This document shows positions 1-64,000 of a stretch of 64,000 nucleotides of DNA, one piece after another (positions within the stretch are counted from its first letter, which is position 1; each line of letters begins with the position of its first letter). The translations under genes and the position numbers were made by a program. Below the pieces are notes generated by a model. The model was given only the letters and a program-made list of their open reading frames with translations, searched no databases and was not told the origin of the DNA. Source of the stretch: Fimbriosthenelais zetlandica (Eukaryota); contig OZ365110.1 of the NCBI GenBank assembly GCA_977030845.1, positions 18,972,001 through 19,036,000 of the forward strand. The letters run 5' to 3'.

Positions 1-3000
1 CAATGGAGTATATAGAAGACGCCTCTTTGATGTTAGATCTTGTCAATGGTAACAACTAGATACTAACATTAGCTCAAAGAAAAAACTAACACTTGTGTCA
101 TTAATGAACCGTGAAAAGCACAATCTCTCAGTGGTATAGGCTACGGGATTCTTAAAGCTTAAACACTCAGGACTGCTTTTCATGACAACATACTTATTTT
201 CAAGTCCCAAGCTTAAGTTCATTACCATCTTTTGAGGCGGCGCTTTGACCATGAACGTAAGAGGAAAATAGGCACATGAATAGAGGATGTTAAAATATCG
301 ATAAATCAATGTTAGCTTCCTCTCATCTGTAAAGGAAGGCGGTGGCCAGTAAACTTTCATCTGACTTTGCAGCAATTTCATAAAGAGCTTAAGCGTAGCA
401 AAGCACTGGCTAATGAAAAACAAAAGCCACGACCAAAAAAGAGCAGAGCAGGCCACTATTCACCCGTGTTTTAGTTATGCATGGCCCTTTTTTGTGAGCT
501 ATAAACCATGTAATGCTCGCCTCTTTTGAGCTGCTCCTGGAGCTGCTGTGAATAGATTTCTGGCGAGATACTGTTATTGTCGAGGGAAAAAGGTCCATGC
601 TTATTTATACCACCGCGTCTCATCTTATTTTGCGAACCCCCAAAAAAACTATGCTGAAGTCTCTATTCTGTGATATATTTATATTGACAAAACTTGATTC
701 ATGAAGTCCTTTGTTTACGAGACGTTGAGAAAGTGGAGAAAGGAATGAGGTAGGGCTTCAACCCCAATAAATATGAGGCCAAGAAAACATTTAATATCGA
801 ATGCATTCATTGCAGTTTACGATTTAAGTGTGGAATTGCAATTTAAGTCAAGAATCAACTTCGGCTCTGGACACAAAGCTGGCTTTTACCGAGATGCCAT
901 AGCCCGCCATCCTCTAGTAAAGTCTTCTGACTACTCCGTGCTCACTACAGTGGAGAATCTTCCATTTCCAACAAAATCCCATCCGCGGGATCTAAAGCCA
1001 AGTGGAAAAGAGACACAGAAACAATCAGTCATGCTGTCTAACCACCTTAGCACAAGGGGGTGAGATATCGATCTGGGTGCGACACCCTCCCACCTCACCC
1101 ATCCCTTCTTCCACTTTTACCCCGAGCCCTTTAGATACCCCCTTCCCTCACCCCCTTTCCCTTTTCTATTGAGTCATGTTCTCAGCCGATAGAGTCATAG
1201 TGAGATACTTTCAACCATTGCTCATCCACAGCCTTATTCAGTCGTCATTACCTTTATAGGGAGTTGCTCGCTTCGTATTGAAGGCCCCTCCGCGGCTGGA
1301 GCAGCTCGATAAGAGGGAGAGGCGGGAGAATCATTGCATGGCAAATGGGGTCCACCAACCTTGAAGTAACACCTTCCCAGTCTCTTTGCTCAGAACTAAG
1401 ATTGCAGTAGATGGAAAAAAGCTCGGGAGTGGCTGGAGGTGGTATGATGGATTGATGGATAGGGGTATATGGCAAGATGAGGGATGGCAGAATTCCATGT
1501 CCTTCTTCTGTTCTTCGTTCTGTGTCATTGACACTGGGAGCGCTGGAGATTATCAAAACTAATGGGATGATGAATAGCCCTTCTATATTAAGACAATTGT
1601 AATGGATCAGCAGCTATAAAACACCAGGGAATTATGGAATATATATAATGGTTCATTGAACAAATAAGATATAAATCGTGAAGATGGATGTTGTGGCATT
1701 TTCTACAAACATGTGAATGTGCCCTCGTATACGCCTGATGTATAAGCACTAGTAATATACAGGGGCTAGAGCCCCATCGGAAAATAAATGTACTTTCTAA
1801 GCTAAAACAAAATAGCAAGAACAATCCTCGTCTATAATAGACTAGGCTAGATGATGAATTTATAAGATATTTCTTTACGTCTGGCCACATGCACTGGGTG
1901 GAAACGTAATCACTGACTGCTTCCTACACACCACATGCTAGCACTTAATAACAGCGGGTCATAACATGTCTAGCATGGAATTTAATGCAAGGCAAAACGG
2001 TGCCAGTCTTAAGATTTAATAAAAAGAGACCGATAATCCAGAGCGATTCAATAATAATAGGCCCACTTCCATTCTATAATTGATGCAACACATTCCATGG
2101 GCAAAGGTCTAATAGCAGAACAAATGATGCAACACATTTCATAGGGAACAAGGCAAAGGAACGGTCAAATTCCACACTGTTTCTTCATGCTATTTCACCA
2201 AAGCAGTGGATGCCATTTGTAAAAGGATGGGGCAAACATGTTTCTAATCCATAGTAAAAGGTCGAAGCTGGTACAGAACCCTTGCACCCTGGGATGTGGC
2301 ATTTTGAAATTTCAAAGGTGATGTGAAGGTCAAATAAAACGTGCCCTATATTCGATGGCAATAGGAAAATGGTATAGTTTAATCAAATTTCACCCTTATG
2401 GGAAATGTTCAAATCGCCCCCTATTAGTGTCACAAATTTCTTTTCAAATATGGCCCAACAATATCTAGCTTGAAAGACATGGCCAAGAAGATCTCAGTGA
2501 CGTTTCAATACCTGTCAAGTATCTAAAGATAATATCAACTCAATAAGATGGCCGCTTACTTGACGGCAGACGAGGGTTCAGGTCTCAATGATTAAATTAA
2601 TGTAAAAGGGAATTGAACCTTATAGGCTACTCGCTCGCTACCTTAATGTATCCACAGCCAAATACCAGGAGAGCCCCAAGATGTGGATCTACGATATCCA
2701 GAACGACAAGAACCCAAGAAATAATTGAATCAGAGCCGTTAGGGACTAACGTTATGGGGCCAGTTCTGTCCTATGAGACAAAGATATGCTAGAAAAAGGA
2801 ACGCCAGGACAGGCTCCTAGAGATTAGGAAAACCCACTGGGATTATCCAAGAGGATCCTGTATTGTCTACTTGAGATCCAGAGTAGGCCTAACAGAACTG
2901 AGAAAGTGTGCAAAATTCAAGAATCAAAGGTTTGCTTATAGGTACTGAAACAATAATGTCTTCAGGTGATATCACAGACAAATCAGTACCAGTGATTGAC

Positions 3001-3299
3001 CTTTAGAGTTGCGTCAAAATATAACATAGGAGCAGCTGCACACTCCCCAACTACCGACAAACCAAGTCATAAATATGATAAAAATGACCGAGAAGAGCAA
3101 CTCCAGACCAATCCATTATCGCTCAGAATTTATGGCCAGGCATTTAATCAACTTTCAACAAATAATCCCAATCCAGACAACTCTAATCTAGAGTAGCCGT
3201 ATTATTGCATTCCATAGAGGCAGTCAGGCAGAAAGATAAGCCTGGCTGGCTAATCGGAACATTTACATTGGGTAGTTGAGATAGCAGCTATCTACCTGA

Positions 3300-4760
3300 C
3301 CCTGGAGTTGAGTTCCATCTCTCCGATGGGAAGCGACTGATGTGCTTGTGATTTAAATTTCAGAGATTTCAATATGGATTCAGCTTCCATGAGGCTGAAC
3401 ATACACAGTCGGGGGTCTTTCTCCATGAAATGAATTACTGTTCAAAACAACCTTACTAATTGTGAATAATCACTGTAATAATTTGTTCTATCGCTACAAA
3501 AAGTGGGAGCAATACCATTTACATATTAAGCCTGTCAAACACATTTTTCACAAATTTTATAGATACTGATTGGGGCCACTGATTGGTACAGGTCTATTTA
3601 GGATAGGGCTTAGGGGATAGAGAGATATCAGCGGCAGCATCAGGATACCCAGATTTACTAGGAAAGCTGTTGCATATAATGATGGATTAGAAAGGCTCTA
3701 AAAGCCCTATCAGCAAGCAGACCGAGAAGTCAACCTAAAGAGTCTACACAGCCAAACCTGAGATGTTACAAGCTAGAGATGATCTATGTGAACACTTATT
3801 CCAGGCGATAGATCTCATACCAGATTGCCTTCCACACAAAAGAATGTTACACAAGCCCCCGAGGACAATCTTTGATCTCTAGGAGTTGAATGTTACTCGG
3901 CCTTAGTAATGACTTTCACCCGACATTGACACCCCCGCCTGGAACAATAACCATTCATCCCTCAAGACAATGCACAAAGCCCTGGTGTATTCATGGAATC
4001 GCTGGCATGGGACCGTGGAAGGACTTGGTCACTGACCCCTAGTAAAGATCCAATCCACGGGATGGCTGCCCTGGGATTTACCATAGCGTAAAGGCTCTGG
4101 GATATTTATGTCAAGGGGTAAATAATTAAAGCACCCTGATAAGGCCAAAGCTGGTGTTCTTCCGATACGGCATCCAGTGATTATTAAATGTCTATGATCT
4201 GCAATAAAATCAATGGTTTGGTAGTGACCCACTAAAATATGGCCATGAACGTCATGTAAACTCATTTGCAGAATACAGAAATGGTAAATCAATGTTTAGG
4301 AGCAAGTTACAAAATATCTAAGGCCATGCCATAACACCAATTTCTATAGGGCTTCCCAACACTGGGGACAAATGAAATTCCCTGCCCTATGGAAAGGTAC
4401 GGGCACCCATATTTTGCCCCAAGTGATACAAAGATATCCCTACATCCCCAGGGCTGGTGGTGGCTGAAGTTGATAAGCACATGAACCTATCAAATGCAAT
4501 CAGATGTCCCTGCTGCTGTTATGTGGAGGGTATGGAGGGACCTCCCTCTCCAGGGGTTCTGTCTAGAATGTATGCATCTCTCTTGGTCCCTGGTTTAAGC
4601 TCCTCGTCATCGAGCTGACAGATAAGGTTTAGAGCCCCCATCAACCTCACCAGAATGATTTGTGTGGTCCCAAGAAATTGATATAGAGATGAGAGCTGAG
4701 CCCACAGGCCGTTAATATAGGAAGGCCTCCACCAGTCAGTCGTCCCTCCCTCTGTCACCA
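3300..4760 (-). mobile_element. Highly degenerate DIRS/Ngaro-like (tyrosine-recombinase retrotransposon) remnant
   Basis: Minus-strand fragments, broken by stops and frameshifts, fall in the expected order. A gag-like stretch (TDWWRPSYI...QLDDEELK, 4520-4760) is followed by RNase H-like NIQLLE (about 3877-3894) and GYPDAAADISLS (about 3615-3650, cf. PGxxNxxADALSR). Family assignment is from memory of motifs; boundaries approximate. Confidence 0.4.
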
Positions 4761-7700
4761 CAGGTCTGTGCTACCAGTCATTTACAGAATATTATTATGG
4801 CTATCATGGACCTCCAGCACTTGCTAAATTTGTGCTGAATCATTCAGTATTTGCCAGGCTGTACACTAAACCAACGCTGCACATAATATTAGACCCATAG
4901 ACACATGCAGTTAACTAAAGGTTAAACATGAATAGTCAGAGCTATACAGGATTCAAATAATCCAAGAAGCATTTATAAAACATGCTAAAGCTTATGTTAC
5001 TATGTGAACCAGAGACAGCGACCTTTCGAGGGAGCAGACGAACTGCGAGACTTTACATGCAAATAGAGTACATAGATTTTATATACTGTGTCTAGACACC
5101 CCAATAATATCTGTTCATTTATCTATTTTCATTAAATCCATTCAATAATCTTTGCTGTAGGCCACATAGTACTATAAATACCCTATGGCCAGCTTGAGAA
5201 CAGGCTGTTCAACTGATATCACAAATGTAGATTTTTGCATGTATTTTAGCAATAGCATGCCACATAAATTCTAATAATGCCACAGAAATTTGTGTGTTCT
5301 GTGTGGGATGGTTATAACTTTAGAGTAATATTTTACTCCAAGCTATAAGTATAACAGAGGCTCTGGGTGGATCGACCTCGGTCATTCTGAGGCAATCAAA
5401 CGAGTACAGGAGACGAACTAAAGCTGTTTTTTCTAATTGTTTCCAAAGAAATATGGTCCATGCTTAGAGTAAAATCTCAGGTCCATGTTATATATGGCCC
5501 ATGGGTATCAATTTCAGTGACAGAGTGGTACAATTAATTTCAATGATAAAAAGTTCTCTCAGTCTTCACATTACTGGCATTTGTATACCAATACATAAAT
5601 TTGCATTATTTGTACAAATTCTCATTTTGGTATAGAACATTAACCATTAGATGGTAAAAGGCATTTTGCGGGGACACTTAATTATGATTTAATGTTAGAT
5701 TCTTTCCATCAAATTAAACCAGAGCCTCGAGATAAGGTTACCCTGTTAAAACTGCGATCAATAACTTTCAGTCAGCAATGGGACCTAGCGAAATGGCAAA
5801 CGAGCTGCCTATCAAATTAATTAATATTTTAATTAGTTGCTATAACATTCCAGTTGTATGTTGACTGGTCCATTTTGATCAATTTACAATGGCAGTCGGT
5901 ATCACTATGCATCCATTTGCAAAGGCAGTCAGAAAAGCTTCAGATCCCGTTCCTATGTCTGGAATATATATATAAACTACAGTATAGAGAGTGAACTGCG
6001 CCTATTATTGAATTTGCATTGATTTACTTGATAGTGGTACGGCCCCCAGCTCTCACCAAATGCAATGAGTAATTGAGTCCAGGTGAAAATACATCACCAA
6101 TCTCTTACTTCTAAAAACACCGGGTAAGTGTTGGTCCATTAAGGAGGGGTAACTGGAGAGGGATCCATCAAATCCAAACAGCAGGTTACTGGTCTACACC
6201 AAAACCTGACCACAGGATGACGAAAAAAGACACGGCAGCTTCATCTGACCTCAGTGTTCCAAGCATGACTCCCACCCACACAAGAGATATATAGTTGTTC
6301 CAATCTCATCGGATGCGCTCACATTTGGTGCAGGTGAGGGGTGACCTTTTCAAAAGGACAATATTCTATGAGTGTTTTAGACCACTGATGATTGTCATAA
6401 ATTTATTATCTCGGCAATTTCTCATAACCATTTGTTCATATTCATAGGATTGGTTCAGGTATCGCTCCCAACTTAGAGTAACTCTAAGCTCCCAATAAGT
6501 CTTTGATATGGAGACTAGCAACAACTTATATGAAACATTGACATCAACACTGACCCCTATCAATCTTAATAGTAAAATCAAGTATTTAAGGTAATAACAA
6601 AGTAGGAAAATAACTTATACATATATAGTACTTCATAATAATATCCCTTTCACTGGTGTGGCCAGAATGTTGAAGAAAAGGAAGCTGCATGGTGGGCCTT
6701 ACTAGTTGCCATATTACTACTATTCTTGACCAAGATGGCCGTCATACCCCAAATGATCCCAACCAACCAAATATAGCCCTTTTTGATGCTTGAATTTGTA
6801 TCATGGATTCTGGAAAGTGAGAATATGCCTCCTCTCATGAATCATGATCCAAGAGGCATGTGTCTCTGGGTATGGAAAGATATGACGTGCATGCCTTACA
6901 AGTGTTAAAATATGAATAGACGAAAGTGGGCACAGGTCTCCCGTGCCCATCAACTCGATGACAGAATTATGGGGTCGGAAATCAGTATATCATGCTGGAA
7001 GATACGGTAGACAGGCACTGGTTAGCAGTGCACTGAACACAACACCACTTCCCAGTCCACCCTTATCGACAAGCTCAGGGCTATACAGAACAGGGCCCAA
7101 AACTGATTCAACAGGACCACGCGAGGGCCCGTCTCCTCACTCCTCATGTACATGGCCGGCACGTCCACAGTTCAACACATTCACATTGTGACCCTTTTTT
7201 ATGTCCTTCAAGACAAAAAGCCCTTCCCGACCACGTGCTATAGTTTCAAATCAAGGACCAAGAGCATGTGAGTGAAGAGAGTCGGGGCAGATGCCATGGC
7301 GCTGAAAAAATGCATCCAATTAATGGATCCAATTGTCTAATGCATCATGTGATAAAGAAACTGGGTGTTACTTCGTGCGACTGAAAGCCTTTATAGATTT
7401 AATAGTATCCGGTCATTTTATAGTAACAAACCAGATGCGGTACACGCAGAAGGAGGCGACGAAATATGAAGATACAGTGTCTACTCGGGTTGTACATGAT
7501 CGATAGCTGTATACATTATACATGCCATCTTGGAGTAAAAACCTGAGATCCGGTCGAGACCGGAGAAACCACTGCCCAACAACACAGATAACAGTGTCTC
7601 TTTCACTTGATATTGGAGCTGAAACACGTGGTTTTTATTGCGCGTCTCTCAACCCAGAAAGGCAATTCCACCCGGAGTTACGACCTGGCAACTAAAAACA

Positions 7701-10700
7701 TATGATTTAAGAGTCAACTGACCACATGTGACACGGCTAGAGGGTTGTTACCTGAAACCCCAGTCCAATTTATCAACAGAGAGACGCTGTAAACGACCTC
7801 TCACTGTCAGAGGCACTGGTCAATCATCCAGGACTTAACCATCAAAATGGCCACCACCTCACGCCAAATACACAGGCCACCACTATCTCTGGTACTCAGC
7901 TGAACACGTGACCGACACTCCACTTTGACCCCTGAGAGTGACCTCTGAACTGAAGAGTGTCAACCCTGACATCCGGGAACTATAGATGTCCCCGAAAAGC
8001 CCCAAGACCCTTTGTGTACATATTGCCATAAAGATAGCAGATTAGGGATACTCAGAATAAGAATTTTCTGACCCATAAATGTATAGCTCCTAATAAGTCT
8101 AATAAGTCACTAATGAACCATTTGGTGAAAAAAATATTTCTTTTCCCAAGCCGAGGTGATAAAGACAGTATAATAATAAAAATGGTTGATGGTGGGAGTG
8201 CAAGACTATAACATTGCAGGCGTCCTTGCATTAAGTTACATTCGGCTAATTTAATCAGTGCAATAGCGGAGTATTCCTGCTCATCCGTACTGAAGACAAC
8301 AGTGACTGTGATGGCGTGAGGTGACAGTGATTTGCCTGGTTTACTTACTTCTTACTGTTGCCTCTCATTCGCTGTGATTAATGACCTGTCAGAGAGGAAA
8401 TAACAAGGACCAGCCTGCTCAGGAACCATTCACATTTCTTCCTGAATCAGGAAGGAAATCTGTCACCGTCATCCGAGGTTTTATTTTCATGAAGACAGAT
8501 GTTCTGGTTAATTCAAAAGTTACATGTGCATGGCTTAGTGAAATGATGGGATCTTGTTTCGAGAGGGCAACGTTCCTTCATATAGTGCACCCACATGTCT
8601 ATTTTTCATTATTTTATGTAATAGACCGGGTTCAGGTAGGATGAAAATAATCTCGGATCAGAGGCCATTTATGATAAGGTCGATGACTTATAGGTCGATG
8701 GTTTAATGGAGGGCCCTTCCATCAATTTCCATTCCCCTTGAGGTCAATCCATCAGATGATTTGTCTCCATATATCAGCAGACTTGAATGTCCCCGAGCAC
8801 AGTACTGTAAAATTGAATTCCGCCTGATTCCGATTATGAAATAATGCCTGAATCTCGATATTACCATCAGATACCAAGACACCATCCTGAGTGGAAGGCA
8901 GCCATATGGGAAGATGGGTATCTACAAGAGAGCCCTGAACCCATGGCTTTACCATTGACCACTGACCACTGAGAAGTATCCATTTGACAGGGAATGCCAG
9001 GTGGCATGTAGGTGGACACCACACAAGCTGTCTTTAAGTGTCATCAGATGCTCTCAGTTCCCAAATGCAAGAACCAGGCATGGATACTTGAAGCGTCTCT
9101 CTATACAACTATACAGGCCCTGCGAAATAAGCCCCAGACTCTACCACATACATGACCCGTTTCTTGTGCATCAAAACATTCATGCGTTCTCAGAAAATAG
9201 GCATTTTGGGTTGAGTTTTTTTACTCCATGGGTGGTGGCTATATTTCTGAGAAGACCTGATGATCTCAGATTAAGTATAGGCTAATCTCAGCTGGAAGTG
9301 ACAAGCCCTGTGGTATGGTAAGGTGGAATGGGAACCGACTGCTTGAAGGAGTTTTTTATGTGTAGAGTTAGGTCTGTTGTTCTTCCTCATTTGTCTGGTG
9401 ATGAATCTTTTATCTATTTGAATTGATATTGATCACCTGCAGCTCCCAGCTGTGGTCTTCCCACAGTGGCTATACTCGAGGCATCCCGACTATAGTAGAA
9501 AAACATGTTCACAATTTCATTCTGCAGCCCCAGGCCACAACCATGCTGGTAGAGCCAATACGAATCCCAGTATAGAGGATAGAATGTACATATATCAGTT
9601 ATGTATAGAATTCTGCTCTGTACATCAGCCATAAGAACATGGGATCATTCCGATAGCAAGTAATGCAGACATTGGTGGAATGAGGTCAATTCTATCAGAG
9701 ACAAAAAGTCTGACAAAAAATTCGGGGTATATTCAGCATGATCAGCACACTCAAAAAGGCATTTTATTAGATAGGATGTCCCTGTATACTTCAAATTCTT
9801 CCAATTCCCTGAATCAAGGCTATCGATTCGCCCCTTCAAAAATATATTGAAAATAGATATTTCTCTGTTGTTTGCTTGATATATGGTTCAATACATGTCC
9901 TTCAAATGACAGACGGATGTCAGATATACCAGTAGTAGCCTTTGTGTCATAGTCTCGGGTCAGAGTTGGGTCAGATCATGGCAACTTTTCAGCGCGGGGT
10001 CAGAGGTCAAGCCCTGGAGAGTTTCAATATCTTCTCCCGGGTCGGTACTGTTGGTCTCCCAGGAGTAACACTGGTAAGGCCCCCAACTCAGGTTTCTTCC
10101 CTGCTAGTCTATCTTCCAACCCCAGTGGCACCCATGCATGCAAAGACATCATATCAATTTCATGAGTGCTCGTATATCTTTGCTGCAAATCTCGTTTATT
10201 TAACTGCCAGCTTTGACTGGTGGCCACAGACATTGAAAAATATAATATGATATCATGAAATCTCTATTATTTCTCAGACAAGGTTTGGTCACTACTATCA
10301 GACCTTATTATGATTATGGCATAATAATCAAACAAAGAAAATACAGAGTTGTCTAGGAATTTCTAAAAGTTGGCATTAAATTCGAAAAATTGAAATGGAA
10401 TGACCTCGTTTAGGGATCAGTGCCAATGAAAGGTTGAAGTTTCAATGACTGTTGCTCTCATAAATGTTTGTAAGGATCTAACCATGGCGCCATATTTATT
10501 GGCACATCCAAGCTCTTAAATATATTCATGGTCCTAAAAAGGGAATTGTATATCATTAAACCGCTTAGTAAAAAGAATATATTATTATGATTTATGCCAT
10601 AAGACAGGCACAATAAAGAGCTTTAATTAGCTACGCTCATTAATCTGCATTAACGAAAATAAAAATATTTTTGTCCCAATCGATTTTCCTCCAGCACATG

Positions 10701-11216
10701 GATGTATACCGTAGAATGAGTTAGTTGATTAGGGGAAGGCATCTTTTTAAGAGTATACTTTCTAGATCCCCATCTGAATGAATGATTGCCTTGAATTACA
10801 ACTTTAATATATTGAGTGGTATAAGACGAGGGAGGCACTATACGAGCTAATGGCAGCGTCGTCCACTCATGCGATTCATCACCGATCCTGGTGGAATTCT
10901 GATCCTTACTTATCAGCTCGTAAACACACACTTAATTGACACATACATCAGGGGCTGTGTTCCTAACAAGGATCCACAAGGAGATTCCAAGCATACCACG
11001 TATGATCAGTGATCTATACAGTGAAGAAACTTAACAAGATATCATACAAAAATGAGGCTTTCTGCTTTCTATACCAGAGATTAAAAAAATCTTTCTGAGA
11101 TAAAATCACCTACCTTCTTTTTCAAACCAACCAATTTTAATGCGTTACGATAACTCACCTGAAAATTAAAAAAAAGTCATTTAGAATGATTTTCGTAAAT
11201 TAAAACATGGGTCATT

Positions 11217-12861
11217 TATGGGGCGCCAAGTGTTACCTTTTATATTTCGTACTTCAATTATTTATTTCGATACGAAATATTTTTTATTTTGTACCACAAT
11301 TAAAATTCCGTGGACGGAATTTTAATTAATTTTAATTCCGTGGACGGAATTTTAATTAATTTTAATTCCGTGGAAGGAATTAATATTCCGTGGACGGAAT
11401 TTTAATTAATTAATATTCCGTGGAAGGAATTAATATTCCGTGGACGGAATTAAAATTAATTAAAATTCCGTCCACGGAATATTAATTCCTTCCACGGAAT
11501 TAAAATTAATTAAAATTCCGTCCACGGAATTAAAATTCCGTCCACGGAATTAAAATTCCGTCCACGGAATTAAAATTCATTAAAATTCCGTCCACATAAT
11601 TTTAATTCTGTAGACGGAATTAAAATTTCGTTGACGGAATTAATTAATTCCGTCCACAGAATTAAAATTTCGTTGACGGAATTAATTAATTCCGTCCACA
11701 GAATTTTAATTCTGTAGACGGAATTAAAATTTCGTTGACGGAATTAATTAATTCCGTCTATTTCCTTCAACCACCATAAGGTGGCAGCACTCTCTTCAAA
11801 AACCTGTTAGGCCTAGGGCCTACTTGATTCAGGTGACAGTGATTCACTCCTAGCCTAGCGACCAATGTGAATAATTACCACTGCGCATGCGCGATCATGA
11901 CCCAGTTATGATGTCACGGGGTCACCGTTACCAAAGCGCCGCTCCCAAGCACTGACGTCAGGTTCCCGCCATGTGTCCGCTATGACGTGCTGATCGCCGA
12001 CAGGGCTACTGGCGCTTTTATTTCTTATTTTTAAGCTATTTATTATAGTCATCGGATCTACCAATGGGACTTAGCATATGCTCTAAATGGACCAACTTTT
12101 ATTATGTGATACTGATCATTGGTGAGAGTGCTTTTCTTGGGCGGGGCAAAGGTGGTGACGTAGGGGAACTCATGGCAATACTGGGGGAGCTATGACAACA
12201 CAACGTTATTAGTTGTCTTGATGTTGCAGGACTCATGGCGACAGCAGATCAACTCTGACAACAACTTCGTTTCTCTAGGTTTTACAATCCCTGAACGTGC
12301 TGCCACCTTATGTTGGTTGAAGGAAATAGACAGAATTAATTAATTCTGTCAACGAAATTTTAATTCTGTGGACGGAATTAATTAATTCCGTCAACGAAAT
12401 TTTAATTCTGTCTACACAATTAAAATTCTGTGGACGTAATTAATTAATTCCGTCAACGAAATTTTAATTCCGTCTACAGAATTAAAATTCTGTGGACGGA
12501 ATTTTAATTAATTTTAATTCCGTGGAAGGAATTAATATTCCGTGGACGGAATTTTAATTAATTTTAATTCCGTGGAAGGAATTAATATTCCGTGGACGGA
12601 ATTTTAATCAAGTTTAATTCCGTCCACGGAATATTAATTCCTTCCACGTAATTAAAATTCATTAAAATTCCGTCCACGGAATATTAATTCCTTCCACGGA
12701 AATTAAAATTAATTAAAATTCCGTCCACGGAATTTTAATTCCAGACGAAATAAAATAAATTGAAACAAAATTAAATAATTGTGGTACAAAATAAAAAATA
12801 TTTCGTATCGAAATAAATAATTGAAGTACGAAATATAAAAGGTAACACTTGGCGCCCCATA
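11217..12861. mobile_element. Foldback-type non-autonomous DNA element with about 570 bp inverted arms
   Basis: TATGGGGCGCCAAGTGTTACCTTTTATATTTCGTACTTCAATT at 11217 is the reverse complement of the sequence ending at 12861. Inner arm ends also mirror (TTTCCTTCAACC...GGTGGCAGCAC to 11790 vs GTGCTGCCACC...GGTTGAAGGAAA from 12297). Arms are arrays of AATTCCGTGGACGGAATT-type units. GTCATTT flanks both ends (11211-11217, 12862-12868) as a candidate TSD. Confidence 0.88.
11791..12296. promoter_or_regulatory. Unique CpG-containing core of the foldback element with promoter-type motifs
   Basis: TGCGCATGCGC (NRF1-like) at 11882-11892, TGACGTCA (CRE palindrome) at 11953-11960 and GGGCGGGGC (GC box) at 12139-12147, in a CpG-containing segment within otherwise CpG-poor DNA. 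Function inferred from motifs only. Confidence 0.4.
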
Positions 12862-15800
12862 GTCATTTGTTCAATTTTCAATGGAGCTCTGGTGACAATC
12901 AAAAGCATTTCTATTCATTTCAGCTCGAGTCCTAATTGATGGCAGCTATTATCCTGCCTATTCATCAGGACAAATCATCTGACTGGGGAAGATGAAGTTC
13001 CTATCCGCAATTAACGTCGAGCAGTAAAAGAATGAGCCGAGAGCGGAACAAGAGAAGATAGACCTATTAGTAGCCGGGAGACTCGATTTTGAGGTGTGTA
13101 ACTCTAATGAAAAGTCATTTTTATGAAGCCTGACACACCGGGTGCCACCCACTCGGGTTTCCCTCGCATAAAACTCAGATTTAATGGGTCGATTGATGGC
13201 AGCATCTGAACCCAGGCAGAAAATTTACAAGCCAGATGAAAAGGGTTTAGAAATATGAAGAGGTAATCAAATGTAAATGATATCCTTTCAAGATGACAGT
13301 GCCCATTAGAAGATTGCATGAGGCATCCCTTTGTACGTAAGGATAACAAGTAAGAAAATATATGTAAAGTAACTGAGGAAATATATAACAGTGACGAGTA
13401 CAAGTATTTATTGTGGGAAATGGTTGATGTTTCTTTTCAACACATTTAAACATGTGGGACTATTACTCAAAAGCCAAGAACAATTTATAATACGGCACCT
13501 CATCAGTTGACCTGTTAACGTGAAGGGGCTGGGGGTAAGGAGGTACTCGCTATACTGGAGCATGCACCTGGCAAGATCCACTTGTAACCTTCTTTGATCT
13601 GGGACACTGATAGCAAGGATCAAAGACTGGAGGTAAGTCCATAGATCTTGACCTACCAGCAGAGGGGAATGGGTACAGCTCGTTCCCGGTACTTCATCAA
13701 GCCATCCAATATTTGATGCATTCCCACGTATATAAATGCTGATATGAATTACATTAGGGGAAGGGGTTCTGTAAAATATACGCATCCATATGGGTTCACA
13801 GATTCAGTCCTGTACAATGAAATACCCGGTACAGGACCCCCCCTGTAAATTTTACATGGAGATGGTCCTGTAATTTGACGTGAGTAGTTATAAATAAACC
13901 GCGCACAAGGGTGACAGATACAACTGGTTTCGATGTGTATCACTCCATCCAAATTTTAATTCAGGAACTGGATGGTGAAACTAATTTATCACTGAAAGAT
14001 CGAGCAGTAAAGAAATATTTTCTTTATGTAGGTCACACAAAACAGGAAACTGGGGGAGGCGTAAAACTAAATGCAAACTGAAAAAGAAAGGAACTGGTTT
14101 CCTTTTTAGAAAAAGCAAATTAACAAGGTTCCATGCAGTGTAGCCAGATGTATGGGAAGGGTGCTCAGGGTGTTATGTCTTTCTGGTTAACAGCATGTCA
14201 GATCTTTAAATATTATGTCTTCTTATAGGCTGCAGCAAGTTAGGCAGTTCTCGTTTGAGGCCCCAGGTGGTAGAGTTTTAACAGATGTATTTAATACCTT
14301 TATATGTTATCCTTTAGACATGATTACTTCATGTTATGTAGGTGAAGGTCTTGTACTTTACAGGATCAGTAGAAACCAGCAGATTCATAAATCTGAATAT
14401 TTTGTGTCTGAGGAAAGATCCAATATCATGTACCCAAAAATAAAGCAACCATTAATATCAGGAACAACCTAAAACTGAGTGATCGATTAAGAATAATTGA
14501 TTATTAAGTACATGTAATGTCATTAATTGTCCATTGTTCTCTTATCTTGTGTGTCAAGGGGATGTTTTTTCGGGCTCGTGTCCATTGTCTCCATCATGTC
14601 TTGCTGGAGACAATGGCTGCCATCTTCCTTATTGCCTTTCCTCAATTTGTGGCATGAGTGACATTCTCCTAATGCCTTCAGACAGGCGAGCCATCATGGC
14701 ATCACTATCACGTTCATACAAGACTCTGCTCCCTCGCTTTGCCCGCAGACACGGACTGAGCAGTTTTAATAGCATCTTTTTTCCTACACCTGCAAAAATC
14801 CTAGCTGCCATTTTGGCATCAAGAGATGAAAAAATTGGCCTGTACATGTAATCCATCTGAAACTTTTTGCCGGAATTTGTGTTCAGTCTTGGATGGAAAT
14901 AGTGTACTTTGGTGAATAGCATTAGACATTAGATTGTATACAGATATTATGTTCTTCTACTTGGAATACATGGCTATAAAAATTTATTAGTTTGAGCAGA
15001 ATATAATTAAAATAGGGCACCAGTAGAAGAATATATATGATGAGTGAAATAGCAGTTGACAGCAGACTATGTATTATGATCTGGCTTACAGGTCATTTTT
15101 AAACAGGGCTATTTATTATTCAGGAGTGTATTCAGCTGTCAGTATTCCCCATAACTAGTATCTGGGACACTGATGTTGACATGTGTTTGAAAATATGTGG
15201 CATACTCTGCTTCAAATAGTATCCTCTTCTTATAGAGAGAGGCCGATGGCAGTAAATGCAGAGCAACTATTCGTACCAGCAACGAGTCTCGTTGGTACCA
15301 GACACTTGGATAAAGTGGAAAGTCGGCCAAATAATGACCTGTTGCATATTTTTATGAAAGGCAGACCACCTTTTATGTCTTTCCACATGGCAGTATTGAG
15401 ATATCAAGACAGCTGAATCTGGCATGAAACCATCACCTAGGTGGCAATCTAAATTCTCCAGGTTGACCATATCTCATGGAGGCAGGCAATCTGGTGCAGA
15501 TCTGCCTCACAATCCTCGGATTTTGGGGAATTTGTACGAGTGTGGAGGAGCACTGACTGATCAGGCCAGCACAGACTGGGTGTGGGCTTAACATTTTTTC
15601 TTTCTTTTTCCTGGTGGAAAGTGTCTCACTATCCCATTTCATCCTGTCTGCCACAACACGTGAGCTAGGTAACTCATGATGGTGAAGGGATAAAAAAAAC
15701 AGATCCCTCCCCCAACCAGCCCAGAGCAACCTGTATCAGTGGCCAAGGGTTTTTTGTGGTATTAAGCCCAAGAGATCATGTTCACCCCAACTTCTCTATA

Positions 15801-18800
15801 CAGTTCTTCCCAAAGGGAAACTAACTCTAGAGTTCACAATATTTACAATATTTTGTCTGTTCTTTTTTTATACTGCACTTGACATTACCCCTCTGTTTAG
15901 GCATATTTGAATTTTCTGCATTGTATGCACTACGTATAGAAAGGGTTTTTTGTATGCACTACGTATACAATGGGTTAAACACTTTGATCTTTAAATACAT
16001 TATAATTATTCACTTGCGTTAGGAACTGCATTAAAACATAAGGTTTAACAAAAATTATGGAAAAAATTTTCAACACTGTGAACAAGTGACATTCACATCG
16101 CATTTAAAAGTAAATACATTATTTGCAATGTCAGATTTTTTCTATTTCCTTCAAATGTCAGATACATAGAGTATGAGTCTGCGACCTTGTTCTAACATTT
16201 AAGCCGAAAGCTACATCTTCTTTTTTTTCTGAATAAATTTAAAGAAACTGTATGGGAGGAAAACACATCCATCCATCAAGTAGAAGGCCATAAGGTTGAA
16301 CTGGTAAGGTCAAGTGTGGCACTGTTTTAAATAAGATACGAACATCAGACTCAAAATTTCCCTAAGGAGAAACATACATGTATGTATTGAAAAACGGCAT
16401 AGTCTGGACCGTATAGTGACAAATTTTCAAAATCATTTTAATCGACTGGACATGGAGCTCTAGTCCAATTACCGGCTGTAAATCTAAAATGCTAACTATA
16501 AAATATCTGATGGGAATTTAAATCAATCCAACGGGACGGTTTGAAATTGAAAGGATCAAAAGGCAGTAAACGGTAACGAGTGGCATATGGGGGAGCAAGC
16601 CGGCTGGGGGATGGGGTGTATTCTGGTTAGTGGACCTTGTAACCTCGGGGGGAAGCAACATGTCTACCGGTAAACTGACCGTGTCTGCCGAGGGTCAGGG
16701 GATTTACAGCCAGGTAATGAGGACGTCAAAGGCCATACTGCAGGACTGAACATCTGGCTCATTCTATCTGAACAGGGACAGAACATAAGCCCGAGAAAAT
16801 CCTACTCTCTACAGTCCTGAATGGGATGGTCCTTCCTTAGAGTAAAAGGAAAGGCCAAGAGTCAGCAAGAGTCTCTGGGGCTAAACCTGCATGGAATCTA
16901 TACTATAGACTTTTAGAAATGGAGGCACACGTGTATGAAATAACAGGACAAAAGTTCCCATGGATGGACTAATAATGAAAATGCGTTAGATTATCCTCAT
17001 CACTGAATCATGATGCACTCTCAGCTCTTTGGCAAGTAAATCGAGCCAAACCCCGAGAGAAGCGGTTAGAAATAGCGAGTGATTTAATCTGGGGAATAGA
17101 GGATAATTCATAGTGGTGGAATAAAGTGGATCCACCACTTAATAACCAGACATGGACGGCTCCCATGGACAACAGTGGTAAAACATGGTCAGAGCTGCCA
17201 TTAAGACTAATCAAGGCTTCTCCAGTTAGTGCCACATGGCTCATTTCCATAATTACCCTCTTTTCCACTCTACCACAGCCTTCCTTCCATCCTAGCCTAA
17301 CTAGAGACAATCCTGTATTTTATGTTTAGTTTTTTTACCCTTGATTCACGCTGATTGCCCTACTATAAGGGGGCATCCAATGAGTGGCATAGGAGTGATA
17401 AGGATATAGAGCTCTATTCCTGCATAATTATATATATTCTTTATATTTAGGGTCAGAAGAGAGCACTGCATGGGGATGGTACATTCAATGGTACAGCTTT
17501 ATTAATACATATCTTTAAGGCATCCACCTGAACCTCACTGTAATTGCAATTTGGATCCCTTCGTATTTATAGATTTATATCAATAAGTTTTCACTGAAAA
17601 CATTATCGCGGGGGCGGTGGTGGTGTTTTTATGGCCAGGTTATAAGTACTAAATGAAGGCAAGTCTAGCTATTTTTGAAAAGCAGGACACGCGAACTTGC
17701 TTAAAATAAATAAATAGAATTCCTAGAGCATAACAAACCGAGCATACGGCACATCGATGTAGAGTAAACCTAATGAATAAAGGGCATGAGAACAATGAGC
17801 ACTTTATGTGTATAAGAATACTACAGGGGCCCGTCCTGCCTCCCATTCATGTTCCCACTCCGCCTGTATAAACATCAGGAGGCACAATATTTCCTCCTTG
17901 GCCACCAGAGGCGGATGTGTGCAAGGCACCATGTGGACTGAGAGAAATGCTGAGGGGGGCAAAAGGCGGACCGAGCCACTCAGGTTATTCTGAACTGGGG
18001 GCAGGCTGAACAATAGCAAATTAGTGAACAAAATCCTCCACCAACTTTTCAGACTGAGCAGCACTACATTCATTGAATATATTTTATGTTCAAGGTCCCA
18101 ATCCCATAGACCAATAACATTTGACGTATAACACAGATTGTGAGTTGGTTCAGAGTAAAAGTACTATACATGAGGAACTCGTGCCAGGAATATAGAGAAG
18201 TCATCCAAGACCCATGCAGCGGTTCTTGTTAATTTTTTATTTTACTAGTCCAAGCCACTTGTGATTGTACATAGAGAGCCTTTCATCTGGCGGGGGCGAG
18301 GACAGATGGGGACAAATGTCAGATGCCCGAGGGCACACTAGTAATGATTTTGCATTAACGAAGTGTGAGTGTACCAGGGTGTGACACCTTCGGTGCCTAC
18401 AGTTGTTTGACCTCTGCCCTCACAGCACTTGCAAAAGTTATGGCTGAATGTAGCAAACACCGTGAAAGCCAAGAGGTTATTTTCCAGTCTGTTTTGTGTG
18501 GCAGAGGCCACGCAGTGTCCATTTCAAAGCTATCCCAATAGATTATTCTATTAATCTTTCAAGCAGATCCTTTCACCAAACTGTTCCTACCTTAAATGAA
18601 TAGAATTTCTCTCCATCCAAAACTTGATCCGATTCAATTCCTGATCTGAATGGATCTATGCTCATATCAGTTGAAGCAGACAGCAACTTCAGCCGAAGTT
18701 GAGAGAGAAAATTCACAAGCAGTCCCTCACAATGTAGACAAAATGACAGCCATGGCGGCCATAATCATACCATACAGACATCCATAGACTAGCGCCAGTC

Positions 18801-21129
18801 CCCATATTATATCCCCAGGGACACCCATACTTGGTGCCACAATTTGGCACGTCAAAGTATCAGGGGGTTTATGGAATATTACATAAGGTTGCACAGAATA
18901 TAGCCAACTCTAATCAGATACCACAGAGGGCATCAGGAACAATCCATTAAATAAATAGTTTTATGATCCACCACCGGGACCTGCCAGCAAACCGTTGGGA
19001 ACAGAAACCCGAATGTTCAATTTGAGTTAATAAAATTATGTCACTTCTTAAAATATTTAAATTTCAAAAGCAGGGGTGGGGGCAAGACTATGTTCCCCCT
19101 TGCCAGCCAAAATTGACCACTCACGGGAGGGGAGTATACATACGGCTATGCCTCTGTGCCTCCAGCACCCAAGGGCCACAAACCTGTGATCCATAGCGAA
19201 CCTTGGAGGGGGGAGACAGCTTTTTCCGATTGGCTAAATAATAACGGCAATACGCGCATGACCTTCTGCCTGCATCTGGCCCTTACTTCTGTCTGGCTCG
19301 GGACAGTGTCCCATGAAAAAGAAACACAGATTGACCAGACGTCCACAGGAGATCAATAAATAGCAGTGGAGAAGTCTGTCTCACATTTTCTGACCTAAAC
19401 TTTTTAGTCGGGCTGAGCATGCCATCGAGAGCCAAGATTTTGTTCAATTCTATTGGGTGGTATAAATGCCTCCCCTGACTATTATAGACGTAGCAGGAAG
19501 AGGAGCAGGAAGCAGGGTGGGCGGGACTGACCGGAGGTAGTGGTGGCAGATGGCTGATAAGGAAAGATTAACGGTCCTAATTAAGGACAACAAACCCCAC
19601 TCTGAAACGACCCCTGGCGACCTATGGTAGCATGGCATGTGGCTGAGGCGTGCCCCATAATATTCATGTCAGAGGGCTTGGGTTGTAGAGAGTGAGGACG
19701 TGGGTTGGGAGGAATAGCCAATGGGGTGTACAGCTGTAAGGGTATAGGGTACGTACTTTCAAAGGGAACTTTATGCGGTCCATTGGCTAAATAGCCTTGG
19801 TATATTTTTGGGGATTTTTGGAATTTGTGGAATTCTGAGACTTCTGAATTTGGGTCGATTTATCGGTTCAAACTGAATTAATCTTATTTTTAAATTGATA
19901 ACCATCGATAAATTTCCCTTTATAAGCACAAATTCCGAAAATGCTTCTCCTAAATCAAGATCACAAAGAACTACAAAGGTAAATTGAAAAGTAATTATCT
20001 AAAGAAACTGCTTGAGGAGCTGGAGCAGAGCAACAGCAGCAGCCCCAAACATGAAATATTATCCCTCCTTAGCGTATTTCCTTACCCCAAAGAAATCTTT
20101 CTTTATAATCAGGTTTCTTTATACCCCACCTCACGCTTAATGGCATATTTGCATGTCTCAAACAAATATAGTATTTGCCACGGCATTTGGGTAAACGGCA
20201 GACTACAAAACCAGAAGACACGAAACCTTTAAGGAGTTCTTGAGGATATGTTTTCCACAGTAATCGCGTGCATTATTTCTTATACTACTTTTTCCTATAC
20301 AGCAGAAAGGAAGCTATTTTGTACATGTCATTTAGGGAAACATGATCCTGAAGCTAGGAACACGATCTTTTGTATTTTTTTGCCATGCCTCTTGCATGTC
20401 TGGATTATGAATGGTCACACAATTTGCTGATGACTTTTCTGAGGGTCTGATTCAGTGATAACTGCTGGTCACTATCTAATCCACCTCCGCTTTCTCATAC
20501 GCAATCCAGCAGGTTTTTTTTGCAGTGCTCCGTGAAACAAGTATAGGAAAAGCTCTGATTACCAATTACCGGCTGACTGAGAGGTGATAGTTCAGTTCTA
20601 CCTGATTCCAGCGATCCTCATTAAAACCAGACTGTCATGCCATACTCCTGAGACATTTTAGGTCTCTCAGGGAATTTTCTAAATTGGCCAACTACATCAA
20701 GGGTAACCATGATATTACCAATAATAAATGTTCTGGTTTACCCTAAAAAATTGGATTTTTAGTAGAAGTCGTCTATATGCACGTGAGAGAGCTCTTTGGT
20801 TAAATGAGAGGGGATCTGGTGCCATCCATATCTGGTGTTATATAGTGGCCCCAATTACCTCCAGGCCTTAACAGACTGTCATGTACTACTGCTCATGACT
20901 AGATAACATGACAGAAAGCTTCACCGTGCTTCCATTGCAAAGACACTCCTACAGGCTATAGGATTTAGTGGGGACACTCCATAGAGGGGGTGGGGTGTAT
21001 ATGGGACTATCGATATAATTCACAGGATATGAGGCTATAGCAATGATTCTGGTACTTGTATACAGTTCAGAGAGGTATATATATAAGTTAGAGAGTATGT
21101 AGATCACTCTGAGATTATAACATTAATAT

Positions 21130-21294
21130 CAGGTCCGGATTCAGACCGATGCCACCGTTGGCATTGCTTCGGTCACACTCATCAAACATTGATAGGAATT
21201 GATAAAAAAAAACTTAATTATTACATGAATATATGTATGTAATGGCTTGTAACTGCAAGGCATCAGTCACATTGGGTGTCTGGATCCGGGCCTG
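21130..21294. mobile_element. Small hAT-like MITE (165 bp)
   Basis: Inverted ends TCAGGTCCGGATTCAGAC (21129-21146) and GTCTGGATCCGGGCCTGA (21278-21295) match 16/18. With CAGG...CCTG termini the 8 bp flanks are ATTAATAT and AATAATAT (7/8), consistent with a hAT-type TSD. Confidence 0.6.
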
Positions 21295-24200
21295 AATAAT
21301 ATTATTAATTCACATATACATGTAATCTTATCATGTTGCTCACTGTGTAACTCTACGTCAAATTTAAATTGAATGTTGGAGTCAACTGCCCATTTATCGG
21401 ATACAAGAGCTTAAAACATTTAACGGTAATCTTCAGATTAGGATGTTAAATTATTGCATCAAGAGGCCATCTTAACCAGGACAGGCGGGATTATTCTTTC
21501 CCATTTCTAACAAAAGAAACCCAACATTTTGTCATTCAAACACTGAACTGGATGGAAATCAATCTGTTCCAGTGGAAAATGTTTTTTCCTCAGTTGGCTG
21601 GGAGGGGGAGGAGGAAGGGAGGGAGGGAGGTGTTTGGGGGAGGTGGAGGAAGAGGAGGGGGAGGCGGGGGAAGGGGAGGGCCCCAGGCTAGGCAGGTAAA
21701 TGTGTAATGAAGCCGACAGACTAGCTGCTGTCGACTGGCAGTCGCCAACACAGGCCAGGTGTTGGAGTGGAAAACAGCAACACAATGATAACCCACGGCA
21801 AACCAGCACACACTGACACACACGGGGAACATGATGTGCTCCAATCCCCTCCTCCAGCATCATATTTTCATTTTTAGATATAACATACAATTTATAATAT
21901 GAATATAAATTTCGAGATGATAAATCCAAATAAATGGAGATAAATAACCAACTTAAATCTCATAATTACTATTTCTATCCAATTTACCTACAATTTATTT
22001 ATGAACCACATCCAAAAATAAAAATAATGCCATGATTTTTTTCCGTCTAGACACTCCTCTGTATCACCTCAGCCGGATCAAGTCTAGGGATCTATTTTCG
22101 TTCTATTATCGCACATTGTATCATCCCATTCAATCAAAGGAGTACTTTCACATGCCCTGAGGCACGACAATTATTATTCCATGAATATTTTCCTGTGTGG
22201 CTTCCTAAACAACCTGGTCGTTTCCGAAACCTGTCTAGGTCCATATTCTATTTGCATCAACAGAGAAAATTTTTCTGTGGAGCAGCAAGAGCAGCTTTTT
22301 CGAGCTCAGTGTCATTTTTATGGTTTCCTGGAAAACTGAAAAACTCTATGATTCAATAAGGTTCAATCATAAAATGTCAGCTTTGACATTTGAAATATTC
22401 GCAATGTTAAAAAAATATTGAGCATATCCTGAAAGGCCTCAGGGCTCCATTAACTAAATAATAGTGGTTCACATGAATGAAAAATGATTCATGTGATATA
22501 ATTTAAACATTTAATAAGTTTGGAAAAGAATACTACCTTTGTCAAGGTTGTGCAATGTCCAGAACACAGAAAAACTGAGAAAATCATTTTCCATTGGGAA
22601 TCATGCCTATTCTTTGTTCTCCTTGCTCTACCTTTGATTTGTAGAACTCACCGACGAATACCCGCCTATAACCTTTTAGCTCCTTTGACCAGCTTTTTTC
22701 TGCCTGTACAATAGATCATGGTATAGTAGGCCCCAGTCCGCTATGATCGCCTTGAATAATGAGTGCCCGTGATCTATGTGAAAAGGATCCCCTCTGCTCA
22801 TTTCCGAAGGGAATCTTAGACGCCTTACTAATTCCCAAGAAAGATCCCTCTCTTTCCTCGTGGATATTGAAGGGCAGTGGGATCAGAGGCCATGTATAGT
22901 ATCAAGTATATATACCCCATCATCTCATCCCTTTCTCCTTGATAGTTCCTTTCAAGGTATTTTGCAGAAAAAGCAGTGAATCAATGGGAACAAGACTGAG
23001 GATGCAATATTACTTACACAGTACTCTATAAAATACCCCTATTCAAACTAGATTTAATGAGGCCTATAATATACCATTCTACTTGATATATATATATATA
23101 AAAAAACTTAAACACTGTGTACAGTTATAAATCCTAGTTTGGCAATCCTAGTTTGGCACCGTTTTTTGCATTGGTACAATATCGTCATAGGAACTAGCGT
23201 ACCCCCGTTTTGGCGCCACCTTCTTTTGGTGAACCATTCAATCACATTTTCATCTGCAGAATTTGAAAATACCTTACTCTAGCTGCAAACAGACCTCATA
23301 TGGACGGTAAACCCTAGCATCTCTGATATCTCCCTCACTTCTCTTGGCCACAGACACCAAGGTCAAAGGTGCCCATCTCTCCAGGCCATACGATACTACA
23401 TTCCACGTTTGGAGGATAGTGACATGGGGTGGGAGAGCAGCGAGGGGAGATGAGGAGGAGGGGGTGTGTTGGAGGCAGGCTAGGCTTGATCAAGCGTCTA
23501 TTTTGACAGGTTACAAGGGGTGGTCTCCGAGTCTGGAATAATACTGTAACGGGTCAAAGAGCTGCTGTCCCCATCAGCAAGGAAGATGTGACAGATCTGG
23601 CTTCATGACACCAAGGTTCAAGTAACTTACTATGAAGAAGCACGTCAGCAATTCGATGGTTATGGATTGGTGGAAAATCACCAAGATGATTCCCATAAAT
23701 TAAACTCCTATTTTCAGGTTTTCATGTAATATTAAGTTAATTCTTACAGAATATTTAGACCAAAAATATTTTCGAATAGCGAAAATAGGTAAATGTTTGA
23801 TATGTCGAAGCTGTATTTTAATTAATCTAGGATCAGACACAGGATATAGCGTTAGATTACATTGTATTTAATACATGTATAAGCACCGGGAAAGGATATA
23901 ATCCAATCACAAAGAGAGTATACTGTACGCTTACTATAATAAAAAGCCTGGCAGGGATGTGCGGCAGTATAGCTACTGCTAAACATGTCGTTTTACAAAT
24001 CACCACTAGCACTGGTCTGCTAGTGCTTTCACCGTGATATATTGAAGCTTGGATGTGACCACCGAGCGCAAAGTAAACCTTGTAACTTTCTTGTTGTGAA
24101 CACATACATTTAGCACAGCAAGGCCCCCAGTATGAACAAGCTATAAGGAGCCGCACCCATTTAACTCTCAACATCTCTGAGAAGGTGGGAGACACGGGAA

Positions 24201-24388
24201 GGTACATTAAACATAGAGGAATGTCATCACCTCTTGCAACCCCTGGTTAGACTGGGGAAAGGAGTTATACCTTGCACACTTGCAACTCATCAATATAGTC
24301 AATAGGGTCGGACTAAAAATCCAAAGTAGGACCGAATGTATATGATGGTAGATGGAGGATAAGAAGAGGACGAAAATGCTAAAAGTAC

Positions 24389-27300
24389 CTGAGGTTTAAG
24401 TGTTGTCGATCGTCGGTGTCGAATACCATTAACGTAAATTCTCGGCCAAACGATCTCGTGGTAAGAGAAATCATCCTTCACACTCTGTAAATGTAATGCA
24501 TCCTCAGCAACTGGAGAAAAAAAGGAACAGGTGGGTTAGAAATATTTAGACAGCTCATAAACTTGAGACACAGCCAGAGAGAACTGAGAGAGAGCCATAG
24601 AGAAAGAGAGAGAAAATTGAGAGCTTAAAACAGTAAAATATTCTTTGAAATTCTCAGCCAACAAAAAAGAATCTCTTCTTTAGTGTCGGTTCCATCGATC
24701 AACGATCAATCTCACTTAAAACCCAAAGGCTCTAAGCAGGCCCTTCTCGTGTTAAAAATAACTATTATCAACTGAGTTATCCTAAACACTTATTAGCCAA
24801 TTCACAACCTTAAAACAGCCAGGCGAAGCTACAGGAGAGCGAATGAGATAAAACTCCAGTAACCAATGCTTCATCACTGTAATCTAATTTCCCATCTGAA
24901 GACAGTGTCTTAGAACGCCTGGGACGTCTGCCAGCTTCTAATTTCATTTGTTTTATAATCATTATCCACCTCCAGTTTCTAGGATCAGTTAGCTAGTCTG
25001 GAAAGGGAGGGATCAAGTTTTTCTCCTGCAGAGGAATAACAACTCTAAAGATGCCACTATCTATGGACCGTAGGAATGATATAGAAGCATCGGAGTAACT
25101 CAGGCAGAGAGCATCGGAGTAACTCACAAAGGCAGAGACAGCACTAAAATATAGACCAGTCAATAAATCCATTTATCATATAAAGTTGTCTTGTCGATGA
25201 CGTTGGCTACAATTTCGAAAAGATAAATGAGAATACATTTCTTTAAATGGGTTAAAGAAACTTATGAATTGGCATTTCAGTCCAGACCACGAAGTTATAT
25301 CAGACTGGTAATATCAAGAGAACTTCTCCAATATTCAGATAAGCATCCACTTAAATTGCTCTGAATTATCACTGAGGTAGATCAATACCAGAGCTGACTT
25401 CTGATCATCGCCAAGATGGAGTCTTCAGACATGATCAGACTGAGCTCTTCATGCCAGCAGCAGAAAACGAAACCCAATAATACCTCTGTCCCCTTCCAAG
25501 AAAGCTGCCAGGCTGTAAAGCATCCGCAAATCCCAGCAGACGTCCCTGTGTCTATATAACCGGACTCATTCCAATGAAGGGATCGGAGGTCTGTGGTCTT
25601 CTGACCCTGGTGTCAATCTGTCAACCTGTTTGCTGGGGCAGAGGCAATATGATGAGAAAACCGAAGCAATTTTCTCACTTTCATTTTAGGCAGGGCTTTA
25701 AAGAATGGAAACTAGGGCCTATTATACGAGAAAGGGCAGATGCAAAAAGATCAGAAGTCAATGGACATATCCAGAAGTTTCAGTCCAGGTCAGTATCCTG
25801 AATATTATTCGAATATAGATAATATAGACATGCAAATATATTCTGTTTCAAATTGGTTGGCCCTAATATAATTGATCTCATTGGTACTATACAACCAAGA
25901 AGTGAATTAATGCATCAAAAAACTCGAATAAGACTTTACTCAAGGAGGATTCAAGGAGGCGTCTTAATAGTGGAACCAATTTTCCAGCAGAATATAACGG
26001 GTGAAGACCCAATTTGGCATGCGCTGAGGGATGGTAGACATTTATCTCCCTCGTTACCCCCCGTTGGGCTTTTAATCCCAGTAAACGATCAGCTCAGGTT
26101 GATATCGGCCAACTAATCAATGAGGATAGCAGGAGCTGTCTGAGGCATGGAGAGAGAAACAAAACAGAGGCTAACAAATAACACAGACAGACACAAAACA
26201 AGTTCTCACAGGGGGGCAAGAGCTTCAATTCTTTGATCAGTTTCTTTTATCTATCCATTTCGATCTTCTATCCATTTGGAAGACTGGATTCATTTCAAAT
26301 TGCCTGCAAAAGGTAACATTCGGTCCTGGCGATCACAAAAAAGGCTGAATGCAACTAAATATATGCACGTAAACAAAGCAGAAAAGAACATACTGATACA
26401 ATGGTGAAGGATAAACATGGAAGTCCCAGGGTTTATAATCTACTCGTTCATGCCATATTTAAGCTAGGCCATGTCTATAAAGGAAAATACACGATGACTT
26501 TCCACCCTTTTTTGGTACAACGTCTAAAACCTCTGTATTAAGACTGCTCTGAAATCAATAGGGCAGTGGAATGTAAGGGCAGCAAAAAGAGCATTAAGTA
26601 CTCCTATCAAAAGATATTTACATGAAATAAGAGAACTTAAGCGGTATCAAAAATCGATCTTGCCTGCCTTCATTTTTAATACATTTTTTAAACCCATGGG
26701 CAAGCAGTAAGGAAAGCACTCTTCGGACACCCCTGTTTCAATCAAGTCCCGACAGTAGGCTTAAACTTACATTGATCAGTTCCACAGATCTAAGGCAATC
26801 TAATCTATTTCAAAGAGAAGTCCCAAATGCCTTAGGCAAAAATGGTCTACTTAAAGCAAGTATCGATCTCTGTATCGATCTTCATCTAGATACCTATAGC
26901 CACATACCTAGTGCACCTGAAACTAACATAGTTCGACTGTGACCTGAGATTTCATTTTTTCCCAATAATGTTTACTTTAGTAGAGGACTTGGTATTTGGT
27001 TTAATTGGAAGTTAATTGCAACCAGGTCCAGCTACTTGACTCCCAGAGTAATCAACTATGTAACCCTGTATATTTAGTCGATCATGACTAAAGTCAATCT
27101 AATGCATGGGGAGAATTACATGTACCAGTATCAGATAGGAGAATAAACGTTTCAAGATCAAGTGGGACTGTGCGTTCATTTCTTTTGTTCCTATCAGTAT
27201 CTGGGCCATCATGATAACCAAATTTATGATTGCACAGTATAGAAGAAAACGTCGTATAGGCTGACAATATCTGAAATGTTGGCACACGTGTAGGTTTTTC

Positions 27301-29562
27301 GGGTTTCTTTTACCATACAAGTACTGCATCTATATATGATGTAGTTTTATATGATGACGGCTGGCTTTTAGAGCCTTGTAGATGATCCATAGAGATGGTC
27401 AATCAGAGGGGCTAGCAGTATAGGAGGAGGGTAGTCCAGAGCAGGGAGACAACCAAGGCATGAGTCACTTCTTCACGTGGCACATGACACATTTACTCCA
27501 CTGCTGGGATTTTGCTTGTGACCCAATGGAAAATGTGCCACTATGTGCGTCAATCGGCACGTTTTAATTGAAACGAACTATGGTAGTTAATAAACTACGA
27601 TTGGATGTACCTCGGTTTTACAGTGCATTGGAAAACGGCCTTGGACACTTAGACAGCAATTTATTTTATTTTGACACAAGCATCACATTTGTTGCACTAC
27701 TCAGTGTCACAGCAGTGTCACACTTTAGTGTCATGATACGTACTGGTCCTAATACGAGGAAGTATTAGAAATAAGTTTAGCATTACTTAACTCAAAATGT
27801 CTTGATAATGAGAGACCATAAAAATATTCATTCTAACCTATTGTTTCGTCTCCTCATAGACGTTTTCACAAAGGAGAACGCTAGAAAATCATCCTATTGT
27901 CTCCCTGTATAAAAGACAGCAGTATGTGTGATGTGATACTGGAACTTGGTACACAGGAGACAATGGGAGGCATTTCTTTATCGATAAGCAGGAAAAACAC
28001 GAGCAAAGCAGTTGGCAGACAACCATCAATACATCCATCTCTCAGACCCTCGAGGCTGTCCTTCATTGTTACACAGACAATCCATCAAGGCATATTTTTA
28101 CTATCTTTTCTAAAAGAGCCCGGCTAGGTTCTTTGACAAACACCAGAAGTCAATGTAAACCAGACGGAAAACCACGTCCCCCAAAAAGTCTTTGGAAATG
28201 AAGGGTGCCTCTTTCCAAAAGACAATTCTTCGAGACAGGAGCCATTCAAAGCTGACCTTTCAAAACGCTTGTTCCTTCCGGGATAGTGGGTACCTATGGG
28301 GATAGCTATGAGCGGAACAATAGAGGCCATCTTATACAAGAAGGGAATGTGTGTATAAAAGGGGATTCCTTCAATATACAGACAAGACGTGAGTGATTAA
28401 GGCAGTATAGAGGTGATTGTGCTGGAAGAATACCTGACATTTAACAACAAAAGGTGGAGGAACAATGCAGGCGAGGAGCGAGGAAAGCCGTACTTGTGTT
28501 TATCCCTCTCTCAGTTCTACACTCCACACCCATCTGTCAGGCAGCTTTTATAAGATCTCGTAGCATCGTATTAATATAATCCACGCCATCCATTAACCTG
28601 AGGCGTCTGGCGCCCACTTCTCAATGAAAAACAAGTTGTCCGGTTATTCACCAAGAAATATCAGACGCCAGACTGAATTAGTTAAGGGCTATATGATGTG
28701 GTGTTAATGCCTCTCATCCCATTCTCCTCTCATAAATTAATACCCTCTGATTCATACACATTTATGGCAAGGGGGCATCATCATCTGAAAGCCCAGTGGA
28801 TGCAAAGGCTTGGTGAACAATTGTATCGCATTAAATCATATTACCAAAGAATGGCTATGATCCTTCTCCGGGTCTGAATAGGAGGCCATCCGAATTCCCA
28901 AATGTTAATGCAAAAATCAATATGGTGTACAGTACAAGTTGAAATTCTACAAAATATAGTCAATGCAGCTATTCACCAAGAAATAAACCAAATGTGTTGT
29001 CCGAAAAATGAATATTGTGGTTTATGTTAATGTTTGTGATATAATTGTGGCGAATTGAATGTACATGTATCTGGTTAACATGGATTTGATACTGTACATG
29101 TACATAAAACCAGGAACAGTTTCCAAAAAAGGCTCTGTGTTGTGTTGTACAGTTGCCAAGAATTGAAAACGGAATGGCCCAGTGCTGATAAGCTATCTTA
29201 TGGGCTGAGGGATCGAGACTTAGTAGCTCACAAAAGCCGCCTATCTGTAAGAGCTTTGGAAGCACCTTCAGGACAGCCCGAACCCTGTATCTTAAGTGCG
29301 AAGCTCAAATGACCAACAAAAACTCAGTATCCAGGAACATTCTATTGATACCCGAGGCTCAAGTCAAGGGGCTGACCAAGCATATAGTACTTTAATGTCG
29401 CCTGAGGCTAAAAGATAATACATAACCTATTGACCGACTATCGGACAAGACCTCATGGAAAATTCTCTATCTGATTAAAATATAAATGTACCCCAAGAAA
29501 CGTCATGGAAATGGAATATATTAAATTTCTCATTAATTAAAATAATTTCTGAAAGATCCAGT

Positions 29563-29651
<89 letters not shown>

Positions 29652-32600
29652 TGTATAACTTAACTCTCAAGATCTTCAACAAAAGTCTAGACAGTGGAAA
29701 CACAAATTCTTACCCCTCCTAATAACCTGAGCTGTATAGAGAAAATAGGAGCTGACCCACCTGGAGCTGAGCCAACATTCACTCCCGCGGCTGCGAGAAA
29801 TCTGTTTCCCTCGCAACGACTACTACATATATTCTAGCCGAAAAAACACTTTATGAAGGATATTATACCACTTGTGAGCTATAAAATATCTCTGTTTAGA
29901 TGAACCATCTATATATTGTACACGGACAGTATGTCAGAGAAGAAAATGGTTATACAAAATGTAGTTGAGTAGAAGTGATTTACAAAATCCAAATTCAATG
30001 ATAACTTAAGAGACTTATTGCATGGCATTGCATGGCTTTGAAAGGCGGATATTAAGAAAAATCCTCATTCTGTTGAGCTAAGAACATAGCTTTGAGCCCA
30101 AAGAACATTTTCTTGTTTGTAGTTAAGATCTGAGCCACGTGAGTATACATGCCACCAACCTCGACTATTCCCTTGCATCACATGTACATCATCCATCAAT
30201 TAAAGTTATTCCATCTTGACACATGGACTGTTTGAAGGATGACCCTGCTTCCATGCAAATAACAATGCGTGGCCGACCTCTTTCCCGGCTATTTCACCGT
30301 GATTTGAAGACCACCCAAACCAGTATTGAAATGAGGTGTACTTTTGATGAAAAGGGGTATGAACTCTATTTCTATTAGGTACACCTGGGCTTGCCCTGTG
30401 GTCGCCTCAAGGCGGTACACACATTATTCTGTGTCACTGTTGCCTTTTCCAATGAATGCCTTCTGGCTTCCCACAAAAATGATACATGATGGAATTTATT
30501 TGCTGAGAAAAATCTCCAGGACCTGTCTTTGTTTATGACTAGTTTGTCAGGAAGGAAAGGAGATCGCTCCACACTGCAATAGCTGCCATCCCCGATGCTT
30601 TTAAATCCTCATTTATCATGGGTTCACTGTAGGAATTTCCTTTGAAATAATCAATTTTCCATCCGCCACAGCGAAATTAAATTTGGTTGAGGACAAGCCC
30701 TTCAAGCTCCAGCCACCGTGAGGGCATTGATTCATGTGAAAAGACACCCTGGCTTTTCCAGCTTCAATATGAGCTTGGTTAAAAAACGATGAATTTACAT
30801 CAATATGATTGACTCGGAAAGCTATTGCCATTACGATTATTTGTGCCCGGCCATGTATATATCTGTAAGTAATGTGTAACTAATGTGTCTTAAATGAAAA
30901 TACTAAATGAGACTTGAACCACATAACTGAAAACTAAGAGCTGTAAAACAGGGATACATTTTGTCATTTAATAACCCCATAAAATGCCTCATATGATATT
31001 ACCCCCTTCTACTCGTACACTCTTTTTCCACTTGCTGACTGGAAGATACCTTGATGGAATAACTCATTCATTTTATGAACAATCTATGAAAGAATCAAGT
31101 TCGGACAATATACATATCAGAACTGTCCCCAAATAACTGATCTATTCAGTTACCTGCATATAATAGATTAGCCTGTGTCCCGAGAACAACCTTCCTACAC
31201 CAAACATTATGCATGCAGGTGATCAGTGGCTGACTGATATGCAGGTCCCGGGTATAAAAGAATCATGCATGACTCTATAGTGTTAGGCCTGCATGAGAGC
31301 ATCGATAGTGCACCCATGTGCAGAGCGATACACCGGGACTTCCTACATCATCAGATTATACAACAGTCTCTATTCCCTCTCTATGGTAATATTTTTGTGT
31401 ACATTGATTCGCATCTAGTGCAGCATTAGACATAACCTTCTGTACGATTTTATATTCAATGTATATTTCAACAGCTTGTAAGCACTACCAGCAACATAGT
31501 GGTTTAAGCTGAAAATGGTCTGAAAATCCAGAGAGACTGGAAAATCCAAGCATTCCTTACTGATACTACATGGTATCAATTTCAATATTAAAATTTTGAA
31601 TTGATGTGAAGGAACTCAATATGAACAGCTAGTGTGAACATATTAAAATACTGATGCGGAGACACAGTACAAAATGTTTGTACTGTACATTCATTATACG
31701 GTCATCTTAACTAAGGTGCGTATATATGAGGAAGGGGAATGGAATATGAGGAACACAAGGCTAGAAGAGATGCTATAGAGATTCGTTCATCAGCTGTGAG
31801 AGTAGAGTCATCGAGGCGATCTTGGTTCATTGTAGAAGACATTTAGCCTATCCCAACTATATACCTTCTATACTCGTTGCTTTACACCGAGGGTTTGACA
31901 TACACAGTTTTTGGCAAAAGCAGTGGGAATGTTGAGCTGGCAAGGAACCTTACACCTTGGACACACGCCCACAGACAATTCACGGTTCAATATGGCCATG
32001 GAGAAGGATCATAGACACGAGTGTGTTCCATGCCCAGGCGGCTAATATTAATGCATCTTTCCACATGAAACATTCATATACATGAAACATTAACATGCAA
32101 AATGTTCCATGCAAAATATTCAATAAACATACGGCACGGGTTTCCATTTCACCTGTAAATATATATATTATGTACCCCCGAAATCATATTTCTAAAGGTT
32201 GTTACATGTACATAGTTTTCTTAGATAATGAATAAGGCTATGTAAACTTCAATCTATTTTACAATATTTATATGGCAATTACAAGTGGAAAATGTTTCTC
32301 TAACTAAAAACCGTAAGTGTTTGCAATATGGAAAGAAAAGGTGCAATCTGATCCTTTTTTGTTACAATATCCGCATACATTTCAAGGCGACTTTCCCCTG
32401 AAGACAACACCAGGCATCTATACTCCCACAAGAGATTCATACCCGTCTAATGAGCCACCTAATATCAGAGTATAGCCTTGCGAGTATAAGCTTAATCTAG
32501 AGACTCATAACTGACTATTTATCACCAAGGTTTATCCATTCTCTATGGAGAGCTACCGGCGTTATAATCCATAGTATAAGGTGGCAGAGAGCAAGGCACA

Positions 32601-35600
32601 GCTCCCATAGTCTGACGCTACATTATTCTTTAAAAAATCTAAAGGAAATAACTGGGTTTTTTAAGGAAGAAAAAGAAGGGAATCCTTAGATCATCAAGCT
32701 GATTATATGTGATCCTCACACACACTGACTTTGTTAATTTCCTGTTCCTTGCATTTTAATACAATTGGAGCATTATTAAGTCATCTCAGTTATTAAATTT
32801 AATTTAAAATTATCCTACGAGGGAGTGCCTTCGTACCTGACCTAAACAGGTAGACCGCACTGAGAAAATATTAATTTAAATCTAAATCGAACCATGTCAT
32901 AGCCTCAAGGCAAAACACTACAAGAGTGGATGCAGGTCCAACCACGAGACTCATAGATCATTCCATCTCATGTAAGGTTAGCTCGAGAGTATATACCTAC
33001 ACCTATACAATCTGATAACAGATTTATAACAATGTAAACCATAAACATAACACTAGGCTTAGAATATATTATCTCCAGGCTAAAAGACTGATATATGAGA
33101 GAGCTTGCTTCCTCCTGTATCCACTTAGTGAGACCACCCAAGCCTATGTAATTGTTCTTGTATTCAGGTCAAAGCATCATATTGCTCTTTGTCCAGGCGT
33201 GGCATTCACCGAGGTGTTCTTAAAGCGTTCAGCGGGCTGAGCTGTTGTATAGTCATAGGGATCAGGTTAGCCAAGGCGGCTCCATTAACCGATACCTGAG
33301 TCTGAGTCAGGCTTCACTGATCATCTAGACCTCTGTATGATCTCACTGATTCATCATCCCAACATAAACATGCCACCTGATGCTTTACATCCGTCTACGC
33401 TCACCCCAGATCATATTATCAATGTTAAAAGTGGGTGTATAATAATTATTATAGATTTATAAATCAAAATATAAACCCATGGTGTATATATTATAGTTAA
33501 GATGGAAATTAATGAGAAAAGACTACCAGAAACAGACATGACCAAGGTGCATGCAATTTCTTTTTATAAAAGGTTCGGATATATTATAGGCAAGGGCCTA
33601 GTTAGGATGTAAATTAAAATTTAGGAGATAAAACTGTCAGAAACAAAGCCAAATGCAATCACGAAGCTGAATAAACTTCCTTAACATTATAGTTAAGATG
33701 GAAATTAATGAGAAAAGACTACCAGAAACAGACATGACCAAGGTGCATGCAATTTCTTTTTATAAAAGGTTCGGATATATTATAGGCAAGGGCCTAGTTA
33801 GGATGTAAATTAAAATTTAGGAGATAAAACTGTCAGAAACAAAGCCAAATGCAATCACGAAGCTGAATAAACTTCCTTAACATTATAGTTAAATAGTTAA
33901 TTAATACATTTAAAAGATCCGCCTCACATGTAATTAAACGACTCGTACTTAAACTAAATTTCTAATGACTAATACTCGGAAAATAGCTCAGGTGAAAAAC
34001 AGGTTAATACAACTGCATGGGTTGACAAAGCTCTTCAATGGTAAGGTGCACTTAGTTTGTGAAAACATTCTATCGTCAATGTATAAGGACTGTTAAGGTG
34101 ATGAATAGGTCCGTGTTATTGATGTTATTGGATATCATAACCAGAATATCAGCAAAGACAAATAAAGAATTCTATCACGGATATTATAAAAGATCTGGGG
34201 AACCAACACGAGATATGAATAGGATGTAGGTGATAGAACAAATAAACCAAATTGGTTGCTTATGTAATCGAGGAAGCCTATGATGATATTATATAATTCA
34301 AGAGTTTAATAAAAAGGAATGAGTGGTACCTTAACTAAATGATTACCATTGACCAATGACTGCCCAAACAATTATAACATTTGCACCAGATGTGAGTTGA
34401 GTGAGAGAGAGAAAAACACCTGCTATGCACCTGCATGTCAAAGCTAGTCTTTTATGTTGGAGCTGGAAGCAAAACCATACTTCATACCCCCAGGAAAGCG
34501 CTATCATTCCTTCCTAGAAATGCCTAGAAGTGTGAACTTTGGACTGGGCCTGTTGGTCCACACTACATCATGATCGTCATCACTCATATAACTGGCGGGA
34601 CTTTTTTGTAATGCAATGCCACACTGTGCTGCGGCTCCACCACCACCCACGGGCAGAGTGATGATCCAGATTTGCTACCAGCCATTTACACTGAGATCTT
34701 TTGGCAGGCAACAGCCTCCGGTGTTAGCAGTGAATAGGCCATTTGCATGGTAGAAGAAAGGATGGCGAAACGTTGCTCGCATGTTCAAGGTTTTCAACAG
34801 TGAACCGCGGGATAACAAGTGGAATATTGTGTACATATAATGTTAGGCTGTCCTGCTAAATCCCAGACCAAAGTGGGATTTAGATAACTGATGTGGGGCA
34901 CAGATTAAGAGTGTAAATGTTTATCACTGCAAATCGCCAAGCAATTATTTGCATTATATGGGCAGGGTAGGGGGCTGAATATATCATGTGTATGTGTATA
35001 TATTATGTACGTATTTCACATGAGGAAAATCCATAAATAATTACTTAAATTAGATATTTATGATCATCTGACAGTCCTATTTGAGTATTCTTGTAACTTA
35101 TGACCCAAGGATTGAATACTCGAGGTATATAAATTATATTAAGCCTGCTGCCATTCATCTGGCTGGATTTGACATTTGCTCTGGCTTGAAGAGGAATATT
35201 TCTAGTTATTCCTGCTAAACTTCATCCCAGCTTCCGTACCCAGACTTGCAAAGAGTTCCACGAAGCTAAAAGAATATCAGTCCAAAAGAATAGCAGTAGT
35301 GAATCATTTATGTCATGATTCCCCAATTCTGAAAGCAATTTCAAGTCAAATATATAAAATTTAATGTTTTAGAGGGAACTTGACTCTTCTGCAACATTAA
35401 AATTAAGTGAAGGGACTGGAGTTGAACTATTACTTCTGTCTGAGAGGTTTTAGTTGGTGTACACTGACTGACTCCATAACAACTTGAACTCGAGCTAACG
35501 TATTATCCCCTTGTGTGAGGTCACCAGGGCGCTTTCCTTCATGTACTTAGCAAGCTGTGCTATGGTCTAGATCATATATCTCACTCTTTCCTCTTCAAAC

Positions 35601-38600
35601 AGGTATATTTATCTTTAAGTTCCAAACTACAAGATGAACCCAGTAAAAATGAAAAAAAATAATATACAAATTGACTGTGGCGAAAGAAGAAAAATATCTG
35701 ACCACTCTATAAGTATTTCCAAGACCTGTACAGTATTTAGATAGGCAGAAAACGATCCTCGTTAGAAAAAAAATCAGACGATATTTCATTGAAATGAAAT
35801 AACACCAACGCAGAAATATTGCACGTTCCTGAATGAGACAATAGAACCATTCTCTATAGGCCTAATGATGTATGATATATGTGTTTTTTCTCTGCCCTTA
35901 GGGGATATGAACAAATTCCTCATTCCACCATTATTGTATGGGATATATATATACCATTGCTCTGCACAATTCAAATGATTGTAAAATAGCATACAGATAC
36001 AGGTTCATTTGGAGTAACACCAAACCCAATACCAGGATAGGCAACTGTACTGTAGATAGTTTTTGGTGCCCACCGTCATCAAATAAACATGACCCGAGGG
36101 CCTTCAAAGTCTCCCATGGCGGATGAGCAAGCCTGTATCCATCACATTTAACCAGTATTCACAACCCGCGGCTCTACATAAGGCTTTTAGAGAAACGAGA
36201 GATAAACAGGTCCAACCTTACATATATATACACATACTATACCCCGACCACAGATACATCCTCCCGAATTCAGAAGCTAAGGATGGTTCTGCAGCCTGCA
36301 AAAATAAACACACTCACAGTGCCACTCCCAAACCATTAGACACCCCTTCATTTAGGCGAAAACAAAGAGAAGCAGGCCCCATTTAAGATTGTCATTGAAG
36401 TGGAGTGTGAAATAAGTTTTGCCATTAAAACGGACAGGGGGTGGGGTACAATGGAGGAAGTGTGTTGCCTTCAGGAAGTGATGCTCTTAGCAGCCTGATA
36501 AAATACGGATAGGTTTACATTAGCTGTCTGCGGTTGTAGTACTGAAAATACCTGCTTTAACTGGGTAGAGTCAATACTATGGCCTGGAAGATGTTGAAAG
36601 GGTCAGATTAGGTTATATACCCTAACCTTATGAACTGGACAAGTTTGGGAAAATTTTCTCTCAAAACTTTCCATTCATCGTGCATGCAGGCAGCAAGAAA
36701 TATTGAACCCAGTGAACTATGGGTGGTTCTGAGATAATTATCCCATTTGCAGAGCATATTGCCATCTGGGGATCTACCAAAATCCCCGGGAAAGAAGTAC
36801 GAACACATGTGTTATATGACAGAGCAAGCTGCCAGTTGTATATTATGACTGAGTTATAGAAGGATGGCTGCCATAGCAGTGCATAGAATGCAAACGTCAG
36901 GCGGGCATGGTGATTATGGGTATTGTGAATACCAGTCCATTTTCTAATCCATCATTCATAACAATATGATGTGCATATCTATCTAATGGAAGCAGCAGCA
37001 GTTACAGAGCATGGATCCAGGGTGACAAACTAGCTCAACATAGCACAGCCCAGCTCTATAATTATTGCTCTCTCCAGTCTGATGGCTCCAACATTGTCGA
37101 ACATTAACACAAAAACAATCAATTAAAACTGAACTAATTACCAGCGAAATAATTATATACTTCTGAAGTAGTCAGGCGGGGGAAAGATATTTTCTTCTCT
37201 TTTTGGGGCGGGGGACGGTGGGCTTAGGGGGGCAGGGATGTGTTCCAATTACATGTGAAATTGAGTTAGATGGGTTTAGAAAATTCCAAAGATTTTTATT
37301 CCTTAGAAGTTTACCAAACCCCTGGTAACAAATGAGAACCATTCCCTAAACTCAATAGGCACCCTGCGATGAAATATATTGCCATTCTTTTCATGTGTCA
37401 TTCCATGGAACAACTTTGCTCTCCAGTCAGCGGTAGGGGCCACACAGACTGCATGGACCCCCTTGAAGAGAGAAAAATAATGAAAAACTCCTATCCTTAG
37501 CAGCAAGAGGACACACATCGGGGGAAACAACAGGCTCGTGGAACTATATCTAGTTCACATGCCCATCATGACTTGACGATTCGTTTGTCAGTCGGGCTCT
37601 GCTGCAGACAGGAGTCGATGAGAGAGTATTTTTCAATGTCTTCCCATTTTCTCCAGTCCTTCTAGCTCCTTCATCAACCCAAAGAGTGTTTTTTATCATT
37701 GAATGTAGAAAGAAATATATCTTTTCTCCATAGATCACTCTTCGGCTGACTTAACTTTGAAGCGCGCAGAATAAATTGTTTTCAAGTCAGGCTTGGTAAA
37801 CATAAAGGAAGCTATGTGCAACTTGAGACGGGAGAGTTTCTCTTCCGGAAAAAAAACATGTAACTGGGAATCGGTGACCAAACCGTGAACCGCATCCTCA
37901 GAGGGCTTGTTTCAACAGACCTGACACGGTTCTCCATAAAATTGTACTTTGGGTTGACATAATTTAGCTGCTGTTCAGAAACAGGCCCCTGGTCGCCTGT
38001 ATGGTATAAATGGGTTGGAATCTAAATTTCTCCATCATTACGCCCATTGTATGTCTAAAGACCCACATTGTTCCTAATTTTCCAGAATGAACATCCAGAG
38101 GCAGAGGAAAGTGAAAATACAGACAGATGGGAGATAAACAGGGGAGGGACTGGGGGGATGGGGGGTGGGGGGGGGGGGGGTGTCACTGGGAGACATCAAC
38201 CCAGGCTTAACCACGGAAACATAGAGGATTAACTGGGTAGTGTCAAAGGGAAGGAAAGCTTGTATTTCCTGGGGAGTTGTCTCAAATGTGGAGAGGCATT
38301 CTATGGGACATCCCTCAGGGCGCACCCCAGAACCAACATTCTGTCCAAAGCTTTAGATGTCACTGAGGAACACCCCAACCCCCAACCCACCCACAAACCA
38401 CCTGTCCTCTCATTGAACAGACCAGATTAGGAACATTTTTCTCTTTGTCTTATGCATGTTTTTTTTCATGAAAAGGCATTAGTTTTAATCATGAAAAGAT
38501 TCTCAGTGGCATAGTACTGTACTGCATATTTTAAACGGGGAAAGAAGGAAGATGAGTCATCATTTTTAGTTTTTAGTTAAAGCAAAATTCCCATGAATGA

Positions 38601-40566
38601 CAACTCCCAAAATAGCTATGACACAATCGAGAAAAATAAATTATCATAAATAGCTTGCAAAGAAGAAATAAAATGTTACATGAGTCATATGAACAAGAAA
38701 ATGATTATTCACTGAACCGTTTCTGGTGATGCTCTACATACGTAGAAAATTATCTATAAATGATAAGCATGAGTAAGTTTTTTTCAACACAGGACCTTAT
38801 TTTACAGGTGGTGAATTTGTTCCTTATAAGATTTAGACTAATTATTCTAACAGGAGGCTACTTTGTCAGTGGCAGCTGGCCAGGGTAATATATGAATATA
38901 GGCTACATCTTCTCATTTCCAAGTCAAGCCTGGAGCTCCACTTCAAGATGTTCTTAATTAGGTCAACTACATTGGCAAGATAACTGTTAAACAGCCAAAG
39001 GCCATGTGTTTCCTATTAGACACCATGTGCCTGGGAAAGGTTAATGGACAATATGTTATATATCACGTCCAAGAAGATTGGAAACCTTGATAATAATGTT
39101 CTACCAATGCCTATATGAGGTTATGTAGGCCTAATAGACAACCATTGATTCATATAATCATCGAGATATCTGACCAAATGGCTCAGTGGACCATTGAAAA
39201 ATTGGGATAACGATCATATAGTACCATAGTTCTTCGGGCCATCTGATTTAGAGAATGACCATTTCGATTTGAGATCAAATGGAAAAATTGTCTCTTATTT
39301 CTACCCCTGATAGAGTAAAGAAAAATATGTAAAAAGGGGCTCATGTATACATGATGTATAGTAATTAGAATACTTAGAATAAAAGGATTTCCATAATTGT
39401 CAATAGATATAGCCTGGTATCATGTATCTTTGGGTAACATTCCAATTAACATATAGGCCTACTCTATATTTGAACAATGATCCTACACATAGTCTTCCAC
39501 ACCACCTCTGCCAGATTCACACCTTTACAGCGCACCTGTTAACCTATTTAAAATATTCACAGAGGTGTTTGCCACCCCAGCCTTCTCCCCGTAAACATGG
39601 TGTACACATGTGAGGGTAATTATTCTTGTAAATTAATAAAATATATTATTAATGTTTAGATTCCTTCATTCAATTAAGGGTTTAGGGGCCTATGATTGGA
39701 GTCTACAAAGAGCGTAGCCTATAAATATAATTACTTGATACTAAGTAGGCCTAATGCTAAGACCTCAGAGTAAAATGACTCTTAAGCTAAGACAAATAAT
39801 ATAGAAATTAAAAGAGAAAACAATTATCAGCAATTATCTAATATTTTCCTATGATCCCATATTAAAGGCTATCTGCTGAACAGTGCTGAAGACACTCCAT
39901 ACTAGGGTAGGGGCCTAGGCCTACACATCAATAAGACCCAATGAACACAAGTCGACCTACACATTTGAGAGGTGCATAGAAATCTGAAGATTAACACCTG
40001 GTTAAAATCGATCCTCTAGCATGGCATTGAGTCAGCTGACATGCTGATTTTTCCCCACCCAGCATTCAAGCAATGATTCCCGTTGGAGTGGCTGTAGCCT
40101 TTACCGAGCTAAGGGCTCCTACAGCCGCCACTACTCCAGGCTGCTAAGCGGGGGAGTGGAGAACCTAGAATCTACAGCCATGCAGGGGCTTAATAATTTT
40201 CCCTTCACAAATAACTTACAGCTTAAAATTCTTAAATATGAACCCATGGAATGGTTATATTGTTCCTATAGAAGGATTGGAGGGGATATAGATCACAGCT
40301 GTAGTGTAGATGTGTGAATCAGTGAATGACAAGATCAACACACCCAGTGATTCACCCTCACATTCCCATCATGATACCCGTCATGCTTTTCATTTACATT
40401 TTCAAGCCCACAACTAGAACTATCCCACAAACGAAATACAACAAAATACAGGGCTGATATTAGAAAATCCATACATACCTTTGGTTTGTGTGGCAAGACA
40501 GCCACGATGGAGAATATCCAAGAAAACTAAGAGCACCGTAAAGGTCCACCACTCCAGTCCGACCAT
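24389..40566 (-). CDS. ADAM-family (reprolysin M12B) metalloprotease, 5' coding part: exon 40479-40566 (signal peptide) and exon 24389-24510 (start of prodomain); remainder outside the window
   Basis: ATG at 40566 in ACCATGG context with an in-frame upstream stop; MVGLEWWTFTVLLVFLDILHRGCLATQTK then phase-1 donor AG/GTATGT. Exon 24510-24389 has a pyrimidine-tract acceptor TTTTTTTCTCCAG and donor CAG/GTACT. It splices in frame to give VAEDALHLQSVKDDFSYHEIVWPRIYVNGIRHRRSTTLKPQ, resembling the ADAM prodomain start (hEIVxP...RxRRS) with ADAM-like exon phases (1 then 0). Subfamily not assignable. Confidence 0.72.
29566..29647. repeat. (TA)n microsatellite, about 40 units
   Basis: Uninterrupted TA run read directly. 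Confidence 0.97.
33490..33892 (+). repeat. Near-perfect tandem duplication, 196 bp unit x2
   Basis: TTATAGTTAA... recurs at 33491, 33687 and (partial) 33883; the two full copies appear identical by eye. Confidence 0.92.
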
Positions 40567-41319
40567 GGTTTCATTTCTGGGTGAGCCTGCCCTAGTTTGT
40601 AGTGTGTTGTGGGAGGGAGGAGGAGGGGGTGGCTTCACCGCTTACTCCTCCTGCAAGCATGCGGTTTTGTTTACTTGGAAATTAGGCCATTTCGTGAGTA
40701 CAACACCAGAGGGAGCCACGGCAGGTTTTAAACGATAGTTGAGACGACATCTAGTAGCGACCCATTCAGGAGCCTAGGCAGAAAATAGAAACTATATAAT
40801 TATGCCTAATGGTGTAGGCAGTTGGCCCTATAATAATCCAAATATCCTACCGGTAGGACTACTTTGATACGAGGAGATAAATTAGGTCTAAACCCCAAAT
40901 AGGTCTAGGCTACCTCCAAGTCTTAGGCCTACTCCACATGTCTTAGGCCTAGGCCTACTGCACATCATGAACCACACACCAGGATCCCACGCTTGCAGAA
41001 GTTTTTGATCAAATTAGGCCTATATAGGCATGGCATATAGGCCTAAGCAGTAGGCCTAAATAGTAGGCCTACCCCACCGTCTTCTTTCACATCATACAGA
41101 AAAATATTGAACAATAGCTTAGGCTACCTTTGATATGATAAGAAAATTCAGACCATCCCCTTCTTTCAAATAATATGCATAACTTTAGAAATAGGCCTAC
41201 ATTAGGCCTAGGCCCTACCACAGGATTTGCGTGGAGTTTTGTGTTCTGCCAATCAATTCTAACATCGTCATATCAAAATGAAAAATGGTCATTCCAAAGG
41301 ATTTTCAAAAATAACTTAC

Positions 41320-41432
41320 CTTTAACATAGGCCTAATGAGAAAATATGGCATCCGCCCCACAATCCTGTTCTTTGACACCACAGAATGCGTCTGCCAACA
41401 TTCTAGTCATCAAACCAGAATTTAAGAGGGTC
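41320..41432 (-). other. Candidate non-coding (5' UTR) exon of the ADAM gene
   Basis: On the minus strand, acceptor CTCCTTTTGCAG/ and donor AAG/GTAAGT bracket 113 nt with stops in all three frames; it lies about 0.7 kb upstream of the acceptor (40650) of the ADAM ATG exon. Confidence 0.4.
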
Positions 41433-42114
41433 CTGCAAAAGGAGTTTTATAAATAATTTGGCAGTGTTATCATGGAAAAGGATAGGCCTGGTTTGTTTAA
41501 TTATAAATAGCCTTGTGACAGATATGTGTCACATCTAATATTGTAGAAGGTGATATAATAATGATGAGGATGAGGCCTACTCTAGGTTTTATTGGAGAGT
41601 CCAGCTCAGAGTATAATGACTGTAGGCCTACAATGTAGGCCCCTGTCTATGTGTTCGTATGAATGTCCAGTAGTGTTCTAAAGAGTGTCCCAAGGCGTTC
41701 TGTCTGTGAACCCAAAGGTATGGGTTTATATACAGTCAGGGAGCGAAGCCCCATACATTAATAATAATATAAAGATAAGGCTGCCTGCATCCCATGTCAT
41801 CAAAGCATTGATAATGACAATAGGGATGTCAAGCTTTTAAGATGCCACACCATGGATGCTCCTCAGATGTAGGCCTAGGCTGGCTTGGAAGTTGGATAAG
41901 GGTTAGATAGGCCTACGGCAATGCTAAATATTAGGCCTACTGAATAAACATAAGAGAGGGTAAGTTAGGATTATTGACAAACATATAGGTCTATAGACAT
42001 CGAGATTGGGTAACATTAGGCTACTAGCCCATATGCATACGTTACTGCGCATGACCGGAAATCGATTGCGCGCATTGCACTCTGGGAGCGTTTGAGGTTC
42101 CGGTGTAAACAAAG

Positions 42115-45100
42115 ATGGCGGTATCAACAAACGCCGGGATGAGCGCCGTAACTAATGAACCGATCGTAGAGCCAAACATCGAAGTACCAGGATCCATCAT
42201 TCATGGACCGTTTGAGGCGGCATCAGTTGCCGAGTTGAAGCGGTGGCTTCTTTGTCGCGGGGCATCGCTTAGTGGACGGAAAGCCGATCTAGTGAAGAGG
42301 TGAGTGTTGCCTGTCACCATAGATAACCGTGTCAGTAGGCCTTGTAAACAAGTTTCCGATCACGGAAAATGGGGTCGGGTCCTGGTCCCCGTTTCCCACG
42401 GCTTCCGGGTCCTGGTCCCCGGTAGCTCATGTCGCGGTCCCCGCTCCCCTAGTCCTGGTCCCCGTTTCCCTAGTCCTGGTCCCCGTTTATCACTAAGCAC
42501 GAAGTATTACCATAAATTGACTAAATATTATGTTTATGTAATATGTTTATTAACTGTTTATGTACCTGGTAGGCCCCTATGGATGTAGCATGTTATTTAA
42601 GGTGTTTAGGCACAAATGAAATATGATATTAGTAGCCTATGATTATTAATAGGTGTAATCCACAAACTGTCATCGCAGGTAAAAACTTCTGTCCCACTAT
42701 CGAACACATTCTTATTACAAAAAAAATATATTTCAAAACTAAGTGAAAAAAGGAAAACATGTAGAAAACAAATTGGACATTTTACAAATTTGAATTCCAA
42801 ATTTATATAAAAAAAGAAATGCCTCTTTTGTGGGGGTAACTTGAGAGAGTCTTTAAATGCCCTCAAGAGAGAAATTAAATGTAAAAATCCAGCATAGTGT
42901 AAGAGAAAATCATTAGTGACATACTTCAAAACACGTCCTTTTAGAATTTAAAAGGTGTTTTTTATTAGGTGCCTAGGGAAGACCCCGGTGAGTTGAGCCG
43001 CTCGGACAGTTGAGACACCCCTAAAACTACTATTTATAGTAATGAGTCAAAATGTTCGGGTTAGGTTAGGGTTAGGTAAACCCCTAAAAATCCCTAAACT
43101 CCAATAAAAACCCTTAACCCCAATAACTCCGTGGGAAATGGGAGAGATGGGAGAATACAGAGAAAAAGGACATGGGAAGGTCCTCCATAGCCCCCCACGC
43201 CCATTCTTCCAACCAAAAGCCTCAGTTTCAATTACTTTTAATATAATTTACAGCTTATGGCTCAACTCTCCCCAAGCCAATCTAACGCCATGCTCAACTC
43301 TCCTCAGTCCGAAGGAGATTTGAGCCAGTTGGCCATGTGTTATATATTAGGCAATTCTGAGATAGCCAATGACTTTGGATTTCATTTAGGGCCTACCCAG
43401 CCCTTAGGCCTATTTCAAATAAATAGTACTACTTTATAATAATAACAAAGTTCTTCATCTAAGTTGAATATTCACCCCGATGTCATGACCTAGAGCTCTA
43501 CGAAGTAATGTGATGCGATTGAGAAGACTATTGTATAACCCCCTCAGCCCGACTAGATTTTTATAGAGCGTGAGCATGACACGTGTGAACTGACACATAG
43601 GGCTTACATGTAACTCAAAGGCTGACGCATGTTAAAGCTGGCACTTATATCAAACGGTAATGGACACATAAAGCTGACACATATATATCAAAGGCTGACA
43701 CATGTATATCAAAGGCTGACGCATAGATAAAGCGACACATGTATATCAAAGGCTGACGCATAGATAAAGCTGATACATGTATATCAAAGGAAAAACATAT
43801 CAAAAGGCTATAACATATGAGAAGCTGACACCTATCAAAAGTTAACACATTTATAACAAATTCTAGCACAAAAACCAGGAAATCCTACAGTTCCCTCCCC
43901 TGTGCCAGTCTTCACCCAGTCCAATTTGGTTATTTCTTTCGGATAAATACTTATTTTGTTTGCAATTGGTGCTTATTTGTTAAAAAACAAATAAATTATA
44001 ATTTTCCCCTAGATTCCATTGTCCGTCAATACTTGATCCTACCAAAACGGAAAAAAAAAAAATATAAGAAAACCAAAAATTATTTATTCTGGCATCCAAC
44101 CTCCGACGTTTAAGAAAGTGTAGGCCTATAATCTATACATTTAATTTTGTGTGAACCTTTTGAAAATTTAAAATGGAAGATGAAAGGATGATACATTTCT
44201 TTGTGTTTTTTGGCACAAACAAAGATAAAAAGCTGTCACACTAGGTGCTGTTTTTCCAAGTGAGAGGTGAGGAAATTCCCCCTCTGATCGCTTCACACTC
44301 AGTGGTTAGCGCGAACATGAACAGAGGGCTGTCAGAAATGAGGCGCTCACACATTCCACTTTCATCTAGTCGCACTTCCCTCTGGGTGGCATATAAATAT
44401 GGGCTCCCTACCAGCTCAAGTCATCATTCTCTCATCATGCCTCCTACAAGCAAGAGTGACTGCGTCTACTGCCTGGAACCTGTGCGCAAACGTCAACAAG
44501 GTCTACAATGCGACCGTTGCGACAGATGGCAACATCGTGTGTGCCACACGAATATCTCCCAAGCCACCTATCGTCTGATGGTCAAGGGCGTGATTGACAT
44601 CCCCCACTGGTTGTGCCATGCCTGTCAAAGTGTGCCCTCGGTCCCAGCTCCACGGTGCCAAAGTAATTCTGCTTTGACAGAACTGGCACAATTGACAGGA
44701 CGTTCCCTACCTCCACCTCACTCACCTATTCCAGCACCACCCACCTCACCTGCTCCTCCATCACCCCCACCTACTTCACCTGCTCCTCAATCAGCCCCAC
44801 CTACTTCACCTGCTCCTCCATCACCCCCACCCACCTCACCTGCTCCTCCATCACCCCCACCCACCTCACCTGCTCCTCCATCACCACCACCCACCTCACC
44901 TGCTCCTCCATCACCCCCACCCACCTCACCTGCTCCTCCATCACCCCCACCCACCTCACCTGCTCCTCCATCACCACCACCACCCACCTCACCTGCTCCT
45001 CCATCACCCCCGCCACCCACCTCCACTGACTTCAATATCAGCATACCGATAGAAGACGCACGGGCACAACCCATCTTGGAGGACACAGCTATAACACCCA

Positions 45101-48100
45101 CCGACGTCCTGCCAGATGCCCCAACGACCTTCGAAATTATCCCCGGGGGAACGATAATGGGAGGTGACCTCCTCGCTGATACGACAGGATTCACCTACAT
45201 AAGGAAAGAGGTTCGCGGCACTTCAACCACCTGGGTCTGTTCAAACAAGAAGAAGTACAAGTGCCGCGGAACAGTGATCGAGAAGGATGGCTCGTTCAAA
45301 GCTAAGAACGACCACACCCACCAGCATGTGCCAGGCTTTGCTTTGAAGGCAAAGGCGCGGGCCTTGGTAAGTATTACTATTATATATTATTGTAGCATAT
45401 TTTGGTGAGGGAGTGGTTACTTTCATGCAGTCCAGATCAGTATATTCAATACTTCAGCAATATCATTAATAAGCACTGTACTTTTTTTCTTTTCAGACCA
45501 GGGAAGCAGCCAAGAAAGAAGTGTTTAAACCGGCCTCTAAGATTGTGGAGGAGACACTCCAGGTGTTAGATGTCGGGGACATCGACCTCCCGGACCCACA
45601 ACTGCTGAAAAGATCTACAAACCGTTGCCGAGAGAAGCTTAGGCCCCATCATCCAAAAGATGTGACAACAGAGGTGAGATTTACAACCAGTTATACTGAT
45701 CACCAAAAACATTCTTTTTTACGATTTCAAGTTACGAAAGAATTCTTATATTCTTCCATACTGAATAAGCATACTATAATTAATTCTTTCAATGTTTTTT
45801 ACTATTCAGCTGAATCTCAACTTCATCCCAACGGATTTTCTACAAAGCGATATTCGACGAGACGGACAGCGCCACTTGGTATTTGCGACACCTACTCAAC
45901 TAGAACATCTGCAGGATTCGAAGATTTGGTTTGTCGACGGGACTTTCAAGGCTGCAAGGGACCCTTTCGTACAGTTACTGAGTATCCACAGTTTTATTAA
46001 ATCTGGTGAAATTCTCAAACAGATTCCCCTTTGCTTTATTTTAATGTCTAAGCGTAAGAAGTCTGATTACCGTTCTGTATTTCAATCTATTTTAGATTTG
46101 GTACCCCGTGAACCCCGTGTGGAAGAGGTCGTGGTTGATTTTGAGAGGGCGATTTGGTCTGCCCTGAAGGACTGCCTGCCATCTGTGTCAGTGCATGGCT
46201 GTTGGTTCCACTGGTCCCAGTGCGTCTTCAGGAAGGTCAAAGAGATGGGTCTGCGTAACGCGTACGTGAACCAAGTCAGTGTCAGGACGTACATCAAGGA
46301 GTTGATGGCACTACCCCACCTGCCAGCCAACCATATCCTGCCTGCCTTCGAGGCCCTTGAACAGCAGTGCCCCCAAGATGCCCGACTACTGGACCTGACG
46401 TCATACATCGGCGACACCTGGGTGCGGAGCCAGTCCAGACCACCAACCTCATGGTCCAACTTCAAGAGGACAATCCGCACCAACAACGACTGTGAAGGCT
46501 GGCACCTTAGACTAAACCAACAGCTGCCCCACGACCACCCCAATCTCTACATCCTGCTGCCTCTTCTCCACAAGGAAAGCCTCCTCCTTCCACTTCAGGT
46601 GAAGCTGGTAAGCCAGAAGAAGATCTACAGGCATCAGAAGAAATCGACGCTCCAAAGCCAGAAAGCCCTGCAAGACCTCTGGAAGAAATATGAAGATGCC
46701 CAGCGCACCATAACCACCAAGGAGTACCTCCAAGCCTGCGCATCTCTAAACGAACGTAAGTAAGACACAGATAATCTACCTGTATTCGATTTCTTGCTAA
46801 TTTTATCGATTTCTTGCTAATTTTATCGATTTCTTGCTAATTTTATCGAAAAATTTTACCATCTCATAATCCCCCCCCCCTCCCCCTCCCCTCCCCCCCC
46901 CCCCCCGCCCGTCCCGTGTTATTATTGACCCCCCCCCCCTCCTCCTCCTCCTCCCCCCTCCCCCCGCCCCCGCCCGTGTTATTATTGACCCCCCCCCCTC
47001 CTCCTCCTCCTCCCCCTCCCTCCGACTGATACTTATAATCCGATAATATTGTAATATCATTGAAGTACGGTAGCCTAGGCCTACTGAACCACTAAGTGGC
47101 AGGATAAGATTTAGTATGGAAGACAGCACTCTTGTGATAGCCTTAGGCTGTATTAAATTTATAAGGCTATGTCTTGTTATTTCTATATTGTATATGTTGA
47201 GACTACTACTGTGTAATTCTATTTTGTATTTATCTGTCGGCACTATCTATTGTGTGATTGTTATAAATGTCTATTATATGTATATTTCTTGATTGTATAG
47301 AATTTGTTTCATGTAAATAAAAACGAAAACTTGTCTAAGGAATCCGCTTTGTGCTTGTTATGTTTATACACAAAAATACTTAATAAAAATACTGATATAA
47401 ATTCCAAAGCCTAAATTTACTCCCTTCAATTTTTTTTAGTACAAGGATTACCTATGGGTAGGCCTACTATAAATTTGTCTCAATTTTCCCCACCAACAGT
47501 AGGCCTACCGATATGCCCATACTGATAGTCTACTATGCCCAGCCCAATGATAGCCCCAAATGTTTTCAATTCAATGCCGCACCGTTGGTTATACTATTAT
47601 TTGACCTAATCTTAATTGAACAGGTGGGTTTTAAGTGGAACAGACCTATAGTTACCTACCTATTTCTATGTTTTAAGGTAAGCATTAGCGAATCCCTATG
47701 GTAGGCTAGACCTGTGCTTCCACCTGAAGGAACTCCTTTTAACTACCGGGGTACGGTATCGGTGACCTGCCTTATTTAAACATAACAGATCATAACAAAA
47801 GTCCCCAGGCTACCCGTACATGTAGGACTCTAGTCTAGGTGTCTACATTATTTACTTATCCTTCTATCGAGGCCTGTATATACTTTATATCCCACCACTC
47901 TAAAAGTTAAATAAATGTGATTCTTTCATTGAGTACGGTACCGGTACCGGTACAGCCCGAAACTTATTATATTATCGCTCACATAGGTCTATGCTAATTT
48001 TCGCTCCATCTGAGCAAGGATAGCCCCATTAAAAAAGTGAAGACCATCAATAGTTGTAGGACCTTCTTGTCAATATCCTATCAACACCCGAATTCGTATA

Positions 48101-51100
48101 CATGTACGTTAATATAGAATTAATAGCCACCGGGGACCATGACAAAAGGGCTGGGGGCCTTGACCCTCGGGGACCACGGGAAGCGGGGACCACGGGAAAC
48201 GGGGACCACGGGAAGCGGGGACCGCGACCAGTATTCCGGAAAATCACAGATAACTGTCTGAAAGTGTTTATTTATTGCTATTTCGAGGTCAGAAATGAAA
48301 TTTACAGAGAATTCTGCCACTGCTAGTGATGTTCGGACAGGATGTCATGAAATAGATTTTATAATATGGGGGCCCGCAAAATTGTAATGTCATAAGACAT
48401 ACCGGGTAACCGGGCCCGGGGGCGGGGCCTAGAGGCTAGATCACTACCAGCCCTATCTCTTTTCATAAATCTCCCAGTCCCGAAGCCGATGGCGATATCG
48501 ATGATCAACCGGTGGGATTATCAGTGGCATAAGGTCTAATAACTATACTGATCTATTAATATAAACTCTCTACAGTCACAGTATGGGATGGTACTTCCCA
48601 ATCCCTGTAGCACTAGCACTGTCTCAGTGTCTGTAGCAGACTGCAGAGTCAGCCTGTCAGTCTCTCGGGCTATGAATGAATGAATGAAAATGGTTTATTT
48701 GACTCACAGAGTACAGTGTATGTCAGCACCTTGTTTACAATAAGAAAAAGACATTTTATCCATATTTTGTATAAAGTTGCAAATCTTGTTAGTGGGATTT
48801 TCCCTATCTTCAATATTACATTGAGTTTTTACATTGAGTACATGCCTATGTCAACTTGACAGATGTCACTAAATGTCATATTAGTATAACTGATCAGGAA
48901 TGGGAATGATCTCACTCAAATATGTGTAGTGTAAGTTAGTAAGCCTAATCAATTTTTTTCAGTACTAATGGAATCATTGAAAATTACCAGAAACCCCTGG
49001 CCATGGGGATTCAGATCTCTATTGACTATTGTTCAGTAAATCTGTAATAAGTCTAGATCTACCAACATTCGTTAGGCCTACATATTTGTATTGTGCTAGA
49101 TTCTATTTGGAACTAAACAAGTTTTTCTGAAATAGTTGATTAATGCATTTATGAACACAGATTTTACAGGACTGGTTGTGTCGTCTGTACCTAATAGTCA
49201 TGTTTCTCTATTTATAGGTGCAAAATTTATGCAGCTGACGCAGCTAGAGCCAGTCGAGTGACTGATCCAGACAGACCAGTGGCAGAACCTTCATCTGTAC
49301 TATCTGTGGAGGCTCTCCCTACAACCGGCTGGTCTAAGTCCATAGTATCAATACCTACAGGCTTTGGGCAGTCGTCCATATACAAACATGTTGGTGGAAA
49401 AACAGAGAAACACAGGGTTTCGGGCTACAACATGTTTAAATGTCATAAAGTGGAAAACATGCAAGTTTGCCAGCTAGAAGAAGTCCCATCTTTATTTAGA
49501 ATAAAGAGTGTCGTTGGAGCTAGCTTCACCAAGGACAGGTATAAAGTCGCTGTTGATTTGAATGAAAATGGCTTTGTAACGAAAGGGAAGTGTGCATGTA
49601 AAGCCGGAGCCTTAGGGCAGTGTAAGCATCTTGTGGCCACCCTCTACCAACTTAATGATTACAAGGAGGCAGGCCTGAAAGAAATCCCAGAATCCATCGC
49701 CTGCACAGAGAAACCCCGTGAATGGGGGGTTAAGAAATCAAAACAATCAGGGATAACGAAATCGTTTCAAGATCTTCACTTCATCAAACATATCCCAGGA
49801 AAGACGCCCAGGAGTGTAGAAAGCCAGCAGCGTAGAACAGCATACTGTTGCCTAGCCCCCAAGAACATTGAAATGCCTCCTCACCAGATAAAAGAATTAG
49901 GGACAAGCTTACAGCCCTATCGGCATATGTGGAGTACCCTTCTTCTGCAGGTACATTACTTTTGCATAATATTGTTAATTAGTCTATTATAACTAGTCTG
50001 TTATTAATTATCTTTACCTGGAATAATGATGACAGCGAAAGATCTTAAAATTTTATTAATCAATTTATTTATTTTCTTATGTGGCTGCATTAGAACTGAA
50101 TTTATCTCAAATTAATACAGGTTAATATCAGGTTATTAATAATATTAGTGTTTCATAAGTTAACGATTAACATGCAATATGTCTTCCCAAAATATTTCAT
50201 ATTGTTTTCATAGATAAATATGTATAATATTAAGTATGTAATCCTCACAGAGCATCAATGAAGTTCCAGAACCCAGTCGAGATCATCCCATTGAGTCAGC
50301 CACCACGCCCATCACTGAAACTACCATTGATATACTAGACATTGAGGTAATTTTAATCGTATTACTGCTATTAAAATTAATATTTAATGTATGACATGAA
50401 ATTAATGTCTGTACATGACTAGTGATTTATATTAGCATGGTAGGAATGTATGTACGTCTGTATATTATTATCCCATAGATAATTATATATATTTGTATTT
50501 ATTCCTGACAGGAAATCAATGAAGGTCCAGAAGCCAGGCGAGATCTCCCCTTTGAAACAGCCGCCACACCCACCTCACCACCCAAATGTAAAAGGTCCCG
50601 CATGTCTGCCATTGAACCACTGCCACTTCAAGAGTGTGAAAATCAAGTGCTGGGGATTTTGACACGCCCTGCAGAGGCCACTGAACCTGCGACTGAGCTA
50701 CTAGACCTTGAGGTAATTTTAATTTATTCTATTATTGTTATTAATATTTAATGTCTGTATGACTATTGATTTATATATATATAAGCATGGTAAAACTGAA
50801 TGTACTTATTGAATGATGTATATTTTATATAAAAAAAATAACATAAGCACAATGTCCGAGTGGATGAGTGATTAGCATATATTATATATGGAGCAGGGAC
50901 TGACCATGGTTGGTGAGGCCCTCTAACACTAGGGGGCCTCAGTGTCCTATACAGGTGGAACAGGTGGCTTACATCATCAGTCTTTATATATCCATTTATG
51001 TGAAATATAAATAGTAATTATTAAACCCTCACAGGAAATCAGTGAAGGTCCGGATCCTCACATTGATACAGCCACCACGCCCATCACTGAAACTACTACT

Positions 51101-52304
51101 GAGCTACAAGCAGCAATAGAAGAAAAAACCCGAGGGCAGTCCAGAAATAAAGATTGGTTCCGTGAGAGAATTGGTGAGTATTCATGATGCATGATAATCC
51201 AGTCTTTTTACATCTTGGAACCATTCTTTTAATTCAAAATTTGTTTACCAGGTTAACATTATGGATTATAATTTAAAACAAACTATTAGAAACTATTATA
51301 ATATAATAGTTATGGTTTGTTATGTGAATGTGTATCTCCTGGTATGAATTCTGGTTCCAAGATGTTGAGGGACAATGCATAGCAATTTTATGCGGTGCAA
51401 AACCAATTTGTATAGTATTAAATATAATTTGTATAGGTATTCACTGTTTATTTTTTTACCCTTGTTCTGCCTGGCTGCACCAACGTTTATTGAAGGAATA
51501 CATGGCATGGTAGTTTTACATTGCAAATTGTGATGTGGTACCGAGGTTTTACTTGGCTCTGTATTAATTAATATAATTTCACAAGTGCCATATCCATTTT
51601 CAGGGAGAATCACAGCTTCGATCGTTGGTCAGATCGTAAAGAGGCGGGAGCAGACCCCTCCCGATGTGCTTGTCAAAAAAATCATGGGCTACGAGACGTC
51701 ATCTGCTGCAACATCTGCTGCTTGTACCCATGGCATCACACATGAAGATGAAGCGAGGCAAGCCTACATCTTACACAACCAACAACAGGGTGTCACACTT
51801 AATGTGGAAGAAAAGGGACTGATCATCGACACAACAAGACCATGGTTTGGTGCTAGTGTTGATGGTGTGGTGATTATAGATAGTCCCACACCAGATACAG
51901 GTATCATTGAAATTAAGTGCCCATATTTTCCCAATTCTAGTACTGTAGTACCAAGTTCTGTTCTTGAAATCGCTGTTCAGCGTAAAGATTTTTATATCAA
52001 AGCAGATGGGGCTATCAACAGGAGGCACAACTCTTTCTTTCAAATACAAGCACAGATGGGTATTTTGAACCAGAAGTGGTGCGACTTGGTAGTCTATTTT
52101 TGCTGTAAAGGTCATGGGATCTGTGACTTATTCATCAAGAGAGTCCAATTTGAGCCTGATGTATACAAAACTATCCTTGAGAAAGTAGACAAGTTTTACC
52201 TGGAAGGGATAGTCCAAGAACGGAAATTCAGGCGAGTACAGCGGGGGCTTAAGTTGTATCCAAATTCGGAGCGATTTAAATACACAGGTGGAAAAGAAAA
52301 CTGA
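42115..52304 (+). CDS. Transposon accessory protein: SAP domain - SWIM zinc finger - acidic/Thr-Pro linker - YqaJ-like (lambda exonuclease, PD-(D/E)xK) domain, about 684 aa
   Basis: Exons 42115-42299, 49218-49950, 50251-50346, 50512-50712, 51035-51173 and 51604-52304, all GT-AG and frame-consistent (2055 nt, no internal stop). SAP: SVAELKRWLLCRGASLSGRKADLVKR. SWIM: CACKAGALGQCKH. YqaJ: IEEKTRGQSRNKDWFRERIGRITAS, HEDEAR, GASVDG, IEIKCP, FQIQAQMG. Confidence 0.88.
43615..43845 (+). repeat. Degenerate tandem array of about 20 bp ATATCAAAGGCTGAC(A/G)CAT-like units upstream of the MULE gene
   Basis: Repeated AAAGGCTGAC/AAAGCTGAC-CACAT/CGCAT-TATATC motifs read directly. Confidence 0.75.
44437..46763 (+). 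CDS. MULE transposase with N-terminal PHD finger, proline-rich repeat and FLYWCH-type zinc finger, about 686 aa
   Basis: Exons 44437-45366, 45497-45673 and 45810-46763 (2061 nt, GT-AG, in frame). PHD C4HC3: CVYC...CDRCDRWQHRVC...WLCHAC. FLYWCH-like: FTY...WVCSNKKKYKC...HTH. MULE catalytic core: WFVDGTFK, VVVDFERA, GCWFHWSQ, RTNNDCEGWH. Confidence 0.9.
44734..45026 (+). repeat. Coding minisatellite, 30 bp unit x about 9, encoding TSPAPPSPPP
   Basis: CCACCCACCTCACCTGCTCCTCCATCACCC-type units, in frame within the MULE exon 1 ORF. Confidence 0.93.
46786..46849 (+). repeat. 20 bp tandem repeat x3 (TCGATTTCTTGCTAATTTTA) just after the MULE stop codon
   Basis: Read directly; followed by duplicated poly-C tracts containing CCCGTGTTATTATTGACCCCC (about 46870-47020). 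Confidence 0.9.
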
Positions 52305-52357
52305 GGGGGAAATGTAAAGTATGAATGACAAATGAAATATTTCTATTTGGGTACACC

Positions 52358-52715
52358 AAAATGTGGCATATTCAGCTAATGATCGTAGATTAACATGTGG
52401 CTTCTTCACCTAATGATCGTAGATTAAAATGTGGCTTATCCAGCTGTGATAGATTAACATGTGGCACATCCACCTAATGATTGTAGATTAAAATGTGGCT
52501 TATCCAGCTGTGATAGATTAACATGTGGCACATCCACCTAATGATTGTAGATTAAAATGTGGCTTATCCAGCTGTGATAGATTAACATGTGGCATATCCA
52601 CCTAATGATTGTAGATTAAAATGTGGCTTATCCAGCTGTGATAGATTAAAATGTGGCTTATCCACCTAATGATTGTAGATTAAAATGTGGCTTATCCACC
52701 TAATGATAGTAGATT
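52358..52715 (+). repeat. Tandem array of alternating 30 and 34 bp units (64 bp higher-order repeat) downstream of the YqaJ stop
   Basis: CAGCTGTGATAG recurs at 52441, 52505, 52569 and 52633; both subunits share AGATTAA(A/C)ATGTGGC. Confidence 0.9.
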
Positions 52716-54484
52716 TATAAAATCTTGTTCCCAGTGTTTACCGTCCGCCATATTGGTACTAGGTAAATTATAATTTTGTAACAATAATATGAATTATTAA
52801 ATTCTGTATTCAGATGACTGTATCTTGTCTATTAATGAATTTGGATGATGATTGTTTTGAATCAGGAAGGAAAGTGGGTTCCTGCCAGACTCCAGTATAG
52901 GCCTGAGGGCTAAGCCCTCCCTTGGAAGTTCCAATTGTTTTATCATAGACATATAGCTACATGTCTATGGTTTTCTTATTGACTATCAGTGGCTATTGTT
53001 ATAATGACATATTACATATTCACGGGGAGAAATTTAATATGGAATTCCATATGAGTTAGAACATATGCGAGCTATGGTAGGGTGTTGGGTGAGAACAAAG
53101 GGTTGATAAGAGTTATTGTATGGTAGATATTGGACTGGAGAGCTAAACTAGTCATTTCAAATTATTGACATTCATTATTATTTATACAATTATAATATAA
53201 TCATAACAGAAAGATGATTCTATAATCACAATTCTTTAATAATAAACAACATTATTTTCCACTTCATGGTATGGTAGTTGCAATAAAATATATATTATAA
53301 TGAACATTCGGTTTTGCTCTTGTTGTCTGATAGCAGTATTTGACACAGTATTTGAAATAATTTAAATATAAAATCATCTTAGACATATCTTAATTTATCT
53401 GCGAACATTTCTGCATAAACGCTACTGATGACAGACATCGAATCCGCCAGTACTGGGATTGGTACAGAAAGACACTCATTACCTAAGACCAAGAAATGTT
53501 TAAATTCCAAGCCCATTCAGCCAGGAAGCTGTAAGGAGAATCACGTTTAGGTCATAAATGTGCCTGAATACCATAACTGCTATGATAAATCCAATGGTAT
53601 AACTAATTACTTCATACACTATATTTGATTATTTGAATATAAGAAATATTTAGAGATTGGATCAATGTTGGTGATGTATTGTTAAACAAAAGTTAAATTT
53701 GTTTTTAAGAATACTTCTGTATTCATAATACATGTATACATACAAAAGGTTCAATAATTTTGCTCAAAAAATATTATTAAAATTCTAGCTCTATAATTAT
53801 ACCAAAATAACACCCAGATTTATCCACTGGATATAAACATACATGTACATGTGTTTCTGAATTAGAGATACCAAAGAACATCTTCATCCAAACGTGGAAC
53901 AAACATATCTATAGACAATTGCTGATGCTGAGTATATTCCGCATTTCCCTTTATGTCTACATACTCATCTCAACCTGCTTATTATCTACATTTTTATTGA
54001 ATTTACTGAATAGAATATTACAATATCCAAATTAAATTATTTGAGGCTTCTTAAATGCTACCGACAATAGTACTCTGACATTTCCCTGTATGTGCATATT
54101 CAAATTTACTTTCTCACATTCACCATAGAATATTATGTTCTATTCACAATGCTCACCCACCACCAACTCAGCCCACCTCTGAGGTGAGGGTTCGGACCAG
54201 TGATGGCTGATAGGATTCATCTGGAGATTTATTCAGATAGTTTCTTATCAGTATTTTAAATGGAAATTGTATTAGGTACTTATAGATGAGACCATAATAA
54301 ACCACGGGCGAAATCATTTTTAGGACATCTGGAAACAGATTCAAATTTTTCATTTGGGTGTGAAACACCTACATCAGCCCGGGGGGTGGGGTGGGGGGAT
54401 GCACGTTGACTAATGAATTACAATAATGACATTAACTTGCGGCCCGCTGTTATGTGAGGTTCTGCAATATTGTTACTAAAATCA

Positions 54485-57400
54485 TTATTTGTCAGATGCA
54501 ATCGGATCAGTCGTGAAGTTTACCAGATAGCAACATATAACCCAAATCTTATTGAGATCAGCAGCCATGGTATTTGGAAATATATATTTAAGTATGCGAA
54601 AGTTCTTAACACGCTCAATAACACGTTCAACATGGATCCGGACAGAGGCTATCCTCCTTGTTGCTACCTCTTCTTCTGGGGAGAGCTGTGATTTTCCACT
54701 CATGAAAGGGGGGATGTTGAGTCCTACCCTCTTTTGTGCTAGGTATTCGTCTATGAGGAATCCCCTATCCGCCATCACTGAATCTCCTTCCTCCAGCTTG
54801 TCGAGTAGTCCACTGTTTTCTGTGATCTGTTTATCAGACATGCGTCCAGGGACTAAATCAGAAACAAAACTCACAAAACCATTTGGTGCTATGCCTATGA
54901 GACCCTTGGCCGTGTTGTGACTTTTGTAGGATGAATATGTCTCTGACTGAACTCGCAAATGGGATGGCGTCTCAATGAAAAGCTCTGTGCAGTCCAATAT
55001 TACGCGAGTGCAAGGGTAGGACTGCTTGAAGCATTCGGGCATGTGCTCCTGGAGTAGTGGTCTGGTTGGCCATATTGTCAACTGCCGGAAGCGGCGAGAC
55101 ATCAGGTCGACATAAGTGCGAAATATTCTACTCACTGTTGTCGCATGGATACCAAATCTGGAAATTAGAATGAAATTCAGATTCAGATTTTTATTTGTAT
55201 GAGTCATTGAATATCAGGTATATAATAGGTATATGGAGTATGTGGTTTTTCATGTGATGGAAAAGTTGAGGGTTGAAAGCTTGGCAAATTTATTTTGCAA
55301 CATATTTTTCACAAAATTTGAAATTGGGATCCTTAAGGATTTTTGTAAAGAGTTGCTTGTTTTTTTATTTTATTTTAATTATTATTTTAACAATAATTTT
55401 ATTTTATTAAAACAATAAACAGTCTCTTTGGAATCAGCAGTATTTACTATTTTAGGTAGGGTAAGTAGGCTAGTAAATTCATATATTTTTTCTGGCCTTA
55501 GACACTAAAATTAGACTAAATTTCTATCCTAGTTATAATCTATTTAATTATTACGGGACATGGTACGTTTAACATTCTAGAACTTGAGTAACAAGATGTC
55601 CACATACCTGAATGCAAGGTCCTCAACCAGTAGGCCAACTCTCAATCTTGCCAGCACAAGCAGAAGCTCATCTTCAGAAGACAGAAGGCGGTTTTTTCCT
55701 CGTGAGGGGCTTGTTTTGATATTGGGTTGAGACCCCCAATATTGTATCTTATCCAAATCATGTGCAAGGAAATTGTGCAGTACGAGAAATTCGTTGTATG
55801 TAGAAAAGCCAGTGTAGAACCGGATAGCGTCTGGATTTTCCTTGATGGCCTGTATGCTTAGGATTTTCGTGAAGAAATCCTCGTTTACTTTTTCTCTATG
55901 AATTATGGACATATGGTACTTTCTTTTCCATGTCCTAACTTCTTTTAACATCACCCCATTGGACTTTTCTGCCTCAGATAGTTTTGATTCCGTCTGTTTC
56001 AATCTCGTCGTCAGTTCAGAAAGTTGTTGTTCTAAGTCCTCGATTTTCTCTGCCATCATTTCTATAGTCCTATTTTTATCATTTAGCAGGCACTTTAAGT
56101 TATCTTTGTCCATCGGCATGGCGTAGGAATGACTGTGTGTGATGTCGAGATCACTGGGCATACTTTGTACGTGGTCATCACCTGAAAAAAAACATGCAAA
56201 TATTAGTATTAGGCCAAACAGAATAATACCTTTGTTTGGAATAACATGAAATTGGGGGCAATGGTGGGGGGGGGGGGGGGGGGGGTGGTTGTCATGAACC
56301 AGTCCTATATTATCTGTAGTGTCTTTTTTGTTTCTAACCCCAGGCGGTGGAAGGAAAACTTCACCCGATCAGGCAAAAAGTTATTTTTGTTTCAGATCCA
56401 CAGAAAGCGGAGATTTCAATTATTTAGAGAACAGTCTGAACTTTAGAATTTTTATATTTTTTGTTAAAAATATACCATGGTTATATTGTGTTAACCTGAA
56501 TATAGATTATTTCATAGATATAACGATAATGTGGTAGGCCTAAACTGAAGATTACTTTATAGATATGATACAATAATAATAATGTGGGAGGCCTAAGCTC
56601 AAGATTACTTTATAGATTATAATGATAATGATGTAGGCCTAAACGGAAGATTACTTTATAGATACAATAATAATAATGTGGGAGGCCTAAGCTGAAGATT
56701 ACTTTGTAGGTAAAATGATAATGTTGTAGGCCTAAACCGAAGATAAATTAGGCATATAGTGTAATAACTAGTGTATAGGTATAATGAAAATGTGGTAGGC
56801 CTAACCTGGAGATAAAACAAAGATGGATAAATTACATTAGATCTATAGATATACCGGTAATGATACTATGAGCAAAAAGGTGAAAACATGGGGTAGACAG
56901 CTAATAGATCTACTTCTTTTTATTGGAGCAAAACTTAGACTATAGGCCTACTAAATCTAGGCCTATGTAGGTTTTCGTGGGTAGGCAACTTAAATGTTAC
57001 TAGTAGTAGAGGGAAAACAGTGGGCGGGGGCAGGGCCGTGGAGGATGGTGGGGATGAGGGTCGAAATTATATAGCCTAGCACTAGGCTATAGGCCTACTT
57101 TTCACGAGAAATCAAGTAGGCCTAGCTAATGGTCAAGTAATATGAAAGCCAAAAAGGGGATCAGTAGGCCTACTAACTTAATACACTGTATACAGTATAA
57201 AGAATCTCATCCCCGCCCCTGTCAACTTCAAGTTTCAGTAGTGTCAGGTGTTGACTGACAGTGCCACTGCAGCCAGAGTCAGTGACAGTGTCAGTGGAGT
57301 GGCCCGAGTGGCCCATGCGACATTCAGTCAATATAAACATGGATACTTACATAATTCAGGTTCATCCGTTGTCGGAACTAATCTCTCTATCTTCCTCCTT

Positions 57401-57681
57401 GCGTATTCGGGTTTGGAAGTAGAAGAGGATTTCATGGGGAACTCTGTGGGAACAGATACCATGTACGTCTTCTTTCCGCCCTTGAAATGCAGGCTGCACA
57501 CTCGGTGTCCAGTCTGGGAGGGTTGAAATAAACTGAACTTACCAGTTTCTCCAACCCTACCGATGTTGTTTCTCCATATCCTTTCTGTTTTGACGTCTTT
57601 TGGAAATTTATAAAAACATAAGTGGCGATCTCGCTTGCTATTTGTATAGCAGCCGGGGACACAACATGTGTAGCCCGGCAT
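54485..57681 (-). CDS. THAP - coiled coil - HTH - DDE (Harbinger/DDE_Tnp_4-type) transposase, about 525 aa
   Basis: Exons 57681-57351, 56181-55608 and 55157-54485 (1578 nt, GT-AG, in frame). THAP: [11 protein letters not shown]...FYKFP...W...RVCSLHF...VPTEFP. HTH: [32 protein letters not shown]. Catalytic motifs: [30 protein letters not shown]. Confidence 0.92.
56525..56815. repeat. Degenerate tandem array (about 6 units of 45-70 bp) in transposase intron 1
   Basis: AGGCCTAA.C.GAAGATTACTTT core at about 56536, 56589, 56635, 56683, 56728 and 56797. Confidence 0.8.
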
Positions 57682-58329
57682 GGCGCCGCCGTTTTCGCGC
57701 CGGAAATCGTGGTGCGACGTCTGACGTCGTTGTACCACAACTCCCACAATGCAATGCGCGGTCGAAAAACAAGATGGCGCGTGTGCATACGGGCTATTAA
57801 GGAGACATGGGTAGCCTATAGGAACATGAAAGGGATTTTCAAATCTGGCATGAGTAGGCTAGGCCTAGGCTAAATAGCCCTAGATTCTAGAGAACAAAAA
57901 AATTGAATTCGGAGCAAAGTTCCCCCAAATGTGATTTATTAGCATAGGCCTACGGTGTAGCCTAGCCTTTAGGCTACCGGTAGCCTACTTTGGTATGACC
58001 AGAAATTAAAACGCCCGTTCCTTTATCGAAATCATGACATAGGGGTCTAAATCATTAGGGACCTTGAATTAGGCTATAGGCTAGGGCCTAGGCCTCGGCC
58101 AATCCTGGAATTTATAAATTTAGGACTAGGCGTAGGCCTAGGCTAAAGCCTAGGCTATCCTACCAGTACCCTAGGACTAGGCCCTACCTAAGACTAAGTA
58201 GCCTAGGCCTACGCATAATGCGTCTAGGCTACTTAGGTATAGTCCTAGGCTAGGCCTACTGGTAGCGGCATAGGCCTAGGCCTACAACCTAGGCCATGCA
58301 ACATCCAACCATTTCACAAATTTATAGCG

Positions 58330-59300
58330 GCCAATAGCCAAATCAAGTTTTCAAGATGGCGGAAGAGACGTAGCCTACCGTAGCCGTAGGCCTAGGACTT
58401 CACTAAAGGTTTATCCGTCCACTCAGACTCAGAGTCAGGGTTTTTTCATAAGGCCTAAAGTTCTTCGTTCTGTGATTAAGGTCTTCCACGGGAGGAAACT
58501 TAAATCACAGGTAACCTACCTTCAAATGCCGTTTGAATGGCTGCCAAAGTCTTTGCATTCTCCGGGCGAATTTCACCGGCATCTTTCTCGAACGTTTGGA
58601 CGGAACCGGAAATGAGCAGAACAATCTGGTGAGACGACATGCCACAGGCTTTTAGCAACTAGCCTTTTGTTTTTGTAGCCTAAGACAGGACATCAATCAA
58701 TGATCCTACTGGACAGAGTGATATTATACCGAGCTATTACAACGCACTTATAAAATGCGATGTTTGGTGGGTTTAAATATTAAAATTGAATCACCTGTAG
58801 GCATAGGCATGGGTGCCACGTGCGGGAAGTGTCTATGTTCACGCCGCCTTTTCATGATGGGCCATGTCCACAGTAGTCAGTTCGTGCCTGACTCTGCACA
58901 ACATGGGTTGTCGTCGTGGCCTATGCCCGTACCGAGGGTCAGGCACGAACTGACTATGTCCACAGCTGCAAGATAGCAAGGCAAGTGCTGAGGCACTATG
59001 GATTATTTCATATTTAGTAGGCTAATAGCGTTACACTTGGACGTCTAGGTATAAGGCCTACCGTACATCCGTAAATGTCGTCCGCTGACCAGGAAATTTG
59101 CCTGAGCGGGAAAATTGGATGTCGTAAAATTCAGATGGGATTGACCAATCAGCGCGGCCGTATCCGTTCGAACCGAATGACGGACCAGCGATGGCGGCTT
59201 GTTTTGGTTTTGTTGGAGCACGTCAACAAAAATCATGAATGACTGGAGATACTGGTGAGATACATGCCTTTTTATCCCGGTATTGTTGAGATATGCTATC
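58330..59300. promoter_or_regulatory. Probable bidirectional promoter region (SFI1 on +, ADAM locus on -)
   Basis: CpG-containing segment between divergent genes. It has a YY1-like CAAGATGGCGG (about 58353), an ETS-like CCGGAAAT (about 58607), CCAAT boxes (about 58331 and 59146) and TAGGCCTA-rich flanks. TSS positions are not determinable from sequence. Confidence 0.55.
58520..58640 (-). other. Candidate first exon on the minus strand (40-codon ORF MSSHQIVLLISGSVQTFEKDAGEIRPENAKTLAAIQTAFE, phase-1 donor)
   Basis: ATG at 58640; open frame to the donor AAG/GTAGGT at 58520/58519. No family recognised; may be a 5' UTR exon with a uORF. Confidence 0.35.
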
Positions 59301-59303
59301 ATT

Positions 59304-62300
59304 ATGAGTAAGCGCCTGGAAATTGAGAATGATCGTCGAAGTAGAGCGGAAGAGGCTGTTGGGAAAGCTGAGAATTTTGCCCGGCAAGATGATCGAACTC
59401 TGCGGGTGAAAGCTAAGCAGGCGATATTAGAGGAATTAAACACTCAACTTCACGTTAAAGCCGAGAAAATACGTCTCGGCACAAGATATGGTAGTGGAAC
59501 TCATCAAGAAGTAATCAATGAAAATGATGAATCCCTCCGTGATGATGGTGTCCTTGATATAGGACCCATCCCGTTAAGCGGGAGGTAGGTTTTCTTTTCT
59601 TTACCCTGGTACTTTTCTTTTTGTTTGGGCCCCGCCCCTGCCCTGGGCCGATAGGCAGACCCCCCAGTCTCACTAAAATTTAATTTGTCAATGATCAATC
59701 TTGAGTTGTCATCGTGCGTAATCAACATTGTTCCCAGCCTCATGAAGTAATTTTGTCATATCCCAACCCCAGTCTCACTAAAATTTAATTTGTCAATGAT
59801 CAATCTTGAGTTGTCATCGTGCGTAATCAACATTGTTCCCAGCCTCATGAAGTAATTTTGTCATATCCCAATAGATCTACTATTGTTCTGCCAACAAGCC
59901 CATCGTCAGTATCCAAAATGAGGAACCCTTCCAACAGAGTAACATTTGGCAGCCCATCTTCCATTCCTGTGTCTGTTGCCCGAGAGAGAAGACGACAAGC
60001 TGCAGAAAAACAACACAGCCACTCCACAACTACAGTAATAAAACCATCCATACGTAACTACCGCCCAGGATACACATGGAATCGAGGTGGTCGATTGAAA
60101 GAGATAAGGATAAGGTGAATGAAACATTAATCAGTATTGTAGCACCCTGGGTCCTAGACCTAGTCTCTTTTTCATCTCTTTCTAAAGAAAAGAATGTTTT
60201 CAAAATAACTAAAAGTCCACTCTCTCCCACAGGACCCTTGCCAGAAAGTTTGTAAGGAAATGGATTACAAAGACATTTGGTCGGGTGCTTCCTTCTACAG
60301 CTCAGTAAGTACCGGTACCGGGTATTGGATTGTGTGAGAATATTAAATATTATTAGCATATTTGCAAAATGTATATTTATCCACGTGTAATCTCTTTCAG
60401 ACAGCATTATGAAAGAAATCTGAAGAAAACGGCATTTGCAGAATGGTATGATCTGTGGTGGATAGCAAGACGAGAGTGGGGGCTAAATGTGAGAGCAGAG
60501 TTACATGACCGGTACCGAGTCTGGAACCGAGTTTGGCGGGCATGGAGGTCCTATACAATGGAACACCGAATCAAAACTGCCAAAGTTAAAATGGCTGATC
60601 GGAGTGGTTAGTATTCAGTTCGTTTTTTATACGGTATGTTAAATTGTTCAAATTTGTTATTAATGATCTGTAATATTCTCGATTACAGCTAATTTTCATC
60701 GCAGTGAAAAATCAATCAGTGCTTGGAAACTATATGTTCAGGAGCGCAGAGTGAAGAAAGTAGAATACCAGAAAGCTGAAGACTTTCATCACCAAACCAT
60801 CATCCGGTGAGTTGACGATCAGTAAATCTTCACTGGTTTATTTCCATGTTTGGAGAGCTGTCTTAGACGATTTTCAGTCTATACATATGATTTGATTTCT
60901 TTTGTTAGTGTTACCTGGAGGAAATGGAACCTACGCTTCATGGAGTCTCGAGGCCGGGAATATGATAAACAACGAGCTCTAAGATTTTGGGCCACCAATA
61001 CTCAGAGACAGGTATATATTCCCTTTTAAGACAAGATCCGCGGATCCTTTTTTTTTTATTTTGATTTTTGATATTGAAACTGAACCATATAATATGGATC
61101 AGGCTTACTTATATATTCCAAATATAATTTTTATTTTTGCAGGCTTGGGAAATATGGCGCTCAGCATTTCTCGAAAGAAGAAAAACTAGCATACATTGTG
61201 AGAAGGCAGCGGTCTATCATGACGAGTCAGTATTAAATAAATGTCTTCAAGCCTGGCTTGTCTATCGAGATGAACGGCGGAGGAAAAGGGAAAAAAGGGG
61301 TAAGTTATTTTGTTTTTGCGTTTTAGTTTTTATGGTTGAAATAGAAAGTTAAACCCAACGAGTTTTCTATACTCGTTGGTTATCCTGAAGTATTGAAGTA
61401 GAATAGAAGTATTGAATAGAAATGGATGTATTTTAGCAAAGACTATTATATTGACATACATTTTCTAATACACATTTCGATCCTTGCCATGACAGAGTTT
61501 GCTGATCATGTCTCCCGCCTCATGGTGAAGAGATATCATTTCCATCAGTGGGCTCAGCGTTTCCATGTTAGCCGCGCCTCCCGTGAACATAAAGAAGCCA
61601 TACTGGAACTGGCTGCGCGAGCCAGGAAACGAAGAGCCCTGGTTCATTGGTCCTATTGTATCCTTCAGTGATCTAACAAACTTTTAAATTTATATTATTA
61701 AGTCTGTATACTGAATATTTGATCCAATTCATTACATGGGGAGTTCATCAATGAATTTTGATTTTGAACAAAAGTTCCTGGAACTTGAGTACCTTAACAT
61801 GGAAAGATGTTGAGCTGGTGAGAGCCAAGAAAGAACGCCAAGCCGTGGCTGATCATCATTACCAAACCAACCTCTTGGTAAGATGTTTTCCTCTAAAATT
61901 TCTCCAAGCAAAAACTTTTGAACTTTGTCAATTATTCATAAAGTTCTATATCATGGAATTTACTCATCGATTCTACCTTACATAAATAATTTTGCTTGTA
62001 ACTTTTGTATACATTACAGCGTTTGGGTCTTGGATGCCTCCAGTTATACGTCAGACAGAAGCGTTTAAAGAAATTGAGGAATGATCAAGCAATCGTTCAT
62101 AGATGTACGCAGGTAAGTTTAATGTGACTTCTCAATCTCAAGCTCTATATGGTAAAAGACCTGAACGGCTAGAATTGTCTCCGACCTATTTTGGTATGTA
62201 TATTCATGTCATGTTTGATATATTCAGGTAGAAGACATTATCATTTAGTGATAGTTTTAATGATACGTCTTGTTTTTTCTAGCTTCAGAAAATGGCATGG

Positions 62301-63919
62301 ACACTCTGGCAAACCCGATGTGAGGAGCGGGAAGAATATCAACTCGCAAGTGCTTTAAGACTAGCTTCACTTCACTACAGGTTGCTATATCATTACTAAG
62401 GCATACATCAGGACCTTCCTTTAAATTCCCATTTTCCCTGAAAATCTAATGAATATAATTCTACATTTCAGAGGGGTCCAACTGAAAATATCGTGGTCCG
62501 TTTGGACACAGTATGTGGCCTGGAGGCGTCATAGAAAGGTAAAAATATAAAACTCTAATCTGTGTCATATCTGTGTCTTATTGAACAACTGATTTAATAT
62601 GTATACTTTTGATAATAATGATCTGTTGTAGACGCAGTACCTGAAAGCTGAGGCTCACTTCTACATCACTGCCCTGCCACGGTATCTACAGCGTATGACA
62701 GACTATGCGGGCTTCTGCAAGCACAAACGTGAACTAGATGCCAAGTCACAAAACTTTAGAAGGTGGGTACATTATACTCTTGAATATGGGGTATTTCTTT
62801 AATTGTGCATTTCATTTTAAATCTTTCCGTGGAATAATATTATAATGTTTAATTCATGACAAGTGTTTTATTTTTATGTGGGGTTGTTCGGAAGCCTGAG
62901 CAAAAACCTGTAACCATCCTGCTATTTCTTACAGAGAGAACCTCTCAGCCAGGTTTTTCTATGGTTGGGTCGAGGCGTGTCAAGTTAGTCAAGACACGAG
63001 GATGATGAATACCATGGTAGGTCCTTACCGGTAATTTCTTTTATAGATTATCATATCATTTTTTGAGAGAAAAGGGACACATGCTTATACTATATGATTC
63101 AAATATTCATTCTCGATGTCACAGGCCATCCTACACTATGAAGAATCTGCGAAGAGAAACGTATTCATTTTGTGGAAGGCAAGAACACAAGAAGTGCTGG
63201 AGGATCTGTTCAAAACCGTAAGTGGATCCAAAGAACAATTTTGAATGACTTTAACTCTTATAATAAATCAAAAAAAGCCATGGCAATGAAATTACATCAA
63301 GTATTGTAAACTAAGTTGAAATTTTCCAAAATAATAAATTATTTTTGTCCTGGTTGGGTGAAGGAAGTGGCCACAGAACACCACGAGGAGAGAGTGTGTA
63401 GGCGGGCGTTTAGAAGATGGCGTCAACATGTGAGCAACCTTCACCAGGAACATTCACAGCAGCGTCAGGCAGCCCAACACTGGTCCAAGAAAGAACTCAG
63501 CAAACACTTACAGGCATGGAAGGAGGTGATTATGATTACAATATTTAACGTCCGTGCAAAAGGTACCTTCACATTGAAGTGCATTTTACAGGATAGATAG
63601 CAGTAATCTAAAGGGAGATGATCTATTAACTCATATCTTTGTATCTTAAAGCATAAAATAGAAAATCATATTATAGAGATTTTGACCCTTAGCCCCTGTG
63701 ACATTTCAGTTGCTTGAGACTAAAAGATTTTGCGGCAATTTTTCAGTATGTTGAAATGAGGCGCGCAAAGAAGAGAAAGAAGTTGAAAGGAGATGAACAC
63801 TACACAATTGTGGCACTTGGCAAAGCTGTCGCGGCGTGGAAGGTTTGTCTGGAGGACAGAAGAGAAGTGATGGTTGTAGTGGAGGCGCGCTGGAAGGCCA
63901 GTTGTGATCTCCTGCTCAG
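59304..63919 (+). CDS. SFI1: SFI1 centrin-binding protein homolog, 5' part (continues beyond window)
   Basis: Exons 59304-59584, 59875-60114, 60233-60304, 60401-60606, 60689-60806, 60909-61011, 61143-61299, 61496-61657, 61807-61877, 62020-62112, 62283-62380, 62472-62538, 62632-62762, 62935-63016, 63125-63217, 63364-63525 and 63747-63919, joined in frame. N-terminal [33 protein letters not shown] matches the SFI1 motif as I recall it (human [32 protein letters not shown]). It is followed by periodic A..H....L...W..W centrin-binding repeats. Confidence 0.93.
59662..59871 (+). repeat. 105 bp tandem duplication at the 3' end of SFI1 intron 1
   Basis: CCCCAGTCTCACTAAAATTT...GTCATATCCCAA starts at 59662 and again at 59767; the second copy ends 3 nt before the exon 2 start (59875). 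Confidence 0.92.
61658..61806 (+). other. U12-type (minor spliceosome) GT-AG intron in SFI1
   Basis: 5' site GTATCCTTC (consensus RTATCCTT); branch motif TACCTTAAC at 61790-61798 (consensus TTCCTTAAC); AG at 61805-61806 with no polypyrimidine tract. Splicing here restores HWSYYVELVRAKKER in register with the SFI1 repeat. Confidence 0.85.
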
Positions 63920-64000
63920 GTAGATACAGTTTTTTTGTATAGTTAACTGGAGGTTCAGAAGGTTCATAATCTATTTCACTATCTGTTAAAATTCAATCTG

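Follow-up and report, generated by a model that had tools for sequence, protein, structure and literature searches.

What is the 15.8-kb segment at positions 42025–57796 of the window, the whole 64-kb stretch of DNA analysed here, and what would a nuclease gene be doing next to a transposase gene between its inverted ends? Comparison of its sequence with known elements gives good support to an assignment as one copy of an ISL2EU-type cut-and-paste DNA transposon of the PIF/Harbinger-ISL2EU-Spy superfamily. The explanation that fits best is an ISL2EU copy that has been enlarged by a nested Mutator-like element, and it is given a probability of about 0.85. The kind of element is already known, and the copy itself is new. 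It is coding-intact; its present-day mobility is unproven.

ISL2EU elements, such as the Repbase ISL2EU-1 families, are found in animals only and encode a THAP/HTH/DDE transposase together with a YqaJ protein as the second ORF (PMC4482050, PMC4122938, PMC9179366). The locus resembles them in its THAP, HTH and DDE_Tnp_4 transposase, its YqaJ-containing second ORF, the convergent layout of the two genes, its inverted ends, a candidate 2-bp palindromic duplication in an AT-rich target, and its animal host. The ISL2EU-type two-gene identity proposed in the initial annotation is upheld by this domain set and layout, which are as published, and by the recurrence of the convergent transposase–nuclease pair in four other, independent elements (L001, L002/L003, L004 from Ptychodera flava, and L005). 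The copy differs in its size of 15.8 kb, compared with an ISL2EU average of ~4.8 kb, because it harbors the nested Mutator-like element as well as long introns and tandem arrays. One array with a 64-bp unit is located at 52358–52715, within the 2.2 kb that separate the 3′ ends of the two genes. Self-BLAST within the 64-kb window found no further copies of the element or of both flanks.

The terminal inverted repeats (TIRs) are 17 bp long and identical at 15 of 17 positions. The left TIR, TAGCCCATATGCATACG, takes up 42025–42041 on the forward strand, and the right TIR (57780–57796, reverse strand) reads TAGCCCGTATGCACACG inwards as the reverse complement from 57796. The matching TIRs reported for the locus are real, if short and imperfect: when the two terminal regions of 150 bp were shuffled 200 times, no shuffle reached a 15/17 match. 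A second shared block of 19–21 bp, GCGCATTGCAYTSTGGGAG, lies 45 bp in from the left end (GCGCATTGCACTCTGGGAG, 42070–42088, forward strand) and 37 bp in from the right (GCGCATTGCATTGTGGGAG, 57741–57759, reverse strand). Between the terminal and subterminal blocks the two ends differ by an 8-bp indel, and the left spacer is unrelated to the right one. The subterminal block also resembles the STAF/ZNF143-site consensus (16/18 on the left and 17/18 on the right, the latter being the sole one-mismatch match in the 64-kb window). By eye, however, the corresponding blocks in L002/L003 and in the Ptychodera element do not fit this consensus, and the resemblance was kept as a passing lead only.

The candidate 2-bp target-site duplication can be read in two registers. 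In the AT register (canonical A/AT/T), the left junction (42024–42026) reads A and then CT at 42024–42025, which is one mismatch, and the right junction (57795–57797) has AT at 57796–57797 followed by T. In the TA register, the TA at 42025–42026 and the TA at 57795–57796 are perfect on both sides. The register of the left junction was taken from an alignment with the ends of L002/L003 and the Ptychodera element. L002/L003 carry perfect inverted ends of 83 bp (TAGCC..GCGCCATYTTG..GCGCGCA..TGGGAG) that resemble the ends at 42025 and 57796, and the A-AT-AG motif also opens the Ptychodera element. This terminal sequence is common to families whose proteins are only 44–47% identical. The ends of L005 and L001 were searched for the duplication register as well, and none was convincing. 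The mismatch in the AT duplication sets the copy apart from ISL2EU, as do its first bases, which are AGCCC (or GCCC) and not GG. Most ISL2EU ends begin with GG, which is usual and not universal (PMC4482050); those of L002/L003 and the Ptychodera element are likewise without it.

Each of the two genes starts just inside one end, the nuclease ATG (42115) lying 90 bp from the left end and the transposase ATG (57681) 115 bp from the right, in agreement with the two convergent multi-exon genes described initially. All introns are GT-AG, both predicted spliced frames are uninterrupted, and the splice junctions are contiguous in comparison with relatives. The catalytic motifs said to be present in both ORFs were found as D357/D432/E479 in the transposase and D538/E554/K556 in the nuclease. 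Single exons served as queries in the database searches, and the spliced proteins were analysed separately.

The predicted transposase is a protein of 525 aa with the order THAP, coiled coil, HTH_Tnp_4, and DDE_Tnp_4, and it is encoded by three exons on the reverse strand. Exon 1 (57351–57681) contains the start codon and the THAP zinc finger (Pfam 2.6e-12). Exon 2 (55608–56181) encodes the coiled coil and the first half of HTH_Tnp_4, and exon 3 (54485–55157) continues with the second half, the DDE_Tnp_4 domain (3.4e-48) with D357, D432, and E479, and the stop codon. The split HTH_Tnp_4 domain is contiguous once spliced. All 53 residues that are near-invariant among 95 relatives are kept, including the catalytic triad. 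One relative of 62% identity bears the name ‘Isl2eu-1 cs’, and it is this single named match that suggests a grouping of the transposase with ISL2EU rather than with PIF/Harbinger, Spy, Pangu, or Nuwa.

The predicted nuclease (684 aa) has the order SAP, SWIM, and YqaJ and is encoded by six exons on the forward strand. Exon 1 (42115–42299) carries the start codon and the putative SAP domain. Exon 2 (49218–49950) contains the SWIM-type zinc finger (C187, C189, C197, H199) and a conserved CTE...W...P stretch downstream of it. Exon 3 (50251–50346, a 32-codon linker), exon 4 (50512–50712, a 67-codon linker), and exon 5 (51035–51173) are three tandem-duplicated mini-exons, a triplication of the linker exon that differs from ISL2EU. 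The third duplicate also contains the start of the YqaJ domain (TRGQ...W..R.G), which is completed in exon 6 (51604–52304) with S536, D538, E554, K556, Q598, and the stop codon.

The profile searches recovered most, but not all, of the domains named in the initial annotation: THAP, HTH_Tnp_4, DDE_Tnp_4, and YqaJ were matched, SAP fell just short of its threshold, and the Pfam SWIM profile did not match the window's nuclease even at E = 1. The SAP score is 23.1 bits (5.8e-5) against a cut-off of 23.9 bits; the homologous exon of L002 reaches 27.8 bits, and 11 of the 34 long relatives have a Pfam SAP match, with a best value of 1.1e-10. Pfam SWIM matches 3 of these 34 relatives, and the C187-x-C189-x7-C197-x-H199 signature is present in the nuclease, with cysteines and histidine nearly invariant in the relatives. 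A model of the domain superimposes on the SWIM region of ZSWIM8 (PDB 9rwz) with a Z-score of 9.6 and an rmsd of 2.3 Å over 100 residues at 21% identity, pairing nuclease residues ~106–220 (model residues 44–158) with ZSWIM8 residues 111–215, and the second-best fold match has a Z-score of 4.2. Signature, family alignment, and fold match together point to a SWIM fold in the nuclease. ZSWIM8 shares the fold and the CxCxnCxH zinc signature, but it is a substrate receptor of a ubiquitin ligase, and nothing suggests a common function beyond the fold. With the YqaJ domain detected in all 34 long relatives, the SAP-SWIM-YqaJ partner originally described is, as judged from these alignments, a real and widespread architecture.

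The YqaJ domain (Pfam 8.4e-12, with Viral_alk_exo at 1e-6) shares the D-ExK site and the W..R.G.ITAS and QxQ motifs with the lambda exonuclease/LHK-Exo/YqaJ family (PDB 3syy, PMC3239189). In contrast to that family, it constitutes only the C-terminal third of the protein, behind SAP and SWIM, and no annealing-protein partner is encoded in the element. D538, E554, and K556 align with GASPDG...EIKCP of LHK-Exo, and their columns are invariant or nearly so in the 34 long relatives. R450, S457, S536, and Q598 are kept as well, in R-x-G-x-I-T-A-S, S-x-D, and Y-x-x-Q motifs at lambda spacing, and by motif position they would correspond to Arg28, Ser35, Ser117, and Gln157, which form the 5′-phosphate pocket of lambda exonuclease (PMC3239189). 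Three residues before the glutamine, at the position of the conserved Tyr134 of LHK-Exo, S595 (codon TCT) replaces a tyrosine that is found in 118 of 132 relatives. This substitution was considered as a defect private to the window's copy and then downgraded, as the nearest relatives have cysteine or histidine here and the Tyr134Ala mutant of LHK-Exo retains ~25% of the wild-type rate (PMC3239189). The conservation of catalytic and 5′-phosphate residues across distant animals argues for an enzymatic role, and the nuclease is probably active.

Nuclease intron 1 (42300–49217) contains the nested Mutator-like element, which extends from approximately 42371 to 48236 and shares the orientation of the nuclease gene. 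With ~5.9 kb it makes up ~37% of the 15.8 kb, and its insertion is what enlarged the copy. It has GGTCCCCG-rich inverted ends and two ORFs, one with PHD/C1-like and FLYWCH domains (44245–45408, FLYWCH 2.5e-7) and one with a MULE domain (45792–46763, 4.6e-11). The 8-bp direct repeat CGGAAAAT adjoins its ends and is a candidate target-site duplication; within the region that was searched, an 8-mer would be expected to match by chance ~0.6 times. An alternative duplication, AGATAACYGT with one mismatch, was rejected because it does not adjoin the inverted repeats. AATAAA/ATTAAA motifs are found on the forward strand from 47152, after the last ORF and near the 3′ end of the nested element, and together with the forward-strand ORFs they could cut the nuclease transcript short.

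The initial description of the element as apparently intact thus holds for the coding sequence and does not extend to the rest, given the nested insertion, the imperfect ends with their 8-bp indel, and the ambiguous duplication. This raises a real, although on balance doubtful, alternative, that of an immobile relic whose coding sequence is still intact. In this case the ends would have decayed and the Mutator-like element would block full-length nuclease mRNA, so that transposase acting in trans would be the most that the copy could contribute, if it contributed anything. The ends and the AT-register duplication together have three mismatches across 2 × 19 bp, which, with the indel and the unrelated spacers, compares poorly with the perfect 83-bp ends of L002/L003, and the orientation and poly(A)-signal motifs of the nested element would fit a transcript block. 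Short modular ends, however, lie within the reported ISL2EU range of 6–259 bp (PMC4482050), and long introns that carry transposons are commonly spliced. Across the nine exons, the 3.6 kb of coding sequence is free of stops and frameshifts and retains every splice site, and of the strongly conserved residues the transposase has lost none and the nuclease a single one. Open frames and kept residues make a long neutral decay unlikely.

In the favored reading, that of an ISL2EU copy with two functional proteins, the transposase would be positioned on the terminal and subterminal blocks by its THAP finger and HTH, and its DDE domain would cut and join the element with duplication of 2 bp of the target. 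The partner would be a working 5′-to-3′ exonuclease of the lambda-exonuclease type that may be tethered to DNA or to the transposase via the SAP and SWIM modules. It would most likely resect the 5′-phosphorylated ends left by excision and thereby commit the broken donor to homology-directed repair, with a copy still bearing the element as the template, so that the element would not be lost on moving. This role as a resection and repair factor is a best guess with roughly one chance in three. To our knowledge, a lambda-type exonuclease has been reported in ISL2EU only among eukaryotic cut-and-paste transposons. Harbinger elements such as Harbinger3_DR have a related DDE_Tnp_4 transposase with HTH and also two genes, both of whose proteins are thought to be needed. 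They differ in that the partner, a Myb/SANT protein, binds DNA and has no enzyme activity, the duplication is 3 bp (TWA), and the transposase is without THAP (PMC4482050, PMC9179366).

The same pairing can be read differently: instead of a repair factor, the nuclease, itself a PD-(D/E)xK enzyme, could be a second catalytic subunit that the transposase requires. Tn7 pairs a DDE protein with a nuclease of the PD-(D/E)xK fold, TnsB and TnsA, both encoded by the same element. By analogy with this system, SAP-SWIM-YqaJ would be part of a eukaryotic counterpart of the TnsA/TnsB division of labor, in which the nuclease would act on the 5′ non-transferred strand or on flanking 5′-phosphate ends and the THAP-DDE protein on the 3′ strand. 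In the elements examined the nuclease gene is always paired with the transposase, and the conserved D-ExK site indicates selection on enzyme activity and not on binding alone. Unlike in Harbinger, the partner would not be needed for end recognition because the ISL2EU transposase has its own THAP DNA-binding domain. TnsA, however, belongs with the site-specific endonucleases of restriction-enzyme type and not with the lambda-type exonucleases, and the kept 5′-phosphate pocket, matched by motif position, suggests the resection of free ends rather than site-specific nicking, which makes a second catalytic subunit unlikely. Maintenance of the two genes by the host through early domestication, which might explain open frames next to mismatched ends and a mismatched duplication, is very improbable, as the locus still has its two genes and its two ends in the usual convergent arrangement, just as mobile relatives do, and a recent transposon insertion in the nuclease intron fits poorly with a gene under host protection.

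For the ISL2EU family, the window's copy supplies clean predicted gene models for both proteins, although the nested element and imperfect ends mean that it is not the best starting copy. The coding-intact pair is useful raw material for reconstitution, since the role of the second gene is called unknown in the literature (PMC4482050). If the division of labor between the two catalytic proteins were true, no eukaryotic cut-and-paste transposon described so far would share the mechanism of ISL2EU.

The element at window positions 42025-57796 is an ISL2EU transposon and thus belongs to an already known kind. The initial annotation located a two-gene element here, and this holds in both existence and position: two open, convergent genes lie between matching ends. 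The left inverted end (TAGCCCATATGCATACG, + strand, from 42025) and the right inverted end (TAGCCCGTATGCACACG as reverse complement, − strand, read inwards from 57796) are identical in 15 of 17 bases in a terminal comparison, a match that 200 shuffles of both 150-bp terminal regions never reached. The family name is also right, as the domain set and layout are those described for ISL2EU. The transposase of this family combines DDE, HTH, and THAP domains, and a second ORF carries a YqaJ exonuclease domain. The ends mostly begin with GG, a 2-bp AT is duplicated within an A|AT|T target, the mean length is ∼4.8 kb, and the hosts are animals only (PMC4482050, PMC4122938, PMC9179366). The window element differs from this average in its length of 15.8 kb.

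Relatives of both proteins are numerous. Queried with the nuclease exon, a word-index search returned only 4 relatives and an exhaustive search 3570, many of them 560-690 aa long with a C-terminal nuclease domain. They include proteins from Ptychodera flava, Mercenaria mercenaria, and Lingula anatina, all labelled uncharacterized. A search with the transposase exon gave 1382 relatives (E ≤ 1e-10), which come from ticks, cnidarians, a brachiopod, and insects; one of these relatives (62% identity) carries the name "Isl2eu-1 cs". The convergent arrangement of the nuclease gene with a THAP/HTH/DDE gene recurs in four relatives' loci (L001; L002/L003, two overlapping metagenome contigs; L004 from P. 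flava; L005), and at a further one, L006, no transposase is called beside the nuclease gene. In L004, the annotated transposase gene (13907-19482) extends beyond one of the inverted repeats (15781-15853), and this gene model therefore probably contains foreign upstream exons. YqaJ, THAP, and HTH_Tnp_4 are among the expanding or contracting transposon-related families in two bivalve genome papers (PMC7826175, PMC10225492).

The transposase is encoded by three − strand exons (57681-57351, 56181-55608, and 55157-54485) that give an uninterrupted frame of 525 codons in the spliced model. It consists of a THAP domain (Pfam, 2.6e-12), a coiled coil, an HTH_Tnp_4 motif that is interrupted by the second intron, and a DDE_Tnp_4 domain (Pfam, 3.4e-48). 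Among 95 relatives, 53 positions are conserved to 93% or more, and the window protein keeps every one of them, including D357, D432, and E479.

The nuclease is encoded by six + strand exons (42115-42299, 49218-49950, 50251-50346, 50512-50712, 51035-51173, and 51604-52304). All introns are GT-AG, and the spliced model has an uninterrupted frame of 684 codons. Exon 1 harbors a SAP-like motif that, at 23.1 bits (Pfam, 5.8e-5), falls just short of the cut-off of 23.9, and exons 5 and 6 form the YqaJ/lambda-exonuclease domain (Pfam YqaJ, 8.4e-12). A linker exon is present in three tandem copies, exons 3, 4, and 5, each beginning with [ES]I[NS]E.P[ED], whereas the L002 homolog has a single one. The triplicated unit comprises the linker exon together with some of its intron (50226-51173); exons 3 and 4 are whole codons and could be skipped without a break of the frame. 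The splice junctions of both genes are predicted from homology: the transposase junction between LAFR and the following 12 residues in the HTH and the nuclease junction WFRERIG|RITAS, where the nuclease domain begins, are gap-free against relatives, and L002/L003 have introns at the same two positions.

In comparison with 34 full-length relatives, the nuclease keeps the active site (D538 and E554-x-K556), the zinc ligands C187, C189, C197, and H199, and the residues R450, S457, S536, and Q598. The latter four may be equated with Arg28, Ser35, Ser117, and Gln157 of lambda exonuclease by their position in the motifs R-x-G-x-I-T-A-S, S-x-D, and Y-x-x-Q, the aligned partner being LHK-Exo (3syy) and not lambda exonuclease itself. 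In lambda exonuclease these residues build the 5′ phosphate pocket (PMC3239189). The sole departure is S595 (codon TCT), at a position occupied by Tyr in 34 of 34 long relatives and in 118 of 132 relatives overall. It corresponds to Tyr134 of LHK-Exo, and an LHK-Exo mutant with Ala here still works at ∼25% of wild-type speed (PMC3239189). The nearest relatives of the window nuclease have Cys or His here, which marks S595 as a feature of a sub-branch and not as damage private to this copy of the element.

The SWIM finger that had been proposed for the nuclease is borne out, despite the lack of a Pfam SWIM match on the window protein. The Pfam model matches 3 of 34 relatives, and the L002 homolog weakly (E = 0.019). 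Exon 2 bears the CxCx7CxH signature, and its structure model, built on a 32-sequence alignment, has a mean pLDDT of 79.7 with blocks above 87 across residues 31-160. Among solved structures, this model comes closest to the SWIM region of ZSWIM8, with a Foldseek E of 4.8e-3 and a VIA-align Z of 9.6 (rmsd 2.3 Å over 100 residues, 21% identity); the next VIA-align match has a Z of 4.2. Signature, family conservation, and predicted fold agree and therefore support the SWIM assignment.

The ends of the element share a second block, GCGCATTGCAYTSTGGGAG, at a depth of 45 bp on the left and 37 bp on the right, so that the arms differ by an 8-bp indel; the left and right spacers between terminal and subterminal blocks do not align. 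In the A|AT|T register, AT then T stands at the right end and A then CT at the left, which is one mismatch. Shifted inwards by one base, the TA register fits perfectly at both ends. As AT and TA are both palindromic, a single copy cannot settle the register. The L002/L003 element (∼4.5 kb, as estimated from contigs of two different samples that overlap) has inverted ends that are perfect over 83 bp (L002:413-495 and L003:3062-3144) and has TAGCC..GCGCCATYTTG..GCGCGCA..TGGGAG in common with the window element, mainly its right end. The inverted arms of the Ptychodera element (7878-7950 and 15781-15853) are 73 nt long and 79% complementary, and this element also starts with A-AT-AG. The terminal motif A-AT-AG(C/A)C is common to ISL2EU families with as little as 44-47% identity between their nucleases, and a GCGC...TGGGRG block 40-70 bp inside the ends is partly common to them. 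This comparison of sequences supports the termini originally picked and offers a register for the duplication.

The subterminal blocks at 57741-57758 and 42071-42088 also fit the STAF/ZNF143 binding-site consensus YWCCCRNMATSCMYYRCR (PMC5006282) at 17 of 18 (right) and 16 of 18 (left) positions, the right block being the only match with at most one mismatch within the 64-kb window. The equivalent L002/L003 and Ptychodera blocks, compared by eye, do not fit the consensus, and the resemblance may hence be lineage-specific or due to chance. The start codon of the nuclease gene is overlapped by a putatively YY1-like motif, AAGATGGCGGT (42112-42122). The right end contains GCGCCATCTTG (57770-57780), and both L002/L003 ends have GCGCCATTTTG at the same place. 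With at most one mismatch, the YY1-like motif has 5 matches in the window against 0.48 expected.

Much of the length lies in nuclease intron 1, which spans 6918 bp compared to less than 300 bp for the homologous L002 intron. It harbors a Mutator-like element (∼42371-48236) on the + strand, the sense strand of the nuclease gene. Its GGTCCCCG-rich inverted repeats (∼42371-42490 and 48168-48236) enclose + strand ORFs for PHD/C1-like and FLYWCH fingers (44245-45408) and for a MULE transposase domain (45792-46763). Immediately next to the inverted repeats, the 8-bp sequence CGGAAAAT is repeated exactly in direct orientation; alone this direct repeat is not significant, and it is a candidate for the target duplication of the nested element. 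Poly(A)-signal motifs follow the last ORF on the sense strand from 47152. A proline-rich, in-frame 30-bp repeat lies at 44737-45022, and two ORFs share the stretch 45780-45997 in different frames, which points to an intron or frameshift there. A C-rich 59-bp tandem repeat (2.6 copies, 46871-47024) and a strongly negative GC skew over 44-48 kb set the nested element apart in composition from the transposon around it. The remaining surplus length of the 15.8-kb element is due to the triplicated linker exon with its introns, a 64-bp tandem array directly after the nuclease stop codon (52358-52715, 4.9 copies, 96% matches), and, in transposase intron 1, a 94-bp array (56504-56744, 2.5 copies) and homopolymer tracts. 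A poly-G tract (56254-56288) lies near the 94-bp array.

The description of the element as apparently intact stands for the genes, as both coding frames are open and conserved residues are kept, but not for the ends, which are short and imperfect with an ambiguous duplication. It is further qualified by the nested element in sense orientation and the poly(A)-signal motifs that it carries. The combination of open frames and mismatched ends could arise if the ends were never perfect, if the insertion is recent, or if the genes are under selection.

What is established about DDE transposases and lambda-type exonucleases suggests how the two proteins could work together. The THAP and HTH modules would bind the terminal and subterminal blocks, and the DDE domain would cut the element out and integrate it. 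As the main alternative for its partner, the nuclease could act like TnsA and cut the second strand. Resection of the broken donor site by the nuclease is favored, at about one chance in three, because the conserved 5′ phosphate pocket is typical of end-dependent exonucleases and the transposase has DNA-binding domains of its own. In donor-site resection, the nuclease would resect 5′-phosphorylated double-strand ends, which would lead to homology-directed repair from a sister or homolog that still carries the element.
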